Shown: positions 1-45,110 of the stretch, one piece after another
Position numbering within the stretch: the stretch's first letter is position 1
How the letters are laid out: each line of letters begins with the position of its first letter
Assembly: GCA_910586635.1 (NCBI GenBank)
Contig: CAJUJA010000004.1
Span: 1-45,110, forward strand
Direction: 5' to 3'
Length of the DNA: 45,110 nucleotides
Source: an uncultured Bacilli bacterium
Lineage (GTDB): Bacteria; Bacillota_I; Bacilli_A; RF39; UBA660
The notes under the pieces: model-generated
Seen by the model: the letters and a program-made list of their open reading frames with translations, nothing else
Told to the model about the DNA's origin: nothing
The model's database searches: none
Made by a program: the position numbers and the translations under genes

Positions 1-268
1 TCAAACAATTTGATTTCTCTTTTCTCTTTCATGATAAATTTATTATATAAATATATAACAGATACGATTTCATTTCTAACTTTACATTATGGGTCCTTTC
101 TACTACCATTCTACAAAATTCACAGTATTTCTACTACTAGTTCCTTAAGAAATTAGCATCATCTTTATAAAATATAGTTATGATTGCTACTACATTTATG
201 CAAAAAGCAACTAATGCTTGATAGAAGAGTTTATATCAACTATTTATAATTATATCGAGGTGATAAGT

Positions 269-1912
269 ATGAAAAGAAAAAACCGGGTAAGCCTTATCTT
301 AGCTTTTGCTTTTACTATTTTTATTTTAATAGGTTTCAGTTTAGATGCTTACAATGATTTAAGCCTATTTTCTAAAAATAGTGTTATGATATGGATTGTT
401 ATCTTTTTCCTAATTGTTTTGTTTTTAAGGGCAATCCTATATGTGTATGAACAAATAGAAAAAACTAAGGATTTTAAAAATGCGAGGAAACCAAAATTTA
501 TTTTAATTTATAAATTTTATAATGTTTTTGATAATCATCCCTTTTTAACATCATTTATTGTGATTTTATTTTGTTGGCTTATTTATATCATCGCTTTTTA
601 TCCTGCTATATTATCCCCAGACCCCAGTTATCAAATTTTACAATATTTTGGAATTGATAATAAATATTCTTATTACTCTGTTCTATTAGACAAAAATATG
701 TTAATTACTAATCATCATCCTGTTTTTCATACTGTATTATTAGGAAGCTTTATAAAAATTGGACTTTTACTTGGAAACTTTAATCTTGGACTTTTTTTCT
801 ATAGCTTGGTCCAAATCATGATTTTAAATATGACTTTATCTTATACTATTACTTTTATGAAACAAATTGGTATGAATAAAAAGTTCTTAATCGGTTGCCT
901 TATCATTTATTCACTGGTACCAGTCTTTCCATTTTATGCAATGTCACCTGTTAAGGATGTTCTGTTTACCTGTTTTCTTATTTTCTATCTTATTTTTATT
1001 TATCAATATGTTATATTAAAAAGAAAGGTTTCCTTTTTAAAAACACTTATGATTTTAATGATGATTACTCTATTTAGAAATAATGGAATTCATATTATTA
1101 TCTTTTCCCTTCCCCTTTTATTATTCATAAAACGAAAAGAAAAACTAAAAATTATAGGACTATTATTGGCTCTTCTTTCCTTTTATTTTTCTTATCAAAA
1201 GATTTTACTTCCATTTTTTAGAATTACTCCAGGAAGTGTTAGAGAAATGTTATCTGTTCCTTTCCAACAAACCGCTAGATATGTAACATATTATGAAAAT
1301 GATATTTCTAAAAAAGAGCAAAAAATTATTGATAAGGTATTAGATTATTCTACCTTAAAAGAACGCTATAATCCTCAAAAAGCTGATCCTGTTAAGAATA
1401 AATTTAATCGTTTTGCAACAAAACGAGATCTAAAAGAATATTTTAAGGTATGGGTTCAACAAGGAATAAAGCATCCCAATGTTTATATAGAATCCTTTCT
1501 TTCTAACACATCCGGTTATTTTTCTCCTTTAAAAACAAATTGGTATATTTATAATAGCTATCACAAATATCATAACGTTTTAGAACAACATCACCTATAC
1601 TATTCTTATAACTCATTTAGGCCTCTAAGAATCATTCTTAGTACGATTGGAGTTATATTTCCATATATCCCAGTTATAGGATTATGTGTTAATATTGGCT
1701 TTTCTACATGGATTATTTTATTTATGATAAGTTATCTATTCTACAAAAAAAAGTATCAAGCTCTCCTATTATTTCTCCCCTCTGTTTTGGTTTTGGCCTT
1801 TTGTCTTCTGTCTCCTGTTAATACTTACTTTAGATACGCAATGCCTAATATCTTTGGTATGCCCCTTTTAATCGCCTTATTTTTAAGTATCGTTAAAAGA
1901 CAAACATCATAA
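269..1912 (+). CDS. polytopic integral membrane protein, function unknown
   Basis: Track ORF 218..1912 starts at TTG. The ATG at 269 (MKRKNRVS...) follows a gaggtga RBS and is the more likely start. The sequence is mostly F/I/L/Y-rich hydrophobic segments with short polar loops. No family recognised with certainty. Confidence 0.6.
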   Translation: MKRKNRVSLILAFAFTIFILIGFSLDAYNDLSLFSKNSVMIWIVIFFLIVLFLRAILYVYEQIEKTKDFKNARKPKFILIYKFYNVFDNHPFLTSFIVILFCWLIYIIAFYPAILSPDPSYQILQYFGIDNKYSYYSVLLDKNMLITNHHPVFHTVLLGSFIKIGLLLGNFNLGLFFYSLVQIMILNMTLSYTITFMKQIGMNKKFLIGCLIIYSLVPVFPFYAMSPVKDVLFTCFLIFYLIFIYQYVILKRKVSFLKTLMILMMITLFRNNGIHIIIFSLPLLLFIKRKEKLKIIGLLLALLSFYFSYQKILLPFFRITPGSVREMLSVPFQQTARYVTYYENDISKKEQKIIDKVLDYSTLKERYNPQKADPVKNKFNRFATKRDLKEYFKVWVQQGIKHPNVYIESFLSNTSGYFSPLKTNWYIYNSYHKYHNVLEQHHLYYSYNSFRPLRIILSTIGVIFPYIPVIGLCVNIGFSTWIILFMISYLFYKKKYQALLLFLPSVLVLAFCLLSPVNTYFRYAMPNIFGMPLLIALFLSIVKRQTS

Positions 1913-2006
1913 TTTCGAATTATCTTGTTATCCAAAGGAATATTCATACTTATGTTTTTTGTTTGCTAACTATATCAAAACAGATTATAATATATGTGGT
2001 GGTAGT

Positions 2007-2837
2007 ATGGATCAATTAAAAATTGGTAAATTTATTAGTTCTTTAAGAAAAGATATTGGAGTTACACAACAAGTCTTAGCAGAACATTTAGGGGTTACTG
2101 ACAAAGCTGTCAGCAAATGGGAAAGGGGAATTAGTTGTCCGGATATTTCCCTTTTAGGTCCTATTAGTGATTATTTTCATATTACTATAAATGAATTGTT
2201 ATTAGGTGAGAAAAAAGAACACTCTATTTCTAAAGAAGAAATAGAGAAAATAAACGAGGATATTTTGGCATATTCTTATAATCAAATGGGAATTAACAAA
2301 CAATATCAAAAGAAACTAAAGATTATAATCAGTATTATTAGCATTCTTCTTTTGCTCATTCTTTTATTTTTTGGTATATACAGTTATACAAGAATACAAA
2401 AACAAAAGGAGCTAAGTGAGTATACCAACCGCTTAGAAAAGAATTTGCAACTTTATCATTTTGAAAAGGATAAGCCATTAAGATCTCCTAATTGGATTTT
2501 AAACTTAGAGGGAGTCACCTACGTTGTACCTACTATTACATATAAAAATTCTATCAAGACTGAAATATATAAGGAAATCTTATCCTACTCTGATTATGAA
2601 AACTATAATGGAATTATTGTTTATTTCAATGGTAAAAATATTTCTGTTTACCATTATGAAAATATAGGGGCAAAAAAAACTAACGTGATCATGATTTCCT
2701 GTAATCAAGATGGTGAGTTAAAAAAGGATAAAAAATATTCTAAAAAGGAAAAAGAGTTTTATTCAAGTAAAAAAGAAGAAATTAAAACAAGAGTGATTCA
2801 AATAGAGACTATGTGGCATAGCATTTATGAAGCATAA
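2007..2837 (+). CDS. XRE-family HTH transcriptional regulator with a central transmembrane segment
   Basis: MDQLKIGKFISSLRKDIGVTQQVLAEHLGVTDKAVSKWERGISCPDISLLGPISDYFHITINELLLGE is a classic HTH_3 (Cro/C1) domain. It is followed by the hydrophobic stretch IIISIISILLLLILLFFGIY. ATG at 2007 preferred over the track start at 1959. Confidence 0.75.
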   Translation: MDQLKIGKFISSLRKDIGVTQQVLAEHLGVTDKAVSKWERGISCPDISLLGPISDYFHITINELLLGEKKEHSISKEEIEKINEDILAYSYNQMGINKQYQKKLKIIISIISILLLLILLFFGIYSYTRIQKQKELSEYTNRLEKNLQLYHFEKDKPLRSPNWILNLEGVTYVVPTITYKNSIKTEIYKEILSYSDYENYNGIIVYFNGKNISVYHYENIGAKKTNVIMISCNQDGELKKDKKYSKKEKEFYSSKKEEIKTRVIQIETMWHSIYEA

Positions 2838-2907
2838 TATAAGAAATTTCTATTATGAAATAGTATAAGTAAATTATTTCTATCATATTGTTTGATAGGT
2901 GATTAAT

Positions 2908-3383
2908 ATGGATAACAATAACAAAATAGTAAAAATAGGAAGAGAGTTAATTAGTGTAACAATTGTCACTTTTGCTCCCTTTTATTAAGCCCTCTTCATC
3001 TTGCAAGTATTGCTTATTATAAAGATCAGCAAAATAAGAAAAAGGAGTTTCAAGGAATTCAAAAAAAGATTAAAACCATTCTAGATAGATTTCCAGATGA
3101 TACCCAAAATATTGATTACAATGATTATCACCAAGTTTTCCTTGAGGTATATAACAAAGTAAATTTTTTATCTGTAAAAGACTTAGAAACCCTGCGTCAA
3201 TTTTGCCTATTAGCCTACGTCTCTCTTAATATGAAAGAATCTCTTATGGAAGAAAATCGTGATAAAATTGATATTTATGCAAGGTATCATAGAAAGATTG
3301 AAGATAAAATAGATGAGCAAAAGATACGGAAGAAAAGTATCCAAAGAGAAAAACTTAATTATTTTTTAAAAAGGAAAAGGTAA
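2908..3383 (+). pseudogene. small membrane-anchored protein interrupted by an apparent 1-nt frameshift (pseudogene, homopolymer sequencing error or programmed -1 shift)
   Basis: ATG at 2908 with aggtga RBS 5 nt upstream gives MDNNNKIVKIGRELISVTIVTFAPFY, then TAA at 2986-2988. The -1 frame is open from 2955 to the TAA at 3381-3383 (LLSPLHLASIAYYKDQQNKKKEFQGIQKKIKTILDRFPDD...KLNYFLKRKR). That frame has no early start codon, so it is absent from the ORF track. The c/t run at 2978-2984 is a plausible slip site. Confidence 0.45.
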
Positions 3384-3386
3384 GTT

Positions 3387-4115
3387 CTATCTTACCTTTT
3401 CTTTATATTTACTACTTCTTCTTACCATAATAGGTAAATCAATTCCAGTATAAGATGGCCAATTGATAATTTCTGCTTCTTTTCCATACTTTTCTCGGTA
3501 GTCCATACAAACATCTTCTGCCCAATATTTTCCCATCCATTTGAGATGTTCTTTTGTAGAATGATCGCAAGGGCAAAATGCCAACATTAAATTCTTATCT
3601 TCTTCAAACGCTTTATCTGCTATTGAAATTGTAGCTTTGCAAGGGTATAGGCCATATAAAGTGTCAATCCCTTTAATATCTGTTTCTTTAGTAAATTTTT
3701 CTTTTACTACTGTTACATTTTCTATATCAGAAAATAAAAGTTCTGGTTCATAAATCGTTAAGCTTCCATGGCTTAACTTTATTTTAGGAATTACTAATTC
3801 TGCTAACCTTGGGTAAGATCCAGCACCTATTTCACAACAGTTTCCCTCTAAAAAGGAATAACTTTGTAATAACTTAGCCATTTCTATATAAGGATATGAT
3901 CCTTCATTATAAACGCCAAATTTTGAGAATATTTCTGAGTCATCTGTTGCAATTTCATGTGGTGTATTCTTGGGAAATTCTATTATATAGCTATCTTCAA
4001 AGATATGAATCGACAAGTATTTCGCCCACTCTATATCCTTGTCTTTATTTTCTATAATAAAATCCAACATTTCCGTTTTTTTACTAAAATATTTTTCTTC
4101 GTTTAATAATTTCAT
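3387..4115 (-). CDS. hypothetical protein with a Rossmann-like EIGAGSYP motif (possible SAM/nucleotide-binding fold)
   Basis: 242-aa ORF. CCEIGAGSYPRLAELV resembles methyltransferase motif I (ExGxGxG). Cys/His cluster FCPCDHSTKEH. No family recognised. Confidence 0.45.
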   Translation of the reverse strand: MKLLNEEKYFSKKTEMLDFIIENKDKDIEWAKYLSIHIFEDSYIIEFPKNTPHEIATDDSEIFSKFGVYNEGSYPYIEMAKLLQSYSFLEGNCCEIGAGSYPRLAELVIPKIKLSHGSLTIYEPELLFSDIENVTVVKEKFTKETDIKGIDTLYGLYPCKATISIADKAFEEDKNLMLAFCPCDHSTKEHLKWMGKYWAEDVCMDYREKYGKEAEIINWPSYTGIDLPIMVRRSSKYKEKVR

Positions 4116-4183
4116 CTTTTATACCCCTTTTAAAACAGGCTTATTATATCATAGATGCTATATAAATGCAAGAAAAATAACTT

Positions 4184-4906
4184 TTAGAATGAAACTGTTG
4201 CAATAATTGGTTTATGATCACTCATTCTATTTTGTAAGTGGATTACTCTAGCTTTTTCTATCTTCCAACTTTTTGGAATAAAAATATGGTCAATAGGTAA
4301 TCTTCTACACTTATGAGTTGGTTCATTCACCTCTACCCTTTTATAGCCCATTTCCCTCATCCTGCGAATGAAAATTTCAAAATATAAATCTCCAATTGTG
4401 GCATTAAAGTCACCCATTAAAACGAATGGATATTCTTCGCTTTTTAATTTTTTGACCAGATATTCTAATTGTTTTCTCTTTATTTTATCAGAGAATACAT
4501 CAATATGCGTACTCATTACCTTTATTCTTTTAGAGTCCACCTCAATCGATATTTCTGTAATAATTCGAGGAATACTTGGAAAAGATGGAATGTGAATCGT
4601 TTTCGTATCTAAAATCTTGTATCTTGAAATTACACTAGTAGCTTCATTAAACTTATTAAATGGAGGAATTCTATTCCCTAGTTTAGTAAATCGGTATTTT
4701 CCCGCTAATTCATATTTTTTTTCTAATATTGGTAATAACCTATCCTGATATCTTTTTGTTAATTCTTGAATCCCCAATACATCAATTTTATAATTTGTTA
4801 GGAATTTTAGCAGTTCTATCGTATGATCTCCATATTTATCAATCCCTGAATACTTTTTGATCCTATACTTATTCTGAATATTAAATGTTGCTATTGTAAG
4901 TTTCAT
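4184..4906 (-). CDS. endonuclease/exonuclease/phosphatase (EEP) family protein
   Basis: N-terminal TFNIQN, GIQELT, MGDFNAT, and C-terminal DHIF / SDHKPI are the conserved EEP catalytic motifs. aggagga RBS lies upstream of the ATG. Confidence 0.8.
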   Translation of the reverse strand: MKLTIATFNIQNKYRIKKYSGIDKYGDHTIELLKFLTNYKIDVLGIQELTKRYQDRLLPILEKKYELAGKYRFTKLGNRIPPFNKFNEATSVISRYKILDTKTIHIPSFPSIPRIITEISIEVDSKRIKVMSTHIDVFSDKIKRKQLEYLVKKLKSEEYPFVLMGDFNATIGDLYFEIFIRRMREMGYKRVEVNEPTHKCRRLPIDHIFIPKSWKIEKARVIHLQNRMSDHKPIIATVSF

Positions 4907-4924
4907 ATATTCCTCCTAAAAGTC

Positions 4925-4948
4925 AACAAAAAACGCCATACTGGCGTC
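4925..4948 (-). terminator. rho-independent terminator downstream of hup
   Basis: Minus strand reads ACGCCA-GTA-TGGCGT followed by TTTTTTG. It lies immediately after the hup stop. Confidence 0.7.
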
Positions 4949-4957
4949 CTTTTATTA

Positions 4958-5230
4958 TTAATTTACAGCGTCTTTTAAAGCTGAACCTGGTTTAAATGTA
5001 ACTGCATTTCTAGCAGCGATTTGAACAACAGCTCCTGTTTTAGGATTACGTCCCTCACGAGCAGCTCTTTTTGAAACTGCAAATGTTCCGAATCCAACTA
5101 GTGGAACTTTATCTCCTTTTGATAAAGCTTCAGTAATTGATGCAATCATAGCATCAATAGCCTTTGTAGCATCTGCTTTTGTTAAACCAGCTTCTTCAGC
5201 TACTTTTTCTACTAACTCTACTTTTTTCAT
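4958..5230 (-). CDS. hup: DNA-binding protein HU
   Basis: The 90-aa product MKKVELVEKVAEEAGLTKADATKAIDAMIASITEAL...GFGTFAVSKRAAREGRNPKTG...FKPGSALKDAVN matches the HU/IHF family signature over its whole length. Confidence 0.95.
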   Translation of the reverse strand: MKKVELVEKVAEEAGLTKADATKAIDAMIASITEALSKGDKVPLVGFGTFAVSKRAAREGRNPKTGAVVQIAARNAVTFKPGSALKDAVN

Positions 5231-5395
5231 TTTTAATTATACCTCCCAATATTTTTTAAGCATTATTATGTTATGCTTACATATTGAATTTATCATGAAT
5301 TTCTATAAATTGCAATAAAAATACTTAAAAAATAGCAAAAAAGAACCTTGTTTATCAATAATTCCGTTATGGTAAACAAAAACATTAAAATTTTT

Positions 5396-5737
5396 CTATT
5401 TCTTCTTGTCTAGCTTTTTATTAATAGAGTCTAATAAGGTAATAATACTACCCATTCCATAGAAGAAAACACAAACAAGAAAGGCTACAAACCAAATTGT
5501 TAAAGTTAAAGAGAAGTTAAATTCAGTTGTAGTACAGGTTTTGGAATATAACCCTGATGTAGTCCCACAGGACGGAAAAACATTTCCAAAAATTACTCCT
5601 ATACAAATTCCAGCCCCCATAATAACTAAGGCAATGATTTGATAATGATTTAACTCCTGTTTGCTTACTCCATCTGTAACTTTTTGTAATTTTGGTAAAT
5701 CTTTTCTTAACTTTTCTATTTCATCAAACATATTCAT
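5396..5737 (-). CDS. small membrane protein, unknown function
   Basis: The likely start MNMFDEIEKLRK... sits just downstream of the stop of the upstream ORF. Two hydrophobic helices (IIALVIMGAGICIGVIFGNVF, LTIWFVAFLVCVFFYGMGSII). Confidence 0.5.
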   Translation of the reverse strand: MNMFDEIEKLRKDLPKLQKVTDGVSKQELNHYQIIALVIMGAGICIGVIFGNVFPSCGTTSGLYSKTCTTTEFNFSLTLTIWFVAFLVCVFFYGMGSIITLLDSINKKLDKKK

Positions 5738-5738
5738 A

Positions 5739-6389
5739 CTACTTAGTCCCCTTTTTACTTGGCTTATTTTTCTTATCAACATAATCCTTATATAAGTAGA
5801 TATACCTAGATAATAATATCGTATAAGCAGTTACTAACATTGATATAACTGCCCCGTCAAAGGTAGAGGTTTGAATTAAATCAATTGTGAGCAAAATAAT
5901 TCCCAAAATTACTATTGCATAAAAATAATTTATATTACTAATATCATTAAAAGGAGACTTATCCAGTTTAAATTCTTTCCAAATTCTTGTATTATATAGT
6001 AAAGAATGTATCATATAAATTAGAAACATGATATAAATTCCTAATGTAACTAAAGAGGTTAAACTAAGGGACTGAATAATCGTCAAAATAGAAGTAATGG
6101 TAAATATTGTATATATTAAAATTAAAAATAAGTTTAAAAAATTAAAATATTTCTTACCTATCCTTGTTTTTAACGGAATAAAATATAAAAGTCCAACTAA
6201 GTAGATACTATTATGATTCAATAAGTTTCTTAAGATTGCATTGGATCCTATATTGTTTTTTACTGCAAATGACTGAGATAATATAATAATCAAGGCTAAA
6301 GAAGTAATTGCTAAGGTCGTGATAAAGTTAGGATTATCATACCATTCTACTACTTCTACTTCTTTTTTTTGTATTTTTTCTTTTTCCAT
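5739..6389 (-). CDS. polytopic membrane protein, unknown function
   Basis: 216-aa ORF with ggaaggtgg RBS and 5-6 hydrophobic segments. Apparently co-transcribed with 5396..5737. Confidence 0.5.
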   Translation of the reverse strand: MEKEKIQKKEVEVVEWYDNPNFITTLAITSLALIIILSQSFAVKNNIGSNAILRNLLNHNSIYLVGLLYFIPLKTRIGKKYFNFLNLFLILIYTIFTITSILTIIQSLSLTSLVTLGIYIMFLIYMIHSLLYNTRIWKEFKLDKSPFNDISNINYFYAIVILGIILLTIDLIQTSTFDGAVISMLVTAYTILLSRYIYLYKDYVDKKNKPSKKGTK

Positions 6390-6479
6390 AATACCACCTT
6401 CCTATTATTAATATTATATCATAATTACTGTGTAAATTATATGAATTTTTTCGTTTACTAAAAATTTCAAAATAGTAAC

Positions 6480-7313
6480 TTATCTTTTTTGTCTTTTAAT
6501 TAACTTCGCATGCATGACTACTCTTTTGTGGTCATCAAAGCAAGTAGAAAGGGTTAAAACTTTATCTGTATCTCTTACTTGTGTTTTAAAATCATAATAA
6601 CTCCTTTTTAATATTAAGTCTAAAAAGGAGGAAAACTGTCTGGAATCTAAAAAGTTAACTTGGATGTAATCATTAGTAGTTGGAATATGATAAACACTAA
6701 AAACCTGCCAAAGACTATTTTCGTACTTTGTAGATAATTTAATCACATAATTATTAGAATTTTGATACCAATTACTATTTAATATATTCTTAAGACTTCC
6801 AAACATAGAACCATTTTTTCTACCGTGTGCATAAAGAATTGTATTTTTATCAAAATCCTTTATTTGATTACGATAATCCATGAAAACCCAACCAGCCTCA
6901 TTTTTAGATCCATAAAAACTATGATTTAGATAATACTCATTATCTGAATGTTTTACTACTGGATAGTTAATATTTGTACCATTTACCGAAATCCATGCTA
7001 CAACTTCTTGATTTTTCTTTTCTAAATCTGAAAAGTCGACCTCTATATAATCCATTTTAATAAAGTCCCAATATGGATCAAACGAAGATACTCCCTCCTC
7101 ATCGATTACTTTTTCTTTTTCATCTTCTTTAGTCTTTTTATCATGAATAGAGGTTTTTTCTTCTAAGTCGTTCCTTTCTTTTCTATTATCATAGTTATCA
7201 AACACCCATAATATAATATGAATAGAACTATAAATAATAAGACTTATTGATAAAATTATAATTAATAATAAGAAAAAATTATTTCTTTTTAAATATTGTT
7301 TTCTCTTCTTCAT
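6480..7313 (-). CDS. srtB: class B sortase
   Basis: N-terminal membrane anchor. VAWISVNGTNINYPVV, NTILYAHG and the catalytic-Cys motif VLTLSTCF...RVVMHAKL all closely resemble SrtB (TLSTC motif). Confidence 0.85.
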   Translation of the reverse strand: MKKRKQYLKRNNFFLLLIIILSISLIIYSSIHIILWVFDNYDNRKERNDLEEKTSIHDKKTKEDEKEKVIDEEGVSSFDPYWDFIKMDYIEVDFSDLEKKNQEVVAWISVNGTNINYPVVKHSDNEYYLNHSFYGSKNEAGWVFMDYRNQIKDFDKNTILYAHGRKNGSMFGSLKNILNSNWYQNSNNYVIKLSTKYENSLWQVFSVYHIPTTNDYIQVNFLDSRQFSSFLDLILKRSYYDFKTQVRDTDKVLTLSTCFDDHKRVVMHAKLIKRQKR

Positions 7314-7340
7314 GAGATGCTCCTAAAAAGTTCTATGCTT

Positions 7341-8375
7341 CTACATAGAACTTTTCTTTTTCCTATTATAAACTATCATACTTCCTAGTAACATGAAACA
7401 GCCCAAGGTGAATAAGGTCCCATACAGTTGGATAGAATCTAAAGTATCTGGATTCTTTTCTCCGTTTTGAATATCTGTACTTATATTATCACTCTTGTTT
7501 TTTCCATAAACTGCATATTCTGATAAATGGGTTGTAGTAAAACTTACAAAACCATTTTCATATGTTGCAGAAATTTCCTCGGCTACGGTACCATTTTTAA
7601 TATAGGCTACTTTATAAATATCATACTTTGTAGATACTGGTATTTTAATACGAAATGAACCACCACTTAGAGGTACTATCGTACTACCATTGTACATGGA
7701 TATATCATAAGCAGCAATATAATTAAAATCTCCCAATTTTATATTTTGTGCATTTATATTTGATACTTTTAATGTATGATTACTACTTAATGCCTTATTT
7801 GTAGTAAAAGTAATTCCCCCATCTGTAAAGTTTTTATTATCCTCCACATTGGTTGTCCCTTTTACCATTTCCTCTAAGACATTATATCTAGTATCTGACT
7901 GAATCATCGCTTCTATTTGTGCTTTCTTCTCACTATCAATCGCACCAGAAAAGGCTTGGTCTCCAATTACTATATATGGAGTTGCATAAGTACCATTACT
8001 AGATTGTCCATTTAAGAAACTTGCCGTTTTATCTAATAGGTTAAAATTAGTGTTACTAACTCCTGATTCTGCTACTTTATAACTTATTATTTTAAACTTA
8101 TCCCCATATTTAGGAATTAAAGTATCCTTTACATAATTTAAGAAGTTAATACAATTTCTGCATCCTTTTCCACGAAATAAGTAAACCACTACTTTATCTC
8201 CTGAATCTGTGTATTTTCCATAATCTACACCTGTGATTGCCTCATCAGTAAATGCATCACTTAAATTCTCACTTGTATACCTAGATAAATCTAGCCCTGC
8301 TGCTCCTACACTACTAGGGATAATAAAGGTTGTCACCATAAACAACAAAATCAAAAATACATTCTTTTTTTTCAT
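7341..8375 (-). CDS. secreted surface protein with thioredoxin-like CxxC region and C-terminal NPDTL sorting signal (candidate SrtB substrate)
   Basis: Signal peptide MKKKNVFLILLFMVTTFIIPSSVGAAG. VVVYLFRGKGCRNCINFLNYV is a thioredoxin-fold-like CxxC. The C-terminus is NPDTL, then the hydrophobic stretch YGTLFTLGCFMLLGSMIVY, then NRKKK, which is the NPxTx-type cell-wall sorting signal layout. Confidence 0.7.
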   Translation of the reverse strand: MKKKNVFLILLFMVTTFIIPSSVGAAGLDLSRYTSENLSDAFTDEAITGVDYGKYTDSGDKVVVYLFRGKGCRNCINFLNYVKDTLIPKYGDKFKIISYKVAESGVSNTNFNLLDKTASFLNGQSSNGTYATPYIVIGDQAFSGAIDSEKKAQIEAMIQSDTRYNVLEEMVKGTTNVEDNKNFTDGGITFTTNKALSSNHTLKVSNINAQNIKLGDFNYIAAYDISMYNGSTIVPLSGGSFRIKIPVSTKYDIYKVAYIKNGTVAEEISATYENGFVSFTTTHLSEYAVYGKNKSDNISTDIQNGEKNPDTLDSIQLYGTLFTLGCFMLLGSMIVYNRKKKSSM

Positions 8376-8504
8376 AATCTCTCTCCTTTTTTACTATACA
8401 ATACAAAATAAAATATAAATTGTCAAGCAGTTTTTACGTTTTTAAAACATTTACAATCATAGGCTTGCTATGGTATACTATGCCTATATTTGGAGGTGAT
8501 TTCT

Positions 8505-9815
8505 ATGCCAATACCTGTTGTTGCCATTATTGGCAGACCTAATGTTGGAAAGAGTACATTATTTAATAAAATTATAGGCAAAAAAATTGCCATTACAAAA
8601 GATATACCTGGTGTTACAAGAGACAGAATTTATCAAGAAGCCATTTATCAGAACAAAAAATTTTTTTTAATTGATACTGGCGGAATTGATTTAGAAAAAG
8701 CAGATTTTAATACTGAAATTAAGGTTCAAGCAGAAATTGCTATTAAGGAAGCTGATATCCTAGTATTTATGGTAGATGGCAAAGAAGGACTTACTTCTAA
8801 TGATTTAACTGTACGTGATCTACTTAGAAAGACGAAGAAGAAAGTAATTGTTGCTATTAATAAGATAGATTTTAAAGATGCGAAGGAAAATTTATATGAT
8901 TTTTACGAGTTAGGATTTGATACTTATATTCCTATTAGTAGTATTCATAATACAGGTTTTGTAGAATTAATGGATGCTATCACAATGAATTTTTACCAAA
9001 TTGAAGAGGAAAAAACCGATCATCGTGTAAAATTTTCTATTATTGGAAGACCTAATGTTGGGAAAAGTTCCTTAATGAATGCCTTATTAAATGAAGAACG
9101 TGTTGTTGTTTCTAATATTGCGGGAACAACAAGGGATTCCATTGACTCTATTTTAAAATACCACGGGAAAGAGTATATTTTAATTGATACCGCTGGAATG
9201 AGAAAAAGAGGAAAAGTATTTGAGTCTATTGAAAAATATAGCCTGCTTAGATCTATGCGAGCAATTGACCGGAGCGATATTTGTTTAGTGGTTATTAATG
9301 CGGAAGAGGGAATTACTGAACACGATAAACATATTGCAGGATATGCAATAGAAAAAGGAAAAGGGTTAATCTTTGTAGTCAATAAATGGGACACAGTAAA
9401 AGATACTACCATTAATGATTATAGGAAACTAATGAAAGCTGAATTCCAATTTGCTACTTATGCCCCTATCGTCTTTTTATCTGCTCTTACCAAGAAAAGA
9501 ATTCATACTTTAATGCCTGAGGTTTTAAAAGTAGAGGAAAACATCAAAAGAGAGATTAAAACCAGCATTTTAAATGATGTCATTTTAGATGCTTATCAAT
9601 TAAATATCCCCCCTTCTTATAAGGGAAAAAGACTTAAAATTTATTTTTCTAGCCAAACTGGTACCAAGCCACCAAAATTCACTTTAAGGGTCAATAATAA
9701 AGGATTAGTCCATTTTTCTTATTATAGGTATCTAGAAAATAAATTACGAGAGAACTTTGATTTACAAGGAACTCCTATCATGATACAATTTAAGAATAGG
9801 AGTGGTGATGAATAA
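8505..9815 (+). CDS. der: ribosome-associated GTPase Der (EngA), double G-domain
   Basis: Two GRPNVGKS P-loops (IIGRPNVGKSTLFN and IIGRPNVGKSSLMN), DTGG/DTAG and NKID/NKWD motifs, and a KH-like C-terminus. ATG at 8505 follows a ggaggtga RBS (track start is TTG at 8490). Confidence 0.95.
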   Translation: MPIPVVAIIGRPNVGKSTLFNKIIGKKIAITKDIPGVTRDRIYQEAIYQNKKFFLIDTGGIDLEKADFNTEIKVQAEIAIKEADILVFMVDGKEGLTSNDLTVRDLLRKTKKKVIVAINKIDFKDAKENLYDFYELGFDTYIPISSIHNTGFVELMDAITMNFYQIEEEKTDHRVKFSIIGRPNVGKSSLMNALLNEERVVVSNIAGTTRDSIDSILKYHGKEYILIDTAGMRKRGKVFESIEKYSLLRSMRAIDRSDICLVVINAEEGITEHDKHIAGYAIEKGKGLIFVVNKWDTVKDTTINDYRKLMKAEFQFATYAPIVFLSALTKKRIHTLMPEVLKVEENIKREIKTSILNDVILDAYQLNIPPSYKGKRLKIYFSSQTGTKPPKFTLRVNNKGLVHFSYYRYLENKLRENFDLQGTPIMIQFKNRSGDE

Positions 9816-10003
9816 TGTTTTTTCAAAATAAGAATCCCAAGACAGAATTAGAAGGGCTAGATAGAGCATTAGAAATTTTACAAGATCGTTACGACAAAAA
9901 GGCAATTTCCATTGAAGTATTTTCTAAAAAATGTGAGGAAATTGCAAAGAAACGTGCTAAATATAAAAAAAAGTTAGAACGACAAGAAAGAAATTCTTAT
10001 TAA
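9815..10003 (+). CDS. small SHOCT-like domain protein
   Basis: TAATG overlap with the der stop. ALEILQDRYDKKAISIEVFSKKCEEIAKKR resembles the SHOCT short C-terminal domain pattern (ALeiLkeRYakGEIs.eEfe.kk). Confidence 0.45.
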   Translation: MFFQNKNPKTELEGLDRALEILQDRYDKKAISIEVFSKKCEEIAKKRAKYKKKLERQERNSY

Positions 10004-10065
10004 AGGATTTCTTTTATTATAAACATTATTTTATCTTTATCATATAATTTATTAGGAGGTTTATT

Positions 10066-10308
10066 ATGTTTGGAGATAGCTTTTTTAAAAGAGTCGAGAA
10101 AAAAACCAATGTAGATAAAAATACTATTTTATCCCTTGCTAAAAAATTACAAAATTCTAATAATATGAAAGATGAAAAAGTACTAAGAGATATGGTGCAG
10201 GAGATTTCAACTTTAACAGGAAGAAAGGTTGAAAAAGAAAGGGAAGACAAGATTGTAAATGCAATTATGAAAGATAATGTCCCAAAAGATATTGATAAAA
10301 TGTTTTAA
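10066..10308 (+). CDS. stage VI sporulation protein F-like (SpoVIF/YjcC family)
   Basis: 80-aa product: FFKRVEKKTNVDKNTILSLAKKLQNSNNMKDEKVLRDMVQEISTLTGRKVEKEREDKIVNAIMKDNVPKDIDKM. It follows the pattern I recall for SpoVIF (FFK..EKKTGV...LA..LQ.....DE..R..I...S...G..V....ED.IV.AI....P.D). An imperfect hairpin lies at 10317-10338 downstream. Confidence 0.55.
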   Translation: MFGDSFFKRVEKKTNVDKNTILSLAKKLQNSNNMKDEKVLRDMVQEISTLTGRKVEKEREDKIVNAIMKDNVPKDIDKMF

Positions 10309-10351
10309 GAGGCTGTAATGAAATAAAGTAATTTCATTCAGTTCTTTTTAA

Positions 10352-10380
10352 TTTAAATATTAAAAAACGCTAGATATAAT
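10352..10380 (+). promoter_or_regulatory. candidate sigmaA-type promoter upstream of the tandem-HTH ORF
   Basis: TTTAAA (10352-10357), 17-nt spacer, TATAAT (10375-10380). AT-rich background makes chance matches common. Confidence 0.3.
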
Positions 10381-10450
10381 AGTTGGGCTACTCTACTTAG
10401 AATAAACTATAGCAATTGAACTTATAAAATATTATTATCTTAGATGATAA

Positions 10451-10903
10451 AATAATGATGGTGATGTCTATATTATTAAAAGGTTAAGGGAAACAAGAGA
10501 AGATAACGAGGAAACACAACACGATATAGCAGATATATTAGAAGTCAAAAGAGGCAATTATGTTTCTTGGGAATGTGGTAGTGATATAATACCGCTAAAA
10601 AAATTATTTCAGTTTGCAAATCATTATAATGCTTCTATTGATTACATTTTAAATTTATCCAATGATAATATAAAAATAGTTTCTAATGCTAATTTAGATA
10701 CATCTATCATTAGTAGAAATTTACGAGAAATAAGATACAACCAAAAAATATCGCAATCTAAAATAGCTGAAAGTATTGGCATTAATCAATCAACTTGGTG
10801 GGTCTATGAAAATGGAATAACATATATAACTACATTAAATTTAATGACACTGTGTAAAAAATATAACTATTCTATTGATTGGATTTTAAATAGAAAAATC
10901 TAA
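10451..10903 (+). CDS. tandem-HTH XRE-family regulator lacking a canonical start codon
   Basis: The frame is open from 10451 to TAA at 10901-10903. It encodes IIKRLRETREDNEETQHDIADILEVKRGNYVSWECGSDIIPLKKLFQFANHYNASIDYILNL and a second HTH, ISRNLREIRYNQKISQSKIAESIGINQSTWWVYENGITYITTLNLMTLCKKYNYSIDWILN. No in-frame ATG/GTG/TTG occurs until near the 3' end. GGTGA at 10460-10464 lies 7 nt before ATT at 10472. An ATG-rich mini-ORF (10455-10487) sits in another frame. Confidence 0.55.
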   Translation, partial: NNDGDVYIIKRLRETREDNEETQHDIADILEVKRGNYVSWECGSDIIPLKKLFQFANHYNASIDYILNLSNDNIKIVSNANLDTSIISRNLREIRYNQKISQSKIAESIGINQSTWWVYENGITYITTLNLMTLCKKYNYSIDWILNRKI

Positions 10904-11103
10904 CTATTAAAAATCAATTAATTTATTATCTCTTTCGATTTATATAAAGATTCATATTTAATAATATTATAGGATATACTATTATAAACAAAATTATTAA
11001 GATAAGTGATAATAGTCAAAATGCAAAAAAAACAAATATATTATCATTAATTTTTTATTACAAATATACTTTTTCTAAAGTGGCAGCTTCTATTTACATT
11101 AAT

Positions 11104-11138
11104 AAAAAAGCATCACATCACTTGTGATTACTTTTTTT
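11104..11138. terminator. bidirectional hairpin terminator between the convergent tandem-HTH gene and the Rhs operon
   Basis: ATCACA-tcact-TGTGAT (11112-11128) is flanked by an A-run on the left and TTTTTTT (11132-11138) on the right. Confidence 0.55.
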
Positions 11139-11216
11139 ATGGCACAGTATAAATCTGTGATTGACTTTCTTAAAGATATCAGAAATGCCATTTACTAAAA
11201 ATATGTCATTAGAAAT

Positions 11217-11681
11217 TTAGTCCTCTTCAACATAATACCACTTATTTTTTAATTTCCTTTTTTTATCTACGTAATGCCATTCATAATCATTATAATTATT
11301 GAAATACACTATATTCTGTGCAAAATTAATTTGAGAATTAAAGCATATTATTATATTATTCTTTTCTTTTTGAATATATTCTACATCAAACTTTTCTATG
11401 AAAGTAGCAATATTTTTATAGCTTTTTTTCAATTCATTAGCACTGATAACAGAGTGTTCTTTATTAATATCCAGTTCATATAGGGAATTGTTTTTTCTTA
11501 AAGTCATAGACTCATAATTTTGATTTAATAATTCATCTTTTAAACTATTAAATTCATTTTGATTCATATAATAATACATCATGATTTTAAAAGAATTTTC
11601 TTTTGCCGAAGGAAAAAATATAATAATTAACATAATACTATATATAACACCAAATAGAGTTAATAAAAACAGTTTTTTCAT
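11217..11681 (-). CDS. candidate cognate immunity protein of the Rhs toxin (small membrane-anchored protein)
   Basis: 154-aa ORF starting 19 nt after the Rhs stop, with a gaggtg RBS. N-terminal hydrophobic segment MKKLFLLTLFGVIYSIMLIIIFFPSA. No recognised family. The immunity assignment rests on position only. Confidence 0.5.
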   Translation of the reverse strand: MKKLFLLTLFGVIYSIMLIIIFFPSAKENSFKIMMYYYMNQNEFNSLKDELLNQNYESMTLRKNNSLYELDINKEHSVISANELKKSYKNIATFIEKFDVEYIQKEKNNIIICFNSQINFAQNIVYFNNYNDYEWHYVDKKRKLKNKWYYVEED

Positions 11682-11700
11682 AAATTAGCACCTCATATAA

Positions 11701-14700
11701 TTAAATTTGTTTTCGCCACATTTCTATTCCTTTTTTTATTGCCTTATGATCATTAGGATCATCACAATAATATGGACCTATTAAAATTTTAGGAGTAGCA
11801 CCACAATGAGCATATCCGCCACCCATATATAATAATTCATCAGAAAATCCCATAGCTTTGCCAACATATCCATAATGTATATTCCCAAAATCTTCTGCAT
11901 CAATCACTTCTCCATTGAATATAAATTTTCCATTATTTTTCAAATATGGAACATCAAACTCCTTCTCCCATATTTCTTCTCTTTTATAATCCCATTCCTG
12001 TTTATGATTAACCTGATTTTTAAAATAGTCTAATGCAGCAGCTTGACTCAAAGTTCTACTATAATAATTAGCTTCTAGAGCATTTTGGTGTAATACCTTA
12101 TTTAATTCAGCACTATAATTAGGCAAATTATTATTATTTTTTTTTGTTGTTTTTTTTGTTGCTTTTTTATTTTTGTTTTTACTAGTAATACTACTTACTA
12201 CCTTAGCTACTTTCTTTACAACTTTGTTAACAACAGATTTAACCTTTTTAAATATTGATTTTAAACTAGTTCCATTATTGTCATAATTATTAATAGGATT
12301 ATTACTTACATATGCATACAAATTACATGATATTATGTCCTGATTTGAACCTAATATAACATCTGGGCTAATAAATCTTCCCCATTTAGGATTATAGTAT
12401 CTATTGTTCAAATAATATAATCCTGTTTCCTCATCATAGTAATAACTTCTATATCTAATTGGGTTTATTTTACCTATATGATTATTGTCAGTAATTTCAA
12501 TACTATTTGAATCTTTTACTGAAATTAAGTCTCCCCAACTGTCATATTCATAAGTTACTATCTTTTCTCCATTTTCATTTAATATTCCTATTACATCATC
12601 TTGCATATTTTTTAAATAAAAATATATATTTTCATTATATTTAAATCCTATTAACCCATCAATATCATATATATAGTATATCATATCATTATTTCTTTTT
12701 TCAAATATAATATTATTATTTATAGTCTTATATTTTGTGCATATACCATTAACAACTTTAGATAACCTTACGCCATTTAAATCATATGCATAATTAACTA
12801 ATATACCATTATCCTCATCTATATATGACTTTAGAGAGTTTCCATCAATCCAAGTTAAACTAGCAGTCCCAATATTAATAGGATTACCAATAGCATCATA
12901 TGATATATTTTCTTCATCAAAGCAAGTCAATTGATCTTCCCAATTAATATTATTATATTGATAAACATGTGTTTTTATAATCGCATTATTACTATTATCA
13001 TATATAGTCTTATTTATAATATTTCCAGAAATATCATATGAATAATCTATATGAGTACCACTATCATAGTTATATTCACTTATTAATTCATTAAAATCAT
13101 CATACTCATAATGTTTTTGTAATTCATCATCATTAAAAATATCAGTTATATTATATAATTGGTCATAAATATATGTATTTTTGCTTCCATTAATTATAAA
13201 ATCTCTTATCATATTGCTTGTTCTTTTTCCATGTGTTAAATAATTAATTTTCAAATTCAAAATACTGCCAATCATTTTTTTATTCATTCTATTTAAGTCA
13301 TCATACTCATAATTAATAATCATATTGTCGTCAGATAACTCAATTACATTCTCATAGCTATCAAAGTTCATATCTTGGCTATGTTCTATATTATCGAATA
13401 TATATTTTTTCTGGACAATATTATTATTGGAATCATATTTATATTTGGTAATAAATTGTTCCTCTTGATACATATATAGTCTATTACTTTCGTCATAATA
13501 AAATTTAGTTTGTCCATAGTTAGATATAATCTTTGATATATTTCCATTATTATTATATTTATATAGATATACATTATCCATCTTCGTTATTTTACTTACT
13601 CTATCAAAATAATCATACTCGAAGTTAATAATATTGTCATTTCCATACAAAATTGATATCAAATTACCATTGTTAGATTCATAGTTATTCTGTAAAAATA
13701 CTATTTGTTCACCCAAAGAAGTTTCCACTATATTTAAAAAGTCATCATATTTTAATTTAAAAATTTTATTTCCCTGACAAATTTCAGAAATTAAATTTTT
13801 ATTATTGTAATGATATATTATTTTTCTTCCATTAAAATCACATGACACTAATTGTTGTCTATCATTATATTCATATGTAGTTATATTTCCCTTTGGATCT
13901 GTACTTGACTCTAATAATCCTGTATTTTGATTATAAGAATACAAGGTTGTATTAAGATTACTATCTGTAAAACTATTTATAAACTTATTATCTTTACTAT
14001 ATGTATATTCTATTTCAGTAAATATGCTTTCTTTTGTTTCAATATAAAACTCAGTTCCAGATTTATCACCATCAAGCACCTTCGTTGATAATAAATTACC
14101 ATTTGCAACAACATACTTTGATACAACCCCATTTGAAGTTATATCTTCATATACTATACTATAAGAATAATCATCATTCTTCAACAATTTAAATAAATTA
14201 TTTGTAGCACTATTTTCTAGAAAAATGTTTCCATCTCTATATGTCATAACATAATCTGGATTCATTAAATAACTGATTTTATAGAAATCTCCCTGTTTTT
14301 CAAATTTCCATAGTGTATTACTACAGTTATTCTCCTCCAAAAGAATATTATTTAACTCTGCTTTAAAGAAACTATTTGTTCCTTTTTCTCTAATTCTAAA
14401 TATACCTCCATCAATTTCTTTAACATATAATTTTGATGTTCTCATTTCAACTGGATTTCCAAAATCATTATATATCATTTTATTAGAAACACCATTATCT
14501 GCTATCATATTTATTACTCGATCTTTTTTAATTTTATCATATTCATATTTAAAACTATTATTTAACGAATTAGTAATACTTATTATTTTATTACTCTCAT
14601 CATATTTAAATGACTCACTATTCTTTGACTGATCTTCTATAGAAATTAAATTTCCTTTTTCGTCATAATTATATTCACCACTTGTGACATTTTTATAAAA

Positions 14701-17700
14701 AGATAAATTTGTTAAATATAACTTATTTGCATCCCCATTTTGAAATAAAGAAATTGTAATTGACTTAAAATCTTCTATTGCCACTTCTTTATTAATATAA
14801 TATTGCCATACATTTTCACTAGTCACTGGTAAAACATAAGAGGATATACAATGACCAAAATCGTCATTGTATGGTTCATAAAATATTGAAATATTAGATG
14901 CTGTATAAGGAGCATATTGTACTATTCCATCATACTTATACCAAAATGCCAGTGTATAAACATCTCCTTTTTTACCTTTTATATCAAATTTTTTATTAAT
15001 ATTTGTAGAATTTAGAGGATTCATTTCTATTCTCAATGCTTTATCATTATTATCATTTATACTAACAACTTTAATATAATCATTGGGATTTAATTCTTGC
15101 TCACCTCTACTGGCAGATAAACTCCATCCTGATAATCCCTGTGAAAAATTAGAATTTTCCAAGATATTATAATAGTTAGCAACTTCTCCAGTTTCTAATT
15201 GAATATCATCTACATAAATAATTCCAATATCTTGCAGTACAATCTTAATTTTCAAATCACTGGTAGCTTCTTCATCATAATATATTGTTGTATCAGTTCT
15301 TTCAAACTCATCAGACACCTTAATAGTTTCGGAGCTTTCTATTTCATTATCCTTACTATCAAAGTATGATAAAGAAATATATGCTGCAATATTACTTTTT
15401 ATATATGCGCTAAATGTATAGTATTGTCCTTTTTTAATAATAACATCCTGTTCAATACATCTGTTATTCGAGCTTGATTGTAATTTTAAACTTCTTAATC
15501 CTGAATGATAAAATTCTGTATCAAAATTTTTTGTTATTCCATCTTCAGATATAAAATAATCATTGTCAACTTCAAAACTTGTATTTTTTAATAAATTGTT
15601 TATATGCCTAATAGGAATCACATCTGAAACTATATCATTATTTTCATTATATTCTTCTTTAATCGAATATGCATTGGTAATATCATTAATAGATTTTAAA
15701 TTACTTTTTGATACCACATTACCATTAGTATTGTACGCAAGCAATTCTACTCTACCCTTATGATCTATAATGGTTGTACAACCTAATCCATATTCAAGTG
15801 TATAAAATTGCCCTATTTTATGATTCAATCCATATTGAATAACTTTTTTTACTCTATAAGGACTTTTTTCATAATACTCATAATTTATTTTTAAACCAGT
15901 AACATCGGTAATTCCAGAAATTACATTAGTTGATGCATATTCAAATAAAGTTTTCCCATTTTTTGTATTAATTGAAGTAAGAATGTCATTTTCATATTGT
16001 AATGTAACTATTTCACTCTGACTATTTATAATTATTTTATCTTCAGCATAGGTTATATTAATTATATTATCAAAACTATCAGTAATTTTATTAATTGAAT
16101 TATTTTGGTTTAATATAATGCTAATTTCATTTCCATTACTATCTTTGATTTTTGTTAAATGGTATATATCACCTATCTTAGTAAAGGTTTTTATTTCACC
16201 ATTACTACTTGTCATTATGTAGTCTAAGTTATCTTTTACAATACTTAATCCTAAACCATCTTCATCATAATAACTATTTTTATCTTGTGAAGAATCAAAT
16301 CCATATCCGCCAAGATTAAAATAATGAATAGTACCATCTTCATCAATATATTGTAGTCTATTTTCATCTTGCTCTTTTATATATTGTTCTAGATTTAACT
16401 TAAACCCTTTCCCAAAAAAAGTACTATTTTCTAAAATAACATCATTAGTATTATAAACCAATTCTAAACCTACAGGAATTGCTCCTCCTATTGTTTTCCC
16501 TAAACTAAATACTGAAGTAATATTACCATTATATGTATTAATATATGAAACCCCATCTGTAAAATTTTGCTTTTTATAATCCCAATAAGTCTCTAAACCA
16601 TTTTGATTACGATATGTTATAGCTGCAATTGGTTTAGGATTTCCTGATACTTGATTTTCTGTAGAAAAAAACATTGGAAAATCATCATCAACATATTCTT
16701 CATTACAAGATTTTATCATTATACCATAATTTGGAGTATCACGATACCACTTCTTCACTAAATTGGTTATATCAAAACCAGTGGTTCTATAACTTAAGGT
16801 AGAATTAACAATAGTTGATCTTTCAAATTCATATACAGATTCGACTCTATTATTGAATTTATCATTCATCACATTCCAAGTTGCTGTATTAACATCCCAA
16901 TCTGAAGTTACTTGATGAGTTTCCATTAAATAAACTTTTGAAGAAGTATTAGAAGTAGATTTAACATAAGGAACAACATATAATGCTGCATCAATAATTT
17001 CACTACCTGTTCCTATTTGTGGCAAAGTAAATTTGATAAGTGTCCTATTAATTCTATCTACACCGTTGATATGTTCTACTCCTGCTTTTAAATAATGTTT
17101 TGCATTTCTATTGTCATTATTATCACCTGGATAAATATATGTATCATATAAAGAAAGTTCATTGTTTTCATTCGTTATAGTTGGATCTATATAGACTGGA
17201 AATATTCTTTTTTCAGAACTCAACCACTCATCGTCCAAAACCAACGTCAAAATATATCCATCATCAAAACTATTAAGTAAATAATGAATACTATCATTTC
17301 TTATTTCATTCGAATCCATCATATATGGTTTTTCAATTTTAAATATAATTTGCCCCTTTTCATTCTTAGCTATTATCTCCCCATCTTCATTTGATAAAAT
17401 TAGATCAGTATCTAATTCAAAATTTAATTCTGAATAATTAGCGTTTTGTAATACAATTGTTTCCTTTACCTTATTTGATAAAGTTTGATATTCAACTTTA
17501 ATATCATCAGTAATATTATTATAAGTAATATTTTGCATTTTTTTAGAAATTTTTCTTTTTTCAGATTTAAGATTGCCTATACTTGATTGTCTAATCTTAA
17601 AATCTATATAATGATCATCCTTAGTCATCTTCATTAATGAATCTCTAAAATTTTCTTTAAATTCGACTTTATAATCATTATTTTTATTTCTTAATACACC

Positions 17701-17859
17701 ATTCTCACATACCAAAGTATTATCAATTTCTTCATACTTTCCATCTTTCAAATAATGAATATCTGTATCATATACTTCAGCAAGAATTGTACCATCTTCT
17801 CTTAGAAAATGTTTTTCACGAGGTTTTCTTTTTTCTATTAGTTCAATTTGCTTCATCAT
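11701..17859 (-). CDS. Rhs/YD-repeat polymorphic toxin, 2052 aa, no recognisable export signal
   Basis: Many YD repeats (YSYNQNTGLLESSTDPKGNITTYEYNDRQQLVS, YKYNNNGNISKI, YEYDDLNRMNKK, YSYDISGNIINK, ISYDAIGNPINIG). Rhs-associated core at aa ~1765-1865 (VTYEYDSWGDLISV...INPIRYRSYYYDEETGLYYLNNRYYNPKWGRFISPD...NLYAYVSNNPINNYDNNGT). A Lys-rich linker and a 187-aa C-terminal domain follow. Two CBM4_9/galactose-binding-like modules at aa ~753-892 and ~897-1057 (NLLKNTSFEVDNDYF; NILENSNFSQGLSGWSLS). A possible beta-trefoil lectin insert at aa ~1150-1278 (TLWKF, NLFKL). The N-terminus MMKQIELIEKRKPREKHFLRED is hydrophilic. Confidence 0.9.
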   Translation of the reverse strand: MMKQIELIEKRKPREKHFLREDGTILAEVYDTDIHYLKDGKYEEIDNTLVCENGVLRNKNNDYKVEFKENFRDSLMKMTKDDHYIDFKIRQSSIGNLKSEKRKISKKMQNITYNNITDDIKVEYQTLSNKVKETIVLQNANYSELNFELDTDLILSNEDGEIIAKNEKGQIIFKIEKPYMMDSNEIRNDSIHYLLNSFDDGYILTLVLDDEWLSSEKRIFPVYIDPTITNENNELSLYDTYIYPGDNNDNRNAKHYLKAGVEHINGVDRINRTLIKFTLPQIGTGSEIIDAALYVVPYVKSTSNTSSKVYLMETHQVTSDWDVNTATWNVMNDKFNNRVESVYEFERSTIVNSTLSYRTTGFDITNLVKKWYRDTPNYGIMIKSCNEEYVDDDFPMFFSTENQVSGNPKPIAAITYRNQNGLETYWDYKKQNFTDGVSYINTYNGNITSVFSLGKTIGGAIPVGLELVYNTNDVILENSTFFGKGFKLNLEQYIKEQDENRLQYIDEDGTIHYFNLGGYGFDSSQDKNSYYDEDGLGLSIVKDNLDYIMTSSNGEIKTFTKIGDIYHLTKIKDSNGNEISIILNQNNSINKITDSFDNIINITYAEDKIIINSQSEIVTLQYENDILTSINTKNGKTLFEYASTNVISGITDVTGLKINYEYYEKSPYRVKKVIQYGLNHKIGQFYTLEYGLGCTTIIDHKGRVELLAYNTNGNVVSKSNLKSINDITNAYSIKEEYNENNDIVSDVIPIRHINNLLKNTSFEVDNDYFISEDGITKNFDTEFYHSGLRSLKLQSSSNNRCIEQDVIIKKGQYYTFSAYIKSNIAAYISLSYFDSKDNEIESSETIKVSDEFERTDTTIYYDEEATSDLKIKIVLQDIGIIYVDDIQLETGEVANYYNILENSNFSQGLSGWSLSASRGEQELNPNDYIKVVSINDNNDKALRIEMNPLNSTNINKKFDIKGKKGDVYTLAFWYKYDGIVQYAPYTASNISIFYEPYNDDFGHCISSYVLPVTSENVWQYYINKEVAIEDFKSITISLFQNGDANKLYLTNLSFYKNVTSGEYNYDEKGNLISIEDQSKNSESFKYDESNKIISITNSLNNSFKYEYDKIKKDRVINMIADNGVSNKMIYNDFGNPVEMRTSKLYVKEIDGGIFRIREKGTNSFFKAELNNILLEENNCSNTLWKFEKQGDFYKISYLMNPDYVMTYRDGNIFLENSATNNLFKLLKNDDYSYSIVYEDITSNGVVSKYVVANGNLLSTKVLDGDKSGTEFYIETKESIFTEIEYTYSKDNKFINSFTDSNLNTTLYSYNQNTGLLESSTDPKGNITTYEYNDRQQLVSCDFNGRKIIYHYNNKNLISEICQGNKIFKLKYDDFLNIVETSLGEQIVFLQNNYESNNGNLISILYGNDNIINFEYDYFDRVSKITKMDNVYLYKYNNNGNISKIISNYGQTKFYYDESNRLYMYQEEQFITKYKYDSNNNIVQKKYIFDNIEHSQDMNFDSYENVIELSDDNMIINYEYDDLNRMNKKMIGSILNLKINYLTHGKRTSNMIRDFIINGSKNTYIYDQLYNITDIFNDDELQKHYEYDDFNELISEYNYDSGTHIDYSYDISGNIINKTIYDNSNNAIIKTHVYQYNNINWEDQLTCFDEENISYDAIGNPINIGTASLTWIDGNSLKSYIDEDNGILVNYAYDLNGVRLSKVVNGICTKYKTINNNIIFEKRNNDMIYYIYDIDGLIGFKYNENIYFYLKNMQDDVIGILNENGEKIVTYEYDSWGDLISVKDSNSIEITDNNHIGKINPIRYRSYYYDEETGLYYLNNRYYNPKWGRFISPDVILGSNQDIISCNLYAYVSNNPINNYDNNGTSLKSIFKKVKSVVNKVVKKVAKVVSSITSKNKNKKATKKTTKKNNNNLPNYSAELNKVLHQNALEANYYSRTLSQAAALDYFKNQVNHKQEWDYKREEIWEKEFDVPYLKNNGKFIFNGEVIDAEDFGNIHYGYVGKAMGFSDELLYMGGGYAHCGATPKILIGPYYCDDPNDHKAIKKGIEMWRKQI

Positions 17860-17868
17860 AATACTCTC

Positions 17869-18417
17869 CTAACTAATTCTTTTCCACATATAAACTGCAA
17901 GATATGGAGGCATATTATTGTGAGCACCATTTCCACCAGTTTTTTGACATCCAGAAATATCTCCTCCTATTATTGCATTTCCATTTCCATGAAATGGCAC
18001 ACCTTTTCCTGAATTTCCAGACCCATCATGGGAATGAAATATTAAGGCATGTGCATGGCTTGGCATTTCTGAAGTAGTAAGTTTATGTGTTTCCTCACCA
18101 CCAATTGATCCATTTTGGTAGGTATTTCCACATGCTAATAGAAATTTATCTTTAATTTGTTCCCAACTTCCTCCAAAAAGAAACCCTGGATCTTTTTCAT
18201 TTGTTGAAATATAAATAGAACCAACTGGATACATAGCATTCAATAATGTATCTGAAATTAAGGCATCCGTCTTCAAACTTTTCACTGCTAAGTTTCCTTC
18301 ACTATCTAATTCAAATTTATTATTTTTAGAAGTAACACAAGTTACATTTAAGTTGTTTACTTCTAAATTTGTATTTTCTCCTTCTTTTGTAAAAGCATTT
18401 GTTATATAATCATTCAT
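17869..18417 (-). CDS. phage tail-collar / baseplate-fibre-type protein
   Basis: YPVGSIYISTNEKDPGFLFGGSWEQIKDKFLLACG...GGEETHKLTTSEMPSHAH...GGNGAHNNMPPYLAVYMWKRIS matches the pattern of Firmicute phage tail-collar domain proteins (P.GSIY..., GG.W, LT..EMPSH.H, HNN.PPY..VY.WKR). Its TAG stop lies within the RBS (taggagag) of the Rhs gene 10 nt downstream. Confidence 0.6.
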   Translation of the reverse strand: MNDYITNAFTKEGENTNLEVNNLNVTCVTSKNNKFELDSEGNLAVKSLKTDALISDTLLNAMYPVGSIYISTNEKDPGFLFGGSWEQIKDKFLLACGNTYQNGSIGGEETHKLTTSEMPSHAHALIFHSHDGSGNSGKGVPFHGNGNAIIGGDISGCQKTGGNGAHNNMPPYLAVYMWKRIS

Positions 18418-18458
18418 TTTCTTCTCCTCTTTTCATTTATAATTTTGTATATAACTTT

Positions 18459-18487
18459 TTTATATTAAGTATTGTTAAGCAAGTAAA
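18459..18487 (-). promoter_or_regulatory. candidate sigmaA-type promoter for the tail-collar/Rhs/immunity operon
   Basis: Minus strand reads TTTACT (18487-18482), 17-nt spacer, TATAAA (18464-18459), about 40 nt upstream of the ATG at 18417. Weak evidence in AT-rich DNA. Confidence 0.3.
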
Positions 18488-18523
18488 TAACATCTAGCAT
18501 TTTATTAAACTTTCAAATCATAT

Positions 18524-18600
18524 TATCATCTCACTTTCTAATGACAATTTCTCATAGAAAGAAGAGATTTAACAGTATATGCAAAGTACCATTATTTTTC
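18524..18600 (-). repeat. copy A of a bipartite intergenic element shared by the two island operons
   Basis: Plus-strand block 1 is tatcatctcactttct (18524-18539). Block 2 is tttaacagtatatgcaaagtaccattatttttc (18568-18600). Compare copy B at 20329-20386. A degenerate extra block 2 lies at 18663-18683 (agtacgtcagacataccattc). Confidence 0.6.
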
Positions 18601-18687
18601 CTTACTTTATAAGGGGTTTATATGTAAATACTCCAACTTTTGACCAAAATACTATTCAAAATAGTACGTCAGACATACCATTCTAAG

Positions 18688-18710
18688 AAAAAAAGACTAA
18701 AATTTAGTCT
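18688..18710 (-). terminator. rho-independent terminator after the endolysin gene
   Basis: Minus strand reads AGACTAA-att-TTAGTCT followed by TTTTTTT, about 41 nt after the endolysin stop. It separates the lysis cassette from the Rhs operon. Confidence 0.65.
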
Positions 18711-18751
18711 AATTTACCAGTAAATATGTTATTAATCTAAAATTTACAATG

Positions 18752-19696
18752 TCATACTTCATACAAAAAGGTACTATATATCCATACATTATAACCATTG
18801 ATTTCTAATTTAGCAGAATTTGTTTTTGTATCTATGTTTTTTACCTCATAAATATTTTTATTAATTACGTAACTTTTACCTCCAACTACTTTATCATCCT
18901 GTCCTTGTGAATTTCCATATTGATCCACCTCTGTAAAATCGTCTAATGGTATCCAGTGATAATCTTTAGCTAGTTCTCTATAATAATCATTATAACTAAC
19001 ACCAGTTAATTTTGTATTACCAAAAAGATTAGTAGATAGTGGACTTTTTAAAATATCCACTTTAAAAATACCATCAAACTTAACCTTAGAACCAACATGA
19101 AGTATTTGGTCAACTGCTTCTACCTGTTTTACTGGAGTATCTTTTACCAATATATCTTTAGTAGTTCTCCAATTACCATCATTACCCTTTATAATGTTAG
19201 TATTATCTACAAAGTAACAATCATCTAAATCATACTCATTATTAAAATGATAATTACCATATTGATTTTTGAACCAAGAAGTATCAGAACTTTGACTAAC
19301 TTCTATATGGCAATGAACTCCAGTCATATTGGAATATCCTTTCCTTCCCATATTTCCTAACCGACTTCCTTGCTCTACAACCTGTCCAACTCTAACATCC
19401 ATAGTCTCATCATGAGCAGTCATAAATGTTGCATAATCAACTCTTCCATTGGCAAATCTTACTTTTTTAGTCGATTGCCACATAACTTGTCCTGTTTTAG
19501 GGTAGGTTTTTATGCATTTACAGGTACAGGAAGCATAATAGGGATATTTGACTCCTGCTACTTTTCCTCTTACGTCATTAGCAAGTATCCCCTTATGAGA
19601 ATAAGCACCTCCTGAGCCTTGTGATATATACATATCAGTGAAAGGACATAAAAAATTTTCAATTCCCCTATTACTAGACTTTTGACCTTTTATCAT
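18752..19696 (-). CDS. M23-family peptidoglycan endopeptidase with SH3-like C-terminal cell-wall-binding half (endolysin)
   Basis: NMTGVHCHIEVSQ fits the M23 s.TG.HLH.E motif, with an upstream SHKGILANDVRG...G metal-ligand region. The C-terminal half (VGSKVKFDGIFKVDIL...; KSYVINKNIYEVKNID...WIYSTFLYEV) looks like tandem SH3-type binding modules. ATGA start/stop overlap with the holin gene. Confidence 0.65.
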   Translation of the reverse strand: MIKGQKSSNRGIENFLCPFTDMYISQGSGGAYSHKGILANDVRGKVAGVKYPYYASCTCKCIKTYPKTGQVMWQSTKKVRFANGRVDYATFMTAHDETMDVRVGQVVEQGSRLGNMGRKGYSNMTGVHCHIEVSQSSDTSWFKNQYGNYHFNNEYDLDDCYFVDNTNIIKGNDGNWRTTKDILVKDTPVKQVEAVDQILHVGSKVKFDGIFKVDILKSPLSTNLFGNTKLTGVSYNDYYRELAKDYHWIPLDDFTEVDQYGNSQGQDDKVVGGKSYVINKNIYEVKNIDTKTNSAKLEINGYNVWIYSTFLYEV

Positions 19697-19932
19697 ATTA
19701 CTTCTACCCTTTTCTTATTTATATAATTAGCAATTAATGTTTTTACTGCTGATATTGCTGCAGCTAATCCTCCAATACAAGAACTCTTAAAAATTGCTCC
19801 ATTATAATCTATTGTATTAGATAAAACTACAGAAAATCCACCTAAAAAACCTTCTACAAATGTCCAAAAAACTCGTCTTACAATATCACTTTTCATAAAA
19901 AATTTAATTTTACTTAATATTTTCTTCATCAT
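19693..19932 (-). CDS. phage-type holin
   Basis: 79 aa, two hydrophobic helices (VFWTFVEGFLGGFSVVLS; SCIGGLAAAISAVKTLIA) and a charged C-terminus (NKKRVEVI). It lies immediately upstream of the endolysin gene and overlaps it. Confidence 0.65.
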   Translation of the reverse strand: MMKKILSKIKFFMKSDIVRRVFWTFVEGFLGGFSVVLSNTIDYNGAIFKSSCIGGLAAAISAVKTLIANYINKKRVEVI

Positions 19933-19940
19933 ATCACCTT

Positions 19941-20255
19941 CTAATTTAATCTGTCTTCTAATTTATCAATCCTATCATGAGCATGTTTTGTATTCTCTTC
20001 ACATCTTGCAACACGTTCACTTATATCATCAAACTTATTATTCAAATTTTTGACTTCATTTTTAAGTTCAACATTTCCAGTAATTACCAAATCAAGCTTA
20101 GTTGAGATTGTAGTATCTCTTTTCACACGTTCTTCTATAGCCTCTTTGTTATCATTATTCATATTATTTTTGTAAGTCAAAATAGCTATTAAGGATGTGA
20201 TGATAGTACAAAAGATAGATATAATTAGTGAATAATTTATACTCATTCTTATCAC
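19941..20255 (-). CDS. membrane-anchored coiled-coil lysis accessory protein (BhlA/UviB-like topology, XhlA-like coiled coil)
   Basis: N-terminal TM segment INYSLIISIFCTIITSLIAILTY, then a heptad-rich region ending AHDRIDKLEDRLN. First gene of the lysis cassette. GTG at 20255 or ATG at 20246 (MSINYS...) could be the start. Confidence 0.45.
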   Translation of the reverse strand: MIRMSINYSLIISIFCTIITSLIAILTYKNNMNNDNKEAIEERVKRDTTISTKLDLVITGNVELKNEVKNLNNKFDDISERVARCEENTKHAHDRIDKLEDRLN

Positions 20256-20328
20256 TTCTTTCTATATATTAAAATAGATTAATAACAATCATTATTTAAA
20301 TCATGTCATATCAATATCCCTCCATTTC

Positions 20329-20386
20329 TATCATCACTTTCTCACAATAATAGTTAAGTTTACAGTACGTGCGGCGTACCTTTTTC
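20329..20386 (-). repeat. copy B of the bipartite intergenic element (upstream of the lysis cassette)
   Basis: Plus-strand block 1 is tatcatcactttct (20329-20342). Block 2 is tttacagtacgtgcggcgtacctttttc (20359-20386). Block 2 contains the GC-rich palindrome GTACG-tgcgg-CGTAC, conspicuous in AT-rich DNA. Confidence 0.6.
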
Positions 20387-20408
20387 TAAATATAATTAAT
20401 TAGACTTC

Positions 20409-20927
20409 TTAACTTAAAGGATCAAAATGATTAACCTGCAGTATCTGATTGATATCATCAATTGGAGAATCATATAAATTTCTTAATATGTAACAGTATA
20501 GGCAACTCTTCTCATTATCATAACTTTCTATATGGAATCCTGCCATTTTAAGTAAATCGAAACTAAACTCTGGTGGTAATTTCATTCCAATACATAAAGC
20601 GATTATTGTTTCTAATGAATATCCTCTTTTTCGATTCGTTTCTATTTCCTTAATAGTTTGTGAACTAATATAGGACTTTTCTTCTAACTTTTCTCTTGTC
20701 ATTCCCATACTTTCTCTTAAATATCTTAATTTTCTTCTAAAATCGTATGGTAAATCATCACATATAATAGAAACCTTATTATAATAATTTTCAAATTTTT
20801 TAGGAGATTTTTTTATTTCATAAATTGATTCAAATTTTTTTATCTTTTGTCTCTTTTTCATTCTTATATTTGCATCAAAATTACTAACTACTTTGGATAA
20901 ACTGCTTTCTCTTTCCTTTTTATTCAT
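20409..20927 (-). CDS. XRE-family HTH transcriptional regulator
   Basis: FRRKLRYLRESMGMTREKLEEKSYISSQTIKEIETNRKRGYSLETIIALCIGMKL is an HTH_3 domain. The tail LLKMAGFHIES...INQILQVNHFDPLS is typical of a common Firmicute XRE subfamily. ATG at 20927 follows a ggggtg RBS (track start is GTG at 20936). Confidence 0.7.
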   Translation of the reverse strand: MNKKERESSLSKVVSNFDANIRMKKRQKIKKFESIYEIKKSPKKFENYYNKVSIICDDLPYDFRRKLRYLRESMGMTREKLEEKSYISSQTIKEIETNRKRGYSLETIIALCIGMKLPPEFSFDLLKMAGFHIESYDNEKSCLYCYILRNLYDSPIDDINQILQVNHFDPLS

Positions 20928-21076
20928 AATATACACCCCTGTTAATTAGCTATAATAGCAAAAAAAAAGAGACATGAATATCACCATAATTATACTATAA
21001 TTGATCGAGTATGTCCTATATAAGTATAGCTTGATTAGGCATAATACCGTTTATTAACACTCATCATTTAAACATA

Positions 21077-21385
21077 CTATCTATTTAAGGATTTATTTTT
21101 ATTTTTTCTTCTTTTTCTGTTTTTGTGATTATCTTTTACAATTTTATAATGTAGTAAATCTTCTATCCTGCAATTTAAAGCAAAACACATACGAGATAGC
21201 AAATCTAAATCTACTCTATATAATTTTCCTTCAACATATTTTTGAATAACACTCCAATTAATACCTGTTAATCTACTCAATCTATAGACATTCATATGCT
21301 TCTTTTTTAAAACTTCTTCAATTGTTAAAACAATTTCTCCATAGTTCTTATATATTTTTTCATATACATATCTCTCTTTTCCCAT
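21077..21385 (-). CDS. Cro/C1-type (HTH_26-like) transcriptional regulator with a basic tail
   Basis: MNVYRLSRLTGINWSVIQKYVEGKLYRVDLDLLSRMCFALNCRIEDLL fits the Cro/C1 HTH_26 pattern. The C-terminus is KNRKRRKNKNK. Confidence 0.65.
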   Translation of the reverse strand: MGKERYVYEKIYKNYGEIVLTIEEVLKKKHMNVYRLSRLTGINWSVIQKYVEGKLYRVDLDLLSRMCFALNCRIEDLLHYKIVKDNHKNRKRRKNKNKSLNR

Positions 21386-21672
21386 AAGTGCTTCCTTTCT
21401 TCAGAAAAATATCCAAAAAATAAGATAGTACTCCTAAATAAATTGAATACTACCACAAAAATTTTTAAACTAGATATTATTTTCACTTCACGTTAACATT
21501 ATATCATAGGTCAATTTTCGAGTAAATAATTGCAAAAAAGAAAATAAACTGCCAAACTTATATTCCTACTTTAAAATAAACAAATTGAGTAATATTATTG
21601 CAATCATAAAATTAGTCAAATGGTATGATATACTTCTCTATTTCTCATTTGAGAAGATTGGTTTCCATCTAT

Positions 21673-21849
21673 TCATACTAATTCCCGACTTTGGAGTTTG
21701 ATTAGATTTTTCTTCAGTAAATACTCTCTCTTGATTTTCTTGATATTTTTTTCACCACATGCTGTAAGTTGAGATATTTCTATTCCGCAGGCTACTGTAT
21801 ACACTAATAATCTCCTTCTATATGTTTTTAAAGTATCTGTTGTACTCAT
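21673..21849 (-). CDS. possible 58-aa ORF at the island edge (below the track threshold)
   Basis: ATG at 21849 gives MSTTDTLKTYRRRLLVYTVACGIEISQLTACGEKNIKKIKREYLLKKNLIKLQSRELV, then TGA at 21673-21675. No convincing RBS and no family recognised. Confidence 0.2.
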   Translation of the reverse strand: MSTTDTLKTYRRRLLVYTVACGIEISQLTACGEKNIKKIKREYLLKKNLIKLQSRELV

Positions 21850-21964
21850 GATAGGAGTCTACCTAGTAGTATTTATATTACCATATTTATTAAAAAATGC
21901 GAGCCCTTGTGTCATATCTTAAATGTTCATAACATAGGTTTAAATTGAATAAAGGAGAAGAGAT

Positions 21965-23440
21965 ATGGAAAAACAAGAAATTATTAAAAACATTGCTGCT
22001 AGAAGTGGTGGCGATATCTATCTTGGAGTAGTAGGAGCAGTAAGAACTGGAAAAAGTACTTTTATTAAACGAATGGTAGAGACCTTAATTGTTCCGAATA
22101 TCGAAGATGAATATGAAAGAAAAAGAGCACTTGACGAAATTCCTCAAAGTGCTGCAGGAAAAACCATTATGACAACAGAACCTAAATTTGTTCCTAATAA
22201 TGCAGCTACGATTCATATCGATGAAGTCAGTTGTAATATTAGATTAATTGACTGCGTTGGATATGTTATTGATAAAGCTATTGGAGCGGAAGATGAAAAT
22301 GGTCCAAGAATGGTAAAAACTCCTTGGTATAATGAAGAAATTCCTTTTATTGAGGCAGCAGAGGTTGGAACTGAAAAGGTAATTAAAGATCACTCTACCA
22401 TTGGAATTGTTGTAACTACTGATGGATCGATTGGAGAGTTTAATCGTAATGATTATCTAGAAGCAGAAAATAGAGTAATTAGTGAACTACAAGAAATCGG
22501 AAAACCCTTTATTGTCATCTTAAACTCTGTTCATCCTACCCTTCCAGAAACTGAAAGACTTGCTGATTCCCTAAAAGAGGAATATCATGTCCCAGTCATT
22601 CCTATTAGTGTAGAAGCAATGAATGAAAAAGATATGTATAATATCCTAAAAGAGGCTTTATATGAATTCCCGGTTTTGGAAGTAAAAGTGAATATGCCCG
22701 AATGGATTGCTATTTTAAATCATGATCATCCAGTAAAAAAGGAATATATTAATTGTATTAAAGAAAGTGTCGTGGAAGTAGATAAATTAAGGGATATTGA
22801 AACGATTACTAGCCACTTTATAGATCATGAAATGATTGAAAAAAGCTATTTATCAGAGGTAGATCCATCAACTGGAATTGTTACTGTAAATTTAATGGCT
22901 CCTGCATCTTTATATAATAAAACACTAACGGAAATCATTAATGTAGATGTAAAGAATAAGGCTGATTTACTTTCTCTATTTCAAGACTTTAATATCGCCA
23001 AAAAGGAATATGATCAAATTAAGTACGCCCTAAAAATGGTAAAACAAACTGGATACGGTGTTGCTACTCCATCAATTGAAGATATGAAATTAAATACTCC
23101 TGAGATTGTAAAACAGGGCCCTAGATATGGGGTCAAATTAAAAGCTGTAGCACCATCCATTCACATGATTCGAGTAGATGTTGAATCAACCTTTGAACCA
23201 ATTATTGGTAGCGAAGTTCAGAGTAAAGAGTTAATTGATTACTTAATGAAAGATCATAAAACAGAACCTACTAGTATTTGGAAAAGTGAGATTTTTGGTA
23301 GAAGTTTAGATGCCATCGTTCAAGAAGGAATCCAATCAAAAATAAATCTAATGCCGGATAATATCAGGTATAAATTACAGCAAACTCTATCTAAAGTTGT
23401 TAATAAGGGTTCTAATAATATGATTGCTATTGTAATATAA
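21965..23440 (+). CDS. spoIVA: stage IV sporulation protein A (spore coat morphogenetic ATPase)
   Basis: The N-terminus IAARSGGDIYLGVVGAVRTGKSTFIKRMVE...PQSAAGKTIMTTEPKFVP (Walker A GxxxxGKST) and the 491-aa length are characteristic of SpoIVA. aaaggagaag RBS. Confidence 0.93.
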   Translation: MEKQEIIKNIAARSGGDIYLGVVGAVRTGKSTFIKRMVETLIVPNIEDEYERKRALDEIPQSAAGKTIMTTEPKFVPNNAATIHIDEVSCNIRLIDCVGYVIDKAIGAEDENGPRMVKTPWYNEEIPFIEAAEVGTEKVIKDHSTIGIVVTTDGSIGEFNRNDYLEAENRVISELQEIGKPFIVILNSVHPTLPETERLADSLKEEYHVPVIPISVEAMNEKDMYNILKEALYEFPVLEVKVNMPEWIAILNHDHPVKKEYINCIKESVVEVDKLRDIETITSHFIDHEMIEKSYLSEVDPSTGIVTVNLMAPASLYNKTLTEIINVDVKNKADLLSLFQDFNIAKKEYDQIKYALKMVKQTGYGVATPSIEDMKLNTPEIVKQGPRYGVKLKAVAPSIHMIRVDVESTFEPIIGSEVQSKELIDYLMKDHKTEPTSIWKSEIFGRSLDAIVQEGIQSKINLMPDNIRYKLQQTLSKVVNKGSNNMIAIVI

Positions 23441-23461
23441 GAGGGAAATCCTCTTTTTTTT
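23440..23461 (+). terminator. short hairpin terminator after spoIVA
   Basis: AGAGG-gaaat-CCTCT followed by a T-run, directly after the stop codon. Confidence 0.5.
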
Positions 23462-23921
23462 ATTTGATTGATATTCCATAGCATAGTACTTCTTTTACAC
23501 TATCCCCATAAATAATAGTCCCCATGTCTGTTAGATGATCTATGTCTTCAATATCGTTAATATCTATATAGAACTTATGATTATAATATTTCTTTTTAAG
23601 ATTATAATCTATTTGCTCATAACACTCTGTTTCTAGGAAAAATTTTTCATTTTGATAAACAACAATTCTAAAGTCTGCTCCATTACTAAACTCATTATCA
23701 TCGATTTTAATAATATCCAAAAAAGCACCTATTTTTTTATGAGGATATACTTTTATTTTATAAAAACCATTTAAGTTTAACTTATATCTTGTATCTATTT
23801 TTGAAATTAAATCTTTAATGATAGATATAAACTCTATCTTTTTTGTTAAGTCAATATCCCTAAAATAAAAATTATTAATAAATACACTAATGATATCACT
23901 ATTAATTATTTCTACTTTCAC
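23460..23921 (-). CDS. hypothetical protein
   Basis: ORF upstream of ysxC/engB. GTG at 23921 (MKVEIINSD...) follows an aggtga RBS. No family recognised. Confidence 0.45.
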   Translation of the reverse strand: MKVEIINSDIISVFINNFYFRDIDLTKKIEFISIIKDLISKIDTRYKLNLNGFYKIKVYPHKKIGAFLDIIKIDDNEFSNGADFRIVVYQNEKFFLETECYEQIDYNLKKKYYNHKFYIDINDIEDIDHLTDMGTIIYGDSVKEVLCYGISIK

Positions 23922-23954
23922 AAAAATCACCTATGATATCATATGAAAAAAGAA

Positions 23955-24557
23955 TTAAATGGTCTCTATTTCATTTAATTCTTCTAATTTTGTTAACACT
24001 TCTTTTACTCCTAATTTTGTAACACTTGAGAAAACAATTAAATCATCTCCTACTACTAAATCTAAAGTATCCATAATTGTCTTTAGACACTTATCCTTTT
24101 TACTTCCTCCCACCTTATCTGCTTTTGTTGCGATAATGGTAACAGGAACTTTATAATATTTCAAAAAGTTATACATTAATAGGTCATCTTCACTTGGTTT
24201 ATGTCTAAAATCAACTAACATAAACACCCTTTTTAATTGACTTCTTTTTTCTAAATATTCCTCTATCATCATTCCAAATTTTGCTTGCGTTTTTTTATCA
24301 ACCTGTGCATATCCATAACCTGGAACATCAATTAAATAAAAGGTATCATTTACAGAATAGAAATTAAGTGTTTGTGTCTTTCCGGGACGAGATGAAGTAT
24401 AAGCAAGGTTTTTTCTAGATAGAATGGAATTAATAAAACTACTTTTTCCAACGTTACTTCTTCCTACTAATAGAAATTCTGATTTTACACGCTCAGGATA
24501 TTGACTACGTCTTGTTGCCATCACTTCTAGTTCTGCCTTTTTAATCTCCATTTTCAT
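23955..24557 (-). CDS. engB: ribosome biogenesis GTP-binding protein YsxC/EngB
   Basis: QYPERVKSEFLLVGRSNVGKSSFINSIL...RPGKTQTLNFY...DVPGYGYA...ATKADK: G1-G4 motifs and an N-terminal region typical of YsxC/YihA. Confidence 0.9.
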   Translation of the reverse strand: MKMEIKKAELEVMATRRSQYPERVKSEFLLVGRSNVGKSSFINSILSRKNLAYTSSRPGKTQTLNFYSVNDTFYLIDVPGYGYAQVDKKTQAKFGMMIEEYLEKRSQLKRVFMLVDFRHKPSEDDLLMYNFLKYYKVPVTIIATKADKVGGSKKDKCLKTIMDTLDLVVGDDLIVFSSVTKLGVKEVLTKLEELNEIETI

Positions 24558-25512
24558 CCTCCTCTTTTATAGAATCTTTCAAATATTCTTTTACTCTCCC
24601 ATCAAGTGCTTTCATTAATTCCATAGCCACTTCAAAACTCTCTACTTTAGCACCACTTGCTAAGGCATGTCCTCCACCATGAAACTTTTCTGCGACATCA
24701 TTAATTACAGGTCCTCTAGAACGAATAGATACTCTAATAATCTCATTTTTAATATCTTCTGTAATTGTTGCCCAAACTAATATCTCTTCGATGAAATTAA
24801 AATTATTTACCATATTTCCAGCTGATGCGGAATCTACTTTATACTGATTGATGATATCATCTGTAATTTTAATATAACCAACACCATGTTCTGTTACTTC
24901 CATATGAGTAGAAATATACCCCTCTAATCTTACTTCTTTTAATGGTCTTTTATATATTGTGTTATAAATTCCACTTAATTTAAAGGAATAATTTTCTAAA
25001 TAATAAGAAACTAGTGAAAAGGTTCTTGGACTACAGCTATCAAATAAAAATCGATTTGAGTCTGCTACTAGTCCCATAAATAAAGTTCTTGCTATCTTCT
25101 CATTGCAATCTAATTTGGTGTTTTTTATCAAATCCATAATAATTTCACAAGCAGAGGATGCTGTATCTTGTATACATTCTATATCACAAAATTTTTCAAT
25201 AAAAGGGTGGTGATCTATTTTTATCATAGAGCTAAATCCGTCAAAGGATGCTATATCTACACGCCTCTTATCTGGTGTATCTGTAACAATTAACAAAGCA
25301 TTTTGTATATTTTCAAGTTTATCCAGATTACCGATATACTTAAATTTCGCACTGCCTGTTCCAACTGCTAATACACGCTTTTCTGGAAAAGATAACTGGA
25401 TAGAATCTCTTAAGGCAATTTGACTTGCCATAGCATCAGGATCTACCCCTACATGTCGTGCAATTACTATAGTATCAAATTTTTTAATTTCTTTATATAT
25501 TAATTTATACAT
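24541..25512 (-). CDS. nrnA: DHH/DHHA1 family phosphoesterase (NrnA-like oligoribonuclease/pAp phosphatase)
   Basis: IARHVGVDPDAMASQIAL, IKIDHHP and C-terminal GGGHALASGA (DHHA1 GGGH motif). Confidence 0.8.
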   Translation of the reverse strand: MYKLIYKEIKKFDTIVIARHVGVDPDAMASQIALRDSIQLSFPEKRVLAVGTGSAKFKYIGNLDKLENIQNALLIVTDTPDKRRVDIASFDGFSSMIKIDHHPFIEKFCDIECIQDTASSACEIIMDLIKNTKLDCNEKIARTLFMGLVADSNRFLFDSCSPRTFSLVSYYLENYSFKLSGIYNTIYKRPLKEVRLEGYISTHMEVTEHGVGYIKITDDIINQYKVDSASAGNMVNNFNFIEEILVWATITEDIKNEIIRVSIRSRGPVINDVAEKFHGGGHALASGAKVESFEVAMELMKALDGRVKEYLKDSIKEEDENGD

Positions 25513-25516
25513 ATTT

Positions 25517-26701
25517 TTACCTATTTTGTACTAATTCTAAGGTATCCTTTGCAATCATTAATTCCTCATCTGTTGGAATTGCATAGACTAAAACAGATGA
25601 ATCATCAGTACTAATCTTTCTAATCTCACCTCTGGAGTTATTTGCACCCTCATCTAATTTAATACCAAGGCAAGATAATCTTTCTACTATTTTTCCTCTA
25701 ACATCTAAGCTATTTTCTCCTATACCCGCTGTAAATACAATCATATCTGCTCCCTCTAGTAGTACATAGTATTCGGCAATATAGGCAACTACTCTTCTTA
25801 TAAATATTTCTTGGGCAAGCAAGCATTGACTGTTTCCTTCACTAATTCCTTTAGAAATATCTCTAAAGTCAGAACTAGTTTCACTTACTCCTAATAAACC
25901 TGAAATTTTATTTAAATCATCAATTATTTCAGAGGCATTTTTTCCTTCTTTTTCCATAATGTGTGGAATAATAGATGGATCAATATCTCCAGATCTAGTT
26001 CCCATCATAATACCTGCTAATGGAGTAAATCCCATAGTGGTATCTATGGACTCTCCATTCTTAATTGCACAAATAGAGCCACCGCTACCTAAGTGGCAAC
26101 TAATTACTTTAATATCTTCTCTTCCTAAAATTTCTTTTGCCTTAGACGCTATAAATCTATGGCTTGTTCCATGAAACCCATATTTTCTAATTTTATAATC
26201 ACGGTACCAAGCATAAGGGATAGGATACAGGTATCTTTCCTTTGTCATCGTTTGATGGAATGCTGTATCAAAAACAGCAACCATTGGTATATTAGGCAAC
26301 ACTTCTTTAAAAGCCTGAATTCCTAATAAGCCAGCGGGATTGTGCAGAGGTGCTAAATCCTTGAATGATTCAATATCACTAATTACCTCATCTGTAATGA
26401 TTACCGATTTATTGTATTTATCCCCACCTTGTACTACACGATGTCCAACTCCGTCAATTTCATCTAGTGATGAAATAATATTTAGATCAACTAGCTTTTC
26501 TAATAAAATGTTAACCGCATCTGTGTGATTTTCTAATTTAATTTCCTCTGTTATCTTCTCTCCGTTATATTTAATGGTATATAAACTACCTTCAATTCCA
26601 ATTCGTTCAAACAGTCCACTAGCAAGCACTTTTTCATTATCCATGTCAAAAATTTGAAATTTCAAAGAACTACTTCCTGCATTAATTGATATAATTTTCA
26701 T
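25517..26701 (-). CDS. ackA: acetate kinase
   Basis: MKIISINAGSSSLKFQIF, GHRVVQGG, LAPLHNP, FDTAFHQTM, YGFHGTSH, ISCHLGSGGSICA, FTAGIGENS: acetate/propionate kinase signatures throughout. Confidence 0.95.
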   Translation of the reverse strand: MKIISINAGSSSLKFQIFDMDNEKVLASGLFERIGIEGSLYTIKYNGEKITEEIKLENHTDAVNILLEKLVDLNIISSLDEIDGVGHRVVQGGDKYNKSVIITDEVISDIESFKDLAPLHNPAGLLGIQAFKEVLPNIPMVAVFDTAFHQTMTKERYLYPIPYAWYRDYKIRKYGFHGTSHRFIASKAKEILGREDIKVISCHLGSGGSICAIKNGESIDTTMGFTPLAGIMMGTRSGDIDPSIIPHIMEKEGKNASEIIDDLNKISGLLGVSETSSDFRDISKGISEGNSQCLLAQEIFIRRVVAYIAEYYVLLEGADMIVFTAGIGENSLDVRGKIVERLSCLGIKLDEGANNSRGEIRKISTDDSSVLVYAIPTDEELMIAKDTLELVQNR

Positions 26702-26795
26702 CTAATCTCTCCTTCTAATTTATTATACTATAAATTTTATTTTTTTCCTATACTTATCATTCTCTTTTCCATCAGATAAATCACTACTATATATA

Positions 26796-27836
26796 CTAAT
26801 TCTTATTCTTTACCTTTTTATATTGCTTATATTTGGAAAATAATATAAAAATCAGTAGTAAAATCCCAACCATTATTACAAATAGATAAAAACTAATTCC
26901 TCTAGAAATAAGCATTGCACTACTAAGAATAGAAGCAGGAAAAAACAATTTAAATAAAATTACAAAACTCCCTTCACTTACTCCCATTGCCCCTGGAAAT
27001 GGTAAAAAAGCAACTCCTACATATAAAACAGCCTGCATAAATACAAAATCTATGATAGAATAAGTTCCTAATCCAAAGGATTTATATACAAAATAAGGAA
27101 TACTCTGATAAAAAAATAATTGAATAAACGAAACTAAAAAGGTTCGATAAATAATACCTTTATGTTGTTTTAGAAAAAGAGCACTCCTATGATAGTTTTT
27201 CATTTCATCTACTGCCTTGTCATAAAAACTTTGTGCTCCTTTAAAATGAAATTTATTTAAAATTTTATGAATGAAATTTAGTACTTTTATGGCAAGGTTC
27301 CTTGAAAACAATATAATAAAAAGAGAAGTGACTATAATGATATTAACAATAAATCCAATGAATAATAAATATTTAAGATTTCCCATCCCTATCAGTTTAT
27401 TAAAATTTAAAAGAACTCCTATTATTGCTAATACAGAACAAATTACCTGGAAGCTAAATAATTGAATAATAAGGGCAACTAAACAATCAGATATTGGTAA
27501 TTTATCTTTATTCATAAAATAAAGTTGTAGGGGCTGTCCTCCACTAGAAGAAGGAGTAATGGAACTAAAGAAAAACCCCACTAATGCATATTTTATTGTA
27601 TCTATTATTCTTATATTATGATCAAGACTTTTTAAAATTCTATATAAATTGAATCCTTCACAAAGGACAAATAAAAACATAATTAAAAATCCTATTAAAA
27701 TATATCTTATATCAACTGATCGAATATAATTCATTATTTGATTCATATCATTATTCCTTAACACAAAATAAAATGTTAAAAATATAACAAAAATAAATAA
27801 GAGTATATTAAAAATTCTTTTCTTTTTATTTCTCAT
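26796..27836 (-). CDS. flippase-like / lysylphosphatidylglycerol-synthase TM-region family membrane protein (UPF0104-like)
   Basis: Polytopic membrane protein with FSSITPSSSGGQPLQLYFM, a motif typical of the flippase-like (LPG_synthase_TM) family. Confidence 0.6.
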   Translation of the reverse strand: MRNKKKRIFNILLFIFVIFLTFYFVLRNNDMNQIMNYIRSVDIRYILIGFLIMFLFVLCEGFNLYRILKSLDHNIRIIDTIKYALVGFFFSSITPSSSGGQPLQLYFMNKDKLPISDCLVALIIQLFSFQVICSVLAIIGVLLNFNKLIGMGNLKYLLFIGFIVNIIIVTSLFIILFSRNLAIKVLNFIHKILNKFHFKGAQSFYDKAVDEMKNYHRSALFLKQHKGIIYRTFLVSFIQLFFYQSIPYFVYKSFGLGTYSIIDFVFMQAVLYVGVAFLPFPGAMGVSEGSFVILFKLFFPASILSSAMLISRGISFYLFVIMVGILLLIFILFSKYKQYKKVKNKN

Positions 27837-27987
27837 ACTACATACTACCTTTTCAAATGTATACTTTTAATAAATTATATCATATTTTTATTCATGATTC
27901 TAATTACATTTTTGTAATATAACTACTTGATTTTTTATCCTAAAACAAAAGATAGATCCGAAGATCTATCCTTTAAGCTATTTATAA

Positions 27988-28203
27988 TTAGTTATTTTGG
28001 TTATAGCTTCCACTTACTTGATTAAGTCCATTTTGAACTAAACGTCTAGTTATTTCACCACCAACTGATCCGTTTGCACGAGAAGTTGAATCTGCTCCTA
28101 AATTAACACCAAATTCATTAGCGATTTCGTATTTCATTTTATCGATAGCTTGTTTAGCTCCTGGAACTCTCATTTTCATACTTGATTTATTTGAGTTAGT
28201 CAT
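27988..28203 (-). CDS. small acid-soluble spore protein, alpha/beta type
   Basis: [57 protein letters not shown] carries both alpha/beta-SASP signatures (K.EIA.EFGV and [13 protein letters not shown]). ATG at 28203 follows an aggaggtga RBS. Confidence 0.92.
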
Positions 28204-28276
28204 TATTTCACCTCCTACATTTATAGATTGCGAAATAATTTCCAAATAATACATAAATTCTATTGGTAATTTATAC

Positions 28277-29461
28277 CTATAATAAATCCTGAAAATCTAA
28301 TTTACTATCTTCTATTTTAATTGTATTTACTTCATGAATTGCTTTTTCAATTAATTTTTCATAATCTAAGTTTTGTTCGATTTTTAAGCATTCTTCTAAA
28401 TTGGGGTTAATTACAGGATGTTTTGGAACAAAAACAGTACAGCAATCTTCATATGGTAAGATGCTAATATCATAAGTATCAATTTTTCTAGCAATTTTAA
28501 TAATTTCTAATTTATCTAAACAAGATACTGGTCTAATAACAGGCATATTTGTAACTTGATTGATAACTGACATACTAGTTAAAGTTTGTGATGCAACTTG
28601 TCCAATAGATTCTCCATTTATGATTACTAATCCTTTTTGCCTTTTAGCTAACTTTTCCATAATCCGATACATCATTCTACGCATAATCGTAATACAGTAA
28701 GTTGGATTACTATTTTTATAAATAGCTTCTTGAATTCCAGTGAAATTAACAATATGTAAATTTATTTTATCTGTATACTTTACTAATTTCTTGGTAAGAT
28801 CCATTACCTTATTACGAGCTTCTAAACTGGTATGAGGAATCGCCTCAAAATATACTGCATCTATTTTAATTCCACGTTTCATAGCTAAATATCCAGCAAC
28901 AGGTGAGTCAATTCCACCACTTAACATAAGCATTCCCTTAGCCTGGGTTCCAACAGGATACCCTCCACATCCTTTATAACCATTGATATAGATATAAGTA
29001 TGGTAAGGTCTAATTTCTACCTTTACTAAAACATCAGGATGATGCACATCAACACTAATACCATCTATATTTTTTAAAATATAGGATCCTAAAATGGGAT
29101 TCATTTCTTGACTTGAAATTTCAAAGGTTTTATCACTTCTTTTTGTTTCTATTTTAAAAGTATGAAAGTCCTCTTTCTTTAAAATTTCTAGTAATATTTC
29201 TTTTATTTTATCAGTATTAGTATCTACAATATGTGCAATATGATACATATGAATCCCAAAGATATGATCCATAATATGCTTGATTTCTTCTAAGTCTTTA
29301 TCCTGGAATTCAATATACATTCTAGAAATATCTTTAGATATTTTAACATCATAATTTTTTAATTTATTTTTTATATTTTGATATAAAGTATTTACAAAAA
29401 AGTTTCTATTTCCTTTTTTTGTTGTTAACTCTCCATATTTAATTAAAATTATCTGATTCAT
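28277..29461 (-). CDS. thiI: tRNA 4-thiouridine(8) synthase ThiI
   Basis: [19 protein letters not shown] (ferredoxin-like/THUMP N-terminus), PP-loop [15 protein letters not shown] and [14 protein letters not shown]. Confidence 0.9.
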
Positions 29462-29542
29462 ATTAATCACCCCAAATACCTACTATAGTCTAACAAAACA
29501 TAAGTAGAAAAACAAGTATACTTACAAAAAAGAAATCTTAAA

Positions 29543-30160
29543 TTAGATTTCTTTCATTTTTTCCTTTGATCTATAAGAGATATGATTTACTACATTATAT
29601 TCTGTCGGAATCTCTTCAATTGTTTCATAAAAGGTTCCATGCTCTTTATTAAATAAATATAAGAACATATAATCTTCATAATATTCCTTTAATTGTAATT
29701 TATCTTCCACAATATAATTATATCCAATTTTTGTTTCTGCATTTTCAAGTTTTTCATCTTGCCATTTTCCTACTTTATATACAATCGCTTTTTTATCTTT
29801 ACTTTCCATGGTAATTAAATATTCTCCACATTTTAATGTTGCAGTAGTATCCTCTCCATTTAAAACAACTCTAGATTCATAAATATCGCAAGTTTCTTTT
29901 CTTTTAAAGGGATTTGTAACGTCCTTTACTATTTTTTCATCAATTAACTCTTTTAGAGAAACTGTCGAATTATCACTAATTTCCATTTGATATAAGGTAT
30001 TACTAGTTGCAAGATTGGTAATACTAGTTTTTAGAGTACGAAAATTTTCATTTTCTATCCCTCTTAAAATTAAAATTAGTATAAATGACGCTACTGCTAC
30101 AAATGCAATTACAAATATTAATACTTCAAATAATGTTTTTCCTTTATTATTATTTATCAT
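29543..30160 (-). CDS. membrane-anchored protein with prepilin-like N-terminus
   Basis: MINNNKGKTLFEVLIFVIAFVAVASFILILIL resembles a class III (prepilin) signal: basic residue, G, then a hydrophobic helix with Glu at +5 (G|KTLFE). The rest is unrecognised. It overlaps the ezrA stop by 11 nt. Confidence 0.45.
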   Translation of the reverse strand: MINNNKGKTLFEVLIFVIAFVAVASFILILILRGIENENFRTLKTSITNLATSNTLYQMEISDNSTVSLKELIDEKIVKDVTNPFKRKETCDIYESRVVLNGEDTTATLKCGEYLITMESKDKKAIVYKVGKWQDEKLENAETKIGYNYIVEDKLQLKEYYEDYMFLYLFNKEHGTFYETIEEIPTEYNVVNHISYRSKEKMKEI

Positions 30161-31865
30161 ATATTGCTAACATCCTTCCATACATATTTTCATCTACTAA
30201 TGTACAAGTCTTTAATACGATATCTAAAGACTCCTTATATTTTCCTTTATTAAAGTACTGTTCTGCTTCATTTAACCCATTTTCTACTTCATCATAATAT
30301 GGGCGGTATCTATTTCCATAGATCATAGATTTTTCTGCTAATTTTGCTGTTTTTATCATTTCATTTGTAGTGTTATATAGTTTCAAAACTAAATCTCTTG
30401 CTGTATCTACCCTTGTATTGAGAGTTTTAATAACAATTGGTTTTCTCTCAAGTTCTTTAATAACCTCTTTAATGGCTTCATTTGCTTCTTTTAACTCTAC
30501 AAAATAATTATCTGTGATAATAGGTAATTTATAACTACGCATCTTTTGTTTAGATTGATTTAAGAACTTTTCAATCTCTTCTAATTGTTCACGGGCCCTT
30601 ACTTCGTCATCATGCATATTTCCGAGTGATTTTAAGGCAATATCTAAATCCTCTTCCATCAATTTTAACCGGTAGGTCAAATCTTCAATTTCCTTATGTA
30701 ACATAGAATACGGTGAAGAGGTTGCTCCAACTTTTCCTATAATATTTTTATAATCATCATTAATAACCACTAAGGTTTTTCTGACATCATGAATAATTTT
30801 AATATCTTCTTCATTTAAGTCATACATTCTTTTAATATCATCCAATTGCTTGTAGATATCCTCTACCACTTTATTTGTTTTATTTAATTTTCTGCTAAAA
30901 TCTTTTTCAACTTCTTCATAGACTTTTCTACTTAATCTTTCCTTTTCAAAATCTACAAATAGCGAGTCAAAGTAATCTAAAATAGTTTTTAATTCAAACA
31001 TACAGTCTTCCAAATTCAAAAGTTTTACTTTGTCAAAAATTTTATTTATATTCTTTTTCGATTCTTCGATATTATACTCCAAATTTAAATATTCTAATGG
31101 ATAGCCTTCTTTTGTTAATTCCTCAGCTGCTGATTGAATTTCTTTAATCCTTTTTGGGAGTAATTGTTTAATCATTAATAATAAGTCAGGGGTTTCTTCT
31201 ACTACAATATTTATATGATCAATCATCATGTCTAAGGCTTTGACAATATGCACTACTTCGTTATAATCGTTTTTTTCCATTACCTTTTCAAAGTCTAAAA
31301 AGTTTTTCTCAATATTCTCTAATTGTAATTCAATTTCATCCTGCATTTCTTCATACAAATTTTTATGATCTTGATACTCTTTATTTATTTTTCTATATTT
31401 TGTTTTTAGCTTAATAACAATACTTCGATATTTTTCTTCACTTAAAGTAATTTCCTTGATTTCCTCTAGTAAATGTTCAGCAGAAGATTTGGCCTTATAA
31501 ATTTCTAATTCAACTTTTGCTATTTTATAAGTACAGTTCTTAAAGTCACGTTTTTCTATATAGGTATCTAAATCAATCAAAAGATCATCAATGATAGATA
31601 TTTTATTTTCCTTAATAAAAATAAACCTCTCTTGCCATTTATGATACTTCTCCTCCATTGCTTCATTTTTTAATAGTGGTTCTATCTTGGATAATTCTAA
31701 TAGTACAGGAGTTCCCGTAATCAAATTCTTATTATATTCTAGGTCATTAGCAATATCTATGAATTTTTTCTTTTCTGTTTTTCTGATAAAAAGTAAACAA
31801 AGAACAACTATAATAATACAAATTAAAACTACTGTAGTAATCACTAATATTTGTCCATTCATCAT
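30150..31865 (-). CDS. ezrA: septation ring formation regulator EzrA
   Basis: A single N-terminal TM (ILVITTVVLICIIIVVLCLLFI) is followed by about 540 aa of coiled-coil/spectrin-like repeats. Size, topology and the thiI-sspA neighbourhood match EzrA. Confidence 0.85.
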   Translation of the reverse strand: MMNGQILVITTVVLICIIIVVLCLLFIRKTEKKKFIDIANDLEYNKNLITGTPVLLELSKIEPLLKNEAMEEKYHKWQERFIFIKENKISIIDDLLIDLDTYIEKRDFKNCTYKIAKVELEIYKAKSSAEHLLEEIKEITLSEEKYRSIVIKLKTKYRKINKEYQDHKNLYEEMQDEIELQLENIEKNFLDFEKVMEKNDYNEVVHIVKALDMMIDHINIVVEETPDLLLMIKQLLPKRIKEIQSAAEELTKEGYPLEYLNLEYNIEESKKNINKIFDKVKLLNLEDCMFELKTILDYFDSLFVDFEKERLSRKVYEEVEKDFSRKLNKTNKVVEDIYKQLDDIKRMYDLNEEDIKIIHDVRKTLVVINDDYKNIIGKVGATSSPYSMLHKEIEDLTYRLKLMEEDLDIALKSLGNMHDDEVRAREQLEEIEKFLNQSKQKMRSYKLPIITDNYFVELKEANEAIKEVIKELERKPIVIKTLNTRVDTARDLVLKLYNTTNEMIKTAKLAEKSMIYGNRYRPYYDEVENGLNEAEQYFNKGKYKESLDIVLKTCTLVDENMYGRMLAIYDK

Positions 31866-32087
31866 TACACCTCTTATCTTATAAAATATTTTATCACAAG
31901 TTGGACCTATTTTTCCACAAATTTCACAAATTTTAATAAAAATCTGGTATTTAAATCAGTGAGTCCCTCCCTTTCATGTCTCTATCTTTTATTTATTTGT
32001 TTTTTCAATCAGTTCTCTTACTTTTTCCTATATGCCTTAGACTACTTTTATAACATTAGTTAAATTAAACATTCAATCAACAAAGTC

Positions 32088-32116
32088 TTGACTATCACAT
32101 ATAATTTTTATATAAT
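32088..32116 (+). promoter_or_regulatory. near-consensus sigmaA promoter of rpsD
   Basis: TTGACT (32088-32093), 17-nt spacer, TATAAT (32111-32116). Confidence 0.65.
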
Positions 32117-32122
32117 TAATAC

Positions 32123-32270
32123 TGCATATTGACTTAGATGGCAGATTTAGAGGTTTTTAATGTGTTTTTCAAAAGGTTAGTAGCCGTTGCCATTAGGTGA
32201 AGGAAAACTCCCTAACAATCGACTAAATCACTTTAAGCATTTATGTAATATTAGATGAAAGGAGAATTAG
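32123..32270 (+). promoter_or_regulatory. long rpsD 5' leader (candidate S4 autoregulatory leader)
   Basis: About 150 nt of untranslated leader lies between the promoter and the aggagaa RBS. In Bacillus subtilis rpsD is autoregulated through its leader. No structure was computed here. Confidence 0.35.
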
Positions 32271-32873
32271 ATGTCAAGATATACTGGATCAGAGTTCAAA
32301 AGAGCTCGTCGTGTTGGGTTTTCTATTTCTGAGACTGGAAAAGAATTAGCTCGCCGTCCATATGGACCTGGACAACATGGTAATGCCCGTAAAGGAAAAT
32401 TATCTGACTATGGTGTTCAATTAAAAGAAAAGCAAAAGGTTAGATTCATGTATGGTCTTAGCGAAAAACAATTTAGAAAAACATTTGATGATGCTGCTAA
32501 AATTAAGGGTATCCATGGTACTAACTTTCTACGCCTACTAGAGTCAAGACTAGATAATTTAGTTTATCGTATCGGCTTTGCATCAACTAGACGTGGTGCT
32601 AGACAATTAGTTAATCATGGTCATGTTACTGTTAATGGTAGGAAAGTTGATATTCCATCTTATAGAGTAAAAGTTGGAGATATCATTTCACTAAAAGATA
32701 AAGACAAAGAACTTAAAGTGGTTACAGAATCTTTATCAAAAGTTAATAGACGTGTAGAGTTTATCTCATATGATGATAAAAAACTTGAAGGCACGTATGT
32801 AAGATTGCCTGAAAGAAACGAACTTAATGCTGATATTAATGAGTCACTAATTGTTGAATTCTATAATAAGTAA
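32271..32873 (+). CDS. rpsD: 30S ribosomal protein S4
   Basis: [19 protein letters not shown]...[23 protein letters not shown]...[48 protein letters not shown]: full-length S4 with an S4 RNA-binding domain. Confidence 0.97.
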
Positions 32874-32898
32874 AAAAACTCCTTTTTGGAGTTTTTTT
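32873..32898. terminator. bidirectional rho-independent terminator between rpsD and the convergent gene
   Basis: AAAAACTCC-tttt-GGAGTTTTT, with T-runs usable on both strands. Confidence 0.8.
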
Positions 32899-32915
32899 AC
32901 TTATATCACTTATTT

Positions 32916-34139
32916 TTATAAACCCGTTCCAATTAATTTTCCTGCTTTACTATAAACAATAAATTTAGGAAGATAATTCTTCTTGTCATAAGTGGAATAA
33001 CCACTAATAAGATAACGATTATCCATTTGTTTAATATCTGTAAAATAATCATCTATTTCATTTTCATATTCTACAATCTTTAGCTCTTTTAAATCTCTAT
33101 TATATTTTGCAAAGATTCCATTATATTGAAAGACCATCATATCGTCCGTTGATTTTTCCTTATTATAAATTCCAGTTTGACCTGATATTACTAAGTTGTC
33201 TTGATCTTTAATCACTTTATTATATCGTTCTTTACCTTTTCCTTTATAGGTTGCTTCCTTTACTAAGTGACAATCCGCATCATACTCTACTATAAGAGAA
33301 TCCGTATCATAATCCGTTTTATCTTTCCCTACTTTTTTGGCTCCTACTACAAATAGCTGGTTATCTACTGTTGTGATGCCTGTAAAACCAAAACTATCTG
33401 TAGCCTCATAATTCTCTGTGGTGATTTTATTTCCTTCTAAATCGTATTTTGAAATAATTCCTATATTAGAGGCGTCCTTTCCTACCGTGTATATATTACC
33501 ATCTAGTATTAGTAAATCATTATAGATTCCTGACTTAGAGCCCCCGTAATTACTCCTCCAAACTTCGTTTAATTCCTTATCATATTTAATTAAGATAGCT
33601 CCCCCTTCATCGGATAATCCTAAAGTCATATTCTCATAAATACTCTGCCCTACTACTAAATAGCCATCTTCTAATACCAATAGGTTCATAAATTTCGAGT
33701 TCCCCAATACTTGAAAATCATTTTCATAAAGAATTTCTCCATTATTATCATATTTCACAATTAACGCAGATCGAGTCTTATTTCTATGTTCATCTTTAGT
33801 AGATTCATAATTTCCTACTGCAATATAATTATCCTTATCCTTTTTCACTCCAAAGAAACTACTGTTATACCCTTTGTTATAAAATTTTTCCCAAATCTTC
33901 TTCTGTTCTCTATCATACTTTGTAATCTTAGCCTTTTCCTGTCTTTTATCATTATTGTTATTACTTCCTACAGAAATAATATCAGAATCCATAACTTCAA
34001 ACGAATTAATACTATCAAAATATGATTTATCTTTTTTCATTACTTTTTCTGTATAGATAATAACAACTAAATCAATAATCAAAATAATAAAACAAATAAT
34101 TACAGTATATTTCATTATTCTTTTTAATCTACTACTCAT
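32916..34139 (-). CDS. membrane-anchored repeat protein (probable beta-propeller), unknown function
   Basis: N-terminal TM (YTVIICFIILIIDLVVIIY), then about 6-7 repeats of roughly 45-55 aa of the form ..Y.VG......D..IvKYD..G...w (IAVGNYE...LIVKYDNNGEILYE; LVVGQSI...ILIKYDKELNEVWRS; IYTVGKD...IISKYDLEGNKI; LFVVGAK...LIVEYDADCHLV). It starts 13 nt after the tyrS stop. Confidence 0.55.
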   Translation of the reverse strand: MSSRLKRIMKYTVIICFIILIIDLVVIIYTEKVMKKDKSYFDSINSFEVMDSDIISVGSNNNNDKRQEKAKITKYDREQKKIWEKFYNKGYNSSFFGVKKDKDNYIAVGNYESTKDEHRNKTRSALIVKYDNNGEILYENDFQVLGNSKFMNLLVLEDGYLVVGQSIYENMTLGLSDEGGAILIKYDKELNEVWRSNYGGSKSGIYNDLLILDGNIYTVGKDASNIGIISKYDLEGNKITTENYEATDSFGFTGITTVDNQLFVVGAKKVGKDKTDYDTDSLIVEYDADCHLVKEATYKGKGKERYNKVIKDQDNLVISGQTGIYNKEKSTDDMMVFQYNGIFAKYNRDLKELKIVEYENEIDDYFTDIKQMDNRYLISGYSTYDKKNYLPKFIVYSKAGKLIGTGL

Positions 34140-34152
34140 AAAGTCAACACCT

Positions 34153-35385
34153 CTACTTAAATTTTATAATATAATACTTCTTTTTCCCACGGCGTATTAC
34201 TATATATTTCTGTTCTATTGCAACACTTTTTGTGATTTTAAACTCTGTATCTGTGATCTTATTTCCATTTACACTTATAGAATTCCCTCCCAGTAATTGG
34301 CGTGCTTCTCTTTTACTAGAGCAAATTTTCGCTTCTATTAATAACTCTACAATATTTTTTTCGTAATCTATCTCATAAGGAGTTATCCCTTTAAATGCCA
34401 TTTCAATTTCTAATCCACTTAATTTAGAAATTTCTCCATTAAATAGTGCTTCGCTAATTTCTACTGCTTGATTATATTCCACTTCTCCGTGTAAAAATGT
34501 AATTACTTCTTTTGCTAGAGTCTTTTGAGCAATTCTTTGTTCAGGTTGTTTTCCATGTTCTTCTAATATATTTTCTATTTCCTCTTTTGATAAGAAAGTA
34601 TAAACTTTTAAATAGTTTTCCATCATGCCATCTTCAAAGTTAATTAGAAATTGATATAATTCATAACTAGATGTTTTCTCTTTATCTAACCACAAGGCAT
34701 TTCCCTCACTCTTTCCAATCTTCTTTCCAGTCGAGTCAAGTGTTAGTGGACAGGAAAATGCATATACTTCTTCATCATTTAATTTCCTAATTAATTCAAT
34801 ACCAGTAGTTAGATTTCCCCATTGATCAGACCCACCAAATTGTAGGGTTGCTCCATAATGATCATGGATATATTTAAAATCATATCCTTGAATTAGCATA
34901 TAAGAAAACTCTGCATAAGAAATTCCTGATTCCATTTGCCTTTTTACCAAATCCTTATTAACCATGTAAGACACATTAATATATTTACCAACATCCCTTA
35001 AAAAATCAATGTAATTATAGTTTTGAAACCAATCGTAGTTATTCACTACTAAGGTATCTTCGCCAAATAGTTGTTTCATTTGTTTCTTTATCTTTAAAAA
35101 GTTATTTTCTACTACTCTCACGTCAGATTTTTCTCTTTCTTTGGTACCTCTAGGATCTCCAACACGACCTGTTGCACCTCCAACTAAGATAATTGGTTTG
35201 TGTCCAGCTTTTTTTAATCTTTCCACAACTAAGAAAGTGGGAAGCTGTCCAATGTGCAAACTGTCCGCTGAGGGATCTGCACCAATATAGAAAGTTAAAC
35301 CTCCTTGATTTAATTTATCTGCGATATCATCTCCTGCTGTATCCTTAATTAAACCCCTCCATTTTAAGTCTTCAAATAACTTCAC
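34153..35385 (-). CDS. tyrS: tyrosine--tRNA ligase
   Basis: MKLFEDLKWRGLIKD, HIGH-type motif DSLHIGQL, GGSDQWGN, KMSKS-type KIGKSEGN, and a C-terminal S4-like domain (SKREARQLLGGNSISVNGNKI). Confidence 0.95.
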   Translation of the reverse strand: MKLFEDLKWRGLIKDTAGDDIADKLNQGGLTFYIGADPSADSLHIGQLPTFLVVERLKKAGHKPIILVGGATGRVGDPRGTKEREKSDVRVVENNFLKIKKQMKQLFGEDTLVVNNYDWFQNYNYIDFLRDVGKYINVSYMVNKDLVKRQMESGISYAEFSYMLIQGYDFKYIHDHYGATLQFGGSDQWGNLTTGIELIRKLNDEEVYAFSCPLTLDSTGKKIGKSEGNALWLDKEKTSSYELYQFLINFEDGMMENYLKVYTFLSKEEIENILEEHGKQPEQRIAQKTLAKEVITFLHGEVEYNQAVEISEALFNGEISKLSGLEIEMAFKGITPYEIDYEKNIVELLIEAKICSSKREARQLLGGNSISVNGNKITDTEFKITKSVAIEQKYIVIRRGKKKYYIIKFK

Positions 35386-35690
35386 TTTAAATTCCTCCTC
35401 TAATTTTATCGTAAATATCCATAATTTAAATATATTCTATCAAAATATCATGTAGTAGTATAACTTTAAATAATTTTTCTTAAAATAAAAAACCACTCCC
35501 CATCTAAGGACGAATAGTTTCCGTGGTACCACCTTAATTCATAGACTATGCTATGCACTTTATCGTTTTAACGCAACTAACGTTTTTTCTCATAATTTGT
35601 ATTTCATATTACTAAATATCTTAGTTTTCACCGTCCACTAAGTCTCTAAAACTATTTATTAATACTACTTATGATTAATCATAGAAAAAT
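35386..35690 (-). promoter_or_regulatory. T-box riboswitch leader of tyrS (Tyr specifier UAC)
   Basis: Minus strand has AATTAAGGTGGTACCACGG (35539-35521), matching the conserved T-box AAnnAGGGTGGTACCGCG. Upstream lie an AGAGA GA-motif and AGTGGACGGTGAAA stem I loop elements. GAAA-UAC-A (UAC at 35601-35599) is a specifier-loop-like context. The leader ends in a T-run (GGTTTTTTATTTT). TATAAT-like hexamers occur at 35699-35689. Confidence 0.8.
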
Positions 35691-35742
35691 TATATTATAA
35701 ATATAACATACTTCTATTTATTTGAAAAGATTTATTCTTACT

Positions 35743-36531
35743 TTATTCAATTCCACTGGTTTCTAAAAAATAGGCAATACCATCATCATTATTATCTTTG
35801 GTAACTTCTTTTGCACAACTTTTAATTTCATCTAAGGCATTTCCCATGGCAACCCCTAATCCAACAGAAGATATACATTCTATATCATTTAGACCATCTC
35901 CAAAGAAAATCATCTCTTCTAATTTAATTTCTAAATTTTTTCCTAAATCTTCTAAACATGTTTTTTTGTTAATTCCTTTGGGATTTAGAACTAACCACTT
36001 TTTATCATCATTAGAATCTTGCATGATAAAGCAATTAATATTTTGAAAATGATGATTAATATACTCTTTATAATACTCTATGTTATCCTGATCTCGTAAA
36101 AAAATATTCATTCTGATTATCTTTTCTTTAATATCTGATGGATTATGAATTATTTTAATAAATTCGTTTTCCCTTTTATTCACTAAATATAAATAGTAAG
36201 TCGAGGCTGCACAATAGTCTATTTCACTGCTAAATCCTTTCATCGTTTCCGTAATATTTCCAATATCTTCTCTTTGAACAATCCCTTGGTACTCTCCATG
36301 ATCTTTTTCTATGTTATAAATATAACCTCCATTATTTAAAATTAAATAATTAAAAAGGGTTAGATCATCACATACATTTTTTACACTACCTAAATTTCTA
36401 GCAGTTACTCCTACTATTATATATCCATAATCCTTATATTTTCTTAAAGACTCCCTCGTTTTATTCGTAATTTGTTTTTGATTATTTAACAGTGTTCCAT
36501 CAAAATCCATGGCAATTATTTTATATTTCAT
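35743..36531 (-). CDS. Cof-type HAD-IIB family hydrolase
   Basis: MKYKIIAMDFDGTLLNN (DxDGT motif I), VTAR, and C-terminal FGDGLNDIECISSVGLGVAMGNA. ATG at 36531 follows a ggaggaag RBS. Confidence 0.85.
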   Translation of the reverse strand: MKYKIIAMDFDGTLLNNQKQITNKTRESLRKYKDYGYIIVGVTARNLGSVKNVCDDLTLFNYLILNNGGYIYNIEKDHGEYQGIVQREDIGNITETMKGFSSEIDYCAASTYYLYLVNKRENEFIKIIHNPSDIKEKIIRMNIFLRDQDNIEYYKEYINHHFQNINCFIMQDSNDDKKWLVLNPKGINKKTCLEDLGKNLEIKLEEMIFFGDGLNDIECISSVGLGVAMGNALDEIKSCAKEVTKDNNDDGIAYFLETSGIE

Positions 36532-36578
36532 TACTTCCTCCATATAATATAAAAAAAGAGTCTAAGTGACTCATACTT

Positions 36579-36986
36579 CTACTTAATTTCAATTGCTTCT
36601 AATTTTTTCACTACATCTTTTGTAATATCCACTGCTTTATCTCTTAATTCTTCTGCAGTCTTTTTTAAAATTGGAGTTCCTTTAGCAATTGCCAGGTCTA
36701 CTAGTTCTTCAGCTTTTTGCTTAATCTCAGCACCCTTTTTCTTGGCTATCTTTAATACCTTTTCCTTATCCAGTTCTGATAGTTCTTTCTTAATCTCTTT
36801 GATTTTTTTATCAAATTCTGCTTTTACCTCATCTTTATCTAGAGATTTTACTTGTTCAATAATTTCATCAAACTTTTTCTTGATATCTGCTCTCATTTCT
36901 TTTCCTTTTTTAGGTGCGAATAAAAGCCCTAATCCTGCTCCAACAGCAGCTCCTGCTATAAACTTTCCGATACCTTTCTTACTCAT
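36579..36986 (-). CDS. YtxH domain-containing protein
   Basis: MSKKGIGKFIAGAAVGAGLGLLFAPKKGKEMRADIKKK is followed by a helical K/E-rich region, the typical YtxH layout. ATGAGTAA start/stop overlap with the upstream gene. Confidence 0.7.
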   Translation of the reverse strand: MSKKGIGKFIAGAAVGAGLGLLFAPKKGKEMRADIKKKFDEIIEQVKSLDKDEVKAEFDKKIKEIKKELSELDKEKVLKIAKKKGAEIKQKAEELVDLAIAKGTPILKKTAEELRDKAVDITKDVVKKLEAIEIK

Positions 36987-37263
36987 AAAAATCATCCTCT
37001 TTCTTTTTTTTAAATATTTTTTCTATTAGTCCAACCACACTACCTACTACTTTACTACTAATTAAGTCTATGCTAGTAGTAGCTTTATTAATAACATTAA
37101 AAAAACCATTTAATGTATTAACCTTATCTTCAATATTATCGATCACTTTTTCTGTTCTATCCAATACTTGAATTGTGCGAATGCCAAGTATTGTCATTAC
37201 TATAAATAATATAATTCCAAATATGTAAAATAACATTGGTAAAACACTATCAATCATTGCCAT
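36979..37263 (-). CDS. DUF948-like membrane protein (YtxG-like)
   Basis: 94 aa with an N-terminal TM (LPMLFYIFGIILFIVMTILGI) and then a helical region. Its position upstream of the YtxH gene mirrors the Bacillus ytxG-ytxH arrangement. Confidence 0.55.
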   Translation of the reverse strand: MAMIDSVLPMLFYIFGIILFIVMTILGIRTIQVLDRTEKVIDNIEDKVNTLNGFFNVINKATTSIDLISSKVVGSVVGLIEKIFKKKKEDDFYE

Positions 37264-37278
37264 AAATTTTATTCCTTT

Positions 37279-38268
37279 CTAATCCTTCTCATACATTGAA
37301 TCTATTAAATCAAACAAATTATCATCGTCTGTTTCTTCATCCATAGATTTTTCTGTTTCTACATTATTTTGATGTTCGTTTTGATTTTCACTCTTGAAAG
37401 CTACTTCTTCTTCACTTTCATAGTTTTTATTGGTTCTTCTCCCTGTTGCTTTTTCTTTCGAGGCATCTTTGTAATCTACATTATATTCTAACCCTAAATC
37501 TTCAAAATATTCTTCCGCATCTCCTACTGTCACCTTTTTGACTTCAGGAGTATCGGTTTCTGTACTTAGGTCTAATAGTGAAGAATCTTCTTCCTCATCA
37601 TCTTCATAACTTATTATATTAACTGGTTCTCTATTTTCTCTAAACTCTCTTTCAATATCATTTGTTAAATTGCCATAGGCTCTTTTTCTGACTTCATCTA
37701 AATCTAGGTTCTCATGTGCATAACTACTAGTAAGCCTTACTTCTTTTCTATCCCTTATTTCTTCTTTTTTATAATTTTTATCTAAAATACCGTAAATTGG
37801 CGAAATAATAGGGGATGGTTTAAAGTAGGATCTCTCCTCTTTTTTTTCATATAATCCATGTTCTTTTTCTGGTAAATCAAACTCATCTAGCCCATATGGT
37901 TTTGATTTTTTCTCATGTGAGATCTTATTCTCAGGTTTCTTTTTCTCCCTTTTTACAGGTTCTTCTTTTTTTCTTTTTTCTTTTGGCATTTCTTCTATTT
38001 TAAAGTCTTTATCCTCCATCACTGGGAATTTAAAATCATTTTTATTCTTTTCTTGGATTTCAAAATCCTCATCCAAAAGTTCCGGTTCTTCCTCTATTAT
38101 TTCTTTTCTTTCTGGTTGAACAATCTTTTTAGCAATTGGTTTTTCCTTGGGTTTTGGTTCTTCTTTTTTTCTTTTTTCTTTTTTGATCTCTTTCTTTTTT
38201 GGCTTTTCTTCCACTTCTACATATTCTTCTTCAAAAAGAGCATTCTTTAATTTATCTAACAATTTCAT
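37279..38268 (-). CDS. Lys/Glu-rich low-complexity protein with N-terminal amphipathic helix, unknown function
   Basis: The sequence MKLLDKLKNALFEEE is followed by KEKRKKEEP, which occurs twice. The central motif is FKPSPIISPIYGILDK and the C-terminus is acidic. Confidence 0.5.
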   Translation of the reverse strand: MKLLDKLKNALFEEEYVEVEEKPKKKEIKKEKRKKEEPKPKEKPIAKKIVQPERKEIIEEEPELLDEDFEIQEKNKNDFKFPVMEDKDFKIEEMPKEKRKKEEPVKREKKKPENKISHEKKSKPYGLDEFDLPEKEHGLYEKKEERSYFKPSPIISPIYGILDKNYKKEEIRDRKEVRLTSSYAHENLDLDEVRKRAYGNLTNDIEREFRENREPVNIISYEDDEEEDSSLLDLSTETDTPEVKKVTVGDAEEYFEDLGLEYNVDYKDASKEKATGRRTNKNYESEEEVAFKSENQNEHQNNVETEKSMDEETDDDNLFDLIDSMYEKD

Positions 38269-38278
38269 AAAGACACCT

Positions 38279-38941
38279 CTATTCTCCTTCTTCTATTTGT
38301 AAATGATCTTCGTCTTTTTCTTTTTCATCATATGAATCATACTCTTTGACATAATCTAAGAAATTTGTATTCTTCTTTTTCGTATGAAATATATTATAAT
38401 TTTCTTCTTTATAATTTAATATATTTTCTCCAATAATAGTATCTAGAACCTTATCATTATATTTTACTGATGATAAAATAGTGGAAATATCTGTTAAGGC
38501 ATCTGGTAAATCTTTCTCCTTGACAAAGGATTCCACTTTCATGTAATTATACATCATTTCCACAAAATATTTATCTTGTACCTTATTAATCTCTATATAG
38601 CCAAATTTTTTCTTATTCTTTATTTCACTCGAATAATAGGCATTTTTATCTACTTTATACTTTGCTTTTACTTTATGGTATCTACTAACTATATCTACAT
38701 ATAGATAATAATAATTTCCATACTGATCTTTTAAAGTGGCATTATAATCATTTTTATCTAAAAATACTAATCCTTTTGGAATATAGTAATTATAGCCTTC
38801 AAAGTTAACATTCTTTAATTTTGATTCTTTCTTTAACACCTTATTTACTATATCATCTATATTATTAGAATTTACTTGGCCCATACTACACCCTGTTGTA
38901 AATATAGCTAAAATACAGAGTAAAATAATTAATTTTTTCAT
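38279..38941 (-). CDS. lipoprotein, unknown function
   Basis: MKKLIILLCILAIFTTGCSMG: signal peptide with a lipobox-like FTTGC. Confidence 0.65.
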   Translation of the reverse strand: MKKLIILLCILAIFTTGCSMGQVNSNNIDDIVNKVLKKESKLKNVNFEGYNYYIPKGLVFLDKNDYNATLKDQYGNYYYLYVDIVSRYHKVKAKYKVDKNAYYSSEIKNKKKFGYIEINKVQDKYFVEMMYNYMKVESFVKEKDLPDALTDISTILSSVKYNDKVLDTIIGENILNYKEENYNIFHTKKKNTNFLDYVKEYDSYDEKEKDEDHLQIEEGE

Positions 38942-39025
38942 AATTCACCTACTCTTGTATTATATTATAACAAAATTTTAAAAAAATTAAACTATTTTCC
39001 ATCTGGGTTTACTATTTTAGACATT

Positions 39026-39652
39026 CTATAAAATAGCCTCTAATGAAAAAATAGGCTTATCCTCTTTTAAAAATTTATCTTCATATTCTGTTGTAATCAA
39101 CTCTACTTCTTTATTTTTATGTAGATTGAATGTTACATTTTTTAAAGAATAGCCCTTAGCAGATAAAGTTTCTATGGAATAGATAAATAATTCTTCATTA
39201 TCTGTACGTAAATAGATTTCTTTTTTATCCCTAAATATTTTATCATATTTGTCTAAAAATATTTTACTGGTTAACCTTCTAAAATGATGTCGAACTTTTG
39301 GCCAAGGATCAGAAAAATTTAGATAAATTCGATCGATTTCTTTTGAAAACACTTCCTCTATTTCTAGGGCATTCATTCTGATTAATACTAAATTATCTAA
39401 TTCTTGATCCAATTTTTGAATTGCTCGTACCATAATGCTGTCATACTTTTCAATTCCAATAAAATTAATGTTTGGATACTTTTTTGCATTTTCAATTATA
39501 AATTTCCCTTTTCCCATGCCTATTTCTATATAAATAGGATGGTTATTTTTAAATATTTCTCTCCATTTCCCATATTGCTTTTTTGGATTGGAAATTAATC
39601 GTTCACAAGAGGATAATATTCTTTCTTTATCTTTTACATTTCTTATTCTCAT
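39026..39652 (-). CDS. trmB: tRNA (guanine46-N7)-methyltransferase TrmB
   Basis: PIYIEIGMGKGKFIIENAKKYPNINFIGIE (SAM motif I), IYLNFSDPWPKVRHHFRRL. ATG at 39652 follows aggtga. Confidence 0.9.
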   Translation of the reverse strand: MRIRNVKDKERILSSCERLISNPKKQYGKWREIFKNNHPIYIEIGMGKGKFIIENAKKYPNINFIGIEKYDSIMVRAIQKLDQELDNLVLIRMNALEIEEVFSKEIDRIYLNFSDPWPKVRHHFRRLTSKIFLDKYDKIFRDKKEIYLRTDNEELFIYSIETLSAKGYSLKNVTFNLHKNKEVELITTEYEDKFLKEDKPIFSLEAIL

Positions 39653-39656
39653 CAAA

Positions 39657-40370
39657 TCACCTGTTATATTCCTTATGTTTTGGTTCTAGTCCAACTTGTT
39701 TTAAAACAGATATCGCATTAGAGTTTCTTTTACCAGCATAATAAAAATTCTGAATCTGTTGATATTCCTCTTTCGATATTCCATCACCAAGCTCTACCCC
39801 ATTTTCTTGGATTTGATAGGACCCTATCAATTCAACCGACAAAAATTCCCATAAATTATTTACTATTTGGATGATATTTTCTATTGATTCCTTCTGTTCA
39901 TATATATTCATTTGAGGTATTTGTAATCTCTTATTCAAATTTTCTTTAAATATTCCCTTATCTATTTCTTCCTTTTCTTTAAAGTATCCTACTAATGGTT
40001 CCATATGAATAGTATCCTTCCCATTAGAAGAAGAAAAGACAGAATCTAGGGTGGTATATAATTTAGGGTAAAACCTTAACTCCGATATGCTAATACAATA
40101 TCTACTATTTGAGTCATTCGTTCCTACCATAGGATAAGTATCTACAGATAAAACATCATATACAAGTCCCTCTGAGCTAAGACTTAATAACTGATCATGA
40201 CTATCTAGATAATCGCAGTCATTACAAATCATATCTGTATAGCTATATCTAGCTTTAATCTCCTCCAGATATTCATGATACCCATTCTTTTTTGAAACTT
40301 GATAAAGTGACAATTGGTTTTCTTCTAGTATTGGAAACATCATATCTTTATCCAAATTATTTTTCTTCAT
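39657..40370 (-). CDS. hypothetical protein
   Basis: ORF directly upstream of trmB. ATG at 40370 follows an aaagaggtg RBS. No family recognised. Confidence 0.45.
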   Translation of the reverse strand: MKKNNLDKDMMFPILEENQLSLYQVSKKNGYHEYLEEIKARYSYTDMICNDCDYLDSHDQLLSLSSEGLVYDVLSVDTYPMVGTNDSNSRYCISISELRFYPKLYTTLDSVFSSSNGKDTIHMEPLVGYFKEKEEIDKGIFKENLNKRLQIPQMNIYEQKESIENIIQIVNNLWEFLSVELIGSYQIQENGVELGDGISKEEYQQIQNFYYAGKRNSNAISVLKQVGLEPKHKEYNR

Positions 40371-40445
40371 GTTTAACACCTCTTTTTATATTTTAGCACA
40401 GATACTTTCCTATTGCATATAATAAAACGAATAAAGGAGTAGTTT

Positions 40446-40682
40446 ATGAATAATATGCCTTATCCATTTATACCAGATATCAATATGATGAATCCCCCTT
40501 TTTCTTATAATCAAAATCATTCTAATAATACAGTTGCTCAACTAGAAGAACAAATTCATAGATTAAATCGAGATATGAGAAGGTTAGAACACCGAGTGAA
40601 TTTATTAGAAAAGAAGAATCAACCTCATATATCTAAAACTAGTATGGACGATCATGATGATTCTGGTATATATATGATGTAG
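40446..40682 (+). CDS. small hypothetical protein with a central coiled coil
   Basis: 78 aa, aaaggag RBS, VAQLEEQIHRLNRDMRRLEHRVNLLEKK heptads. Followed directly by a terminator. Confidence 0.45.
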   Translation: MNNMPYPFIPDINMMNPPFSYNQNHSNNTVAQLEEQIHRLNRDMRRLEHRVNLLEKKNQPHISKTSMDDHDDSGIYMM

Positions 40683-40706
40683 AACACGATTGTTGTTCTT
40701 TTTTTA
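40681..40706 (+). terminator. rho-independent terminator
   Basis: AGAACA-cgattgt-TGTTCT followed by a T-run, overlapping the TAG stop. Confidence 0.65.
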
Positions 40707-40766
40707 TGAAATTCTCTAATTTTATTTTCATTTGTGGTATAATAGAAGATAGAAAGGTATGAGAAA

Positions 40767-42077
40767 ATGAGTAAGCTAATTGAATTAAATAAAAAGGACT
40801 ATGAAAATTTTGTCATAAATCATAAATCAAAATCCCACTTTTTACAATCTTATAATTGGGGAGAATTTGCTAAAAAGGAAAAGAATCTTTTCCCCTATTA
40901 TCTTGGTCTAATTAGTGATAGTGGAAAAGTTATGGCTACTGCTTTGCTATTACAAAAAAAACTTCCCTTTAATCTTTGCTATTTCTATATTCCTCGTGGT
41001 TTTGTCATTGATTTTAATAACAGAGATCTAGTAAAAATAATGACAGAAGAGATTAAAAAATTTTGTAAAGAAAAGAAAGCAATCTTTTTTAAAATCGATC
41101 CTGATATTATCCATAGTCAATTTAATTATTTAGGCCAAAAGGTAGATATTCCTAATGATCAAGAAGAGATCTTTCAGACTTTGAAAATTTTAGGATATAA
41201 ACACCTAGGTTTTACTAAAAATTTTGAAACCAGCCAACCACGATATACCTTTAGAATCGACTTAAATCAAGAGTTAGATACCATCGTCGATCATTTTTCT
41301 AAAACTACCAAACAACGTATCAATAAGGCTAAAAAACTAGAAGTAGAAGTAGAAATTGGTAGTGAAGAAGACCTAGATACTTTTTATCAATTAATGATGC
41401 TAACAGAAAATAGAAAAGACTTTGTATCTTTTTCCAAAGAATACTACAAAACACAATACCAAATATTAAAAAAAGATCACATGATTGTATTATTTTTAGG
41501 AAAAGTTAATACAGAAAAAATTATAAAAAATTATGAAGAAGAGCTTTCTAAAATACAAGACGATCTTCAAAATCTAGATACTGAAACACTTAGTAAAAGT
41601 GCTAAAAATAAAGTTAAAAATTTAACTAGTCAAAAGGAGAACCTAATAAAGGAAATTAACAAATTTGAATTAGCAAGAAAAAAATATGGATCTACCATTC
41701 CTTTAAGTGCTCATATGATTATTACTTATGGAAATAAAGCTTGGGTTTTATATGCTGGAAATCATAATATTTTAACGGAAACTTATACCAATTACGCTAC
41801 TTATTTCGAACATATCAAATATTGTAAAGAACATGGAATTGAAATTTATGATCAGTTTGGAACGATAGGAGATTTATCTAGCAATAATCCTAGAATGGGG
41901 CTTCATGAATTTAAAAAGAAATTTGGAGGCGACTATATTGAATTTTTAGGAGAATTCGATTATATCTTAAAACCATTTCTTTACTTTGTATTTCAAAAAC
42001 TGGTACCATTTTATAGAAACATAGTAAAAAATAAATCTAAAAGGGAGTTAAAAAATGAAATTGAGGGAAATAAATAA
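40767..42077 (+). CDS. FemAB-family peptidoglycan interpeptide-bridge aminoacyltransferase (with coiled-coil insert)
   Basis: HFLQSYNWGEFAKKEKN, FYIPRGFVIDF, FFKIDPD, PRYTFRIDL, an internal coiled-coil region (EEELSKIQDDLQNLDTE...ENLIKEINKFE) and C-terminal LHEFKKKFGG: the typical FemA/FemB/FemX architecture. Confidence 0.85.
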   Translation: MSKLIELNKKDYENFVINHKSKSHFLQSYNWGEFAKKEKNLFPYYLGLISDSGKVMATALLLQKKLPFNLCYFYIPRGFVIDFNNRDLVKIMTEEIKKFCKEKKAIFFKIDPDIIHSQFNYLGQKVDIPNDQEEIFQTLKILGYKHLGFTKNFETSQPRYTFRIDLNQELDTIVDHFSKTTKQRINKAKKLEVEVEIGSEEDLDTFYQLMMLTENRKDFVSFSKEYYKTQYQILKKDHMIVLFLGKVNTEKIIKNYEEELSKIQDDLQNLDTETLSKSAKNKVKNLTSQKENLIKEINKFELARKKYGSTIPLSAHMIITYGNKAWVLYAGNHNILTETYTNYATYFEHIKYCKEHGIEIYDQFGTIGDLSSNNPRMGLHEFKKKFGGDYIEFLGEFDYILKPFLYFVFQKLVPFYRNIVKNKSKRELKNEIEGNK

Positions 42078-43251
42078 AAAGGAATTTTTTGATTTTTGTA
42101 AAAAGGAAGCAACCAATAACTTTTTTCAAACTAAAGAATATGCAGAACTATCTAGAAAAAAAGGATGGTATACATACTTTTTAGGAGTAGATCAAAACGG
42201 TAAAATACGTGCTGCTACTATGTTATTAGCTAGAAAACTTAAGTTTTCTAAATCTAAGATTTTTTATGCTCCTAGGGGCTTCATCATAAACTTTAAGGAT
42301 TTAGAATTGGTTCGATTTCTAACCAGGGAACTCAAAATTTTTATAGAGGAAAGAAAAGGTGCTTTTTTAAGAATCAATCCCTATTATCCATTAAAACAAG
42401 TGGATAATAGTGGAACCTATATTCCTGGAGGATTTAATAATCAAAAGTCCCTGGAAGTTTTAAATCAATTAGGCTACAAAAGAAACCAAGGGGTAATAAC
42501 CGCTCCTCAGTTTCTTTATACCCTAGATTTAAAGGGGAAAAACGAGGAAGAGTTACTCGCAAACTGTAGTGAACCCTATCAAAAAACAATTTTAAATAAC
42601 ATCAGACGAGGATTTATTACGGAAGAGGTAGAAGAGGCTCAACTACCAGCTGTTTTAGAATTAATTTCTAATAGTAAGCAAAAAATTAATTTCATTGAAG
42701 ACTTATCTTTATTGAATGAATTTTATCAAATCTTTAAAGAAAGTAATATGATTAAAATTAATCTAGTACAAATGGACATTGATCTATACTTAGAAAACAT
42801 TCAAAAAGAAAAAGAGAATATGGATGCTGGTATTATGGGTCAAAATTCTTACAGCCAAATTTCTAAAGAGCTGCAATTAGTAAATAATTTGCAATATCAA
42901 TATGGTCATAAAGTAATTCTAGGATGTAATATATCTATTTGCTACGGTCGTGAGGTAACTACCATTTCTACTGCTGTTAATAATAAATTTATTGAGTTTA
43001 ACCCACTTTATACCCTTACATGGAACACGATAAAGGATGCTAAAAAAAATGGATTCGAAATCTATAACTTTTATGGTGTCGGAAATGATTTATCTGGGCA
43101 AAACTCAATCTATCAATATTATAAAGGGTTTCATGGAGAACTCATACAACTGATTGGAGAATTTGATTTCGTTATAAATGAATTTATTTATAAACATTAT
43201 TGTGAATATAGTTCTAAACATAAGAAGAAAATTACCGATTTTAAAAAATAA
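42055..43251 (+). CDS. FemAB-family peptidoglycan interpeptide-bridge aminoacyltransferase (second paralog)
   Basis: FFQTKEYAELSRKKGW, FYAPRGFIINF, FLRINPY, YNFYGVGNDLSG...YQYYKGFHG. It overlaps the 3' end of the first paralog by 23 nt and has its own aagggag RBS. Confidence 0.85.
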   Translation: MKLREINKKEFFDFCKKEATNNFFQTKEYAELSRKKGWYTYFLGVDQNGKIRAATMLLARKLKFSKSKIFYAPRGFIINFKDLELVRFLTRELKIFIEERKGAFLRINPYYPLKQVDNSGTYIPGGFNNQKSLEVLNQLGYKRNQGVITAPQFLYTLDLKGKNEEELLANCSEPYQKTILNNIRRGFITEEVEEAQLPAVLELISNSKQKINFIEDLSLLNEFYQIFKESNMIKINLVQMDIDLYLENIQKEKENMDAGIMGQNSYSQISKELQLVNNLQYQYGHKVILGCNISICYGREVTTISTAVNNKFIEFNPLYTLTWNTIKDAKKNGFEIYNFYGVGNDLSGQNSIYQYYKGFHGELIQLIGEFDFVINEFIYKHYCEYSSKHKKKITDFKK

Positions 43252-43261
43252 ACCAGCGATT

Positions 43262-44917
43262 CTATTTCGCTGATTTTTTTTGAAATTTTTTTAATAATTT
43301 ATCGCCAAATACCGCTTGAATAGATTTGGTCTTTATCATATAGATAAAATACACTCCTCCCCCTATTAAAGTATAAATTATAATAATAGGAATATTTAAA
43401 AATCTAGTCTCTGATGAAATGGGGATGACTAATTTTAAAATAAATAAGGAAATTACCATCAAGACAGTCCCACATAAAATATTAATAAACTGTTTTGCAG
43501 TAGTCTCATATTTTACACCACATTTTTTATTAAGTGCAACTAAACAAATAACAAAAGATAATCCATATCCAATGATAGTTGCTAAAATAGATCCATAGTA
43601 CGCAGGGAGTCCTAGGTGATATAACTGATTAATTAAACTAACATTTAATAGAGCTTTTAATACAACACCTGAAAATAAACTAATAAATACTACCTTATAA
43701 TATTTTAATACCTGGGTTATTGTAATGGCTGTAGTGAATAAACAAGTGATGAGTGCAACAAATACATAGAAATTCAAAATAGAAGGTCCATACTTACTAG
43801 GGCCATAAAATACCATATAGACAGGTTCCGCTAAGAAACTAAGTCCTATTGTCATAGGGATAATTAAAAACATTAACATCTGAAAGCTCTGATTAATTTT
43901 TTTGTGCACCTCTTTTTTGTTTCCAATTACTGCAGCTGAGGTTAAATTTGGAGTTAGACTAACTAACATTCCTGTTGAAATGGAAATAATAATCATATTA
44001 AATTTAGCTCCCCAAGTAGATAAAATACTCATAATACTTTCTGCTGTATTGGTTCCATAAATAGTTCCTAATGCTTTCACAACTGTAACAGAGTCTACCA
44101 TACTATAAAGTGATTTAAAAATATCAATCATAATTAGGGGAAATGCATAAATCATAATTTTTTTTAAAATTTCTTTGTTAGTAATCTTAGGTTCCTTTAC
44201 CTTTAATTCTTTTTCTTCAAATTTATTTTTATTTTTTCTTCCCTTTTCAATTAAATAAAAATAAGAAGCTAAGGATCCAACCGTTGCTCCAAAAACAGCT
44301 ACTCCAACTGCTGTTGTTAAAGATAGGTGAAATACCTTTAAGGTTAGAAAACTTCCAACTACAATTACTAACACTCTCATAATTTGCTCAAACACTTGAG
44401 AAATGGCAGTAGGTGTAATAAATTTATGCCCTTCAAAATATCCTCTATAAATACTAAGTACAGGAACTACGATAATCGCTGTTGAAATAACTCTAATTAC
44501 AAATGTAACATCTTCAATTGTATTCCCGCCTTGTAAATCTCCCAATATGGCAGATGATAACTGTGGGGCAAAAATAAATAGAATGATAAAACATACAATT
44601 CCCAAAGTAATAGCTATCTGTTTTCCTATTTTAAATGCCCTTTTTTTTGCATCATAATATCCTAAAGTTTGATATTCACTTATAATTTTACTAATAGCTA
44701 GAGGAATTCCTGCTGATGATATTGCCATAAATAGCAAATACAAGGTATAGGCATATCCATATAACGCTCCTCCTTTTTCGCCAATAATGGCATAAAAAGG
44801 AATTACATATAAAACTCCTAGTATTTTTGTAATGACGATTCCTAGAGTAGCTACAAAGGCTCCCTGGACAAAGGAATTTTTTTTCATAATGTTTTTATTT
44901 GCACGTTTTTTCTTCAT
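43262..44917 (-). CDS. MOP-superfamily flippase (MurJ/YtgP/SpoVB-like polysaccharide biosynthesis protein)
   Basis: About 550 aa with roughly 14 hydrophobic segments. The N-terminus FVQGAFVATLGIVITKILGVLYVIPFYAIIG...GYAYTLY resembles the YtgP/SpoVB group. ATG at 44917 (MKKKRANK) preferred. Confidence 0.7.
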   Translation of the reverse strand: MKKKRANKNIMKKNSFVQGAFVATLGIVITKILGVLYVIPFYAIIGEKGGALYGYAYTLYLLFMAISSAGIPLAISKIISEYQTLGYYDAKKRAFKIGKQIAITLGIVCFIILFIFAPQLSSAILGDLQGGNTIEDVTFVIRVISTAIIVVPVLSIYRGYFEGHKFITPTAISQVFEQIMRVLVIVVGSFLTLKVFHLSLTTAVGVAVFGATVGSLASYFYLIEKGRKNKNKFEEKELKVKEPKITNKEILKKIMIYAFPLIMIDIFKSLYSMVDSVTVVKALGTIYGTNTAESIMSILSTWGAKFNMIIISISTGMLVSLTPNLTSAAVIGNKKEVHKKINQSFQMLMFLIIPMTIGLSFLAEPVYMVFYGPSKYGPSILNFYVFVALITCLFTTAITITQVLKYYKVVFISLFSGVVLKALLNVSLINQLYHLGLPAYYGSILATIIGYGLSFVICLVALNKKCGVKYETTAKQFINILCGTVLMVISLFILKLVIPISSETRFLNIPIIIIYTLIGGGVYFIYMIKTKSIQAVFGDKLLKKFQKKSAK

Positions 44918-45110
44918 TGTAACACTTCCTGTCATTATTTTATAACTTTTCTAATTTTCTTATATAAGAATATCATAAATTATAGAGTTGTGCAATGATT
45001 TCAAAAATACAGGGAGAGTATCTAGAAAAAATCTAGTCAAAACTTGAAGAAAGCCAACAATTATGGTATGATGAATATGTCAAGGAAACTTGCATAAACT
45101 AAAAAAGGGA

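Follow-up and report, generated by a model that had tools for sequence, protein, structure and literature searches.

A candidate lysis-coupled, fibre-guided Rhs bacteriocin island in an uncultured gut Bacilli bacterium

We analysed a 45,110-nt stretch of DNA (the window) and propose that its region 10466-21385 is a compact phage-derived bacteriocin island, in which a leaderless Rhs toxin guided by a phage-type fibre tip would be set free by lysis. As the best explanation of the locus as a whole, we give this reading a probability of about 0.55. The island would comprise three parts: one or two XRE-type regulators; a lysis operon that joins a holin and an M23 endolysin to a membrane coiled-coil protein; and a toxin operon in which the Rhs-Ntox44 toxin is accompanied by a fibre-tip protein and an immunity protein. 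The placement of lysis and toxin genes behind one conserved control sequence suggests that some producer cells burst to let the toxin out, and our verdict from the sequence is that the island would represent a new form of holin/endolysin-dependent toxin release.

In the proposed mechanism, the 236-kDa Rhs cage and its fibre-tip partner, neither of which has a signal peptide, would fold in the cytoplasm of induced cells. Holin and endolysin would open membrane and wall, and the complex would leave, most likely through lysis of that cell. The conserved N-terminal ~50 residues of the fibre tip are predicted to dock to the conserved Rhs N-domain, and receptors on the surface of related bacteria would be recognised jointly by the variable fibre-tip head and the CBM96-like domain. 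After that, Ntox44, predicted to be an RNase, would be delivered from the cage, and the 154-aa immunity protein would shield sister cells.

Gene content and the lysis operon

The seven genes of the preliminary description were recovered on the minus strand of the window in the same order and at the same coordinates. One flank of the island carries spoIVA, engB, ackA, thiI, ezrA, tyrS and femAB, and the opposite flank spoVIF and der. That description had reported no phage structural genes beside the lysis genes, which proved true of the full 45 kb: no integrase, terminase, portal, capsid, tail or other phage structural gene was found in the window. The host, an uncultured gut Bacilli spore-former, is known from MAGs alone.

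The lysis operon opens with a membrane-anchored, XhlA-like coiled-coil protein (19941..20255, minus strand) of 104 aa, or 101 aa from the ATG at 20246 that gene callers choose as its start. It has one N-terminal TM helix, matches phrog_1863 (function unknown; 3e-17) and, weakly, phrog_937 (‘hemolysin’), and is kept in sister islands. It had been called BhlA/UviB- or XhlA-like; architecture and position are indeed XhlA-like, but Pfam and NCBIfam gave no match to BhlA or XhlA at E≤0.01. The second gene (19693..19932, minus strand) encodes a 79-aa holin-like protein with two hydrophobic helices and a charged C-terminus. Scans of Pfam, NCBIfam and PHROGs returned no family match for it, and the holin call stands on size, helices, position and a homologue (1e-17) in a genuine prophage lysis module, placed between the tail genes and the M23 lysin (L106). 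Its stop codon and the M23 start share an ATGA overlap (19693-19696), as first described.

The third gene (18752..19696, minus strand) encodes an endolysin with an N-terminal M23 metallopeptidase and a putative C-terminal wall-targeting domain. Its score against the Pfam M23 profile (26.3 bits) falls under the 28.7-bit cut-off; the assignment is secure because of homology to the M23 domain of phi29 gp13 (PDB 3csq, E 4.5e-24) and to endolysin PHROGs (phrog_9066, 1e-16), not because of Pfam. The metal-binding motifs are also invariant (H34, D41, H95, H128 and H130, 11 homologues). The SH3-like half of the original call was not confirmed: the C-terminal half had no SH3 match and showed only weak similarity to the ZoocinA target-recognition domain (ZoocinA_TRD, E 0.003), and a single-sequence AF2 model was of low confidence (pLDDT 29). 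Across island species the lysin is 66-80% identical, conserved more strongly than the toxin N-terminus, and it is under purifying selection (dN/dS ~0.1–0.2; dN of 0.15-0.27 with a saturated dS among island-type species). By homology, the lysin and the fibre tip are of phage origin, and the sequence evidence supports lysis genes that are phage-derived, free-standing and intact. Behind the lysin gene lies a terminator-like hairpin (18688..18710, minus strand) with a 7-bp stem, 2 G-C pairs and a T-run. The terminator described earlier is thus present, albeit weak: RNAfold gave ~-7 kcal/mol for the 43-nt stretch containing it, and it was too weak to be picked up by a consensus terminator scan.

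The Rhs toxin, its fibre-tip partner and its immunity gene

The leaderless polymorphic toxin of 2052 aa (11701..17859, minus strand) was defined by Pfam and NCBIfam domains and an AF2 model of its N-terminus. A β-rich N-domain (1-235) is followed by a DNRLRE/CBM96-like domain (238-414) that matches CBM96-type polysaccharide-binding modules, DUF6531 (456-514), CBM-like inserts (~750-1050), a YD shell, the Rhs core (Rhs_assc_core, 1772-1863) and Ntox44 (1946-2048). Membership in the Rhs/YD-repeat family is given by RHS_repeat (1e-22), YD_repeat_2x (5e-19) and TIGR03696 (5e-21, at 1772-1863), and the variable C-terminal toxin (Ntox44, 8e-18) is followed by an immunity gene; from these domains the Rhs protein is predicted to act as a toxin. 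As previously noted, its ribosome-binding site (AGGAG) overlaps with the TAG stop codon of the gene before it.

We judged the absence of Sec/Tat signals from the hydropathy of 83 Rhs and Gp10_C N-termini and from alignment. Rhs N-termini were hydrophilic in 83 of 83 loci, and so were those of Gp10_C across loci, save a few that are probably mis-started. The linked cargo is thus, by hydropathy, free of a Sec/Tat signal, as T10SS cargo is. The claim of a signal-less N-terminus without a T7SS-type domain therefore survived scrutiny, and profile and structure searches for a cryptic export domain there found none: the AF2 model of residues 1-450 is all-β, with no helical LXG/WXG-type domain, and we saw no Sec, LXG or PAAR feature. 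Distant non-Rhs homologues of the N-domain have classical signal peptides, so it functions extracellularly.

Three known kinds of toxin were considered and did not fit. The all-β model and the lack of a Pfam or NCBIfam LXG match speak against a T7SSb toxin of the LXG/WXG type, and the lack of a PAAR or VgrG match in the same databases and the Bacillota host against a T6SS/PAAR-type Rhs effector. WapA proteins are, as far as is known, Sec-dependent and wall-associated; the hydrophilic N-terminus and the lack of wall-binding repeat matches do not agree with an Rhs of this type.

Directly 5′ of the Rhs gene, in 80 of 83 loci, lies a gene for a leaderless tail-fibre-tip protein, here 182 aa long (17869..18417, minus strand). 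The preliminary description had placed a tail-collar protein here and treated it as incidental. A tail-type protein it is, but the match is to Gp10_C (PF21939, 1e-18, with tail-fibre PHROGs), and far from being incidental it is the toxin’s most conserved partner. Gp10_C combines a conserved N-segment with hypervariable head loops; the N-segment co-varies with Rhs residues 1-235 (Spearman 0.50), and the head does not (0.15). In one prophage (L154) the head shares 68% identity with the fibre tip of the resident phage itself. Gp10_C is probably the targeting subunit of the Rhs toxin; we propose that it acts as a trimeric receptor-binding partner, from which a physical Gp10_C-Rhs complex and recognition of targets by fibre tip and CBM96-like domain would be expected. 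In 21 relatives a small coiled-coil ORF stands between the Gp10_C and Rhs genes, the position of a fibre-assembly chaperone.

The gene behind the toxin (11217..11681, minus strand) encodes a 154-aa protein with an N-terminal hydrophobic helix, a feature unexpected for immunity to a cytoplasmic RNase. No other related Rhs locus shares it. Homologues with 74-81% identity occur directly after orphan Ntox44 fragments in two other contexts on four contigs (L158/L159 and L160/L161). Because it pairs with Ntox44 elsewhere, the protein behaves, as far as gene context tells, as the cognate Ntox44 immunity protein, in keeping with the kin-protecting role first ascribed to it.

Regulation and linkage of the lysis and toxin operons

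Two regulator genes precede the lysis operon. An HTH_26 (Cro/C1-type) regulator of 102 aa (21077..21385, minus strand; PF13443, 6e-17) has a homologue in the same position only in L017/L096. An XRE regulator of 175 aa (20409..20936, minus strand; HTH_3, PF01381, 1e-7) has homologues in every island-type locus; it aligns to positions 496-620 of the 626 of phrog_4031 and represents the C-terminal portion of the ~580-aa ImmA/IrrE(M78)-HTH fusions of sister islands, whose long forms have Peptidase_M78. At the other end, a double-HTH reading frame of 145 codons without a start codon (10466..10903, plus strand), related to regulators flanking other Gp10_C-Rhs loci, is a probable recent pseudogene.

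The two operons share a composite cis element of ~60 nt, GGTAC-N7-RTACTG-N17-TGAGAAAnT-N5-TAGAAAnnGAG, found, in the window as in ~11 species, on the coding strand 5′ of both the lysis operon and the Gp10_C gene. Copy 1 (20320..20380, minus strand; GGTAC-N7-GTACTG, N17, TGAGAAAnT-N5-TAGAAAnnGAG) precedes the lysis operon and is followed by a Shine-Dalgarno sequence and the mini-ORF ATGACATGA (20301-20309). Copy 2 (18530..18590, minus strand) precedes the toxin operon and is followed by the mini-ORF ATGATTTGA (18513-18521). Internal spacing is identical, with 36 nt from GGTAC to TGAGAAA. An extra operator-like palindrome (18662..18679, minus strand; GGTAT-N7-GTACT) has a perfect counterpart in sister islands, AAATGGTAC-N7-GTACCATTT. 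The composite element occurs at these two positions only in the island, and a search of the 5.4 Mb of loci found it nowhere else, including the prophage-type loci, except for one degenerate match common to the redundant L009-L012. As an identical operator/leader element precedes each operon, the two are probably switched on together; the conserved element predicts co-regulation of cargo and lysis, and co-induction would be its outcome. A LexA box or other recognisable inducing signal was looked for and not found.

Relatives of the leaderless Rhs N-terminus occur in 400 or more species genomes, and we examined the neighbourhoods of 83 related Rhs loci. Lysis genes were adjacent in ~16 of these (~19%). 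Most of the 83 have housekeeping genes as neighbours and, in place of lysis genes, a sigma-70-region-4 protein or another regulator, and even the closest Rhs relative (L015, 68% identity) has no lysis cassette, so the family must be able to work without a linked one. Lysis genes and Rhs module are syntenic in ~11 species with differing chromosomal contexts; island-type loci may descend from one fusion event, in which case these are not 11 independent associations. Elsewhere the module adjoins other lysis genes: a GH25-CW_7-LysM lysin at 18-19 nt (L014, L033), a 261-aa M23 protein at 4-5 nt (L066, L068, L074, L075), or a holin_4_1 gene with no recognised lysin (L026, L032, L084). The idea of lysis-mediated Rhs release, put forward in the preliminary description, is thus supported in silico by standalone lysis genes, a shared cis element and signal-less cargo, but holds more narrowly than implied: the association recurs outside prophages in ~11 species and is not general to the Rhs N-terminus.

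The reciprocal survey covered 22 assessable full-length M23 homologues. Eleven precede Gp10_C-Rhs, each with a regulator rather than tail genes upstream, so the lysis genes are not confined to intact prophages with the Rhs operon unlinked. The closest lysin homologues otherwise close genuine siphophage tail modules (e.g. L106, L097), and phage structural genes adjoin M23 homologues in L106 and L154. The module is not stand-alone everywhere: in complete siphophage-type prophages of four genomes (L152-L155) and on two IMG/VR contigs (L162, L163) the cassette is ordinary cargo at the prophage end, directly after the holin/M23 genes. The presence of lysin and holin homologues in complete prophages also fits the picture of a decaying remnant.

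These prophages speak for the likeliest of the alternatives, a prophage remnant by descent, whose cassette is former cargo at the lysis end, whose structural genes were lost and whose toxin exits by another route. It would account for window-type M23 and holin homologues that close ordinary tail modules, and for the ~80% of related Rhs loci that lack lysis genes. We nevertheless consider it unlikely, as ~11 species keep the lysis genes intact and under purifying selection, a regulator replaces tail genes directly upstream, and one conserved cis element, lacking in prophage-type loci, precedes both operons; a functionless leftover would not keep a duplicated operator across species.

Routes of release and known systems

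We infer lysis as the toxin’s exit route. Non-lytic export of the T10SS or TcdE kind, by local passage through holin and endopeptidase with survival of the producer, seems to us rather improbable. Chitinases of Serratia and Salmonella are known to be secreted non-lytically with the help of a holin, a route also proposed for clostridial toxins and Bcn5 (PMC9527704, PMC13284979), and the three relatives with holin_4_1 and no recognised lysin would suit such a route. The cargo, however, is a ~236-kDa folded cage with a probable fibre trimer, and the cassette retains a complete endolysin, its putative wall-targeting domain included, alongside the XhlA-like accessory protein, as lytic phage modules do; lytic and non-lytic use differ in no sequence feature that would tell them apart. 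Still harder to credit is a particle-borne toxin, anchored by Gp10_C to a phage or tailocin encoded elsewhere that the lysis genes would serve. In its favour are the tail-fibre tip identity of Gp10_C, its copying of the resident phage’s fibre tip in L154, and the ORF of 21 relatives at the chaperone position, which would fit fibre assembly. Yet tail, sheath and baseplate genes are absent from the 45-kb window and from beside most of the 83 loci, the prophage module lies downstream of the lysis genes and outside the structural block, and the Gp10_C N-segment co-varies with the Rhs N-domain, not with any phage protein. Intracellular suicide or defence (e.g. abortive infection), with no delivery elsewhere, we regard as very improbable: the island does join self-lysis functions to a toxin, and some Rhs elements act as intracellular toxin-antitoxin-like modules (PMC7043789), but ~1000 residues of adhesin-/CBM-type domains typical of extracellular binding, a receptor-binding fibre-tip partner with hypervariable loops, and a polymorphic C-terminal toxin/immunity pair with orphan arrays, as in competition systems, all speak against it, on family scans that covered Pfam, NCBIfam and PHROGs.

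Lysis-coupled release of a soluble toxin, the reading we prefer, has close precedents. As in T10SS, a holin-like gene and an M23 lysin are encoded together outside a prophage, the holin being called from features and context. Yersinia entomophaga YenTc and Serratia ChiWXYZ likewise link a phage-derived holin and peptidoglycan endopeptidase to large signal-less cargo, and in Yersinia a specialised subpopulation lyses in a T10SS-dependent manner to release the Tc toxin with its Rhs-type (TcB/TcC) cocoon (PMC10847048). In contrast to these systems, the island’s host is Gram-positive and for that reason no spanin is encoded: no spanin-like gene was found in the window, and none is expected in a monoderm. 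Its extra component is instead the XhlA-like membrane coiled-coil protein, its lysin is of the M23 kind, akin to phi29 gp13, rather than a ChiX-type L-Ala-D-Glu endopeptidase, and its cargo is an antibacterial-type polymorphic Rhs with immunity gene and fibre-tip partner, without a TcA translocator.

Leaderless clostridial toxins and Bcn5 bacteriocins are also linked to holin/endolysin genes (PMC9527704). The C. difficile PaLoc (TcdR/TcdE/TcdL), C. perfringens Bcn5 (UviA/UviB with amidase) and TpeL/TpeE resemble the island in a Bacillota host, a signal-less toxin, a holin of phage type, accompanied in some cases by an endolysin, and a dedicated regulator (PMC9527704), and many relatives of the locus have a small sigma-70-region-4 protein at the place of UviA or TcdR. 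They differ in that their cargo is a glucosyltransferase toxin or Bcn5 and not an Rhs cage, the island’s holin and accessory protein match neither TcdE nor BhlA in Pfam, NCBIfam or PHROGs (the holin having no match at all), the regulators in the window are XRE-type and not sigma factors, and its endolysin is complete whereas TcdL is a remnant. WapA of B. subtilis and S. suis shares the YD-repeat shell, Rhs core, polymorphic C-terminal toxin, downstream immunity gene and orphan arrays, and a DNRLRE-type domain has been reported in S. suis WapA proteins (PMC12704120); unlike WapA, none of the 83 members of the present family has a signal peptide, and 80 have the Gp10_C partner. Phage-encoded polymorphic toxins and morons compare with the prophage-type loci, which hold the cassette at the classical cargo position; the window differs in having no prophage, with regulators, lysis genes and toxin module remaining under a dedicated common operator.

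A wider proposal, which we offer tentatively and against which we think the odds still lean, is that Gp10_C-Rhs forms an unrecognised class of soluble two-component bacteriocins, common among gut Bacilli (400 species genomes or more), in which a leaderless cage is guided to its prey by an exchangeable, receptor-binding phage-fibre tip and released by altruistic phage-style lysis under a dedicated regulon. If true, Gram-positives would have their own equivalent of Tc-toxin/T10SS release, directed against bacteria and independent of contact, secretion system and tail.

The Rhs toxin, its immunity gene and its fibre-tip partner

Family scans divided the Rhs protein into a DNRLRE/CBM96 domain (residues 238–414), DUF6531, RHS/YD repeats, an Rhs-associated core (1772–1863) and Ntox44 (1946–2048), the last region having no sequence match among solved structures. 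We sought relatives with the first 450 residues, using one genome per species. A single-sequence scan of these genomes with the Rhs N-terminus gave no match and a 26-sequence alignment was too diverse for search patterns; a 16-sequence alignment gave a workable search and returned at least 400 species-level relatives, nearly all from gut metagenome-assembled genomes (MAGs) labelled Bacilli, Tenericutes or Erysipelotrichaceae. The analysed set comprised 83 loci, namely the best 80 of these at least 400 relatives and three loci fetched earlier. All 83 N-termini share the hydrophilic start MKEIELIxxRxxREKHFL, and none of the 83 carries a hydrophobic leader. An AlphaFold model of residues 1–450 was all-β (pLDDT 77), with residues 238–414 superposing on CBM96-type alginate- and chondroitin-binding modules and nothing similar to an LXG, WXG or PAAR-like domain. 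The check for a cryptic export domain proposed in the preliminary description thus left its leaderless N-terminus standing. Assignment as a WapA-type, LXG-type or PAAR-type Rhs protein was rejected, the defining N-terminal feature of each being absent on examination. Distant homologues of the N-domain (25–31% identity) are ~770-aa non-Rhs proteins without a fibre gene nearby; because they bear classical signal peptides, the normal site of work of the N-domain is predicted to be outside the cell. Many full-length genes (L029, L031, L036, L068, L073, L076, L078 and L158 among the related loci) are followed by arrays in which orphan Rhs C-terminal fragments each precede a small ORF, as is classic for polymorphic toxins; no such array occurs in the window.

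The 154-aa protein encoded downstream of the toxin (11217–11681, minus strand) matched no family in family scans. Its homologues (74–81% identity) immediately follow orphan Ntox44 fragments in two other contexts on four contigs (L158–L161), one context being an orphan array behind another Gp10_C-Rhs gene. This pairing favours the earlier proposal that the downstream gene protects kin, and by its sequence associations the gene behaves as expected of a cognate Ntox44 immunity gene. The protein opens with a strongly hydrophobic helix (MKKLFLLTLFGVIYSIMLIIIFF), which would be unexpected if Ntox44 is a cytoplasmic RNase and raises questions about topology and about where the toxin acts.

Directly upstream of the Rhs gene, the minus strand encodes a 182-aa protein matching Gp10_C (1e-18) and many tail-fibre PHROGs. 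A Gp10_C-domain gene, likewise leaderless, occupies this position in 80 of the 83 loci. The first ~50 residues of Gp10_C are conserved and its head loops hypervariable. Comparison across loci shows co-variation of the N-segment with Rhs residues 1–235 (Spearman 0.50), as strong as that of the two Rhs N-terminal domains with each other (0.47), but none for the head (0.15). In a prophage-borne locus (L154), the head of the Gp10_C protein encoded at L154:10792–11391 shares 68% identity, across 136 residues, with the tip at the C-terminus of the 649-aa tail fibre of the phage itself (L154:7450–9399), so that this toxin and its phage may have a common receptor. We infer that Gp10_C is a phage-derived receptor-binding subunit whose N-segment docks on the Rhs N-domain and whose tip is exchanged independently. 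In 21 of the 83 loci (L030, L034, L035, L037–L039 and others), a ~121-aa coiled-coil ORF without a family match lies between the Gp10_C and Rhs genes, mostly where the Gp10_C protein is long (350–480 aa); a tail-fibre assembly chaperone would occupy this position.

Lysis genes and their linkage to the toxin module

The window is low-GC (~27%) chromosomal DNA of an uncultured spore-forming member of the Bacilli, with spoIVA, spoVIF and SASP genes. All seven genes of the preliminary description were recovered on the minus strand at the positions it assigned, as were the ATGA overlap of holin stop and lysin start and the Rhs ribosome-binding site overlapping the preceding stop codon. Because the other genes of the 45 kb have housekeeping roles (EzrA, TyrS, FemAB, AckA, ThiI, Der), the lysis genes are, as it had claimed, unaccompanied by phage structural genes. 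A prophage in the window was ruled out, since the large flanking ORFs encode housekeeping proteins such as EzrA, TyrS and FemAB. In 23 contigs from metagenomes or MAGs the identical island has spoIVA on one side and spoVIF/der on the other; in one MAG (GCA_948748485.1, L007:3363–9532), an otherwise identical Rhs gene is broken into 724-aa and 1306-aa ORFs, by either a frameshift or an assembly error. Elsewhere in the window (40767–43251, plus strand), two neighbouring genes of the FemAB family imply a peptidoglycan that contains interpeptide bridges, the class of substrate on which M23 endopeptidases usually act.

The 314-aa lysin (minus strand) matched endolysin PHROGs, with a sub-threshold Pfam M23 match. 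Its similarity to the M23 domain of phage phi29 gp13 (PDB 3csq, 4.5e-24) and the invariant His and Asp residues among its homologues secure the M23 assignment at the level of sequence. The SH3-like C-terminal half described earlier found no support in family searches; this half has weak similarity to the target-recognition domain of zoocin A. A single-sequence structure model of the lysin was unusable (pLDDT 29). Of the two smaller lysis proteins, also encoded on the minus strand, the 104-aa membrane coiled-coil protein matched only phrog_1863, a function-unknown family, and the 79-aa two-helix protein matched no family in family scans.

We counted lysis genes next to the 83 Rhs loci by clustering and Pfam/PHROG annotation of upstream ORFs. 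The M23 lysin cassette adjoins the module in 11, GH25 lysins lie 18–19 nt from the fibre gene in two (L014, L033) and Holin_4_1 genes occur in three, giving any adjacent lysis gene in about 16 of 83 (19%). This is far above an expectation of ~2%, which is our rough estimate rather than a computed control, and involves at least three non-homologous cassettes. Loci with no lysis, sigma or HTH neighbour have plain housekeeping neighbours. The neighbourhood survey suggested in the preliminary description therefore upholds recurrent linkage but not linkage general to the Rhs family: lysis genes as a universal neighbour were ruled out, since most loci have housekeeping genes upstream.

A reciprocal survey from the M23 lysin covered 62 loci. 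Enough downstream sequence was available for 22 full-length homologues. Gp10_C-Rhs follows 11 of them, and in each of these cases the lysis genes come after an XRE regulator, at times a fusion with an ImmA/IrrE M78 peptidase, instead of after tail genes. The remaining 11 either stand alone or sit at the end of genuine siphophage tail modules, such as that of L106 with its major tail protein, tape measure, Dit and minor tail protein. Four further genomes (L152–L155) and two IMG/VR contigs (L162, L163) have both a complete phage tail module and the toxin module, in the order tail module, XhlA-like gene, holin, 261-aa M23 lysin and, after 4–5 nt, Gp10_C-Rhs. Phage carriage as a rule for the module was ruled out, IMG/VR having given these two true matches only. 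Probably, the toxin cassette travelled as cargo behind a phage lysis module, and one lineage kept only the regulator, lysis genes and toxin.

A shared cis element and its candidate regulators

Both intergenic regions of the island contain a composite element, GGTAC-N7-RTACTG followed after 17 nt by TGAGAAAnT-N5-TAGAAAnnGAG, with identical internal spacing in the two minus-strand copies, one upstream of the lysis operon (20320–20380) and one upstream of the Gp10_C gene (18530–18590). An extra palindrome lies at 18662–18679 (minus strand). The palindrome within the element is of the kind that dimeric HTH proteins typically use as an operator. After each element comes a strong Shine-Dalgarno sequence with a mini-ORF of 2–4 codons (20301–20309 and 18513–18521, minus strand; ATGACATGA and ATGATTTGA), in the same position in sister islands of ~10 species; translational control is one possibility for its role. 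When both strands of all fetched loci (5.4 Mb) were searched for this pattern, the element proved almost confined to these two positions of island-type loci, which carry regulator, lysis genes and Gp10_C-Rhs without phage structural genes: most have both copies and the rest have one. There were no matches in prophage-type or other Rhs loci, and the sole other match was one degenerate site common to the redundant loci L009–L012. Because the element is common to both operons and an HTH gene is present in every island, the lysis and toxin operons are predicted to form one regulon. SOS control via LexA found no support, there being no LexA box in the island, and the conserved leaders matched no known RNA element in Rfam.

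At the island's edge, a 145-codon plus-strand frame for a double-HTH XRE protein (10466–10903) has no in-frame ATG, GTG or TTG start, and ATGATGGTGATG at 10455–10466 is in a different frame. Intact homologues (35–43% identity, 144–170 aa) flank Gp10_C-Rhs loci in at least nine other species, and the frame is probably a recently disabled regulator marking the island's true end. Other regulators occur across the family. In 23 of the 83 loci (L009, L030, L034–L041 and others), a 161-aa sigma-70-region-4 protein is encoded just upstream of the Gp10_C gene; UviA or TcdR occupies the equivalent position in clostridial toxin loci. A membrane-anchored HTH protein occurs in 11 of 83, nine of which also encode a secreted 250-aa protein. 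The upstream pairing of this HTH_3 protein (~255 aa) with the signal-peptide protein, which has no assigned family (L014, L020, L027, L033, L044, L050, L064, L093), may represent a sensor-regulator pair.

Proposed release by lysis and its implications

The best-supported reading, to which we give a probability of roughly 0.55, has four steps. The lysis and toxin operons would be induced together, the Rhs cage and fibre-tip protein would assemble in the cytoplasm, holin and endolysin would set the complex free, and the fibre tip and CBM domains would direct it to related cells, where Ntox44 would be delivered. The lysis-release interpretation of the preliminary description thus gains evidence for functional coupling, through the shared element and purifying selection, and loses family-wide linkage. 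A functionless prophage remnant, with the toxin exported by another route, is unlikely: about 80% of the family has no linked cassette, so lysis genes need not adjoin the toxin, which leaves room for such a route, but the shared operator and purifying selection speak against a remnant. The M23 lysin is 66–80% identical between species (dN 0.15–0.27, dS saturated); both the toxin N-terminus and the fibre protein are less conserved. Non-lytic export mediated by the holin is more doubtful still, and it is improbable that the toxin is carried on phage or tailocin particles made elsewhere. An intracellular suicide or defence role is very improbable.

Functionally, the proposed release would resemble type 10 secretion and the lysis-dependent exit of the Yersinia Tc toxin, which has an Rhs-type cocoon (PMC10847048), as well as the clostridial holin-linked leaderless toxins and Bcn5 bacteriocins (PMC9527704). 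Several features set the island apart: the absence of a spanin, its host being a monoderm; a phi29-gp13-type M23 lysin; XRE-type regulators; a polymorphic Rhs of antibacterial type, accompanied by an immunity gene, as cargo; and the Gp10_C partner. Within the open-access library searched, full texts on Rhs with holin, tail collar or DNRLRE gave no description of this arrangement, in line with the preliminary description, which was aware of none.

To our knowledge, how Gram-positive Rhs toxins without Sec or T7SS signals are delivered is not known, and the locus offers a concrete, testable answer. The family is large, with at least 400 species-level genomes, mostly of uncultured gut Bacilli, and its examined members are leaderless and nearly all paired with a fibre tip. 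In one sub-lineage, a phage lysis cassette appears to have come under joint control with the toxin operon via a shared, predicted operator, and this conserved operator and the small regulator are direct handles for reporter and binding work. If true, the reading would extend lysis-cassette (T10SS-like) release to antibacterial polymorphic toxins in Bacillota, would mean modular retargeting of toxins through exchange of phage receptor-binding tips, and would point to programmable protein antibacterials with a narrow spectrum for use in gut communities.

Follow-up and report, generated by a model that had tools for sequence, protein, structure and literature searches.

The 2052-aa Rhs protein encoded in this window (the whole analysed stretch of 45,110 nt from an uncultured Bacilli bacterium) is, by its domain profiles, a leaderless member of the large Gram-positive Rhs/WapA-type polymorphic toxin family. 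Its YD-repeat shell holds three inserts with modelled carbohydrate-binding-module folds, and its gene lies beside genes for a phage-type receptor-binding tip and a putative lysis module. On balance we lean, with modest confidence, towards release of the pre-folded toxin by a T10SS-like lysis cassette, guided by the lectin modules and the receptor-binding partner.

The Rhs gene and its domain layout

The Rhs ORF lies on the minus strand (11701..17859). Its ATG start is 9 nt past the upstream stop codon, and its GGAG ribosome-binding site, 7 nt 5' of the ATG, shares sequence with that stop. The identity as an Rhs polymorphic toxin rests on domain profiles and on the C-terminal variation among relatives, which are alike over about 91% of their length and end in PF15607, PF15654, or no known family. 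At E <= 1e-10 the ORF has at least 667 matches among database proteins, and relatives of the insert region are encoded at 116 genome loci. The earlier note on this DNA considered the architecture unusual, but >100 database proteins of ~2050 aa have the same domain order at 42-71% identity, and Zhang et al. had already described lectin domains lying between RHS repeats in 2012. The note had also held that its reading would fall if the architecture were that of a common, well-annotated family whose export is understood. The family is indeed common, and for its leaderless clade a route of export is proposed below. The layout of the protein and its downstream ORF is as follows.

17149..17859, minus strand: conserved N-terminal domain without signal peptide, aa 1-237 (starts at family motif)
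16618..17148, minus strand: DNRLRE domain, a beta-sandwich surface module, aa 238-414 (NF033679)
15604..16617, minus strand: DUF6531 plug region and first YD-repeat shell block, aa 415-752 (profiles, column statistics)
15175..15603, minus strand: insert 1, predicted CBM4_9/CBM16/CBM22-type beta-sandwich, aa 753-895 (CBM_4_9 profile, AF2 model)
14689..15174, minus strand: insert 2, second predicted CBM-type beta-sandwich in tandem, aa 896-1057 (weak profile, AF2 model)
14413..14688, minus strand: short YD-repeat shell segment between inserts, aa 1058-1149 (TIGR01643)
14020..14412, minus strand: insert 3, predicted beta-trefoil (CBM42 / HA17-HA33 / ricin-B fold class), aa 1150-1280 (AF2 model)
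12547..14019, minus strand: main YD-repeat shell block, aa 1281-1771 (RHS_repeat, NF041261)
12271..12546, minus strand: Rhs-associated core, aspartyl-protease plug, aa 1772-1863 (TIGR03696)
12268..12303, minus strand: predicted cleavage motif N-N-P-I-N-N-Y-D-N-N-G-T, aa 1853-1864 (alignment and literature)
12025..12270, minus strand: Lys-rich amphipathic helix and spacer, aa 1864-1945, directly after the predicted cut site
11701..12024, minus strand: predicted Ntox44 toxin domain, aa 1946-2052 (PF15607)
11217..11681, minus strand: candidate immunity protein, 154 aa, with N-terminal transmembrane or signal-anchor helix (position only)

The N-terminal domain opens with the family motif MKxIELIxKRKPREKHFL, matches DUF7948 weakly (E 5e-4), and has no relative among PDB sequences. 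A possible DNRLRE domain had been proposed for aa ~225-415, and NF033679 matches there with 81 bits (cutoff 34; E 9.5e-23), aligned over positions 1-163 of the 164 in its model. DUF6531 lies at aa 456-514, and YINTYNGNI in the same block falls, in alignments, where other Rhs proteins have their N-terminal cleavage signature. RHS/YD profiles match the protein (PF05593, 80 bits), and its YD shell blocks correspond to the three stretches where YD repeats had been read by eye, aa ~430-750, 1060-1145, and 1285-1780. The short segment carries TIGR01643 YD_repeat_2x at aa 1065-1106 and matches the solved Rhs shells 8qja and 8cp6, and the main block has its best RHS_repeat stretch at aa 1313-1338 and an RHS_core NF041261 match at aa 1294-1527. 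Minus the inserts, the YD shell comprises ~910 aa, about one complete Rhs cocoon.

Carbohydrate-binding-type inserts

Scanned alone (aa 745-897), insert 1 scores 31.2 bits for CBM_4_9, above the gathering score of 25.9 (E 3e-7), and the match of insert 2 is weak (E 0.032). The AlphaFold2 model of aa 745-1290 (pLDDT 88.6), searched with Foldseek against the PDB, matches the tandem CBM22 4xup (E 1e-12, ~347 columns), CBM16 (TM ~0.8, rmsd 2.3 A), and also the CBM-like domains of Cry1Ac and Vip3. Insert 3 has no Pfam match, and ricin or QxW is absent from it at the sequence level. Its AF2 model (aa 1140-1290, pLDDT 90.1, pTM 0.83) is a beta-trefoil of 12 strands, which matches CBM42, botulinum HA17/HA33, CDT-A, Symfoil, and FGF (E 5e-6, TM ~0.7; structures include 3kmv, 3win, 2e4m, and 1sr4). 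As modelled, the three inserts are carbohydrate-binding-module folds, namely two CenC/CBM4_9-type jelly rolls and one beta-trefoil. The earlier note had seen CBM4_9-like modules at aa ~753-892 and ~897-1057, which agrees with the profile for insert 1 and with AF2/Foldseek for both. Of the ricin-type QxW module that it suggested for aa ~1150-1278, the trefoil fold stands in the model, but as a sequence motif the QxW-like periodicity finds no support. Over the whole ORF, profile and fold matches far beyond chance confirm the lectin-fold architecture.

CBM-CenC modules similar to insert 1 are also found in phage tail proteins.

Self-cleavage site and C-terminal toxin

The Rhs core (TIGR03696, 74.9 bits) carries D1833 and D1860 and terminates in ...YAYVSNNPINNYD(1860)NNG(1863)T, with NNPINNYDNNG as its last residues; translation confirms the ending given in the earlier note. 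Its description there as a degenerate self-cleavage motif is not supported. Among 96 aligned relatives, the first motif Asp is present in 96/96, the second is Asp in 94 and Glu in 2, and Gly is present in 96/96. Pro follows Asp in 16/96 relatives only, and Gly is rarely followed by Leu; N, H, K, Y, or Q mostly take that place. Judged from this alignment, the NNPINNYDNNGT motif is the family norm and the site is relaxed across the family. The catalytic Asp of Rhs1 sits in the second motif (D1338N; PMC8636562), and in S. suis WapA the cut follows the His in TDPSG-H (PMC12704120). With DPxG-L and TDPSG-H as analogues, the cut here is predicted after T1864. The conserved Asp/Asp/Gly in the 96 relatives and the S. 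suis WapA cut together suggest that self-cleavage is probably retained and the site active.

A cationic amphipathic or TM-like helix follows the predicted cut site in 96/115 relatives. PF15607 (Ntox44) matches aa 1946-2048 with 65.2 bits, and the Ntox44 motifs DxK, GNxxxG, and DxxxD (Zhang et al.) are all found in the C-terminus, while relatives carry other toxins in place of this end. The 154-aa candidate immunity ORF had no family match in profile searches, nor does it resemble the ORF that lies downstream in another Ntox44 member.

Missing signal peptide and phage-type neighbours

The maximum 15-aa hydropathy of the Rhs N-terminus is 0.3, compared with >2 in signal-bearing relatives. All Bacilli-clade loci (40/40) begin at the conserved N-terminal motif, and the related Clostridia proteins bear a Sec signal peptide and lack phage genes beside them. 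Sequence comparison indicates that the clade of this Rhs gene has lost the signal peptide. Profile scans found no LXG, WXG, or PAAR domain in the protein. Moreover, no T6SS, T7SS, or contractile-tail genes occur within the 45-kb window, which is consistent with a toxin lacking a dedicated injection machine, as the first reading of the DNA had supposed. The genes upstream are of phage type.

17869..18417, minus strand: receptor-binding-tip-like protein (Gp10_C domain), 182 aa (PF21939, 68.9 bits)
18752..19696, minus strand: M23-like peptidoglycan hydrolase, endolysin-like, 314 aa, no signal peptide (Peptidase_M23, PHROGs)
19693..19932, minus strand: holin-position ORF, 79 aa, two hydrophobic helices (size, position, and topology only)
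19941..20255, minus strand: XhlA-like protein, 104 aa, N-terminal TM helix and coiled coil (weak XhlA, PHROGs)
20409..21385, minus strand: two XRE-type HTH regulators heading the island, 175 aa and 102 aa (HTH_3, HTH_26)

The tip protein has no signal peptide, and its gene is directly upstream of, and translationally coupled to, the Rhs gene; comparison of loci indicates co-transcription of the two genes in this clade. The protein matches tail and tail-fibre PHROGs and aligns at 42-48% identity with the 'antireceptor' C-terminus of L. delbrueckii phages; its N-terminal ~50 aa are conserved and family-specific (142 clusters in 1.84 billion proteins). The 314-aa hydrolase reaches 26.3 bits for Peptidase_M23, below the gathering score of 28.7, and matches phrog_9066 endolysin (1e-16) and phrog_11037 (5e-31), with a visible HxH motif (VHCHIEV). 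Its start is overlapped by the stop of the 79-aa ORF, which had no family match in profile searches, so the holin assignment follows from position and topology only; relatives have Phage_holin_4_1 at the equivalent place. The 104-aa protein matches XhlA weakly (E 0.029), phrog_1863 (3e-17), and 'hemolysin' phrog_937 (0.0035), and the regulators match phage repressor-type PHROGs. Judged by its flanks, the island is not a prophage, because these vary between loci and are housekeeping genes here.

The association was computed over 64 complete loci, 41 leaderless and 23 signal-bearing. The tip gene is upstream of Rhs in 35/41 leaderless and 0/23 signal-bearing loci (Fisher 3e-12, not phylogenetically corrected). 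A holin and/or peptidoglycan hydrolase occurs in 27/41 and 0/23, respectively (Fisher 4e-8, likewise uncorrected), as counted within -5/+4 kb with queries from leaderless loci; many contigs are short, yet some long ones have no lysis genes. The link between signal loss and phage genes perhaps reflects three or four independent events, because most leaderless loci fall in one clade. The lysis modules are non-orthologous, and their families vary from locus to locus: hydrolases include M23, GH25 (1e-28), an SH3_3 protein, and a weak M15-like match, and holins include Phage_holin_4_1 (1e-18), a weak Hol44/A118-like match, and unclassified types. Among leaderless Clostridia-clade loci, L060 and L070 each have a holin and a hydrolase-like gene, and L074 has relatives of both. 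At L080, an M23-like gene precedes the Rhs ORF. When 109 ORFs neighbouring Rhs at signal-bearing loci were scanned with Pfam, with no families chosen beforehand, no lysis or tail family recurred. A small sigma-70 region-4 regulator is present at about 13 related loci.

Proposed release and alternative explanations

A T10SS lysis cassette releases Rhs-containing Tc toxins, and holins release large clostridial toxins (PMC10847048). In the release proposed here, the regulators would turn the island on in some cells, where Rhs would fold in the cytoplasm and free its toxin at D1860-x-x-G-T, the toxin staying inside the cocoon. Lysis or T10SS-like leakage brought about by the holin and hydrolase would then let out the ~230-kDa particle together with the tip protein. 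Once outside, the tip and the lectin-type modules would bind surface glycopolymers of competitor bacteria, and the cationic amphipathic helix past the cut site may help the ~190-aa toxin fragment to reach its target. The downstream membrane-anchored ORF would protect kin.

The protein could instead be an ordinary WapA-like toxin with unlinked export (a cryptic signal, T7SS, or an unknown exporter), its phage-like neighbours being a decayed, functionally unrelated prophage remnant. Such remnants are often near toxin islands, no lysis gene is nearby at 14/41 leaderless loci, and in the window the holin-like ORF is without family and the M23 and XhlA matches are weak. However, the tip gene keeps its upstream place in 35/41 leaderless loci despite varied flanks and is translationally coupled here, lysis modules are swapped for non-orthologous ones and not lost, and neither tip nor lysis genes occur in the 23 signal-bearing relatives. 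Together with the lack of LXG, WXG, and PAAR in the protein and of T7SS genes in the 45-kb window, this makes unlinked export unlikely.

The partners may also be aimed elsewhere. A Tc-like enterotoxin, whose trefoil and CBMs bind host or mucin glycans of an animal or other eukaryote, would fit the structural neighbours HA17/HA33, the CDT lectin subunit, and the Cry1Ac and Vip3 domains, the gut metagenomes from which related loci come, and the mostly anti-eukaryotic nature of large toxins known to be lysis-released. We hold it to be quite improbable, since polymorphic C-termini each followed by a small ORF, and orphan Rhs-CT cassettes downstream at 10 related loci, are interbacterial hallmarks; moreover, the tip head domain resembles a Lactobacillus phage antireceptor (42-48% identity), a bacterial-surface binder, and the CBM inserts resemble phage tail adhesin modules. 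There is a very slim chance that Rhs and tip belong, as accessories, to a phage or phage-like particle whose genes lie elsewhere, for instance a toxin-bearing tail appendage on a helper phage. The tip, endolysin, holin, and XhlA-like genes are all phage-type and a few virome contigs encode Rhs-like proteins, but capsid, terminase, tape-measure, sheath, and tube genes are absent from the window and the inspected relatives. Only 13/50,697 phage records match Rhs, none over 80% of it, and 8 of these 13 are 'Bacteriophage sp.' from human faecal samples, several unannotated, with one inspected record labelled UNVERIFIED.

Comparison with known systems

Phage receptor-binding proteins such as the L. 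delbrueckii phage Ld3/LL-Ku antireceptor share their C-terminal head domain with the tip protein (42-48% identity), and the CBM fold is common to CBM-CenC minor tail proteins and the CBM inserts of Rhs. In contrast, shaft and baseplate context is absent here, and the head follows a 50-aa N-terminus specific to this family.

T6SS Rhs effectors (P. laumondii Rhs1, PMC8636562; P. protegens RhsA, PMC8765631) likewise have a YD cocoon, a C-terminal aspartyl-protease plug, and an encapsulated toxin, and the shell segments match the solved 8qja, 8cp6, 7q97, and 7pq5 by sequence. The present protein differs in its Gram-positive host and in lacking a PAAR/VgrG-binding N-terminus, an Eag chaperone, the DPLGL-x17-DPLGL motif, and the D|PV N-terminal cleavage signature.

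WapA (B. subtilis; S. suis WapA-CT1, PMC12704120) shares the N-terminal unknown domain with DNRLRE, DUF6531, the YD shell, the D-x-x-G core, a C-terminal toxin that varies and is neighboured by a small ORF, and a non-Leu residue after Gly (TDPSG-H). Unlike WapA, this Rhs lacks a Sec signal peptide, LysM or other wall-anchor domain, Pro in both DPxG motifs, and the acidic-Pro pair of the N-terminal cleavage signature; it has three lectin-type inserts in the shell, and its gene is linked to phage tip and lysis genes.

A similar combination in Bacillota genomes is seen at the large clostridial toxin loci that have TcdE-type holins (C. difficile PaLoc, TpeL, TcsL; PMC10847048). There, too, a leaderless large toxin adjoins a holin of phage type (for the present family, Phage_holin_4_1 in relatives L007, L060, and L070), a gene resembling endolysins, and a regulator of its own. 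The toxin classes are unrelated, and the present locus adds a candidate immunity gene, polymorphic C-termini, and a receptor-binding-tip partner.

Tc (ABC) toxins released via T10SS (Yersinia entomophaga YenTc; PMC10847048, PMC10847046) also have an Rhs/YD cocoon around an autoproteolytically released toxin, as predicted here. Both have no signal peptide, with cytoplasmic folding (proposed here), a holin/endolysin cassette near or in the toxin locus (here predicted genes), and receptor-binding modules decorating the particle (here predicted). In contrast to YenTc, this locus has no TcA translocator, TcB beta-propeller, SpvB module, or spanins, the host being monoderm; a single-chain Rhs is paired with a small phage-tip protein, and bacteria are the likely targets.

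Domain organization of the Rhs protein

The Rhs protein is encoded on the minus strand of a window with a G+C content of about 27%, and profile scans resolve it into the parts below.

Features of the Rhs protein
11701..17859, minus strand: Rhs ORF, 6159 nt, 2052 aa
Rhs aa 238-414: DNRLRE domain (NF033679, 81 bits)
Rhs aa 456-514: DUF6531 (whole-protein profile scan)
RHS/YD repeats: PF05593, 80 bits; TIGR01643, aa 1065-1106, 68 bits; NF041261, aa 1294-1527, partial
Rhs aa 1772-1863: Rhs-associated core (TIGR03696, 74.9 bits against a cutoff of 32.5)
Rhs aa 1946-2048: Ntox44 toxin (PF15607, 65 bits)

The N-terminal 251 aa have no credible PDB relative, and the sole family match of aa 1-237 is a weak one to DUF7948. 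The YD sequence outside the inserts amounts to ~910 aa, which is a shell-sized array. For comparison, the Rhs1 barrel comprises 840 aa (PMC8636562). A complete cocoon with three decorations on its outside is plausible. The protein belongs to the Rhs polymorphic toxin class and has all of the testable defining features except the literal DPxGL spelling. It carries a variable C-terminal toxin on a conserved body, and the small ORF that comes next in every locus inspected is a candidate immunity gene.

Lectin-type inserts

Three inserts interrupt the YD repeats, at aa 753-895, aa 896-1057, and aa 1150-1280. When scanned alone, aa 745-897 match CBM_4_9 with 31.2 bits, above Pfam's own threshold of 25.9, aa 890-1062 match the same family weakly (E 0.032), and aa 1140-1290 have no Pfam match even at E <= 10. 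A PDB sequence search with the inserts returned only Rhs shells, via the YD segment, and a fold search was thus needed to classify them. The AlphaFold2 model of aa 745-1290, built from an alignment with 37 full-length relatives (38 sequences), is all-beta with a pLDDT of 88.6. Its Foldseek matches in the PDB include the tandem CBM22-1/CBM22-2 of Xyn10C (4xup, E 1e-12), single CBM16 modules (TM ~0.8, rmsd 2.2-2.7 A), and the CBM-like domains of Vip3 and the Cry1Ac protoxin. Among viral models, it matches CBM-CenC modules in minor tail and tail-fibre proteins of phages. Modelled separately, aa 1140-1290 form a beta-trefoil of 12 strands (pLDDT 90.1, pTM 0.83), which is most similar to CBM42, botulinum HA17/HA33, the lectin subunit of CDT, the designed Symfoil, and FGFs (E ~5e-6, TM ~0.7). 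All three inserts are kept across the family, as seen in the alignment consensus.

The earlier note had placed a possible DNRLRE-type domain, YD repeats, and lectin-like modules among the repeats in this protein, and this domain map is borne out by the profile scans and the fold search, including the trefoil that was guessed from a weak periodicity. The ricin-like character proposed for aa ~1150-1278 holds for the modelled fold but not for the motifs. Insert 3 reads TLWKF and NLFKL, and it differs from the ricin-B (QxW)3 lectins in having neither QxW repeats nor a match to the Pfam Ricin_B profile.

Family size and distribution

At least 667 database proteins match the Rhs protein at E <= 1e-10, and the only source name displayed among the matches is 'DNRLRE domain-containing protein'. 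Almost all of the best 120 matches are 2000-2110 aa long, with 42-71% identity. The top matches align over ~91% of the query, beyond which their C-termini differ (PF15607, PF15654, or no known family), which is the signature of a polymorphic toxin family. In genome contigs, a single-protein scan gave one locus only and an alignment-based scan was needed, by which 116 loci were found to encode relatives of the insert region. These loci belong to MAGs labelled Bacilli or Erysipelotrichaceae and, at greater distance, Lachnospiraceae, Oscillospiraceae, Acutalibacteraceae, and Blautia; most of them come from animal guts. The architecture, called unusual in the earlier note, is by these numbers a common one, and its layout was already anticipated (Zhang et al.).

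Ten related loci (L016, L022, L025, L027, L031, L035, and L036 among them) have orphan Rhs C-terminal fragments downstream of the Rhs gene. Each fragment consists of a core end and an alternative toxin followed by small ORFs, and these are typical displaced toxin/immunity cassettes. No such cassette is present in the window (tblastn of 10300-11250 was negative), and no tRNA was found there.

Cleavage sites and the segment after the cut

The core end reads ...GRFISPD(1833)VILGSNQDIISCNLYAYVSNNPINNYD(1860)NNG(1863)T, with the first motif in SPD(1833)VILG and the second in NNPINNYD(1860)NNGT. The canonical PxxxxDPxGL / DPxG-x17-18-DPxG signature is absent from the Rhs protein, neither motif has Pro, and the two motif Asp residues are 27 residues apart, compared with ~22 in the canonical signature. 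Among 96 aligned relatives, the first Asp and the Gly are invariant (96/96 each), and at the second acidic position 94 have D and 2 have E. Only 16 of the 96 have Pro after the second Asp, and the residue after Gly is far more commonly N, H, K, Y, or Q than L. Of the 115 sequences in which the site can be recognised, 21 have the Pro and 6 the Leu. In Rhs1 the catalytic Asp lies in the second motif, and D1338N abolishes C-terminal cleavage (PMC8636562). The Gram-positive WapA of Streptococcus suis is cut after the His of TDPSG-H (PMC12704120). This conservation and the published cleavage data indicate that the motif is relaxed in spelling across the family but keeps its functional residues, and self-cleavage of the Rhs protein is likely retained. 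The motif had been called degenerate, which is true of its altered spelling, but it is not broken. Taken alone, this part of the work yields a well-supported domain map of a common, uncharacterised family and the correction that its cleavage motif is relaxed.

At the position of the N-terminal cleavage signature (window ~16470-16560, Rhs aa ~434-463, YINTYNGNITSVF), the acidic-Pro pair is absent throughout the family, whose equivalent signature is [T/A/S]-Y-V-N-T-Y-N-G-N-L. Signatures elsewhere read D|PVYVASGE, PVSMVTGE, and, in S. suis WapA, E|PINLNTGNF (PMC12704120). As the acidic-Pro pair is lacking, the DNRLRE arm at the N-terminus may remain joined to the shell, uncut.

Directly after the predicted cut, window 12025-12270 (Rhs aa 1864-1945) encodes a Lys-rich amphipathic helix, SLKSIFKKVKSVVNKVVKKVAKVV. 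In the equivalent region of the related proteins P0002-P0120, 61/115 have a Lys/Arg-rich amphipathic helix and 35/115 a TM-like hydrophobic helix with a Lys-rich tract behind it. Either type is thus found in 96/115 relatives, whatever toxin domain comes next. A helix that is kept regardless of the toxin behind it suggests that this may be a membrane-active delivery or 'pre-toxin' segment.

The island around the Rhs gene

The Rhs gene, given as the fifth gene, lies in a compact island of ~10 kb on the minus strand, together with the following features.

Other features of the island
21077-21385 and 20409-20936, minus strand: two XRE-type regulators at the head of the island
19941-20255, minus strand: 104-aa protein with a TM helix and a coiled coil (weak XhlA match; phrog_1863, 3e-17)
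19693-19932, minus strand: 79-aa two-helix ORF, whose stop overlaps the start of the next gene
18752-19696, minus strand: 314-aa M23-like hydrolase (PHROG endolysin, 1e-16; Pfam M23, 26.3 bits, just below the gathering score)
17869-18417, minus strand: 182-aa Gp10_C-domain protein (PF21939, 68.9 bits), here the tip protein
11217-11681, minus strand: 154-aa ORF with an N-terminal TM helix, candidate immunity gene

The 79-aa ORF occupies the holin position and has two helices and no family match; relatives carry Phage_holin_4_1 (1e-18). The adjoining M23-like hydrolase has no signal peptide, and relatives use GH25, M23, or SH3_3 proteins. Signal peptides are likewise absent from the Gp10_C protein and the Rhs protein, and no hydrophobic segment is present in the first 70 aa of the latter, where hydropathy reaches 0.3 at most. 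The GGAG site of the Rhs gene overlaps the Gp10_C stop codon, which lies 9 nt before the Rhs ATG and leaves no room for a signal peptide. Between the hydrolase and tip genes, a gap of 334 bp (18418-18751) has an AT-rich hairpin with a T-run, TTAGACTAAATTTTAGTCTTTTTTT, seen by eye only, and a strong RBS, AAGAGGAGAAGAAA-ATG. These elements suggest two putative transcription units, one of the lysis genes and the other of tip, Rhs, and immunity genes. A promoter/terminator scan was uninformative in this AT-rich DNA, giving 120 promoter-like sites where 105 were expected.

The candidate immunity ORF matches no family and does not resemble the ORF downstream of another Ntox44 member. Between it and spoVIF lies a stretch of ~900 bp (10309-11216) with 24% G+C, in which no ORF exceeds 46 aa. 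This stretch is similar to neither the Rhs nor the immunity ORF and may be the decayed end of the island. The flanks consist of housekeeping and sporulation genes, with Der, SpoVIF, sortase, and HU on one side and SpoIVA, acetate kinase, ThiI, EzrA, TyrS, and FemAB on the other. The window is free of capsid, tail, T7SS, and T6SS genes. Two minus-strand ORFs among the housekeeping genes, 32916-34139 (407 aa) and 37279-38268 (329 aa), have no Pfam match at E <= 1e-5.

Leaderless and signal-bearing relatives

In the close ('Bacilli') clade, the Rhs protein of all 40 non-redundant loci starts at MKxIELIxKRKPREKHFL without a hydrophobic leader, and a Gp10_C-type gene lies directly upstream in 39 of the 40. 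In the distant ('Clostridia') clade, where the inserts share 22-27% identity, a classical signal peptide usually precedes the same N-terminal domain and no Gp10_C gene is present. Across the 64 loci with a complete Rhs gene, the tip gene is present in 35/41 leaderless and 0/23 signal-bearing loci (Fisher p 3e-12). A holin and/or hydrolase gene within -5/+4 kb, searched with queries taken from leaderless loci, is present in 27/41 and 0/23, respectively (Fisher p 4e-8); in both counts the loci are not phylogenetically independent and perhaps represent three or four independent events. A third of the leaderless loci have no lysis gene within -5/+4 kb. A family-agnostic Pfam scan of 109 neighbour ORFs found no recurrent lysis or tail family at the signal-bearing loci.

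The lysis modules vary by locus and lie upstream or downstream of the Rhs gene. Their hydrolases comprise M23, GH25 (1e-28), an SH3_3 protein, and a weak M15-like match, and their holins comprise Phage_holin_4_1 (1e-18), a weak Hol44/A118-like match, and unclassified two-helix ORFs. The Clostridia clade has few leaderless members. Of these, loci L060 and L070 have a Phage_holin_4_1-like gene and, behind it, a hydrolase-like one (CHAP-like by eye), L074 has relatives of both genes, and L080 has an M23-like gene upstream.

In ~13 related loci (L017, L019, L020, L022, L024, L028, L029, L041, and L042 among them), the tip gene is preceded by a gene for a ~160-aa protein matching sigma-70 region 4 only (Sigma70_r4_2, 1.7e-8); the window carries two XRE-type HTH genes rather than this one.

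A phage-borne origin of the Rhs protein was considered and rejected, as only 13 of 50,697 phage records gave matches, which were weak or partial. One record, MT835475.1 (locus L089, an UNVERIFIED 'Bacteriophage sp.'), encodes at 8791-10245 a standalone 484-aa protein that matches Rhs aa 2-386 with 23% identity, and its neighbour genes have no informative PHROG matches. The Rhs N-domain with its DNRLRE module thus also exists without a YD shell.

The tip protein

The tip protein shares 42-48% identity with the C-terminal end of the antireceptor of L. delbrueckii phages, a region that is a receptor-binding head. The N-terminal ~50 aa of the tip protein (MN.YI...FTK.....NLEVNNL...CITSKNN.F.LDS.GNL.V.SI) show conservation over 30 loci and are missing from phage antireceptors. 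Among 1.84 billion representative proteins this segment occurs in 142 clusters only (50% identity; P0121-P0262), and some of the cluster proteins are 350-450 aa long with the segment at ~residue 160-230. The head loops (aa 121-160) are variable. A conserved N-terminus with variable head loops would follow the usual logic of a docking end and a receptor end, and the tip might, hypothetically, dock to the Rhs protein. The only match of the tip protein among PDB sequences is marginal (7z47, E 0.055). The idea that its N-terminus is a YD-like hairpin extending the shell was dropped; the only large-protein match (P0220) is a cadherin-like repeat protein, which shares with it the generic strand motif 'F-x-I-D-S-x-G-N-x-x-V-K'.

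Proposed release and targeting

How very large Rhs/WapA toxins exit Gram-positive cells and find their targets is the question at issue. The family offers a natural contrast between members with a signal peptide and no phage genes and members without a signal peptide that have tip and lysis genes, which makes the question testable by simple genetics. In the proposed mechanism, the Rhs protein would fold and cleave itself in the cytoplasm, and the Rhs and tip proteins would then be freed together by the holin/hydrolase module in a T10SS-like manner, for which there is precedent (PMC10847048). The tip head, both CBMs, the trefoil, and DNRLRE would bind wall glycopolymers on target bacteria, and the toxin fragment would exit the cocoon. 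The helix behind the predicted cut and the conserved N-terminus of the tip protein are consistent with this mechanism. Of the genetic features of T10SS-like release, the family has a leaderless cargo linked to the lysis cassette, as counted above, and the window has a leaderless hydrolase beside the holin-like ORF. In the full-text literature searched, no account was found of this leaderless form and of its genetic tie to a phage receptor-binding tip and lysis module. If the proposed mechanism holds, lysis-cassette release of Rhs cocoons would reach beyond the Tc toxins of insect pathogens to interbacterial warfare in gut Bacillota, and phage receptor-binding heads would be reused as toxin-targeting subunits. 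The tip head, CBMs, and trefoil would then be modular parts for retargeting protein antibacterials.

The following reading is tentative and is judged, as a whole, somewhat more apt to fail than to hold. Gut Bacillota may possess an undescribed module of phage parts, independent of secretion systems, in which a lysis cassette frees an already assembled Rhs cocoon decorated with lectins, and the tip docks via its family-specific 50-aa N-terminus and aims the cocoon at the walls of particular competitors. The product would be a diffusible 'Rhs bacteriocin', a monoderm counterpart of Tc toxins with a tip trimer and the lectin inserts in place of TcA. The switch from contact-dependent WapA to a released form would then be marked by the lost Sec signal and the acquired phage genes.

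Comparison with known systems

The window Rhs protein shares with WapA-type Rhs proteins the order of DNRLRE and DUF6531 ahead of the shell, which is also the order in S. suis WapA-CT1. In contrast to them, it has no Sec signal peptide and no Pfam/NCBIfam match to a cell-wall-binding module (LysM, CWB, or SH3). According to the S. suis study, passage through the wall is not understood (PMC12704120). Unlike the T7SS LXG and T6SS PAAR-VgrG Rhs effectors, the protein has no LXG/WXG or PAAR N-terminal domain, and unlike the BC component of Tc toxins, neither it nor its neighbours include a TcA partner or the SpvB or beta-propeller modules of TcB. Rhs-containing Tc toxins are released by T10SS-dependent lysis, and large clostridial toxins are released in a holin-dependent manner (PMC10847048). 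The window Rhs protein belongs to neither family, but its release route is likely similar to theirs, and the ~160-aa sigma-70 region-4 protein of ~13 relatives is reminiscent of the sigma factors dedicated to clostridial toxin loci.

Follow-up and report, generated by a model that had tools for sequence, protein, structure and literature searches.

A short bipartite sequence occurs twice on the minus strand of the DNA studied here, once before a lysis operon and once before an operon encoding a large Rhs protein, which raises the question of whether these repeats form a true control region and, if so, which protein reads them and to what effect. The original prediction, made within the same window (the whole analysed stretch of 45,110 nucleotides), had described them as a shared operator, promoter or leader that co-regulates the two operons. 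Cross-genome conservation, covariation and geometry support this proposal at the level of sequence comparison. The two copies are probably promoter-operators switched on by a 175-aa protein of the same locus and equipped with a ribosome-binding leader, an arrangement that would bring about toxin production and lysis together.

Organization of the cassette

The genes concerned are the following:

20409..20927, minus strand: gene of the proposed cognate regulator, an XRE-type HTH protein of 172/175 aa
18752..20255, minus strand: lysis operon, with copy B upstream
19941-20255, minus strand: 104-aa TM/coiled-coil protein of the lysis operon
19693-19932, minus strand: 79-aa holin-like protein of the lysis operon
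18752-19696, minus strand: 314-aa M23 peptidase/endolysin of the lysis operon
11217..18417, minus strand: toxin operon, with copy A upstream
17869-18417, minus strand: Gp10_C-domain protein of the toxin operon
11701-17859, minus strand: 2052-aa Rhs protein with a C-terminal Ntox44 domain
11217-11681, minus strand: 154-aa putative immunity protein of the toxin operon

Together, the XRE-type HTH gene (175 aa), the lysis genes, the Gp10_C gene and the gene of the Rhs toxin, which has no signal peptide, make up a cassette that is found in 13 genomes of gut Bacilli. Its upstream context varies between genomes, and variants with one promoter copy exist. The element occurs only inside the cassette: it was not found at Gp10_C-Rhs loci devoid of the XRE gene and lysis genes, and in one genome (L091) the gene of the 175-aa protein and the element are all that is kept of the cassette. 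As in lysis cassettes of the type 10-like kind, one regulatory motif precedes both lysis and toxin genes, and the regulator is encoded next to them.

Conservation of the repeated element

All strings quoted in the original prediction were recovered in place by pattern searches. Its block 2 (18568-18600 versus 20359-20386) and the 'third block' (18663-18683) are true homologues. Block 1 also falls in a conserved region, but the pairing proposed between its copies is 13 nt out of register and joins non-homologous positions. In the gap-free family alignment, AGAAAGTGAGATGATA of copy A (18539 to 18524) aligns with AGAAATGGAGGGATAT of copy B (20329 to 20314), and the string taken as block 1 in copy B (20342 to 20329, AGAAAGTGATGATA) aligns with the GAGAAATTGTCATT box of copy A, 13 nt upstream. 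The near-identity seen earlier arises because the module contains an internal repeat (GAGAAAnTG / AGAAAnnGAG). Block 1 does not hold as part of an operator either and finds its place as a leader feature, namely an extended Shine-Dalgarno (SD) sequence with a mini-ORF. Similarly, the GC-rich palindrome noted in copy B is a real dyad, but not one special to that copy: every copy has it, and copy B shows it in its most symmetrical form.

The element is a gap-free module of ~80 nt that comprises, in order, a 15-17-bp dyad (GGTACnT-N3-nnRTAC), TGT, a spacer of 18 unconserved nucleotides, the invariant box GAGAAAnT, AGAAAnGGAGGTGAT and, usually, a mini-ORF of 2-5 codons. Its 25 copies from 13 lineages align without gaps, with invariant columns GTAC, TACT-T and A-A-T. 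The spacer that follows TACTGT has the same length in every copy of this alignment and no conserved sequence. Between genomes, identity is 75% in the core boxes and 36% in the leader downstream of them.

Besides a motif scan for further copies, the original prediction had proposed a formal pairwise alignment as a check. Taken alone, the two intergenic regions do not pass it: a blind Smith-Waterman alignment against shuffles gives p of about 0.1, which is not significant. A position weight matrix (PWM) built from 21 copies of other genomes, with the window left out, nevertheless returns 66.4 bits for copy B and 54.8 bits for copy A on scanning both strands of the 45-kb window, the next best score being -29.3. 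Searches with an exact degenerate pattern yield 12 stretches in 185,579 species genomes and 5 in a metagenome collection, all of them in the same cassette, and no match in 2.9 million viral contigs. The PWM and collection scans exclude a chance similarity of AT-rich DNA. It is likewise very improbable that the repeats are recombination or duplication scars of lysis-cassette insertion with no present function. Although the copies are direct repeats flanking the lysis genes, as scars might be, A-B identity is 0.62 both within and between genomes, boxes are conserved where spacers and flanks are not, features specific to the A and B types persist across 12 genomes, and some variant cassettes carry a single promoter copy. 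The repeat is beyond chance, and a real conserved control region lies before the lysis operon and the Rhs toxin operon.

The dyad as a predicted operator of the 175-aa protein

The dyads of the two copies are located as follows:

20364..20380, minus strand: predicted dyad operator of copy B, GGTACGCCGCACGTACT, with GTAC/TAC columns invariant in 25 copies
18574..18590, minus strand: predicted dyad operator of copy A, GGTACTTTGCATATACT, with a degenerate right half (ATAC) followed by TGTTAA

Binding by one of the HTH proteins of the island had been suggested, and comparison of sequences designates the 175-aa XRE-type protein as the best candidate, since it is the only regulator present in every cassette and its recognition helix covaries with the half-site. 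The 102-aa HTH protein was rejected as a general regulator, having homologues in just two element-bearing genomes (the window and L093) and in L099, which has no element.

The 175-aa protein matches Pfam HTH_3 (1.4e-07), and its AF2 model has a pLDDT of 87. Pfam, the AF2 model and Foldseek matches to the HTH core show an HTH_3-type five-helix fold; in a fold search with the whole model, this core alone has matches and the flanking helices give no informative one. Residues 41-165 match the C-terminal part (497-620) of phrog_4031 with an E-value of 2.8e-23. Homologues of the phrog_4031 type, 31-37% identical, are found in phages, Lachnospiraceae, Oscillospiraceae, Bacillus and Sporosarcina, and all of these distant homologues have GGACAT-N3-ATGTCC dyads 25-50 nt after the stop codon of their gene. 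The recognition helix of the 175-aa protein reads S89-Q90-T91-I-K-E-I-E. At the position aligned with Q90, Q or N is present where the half-site is GTAC, and R (P0035) or K (phage type) where it is GGAC/GTCC; T91K accompanies a GGACAC half-site. Across the family, operator specificity tracks the recognition helix, although independent changes are few: R and T91K each occur once, and K once, deep in the tree. The 175-aa HTH protein most likely has its operator in the dyad of block 2.

Promoter geometry and transcription data

Downstream of the dyads, the following promoter parts are predicted:

20360-20365, minus strand: weak -35 of copy B, cTGTAA; the right arm of the dyad runs into TGT
20336..20343, minus strand: invariant box of copy B, GAGAAAGT, behind the fixed 18-nt spacer; its +23 offset matches the canonical -10 hexamers of distant homologues
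20336-20341, minus strand: predicted -10 hexamer of copy B, GAAAGT, with TG before it at 20343-20344
near 20329, minus strand: predicted transcript start of copy B
18546..18553, minus strand: invariant box of copy A, GAGAAATT, assigned from the family alignment and -10 geometry
18546-18551, minus strand: predicted -10 hexamer of copy A, GAAATT, with TG before it
near 18539, minus strand: predicted transcript start of copy A

The second dyad is followed, after exactly 23 nt, by a canonical -10 hexamer (TATACT, TATAAA, TACAAT, TACCAT, TAAAAT, TAGAAT or TATAAT) in 10 distant lineages, the distance being 22 nt in one; no TTGACA-like -35 is present at the promoters of these 10 lineages. Members of the window family have GAAAnT at the same 23-nt offset, and 21 of the 25 copies also carry TG at -15/-14. 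Its A2 and T6 are invariant, in keeping with a -10 element, though the match within the cassette is weak. The -35 is weak or absent throughout, as cTGTwA in the cassette and as unrelated sequences in distant homologues. In all 25 copies, as in the 10 distant lineages, 31 nt separate the dyad centre from the predicted -10 hexamer downstream of it, which corresponds to a centre at about -43 if transcription begins 7 nt after the hexamer, a predicted start with which the X29 contig described below disagrees. Conserved as it is across the protein family, this dyad-to--10 geometry supports the presence of a promoter.

Three other promoter readings were considered and discarded. A sigma-70 scan match in copy A (TTGTCA-16-TAATAT, 18547-18520) is conserved in no other copy and would exclude the SD sequence and mini-ORF from the transcript. 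A sigma-54 reading of TGGTAC...GC has, by eye, the wrong spacing and an unconserved GC. The A-rich tract upstream of the dyad (aaAAT), read as a -10, belongs to the extended palindrome and is also present at a distal non-promoter site.

Transcripts of the island are present in a mouse-gut metatranscriptome, X29, the sole metatranscriptome with coverage of this species (X25-X28 and X31-X34 are runs with DNA-like behaviour). Its contig over 20129-20379 spans the whole of copy B to the outer edge of the dyad, 50 nt upstream of the predicted start, and does not fit a simple promoter model; it could stem from an upstream start, from read-through or from antisense RNA ending at a plus-strand terminator-like hairpin. 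X29 covers the lysis and Rhs genes but not the regulator gene, with contigs that are thin and unstranded. Runs of the L005 species cover the regulator gene and leave the elements uncovered.

From the geometry we infer activation rather than repression. The solved HTH domains closest to that of the 175-aa protein include the repressors Stl, DdrO and SinR, and it could instead be a CI/Stl-like repressor occluding the -35 region of both promoters, with expression following its inactivation or requiring a host alternative sigma factor that reads GAGAAAnT. The combination of a perfect distal and a weaker proximal site 88-91 bp apart, which resembles cooperative repressor operators, and the coverage of the lysis and Rhs genes without the regulator gene in X29 would agree with such repression. 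We regard it as unlikely: promoters that lack a -35 and, in this cassette, have only a poor -10 would give almost no transcription unaided and leave little to repress, a dyad centred at -43 with a good -10 and no -35 family-wide is the signature of class II activation, and the structural matches also include controller proteins and ClgR, which are activators. As to the sigma factor, the -10 consensus of Bacillus sigma-F is GgnrAnAnTw, and the invariant non-consensus box is partly like it. GAAAnT is far from the -10 consensus, and G36, A37 and G38 are conserved beyond the requirements of a sigma-A -10, so that an alternative sigma factor or a second protein contact at the GAGAAAnT box is possible.

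The leader and its RNA features

The part downstream of the box holds the leader features:

20316..20329, minus strand: extended SD sequence of copy B, AGAAATGGAGGGAT (duplex with the 16S 3' tail, -14.9 kcal/mol)
20296..20309, minus strand: mini-ORFs of copy B, ATGACATGA (MT*) and the overlapping ATGATTTAA (MI*)
18524..18539, minus strand: extended SD sequence of copy A, the former block 1 (duplex with the 16S 3' tail, -12.3 kcal/mol)
18513..18521, minus strand: mini-ORF of copy A, ATGATTTGA (MI*)

All 25 copies can form a leader duplex with the 16S 3' tail, at -11.7 to -19.0 kcal/mol. The SD sequence is located 45-120 nt upstream of the main start, distant from it like a STAB-SD, except in L011_B, where it serves the real first gene. 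At index 67-70, 18 of the 25 copies have an ATG (background, 0.018 per position), and a start codon, once GTG, occupies the mini-ORF position in 12/12 A-type copies.

Since this part certainly operates at the RNA level, the whole module might be mainly an RNA leader, with a start upstream of the dyad and a 5'-terminal hairpin (AAUGGUAC...GUACUGU) that, with the SD sequence and mini-ORF, stabilises or attenuates the mRNA in place of a protein operator. X29 reaches 20379, so that RNA or cDNA across the whole of copy B exists, and distal dyads are terminator-like, with a T-run. The proximal right arm, CTGT where distal dyads have CCAT, still pairs through two G.U (6 pairs in all, with U.G in 23/25 copies and G.U or A-U in 24/25); because the arm change from GTACCAT to GTACTGT keeps RNA pairing in this way, an RNA hairpin role is still conceivable. 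Several observations nonetheless make such a leader improbable as the main function. RNAalifold on the 25 copies predicts just a weak 6-bp hairpin of -1.25 kcal/mol with no compensatory pair, and a C.A mismatch affects the loop-closing pair (ATAC) in 9/25 copies, and L108 and L111 have a central U.U. No relevant Rfam match is found at E up to 10 in 17800-21700, and the region thus presents neither a family match nor a covariation-supported structure of the kind expected of structured cis-regulatory RNAs. In addition, the fixed 18-nt spacer and invariant GAGAAAnT box have no RNA explanation, the canonical -10 lies exactly 23 nt after the dyad in distant homologues, and the dyad directly adjoins the T-run of the upstream terminator in B copies such as L011_B, which leaves no room for a promoter.

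The distal dyad

Between the two operons lie two further features:

18657..18682, minus strand: distal dyad D, aatGGTATGTCTGACGTACTattttg, with its core at 18663-18679; it is the earlier 'third block' and lies 89 nt upstream of dyad A
18687..18711, minus strand: intrinsic terminator of the lysis operon, TAGACTAAAttTTTAGTCTTTTTTT, as read from the sequence; the same hairpin is present in L004 and L006

Distal dyad D has a perfect-type operator sequence and also the shape of an intrinsic terminator. Orthologous distal dyads read ATGGTACnTnnnAnGTACCAT and are followed by a T-run, always at 88-91 nt from dyad A, and a terminator-type hairpin, AAAATGGTAC..GTACCATTTT, follows the M23 gene in 10 genomes. 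The window's own dyad D has two wobble pairs and a short T-run and comes after a first, canonical terminator. This third dyad may be a perfect operator doubling as a terminator between the two operons, and it may help to load the weaker proximal site.

A proposed mechanism

In the mechanism that we infer, for binding and the sign of regulation as much as for start sites and the stabilising role of the leader, the two copies, read on the minus strand, would be paralogous cis-regulatory modules within a single mobile cassette. A dimer of the 175-aa XRE-family HTH protein would bind the dyad of its own cassette, (A/T)rGTACnT-N3-nn(G/A)TAC. The right arm would run into cTGTwA, a poor -35, followed by the 18-nt spacer and by (T)GAGAAAnT as an extended but weak -10 (GAAAnT); owing to the fixed distances between dyad, spacer and -10, the dyad centre would fall at about -43. 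Transcription would start ~7 nt after the -10, near 18539 in copy A and near 20329 in copy B, and the transcript would open with AGAAAnGGAGGTGAT, which is almost fully complementary to the 16S rRNA 3' tail; the mini-ORF of 2-5 codons would usually come 8-9 nt later. Such a sequence would probably keep a ribosome parked at the 5' end and work like STAB-SD, as a leader or a stabiliser of the mRNA. As the same protein would be needed at both promoters, holin/endolysin and the Rhs toxin, which has no signal peptide, would be expressed together.

Comparison with known systems

Phage lambda CI at PRM and the controller (C) proteins of restriction-modification systems activate RNA polymerase from about -42/-43. 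The predicted arrangement resembles that of lambda CI at OR2/PRM and of C proteins in its small XRE-fold dimer, in its ~15-17-bp dyad near -42/-43 over a poor -35 and in a stronger site used together with a weaker one. Superposed on C.AhdI, C.BclI and C.Esp1396I, the HTH domain of the 175-aa protein reaches a TM of about 0.7-0.8 on target. It differs from lambda CI and C proteins in its identity (~25%), in extra N- and C-terminal helices with no structural match and in its operator, and the window regulator would control two downstream operons rather than its own gene.

In the RoeA regulon of Yersinia entomophaga and with ChiR of Serratia, large Rhs-containing toxins and a phage-derived lysis cassette are synchronised by a regulator whose gene directly precedes the holin, and a shared promoter motif has been noted for the RoeA regulon (PMC10847048). 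The window resembles them in that the regulator adjoins the lysis cassette and a motif is common to lysis and Rhs toxin genes. RoeA and ChiR act in Gram-negative bacteria, with a spanin-containing cassette, an unrelated type of regulator and Tc toxins, whereas the window cassette has a sporulating gut Bacillota host, an XRE HTH regulator, an M23-type endolysin and a single-chain Rhs protein that carries Ntox44 and is accompanied by an immunity gene, a combination pointing to interbacterial use. The PaLoc promoters of Clostridioides difficile are those of tcdA, tcdB and tcdE, and TcdR is an alternative sigma factor. For this locus, PMC12485765 describes TcdR as a dedicated factor and similar promoters before the toxin genes and the holin gene. 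The window would share with PaLoc a Gram-positive setting and one dedicated factor for toxin and holin promoters; PaLoc differs in using a sigma factor rather than an operator-binding HTH dimer and is not known to have a dyad or an SD/mini-ORF leader.

STAB-SD of Bacillus thuringiensis cry3A is one of several 5' ribosome-binding stabilisers, which include the ermC and aprE leaders. The window leader is similar in having an SD-like sequence (of the GAAAGGAGG type) far upstream of the real start, with extensive 16S 3' pairing, and differs in that a real start codon and a 2-5-codon ORF mostly follow; its stabilising effect is putative.

Phrog_4031 (about 626 aa, function unknown) has the same dyad geometry after its gene and the same 23 nt to a -10 hexamer. 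The window protein, for its part, does not have the ~480-aa N-terminal part, reads GTAC rather than GGAC and belongs to a toxin/lysis cassette instead of a phage early region. More tentatively, and with rather less confidence than the promoter-operator assignment itself, the phrog_4031 C-terminal domain may represent a widespread, undescribed class of Firmicute activators with a recognition code (helix position 90 being Q/N for T and K/R for G) and a fixed promoter (15-bp dyad, 23 nt, -10), a truncated member of which would have been domesticated, among gut Bacilli, into the master control of a type-10-like, Gram-positive Rhs lyse-and-release cassette whose promoters also bear a ribosome-loading leader. 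A phage family of unknown function would then gain a testable function and a defined operator.

The literature searched contains no description of a Gram-positive Rhs-plus-lysis cassette. If the proposed mechanism is true, a small gut-commensal cassette relies on one regulator and two near-identical promoters to couple self-lysis with release of the 2052-aa Rhs toxin, and would be a Gram-positive equivalent of the Yersinia and Serratia 'soldier cell' systems of type 10. The window species is from the mouse gut, and sequencing runs of isolates are publicly available. The cassette would also provide a compact, portable module that combines an operator with an activator-dependent core promoter and a strong leader for ribosome loading. 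A single residue apparently switches the specificity of this module, which should make it easy to test and might make it useful as a genetic part for poorly tractable gut Bacillota.

An island between sporulation genes

The window is AT-rich (about 27% GC), its DNA occurs in both metagenomes and isolates from mouse gut, and its host is a sporulating gut member of the Bacillota. The island (10309–21964) lies wholly between spoVIF/der and spoIVA, with every gene on the minus strand.

21965–23440: spoIVA
21077–21385, minus strand: 102-aa HTH_26 protein
20409–20936, minus strand: 175-aa XRE-type HTH protein (true start probably 20927, giving 172 aa)
19941–20255, minus strand: 104-aa membrane/coiled-coil protein (phrog_1863)
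19693–19932, minus strand: 79-aa holin-like protein
18752–19696, minus strand: 314-aa M23 peptidase/endolysin
17869–18417, minus strand: 182-aa Gp10_C (tail-protein-like) protein
11701–17859, minus strand: 2052-aa Rhs protein with a C-terminal Ntox44 toxin domain
11217–11681, minus strand: 154-aa putative immunity protein
10066–10308: spoVIF
8490–9815: der

The 154-aa protein, which has a hydrophobic segment at its N terminus and matches no Pfam family, is probably the immunity protein for the Rhs toxin. By eye, no signal peptide is visible in the N-terminal sequence of the Rhs protein.

A conserved element shared by the lysis and toxin operons

The original prediction described a two-block sequence repeated before the Gp10_C–Rhs toxin operon (copy A) and the lysis operon (copy B), with a third, degenerate block next to the endolysin terminator (the distal dyad, D), and proposed a control element shared by both operons. 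All of the strings it quoted are found at their coordinates. A blind local alignment of just the two intergenic regions falls short of significance (p about 0.1 versus shuffles), and the test was therefore taken to other genomes, where comparison confirms the repeat. One genome per species (185,579 species) was searched with the Gp10_C protein, the 175-aa protein and a degenerate DNA pattern, and a metagenome collection with the DNA pattern only. The same cassette was recovered in 13 lineages of uncultured gut Bacilli, in the order XRE gene; membrane protein, holin and M23 endolysin; Gp10_C gene; Rhs gene, its proteins sharing 46–83% amino-acid identity with those of the window. Every full cassette has a B copy before the lysis genes, an A copy before the Gp10_C–Rhs genes and a D dyad after the M23 gene, 88–91 nt upstream of A.

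The 25 A and B copies align without gaps over about 75 nt (index 0 being the G of the left GTAC), with the consensus aaAATrGTACnT.....rTACTGT, 18 unconserved nt, (tAt)GAGAAAnT, 6 nt and AGAAAnnGAG(G)TGAT; D sites have the sequence ATGGTACnTnnnAnGTACCAT and then a T-run. With a weight matrix built from 21 copies outside the window, the window copies score 66.4 and 54.8 bits and the next best site on either strand of the 45-kb window −29.3. Scans with the exact degenerate pattern gave 12 matches in 596 Gb of genomes, five in the metagenome collection and none in 2.9 million viral contigs; all matches lie inside a cassette. The element is also absent from Gp10_C–Rhs loci that have no XRE gene and lysis genes (L001, L003, L007–L010 and others). 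Given this specificity, it is not a generic AT-rich repeat, a possibility that the original prediction had itself raised.

The part nearer the start codons, block 1, is a real conserved region, but its two copies had been paired 13 nt out of register according to the family alignment. In that alignment, the homologue of AGAAAGTGAGATGATA (18539→18524), block 1 of copy A, is AGAAATGGAGGGATAT of copy B (20329→20314); that of the 'block 1' proposed for copy B (20342→20329) is GAGAAATTGTCATT, 13 nt further upstream in copy A. The original pair looked nearly identical because part of the element is repeated within it. Once aligned in register, the two copies of the window share 58% identity. A–B identity is the same within a genome as between genomes (0.62), below that of A–A or B–B pairs (0.66); the duplication is therefore old, and it is selection rather than gene conversion that keeps both copies. 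The element is almost certainly a conserved, shared cis-regulatory module; comparative evidence supports the idea of shared control, with a corrected anatomy.

The cassette appears mobile, since its genomic context varies among other genomes; no integrase was seen beside it in the stretches examined. Variant cassettes (L105–L108) have a single promoter copy and no A copy: a D-type dyad follows the regulator gene, then comes a promoter-type copy, and then a single unit comprising the lysis genes, Gp10_C and Rhs. In L111, whose contig ends at the B-type copy, the regulator gene is likewise followed by D and then B. The D-type site of these variants (L105–L108, L111) precedes the promoter copy by 157–173 nt (157–170 nt in L105–L108). 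In L105–L107, M23 and Gp10_C are split genes, encoding for example pieces of 114 + 206 aa and 88 + 60 aa.

A Gp10_C-domain (tail/baseplate-like) gene directly precedes the Rhs gene wherever downstream sequence was compared (L001–L018), and is present in two to three copies in L012, L015 and L017–L019; L021 and L022 carry 8–9 tandem Gp10_C paralogues, with no Rhs match in the stretch fetched. An adaptor or targeting role of this protein for the Rhs toxin is suggested. Assembly breaks at 18353–18387 in two deep DNA runs (X25, X28), together with a 35-nt X25 contig at these positions with about 1.6-fold higher depth, suggest that the genome or community contains further copies of a short stretch at the 5′ end of the Gp10_C gene, which may belong to other Rhs loci.

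The 175-aa protein and its probable dyad operator

The 175-aa protein is the sole regulator in every cassette, and the sequence upstream of its gene varies from genome to genome, so that the cassette begins with this gene. The 102-aa HTH protein was rejected as the general regulator, being present only in the window, L093 and the remnant L099.

The family of the 175-aa protein is tiny: among 5.8 billion proteins it has 44 clusters, with a minimum identity of 54%. Its confident AF2 model (pLDDT 87) matches solved structures in the HTH core only (Stl, DdrO, ClgR, SinR and the controller proteins C.AhdI, C.BclI and C.Esp1396I). Residues 41–165 match the C-terminal part of phrog_4031 (E 2.8e-23), a phage family of about 626–627 aa and unknown function; the regulator belongs to the uncharacterised family of this C-terminal domain. 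Homologues of phrog_4031 type (31–37% identity) occur in viral contigs and in Lachnospiraceae, Oscillospiraceae, Bacillus, Sporosarcina, Anaerocolumna and Robinsoniella genomes. All are accompanied by one or two GGACAT-N3-ATGTCC dyads with the 15-bp geometry of the cassette, beginning 25–50 nt after the stop codon.

Recognition-helix residues covary with the half-site, through few independent events (see table). Position 90 aligns with a base-contacting glutamine of the 434 repressor helix; amides usually contact A:T pairs, and Arg or Lys G:C pairs.

Recognition-helix residues and half-sites
Position 90, Q: 40/44 clusters; GTAC
Position 90, N: 3 clusters (L108, L111); GTAC
Position 90, R: protein cluster P0035 (L105–L107); GGAC/GTCC, in three half-sites
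Position 90, K: phage-type proteins; GGAC/GTCC
Position 91, K (T91K): L129, L130; GGACAC..GTGTCC

Because this covariation goes together with invariable synteny, the 175-aa protein is the probable binder among the HTH proteins of the island, one of which had been expected to bind, and the dyad is very likely its operator. D (18663–18679) is the most symmetric of the putative operators; it follows the lysis operon's own terminator (18687–18711), and its A-tract and T-run also give it a terminator shape.

In L091 (6252–6850), lysis and toxin genes are missing: the regulator gene and its B-type element are followed by a convergent tandem-HTH gene instead. The genome of L001 encodes the closest Gp10_C protein (67% identity) in an Rhs operon that has neither lysis cassette nor element. 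About 40 kb away in the same MAG (contig CAJUHO010000001.1), L099 has a 102-aa-type HTH gene beside a truncated 175-aa-type gene, with no dyads, and seems to be what is left of the switch after decay.

Proposed promoter geometry

Ten distant lineages with a second dyad have a canonical −10 hexamer (TATACT, TATAAA, TACAAT, TACCAT, TAAAAT, TAGAAT or TATAAT) exactly 23 nt after it (22 in L129 and L130), and a TTGACA-like −35 is absent from all ten. In the window family, GAAAnT occupies the matching offset (index 38–43), which accounts for the fixed 18-nt spacer; none of the 25 copies departs from A at position 2 or T at position 6, and 21 of them have TG at −15/−14. The dyad centre would lie near −43, overlapping a poor −35 (cTGTwA), and transcripts would start near 18539 (A) and 20329 (B). 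Lambda CI at PRM and controller proteins have such a class II activation geometry. An activator-dependent promoter is thus a fairly likely reading of this arrangement. Repression of both promoters by the 175-aa protein is less favoured, as hardly any expression would be expected, in the absence of an activator, from promoters that have no −35 and a weak −10.

Dyads and −10 hexamers of the phrog_4031 type were seen in L113–L118 and L127–L140 (viral contigs and diverse Firmicute genomes); in L113, a small protein with a weak Sigma70_r4 hit is encoded downstream of the second dyad. The phrog_4031 HTH and its dyads look like an undescribed activator–operator system of phage early regions.

Leader and transcripts

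The consensus of block 1, AGAAAnGGAGGTGAT, is an almost full complement of the Firmicute 16S rRNA 3′ tail, with predicted duplex energies of −11.7 to −19.0 kcal/mol in 25/25 copies (other parts of the region give about −1 to −5). An ATG follows this Shine–Dalgarno (SD) sequence by 8–9 nt in 18/25 copies, against a background of 0.018 per position; all 12 A copies have a start codon there, one being GTG. Most copies encode an ORF of 2–5 codons (MI*, MIT*, MIK*, MSV*, MTFT* and others), and in L011_B the SD serves the first real gene. The SD/mini-ORF part acts on RNA. It resembles the STAB-SD sequences and leader ORFs that stabilise Bacillus mRNAs, and the chances that it too is a stabiliser are about even; it may instead enhance or attenuate expression.

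The dyad region might also act as RNA, as a hairpin. RNA pairing survives the replacement of GTACCAT (D) by GTACTGT (A, B) through G·U pairs. A contig from X29, a mouse-gut metatranscriptome and the only usable RNA data set found, spans 20129–20379, the whole of copy B, leaving the regulator gene uncovered. However, there is no Rfam match, RNAalifold of the 25 copies gives −1.25 kcal/mol with no compensatory pair, and the putative hairpin core is mismatched in several copies. The X29 contigs are unstranded and from very low depth; since the dyad with its T-run is a predicted terminator on the plus strand, an antisense or read-through origin is possible. This contig is the main observation that the activator model leaves unexplained.

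In mechanism, the element resembles a class II promoter of the CI or C-protein type with a STAB-SD-like leader attached. TcdR of the C. difficile PaLoc is a functional parallel to the cassette arrangement, as is RoeA of Yersinia entomophaga, which is encoded beside a holin and turns on a lysis cassette and Tc toxins via a shared promoter motif (PMC10847048). The element is related to none of these systems by descent. No description of a Gram-positive Rhs-plus-lysis cassette was found in the literature searched; a known kind of regulatory device is here attached to an undescribed toxin-release cassette.

Seven of the 12 X29 contigs mapped to a 20-kb stretch fall on the island (17547–20379 and 21511–21682). 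They include the 5′ portion of the Rhs gene, the lysis genes and the sequence preceding the 102-aa HTH gene, and suggest that expression of the cassette in vivo exceeds that of its housekeeping neighbours.
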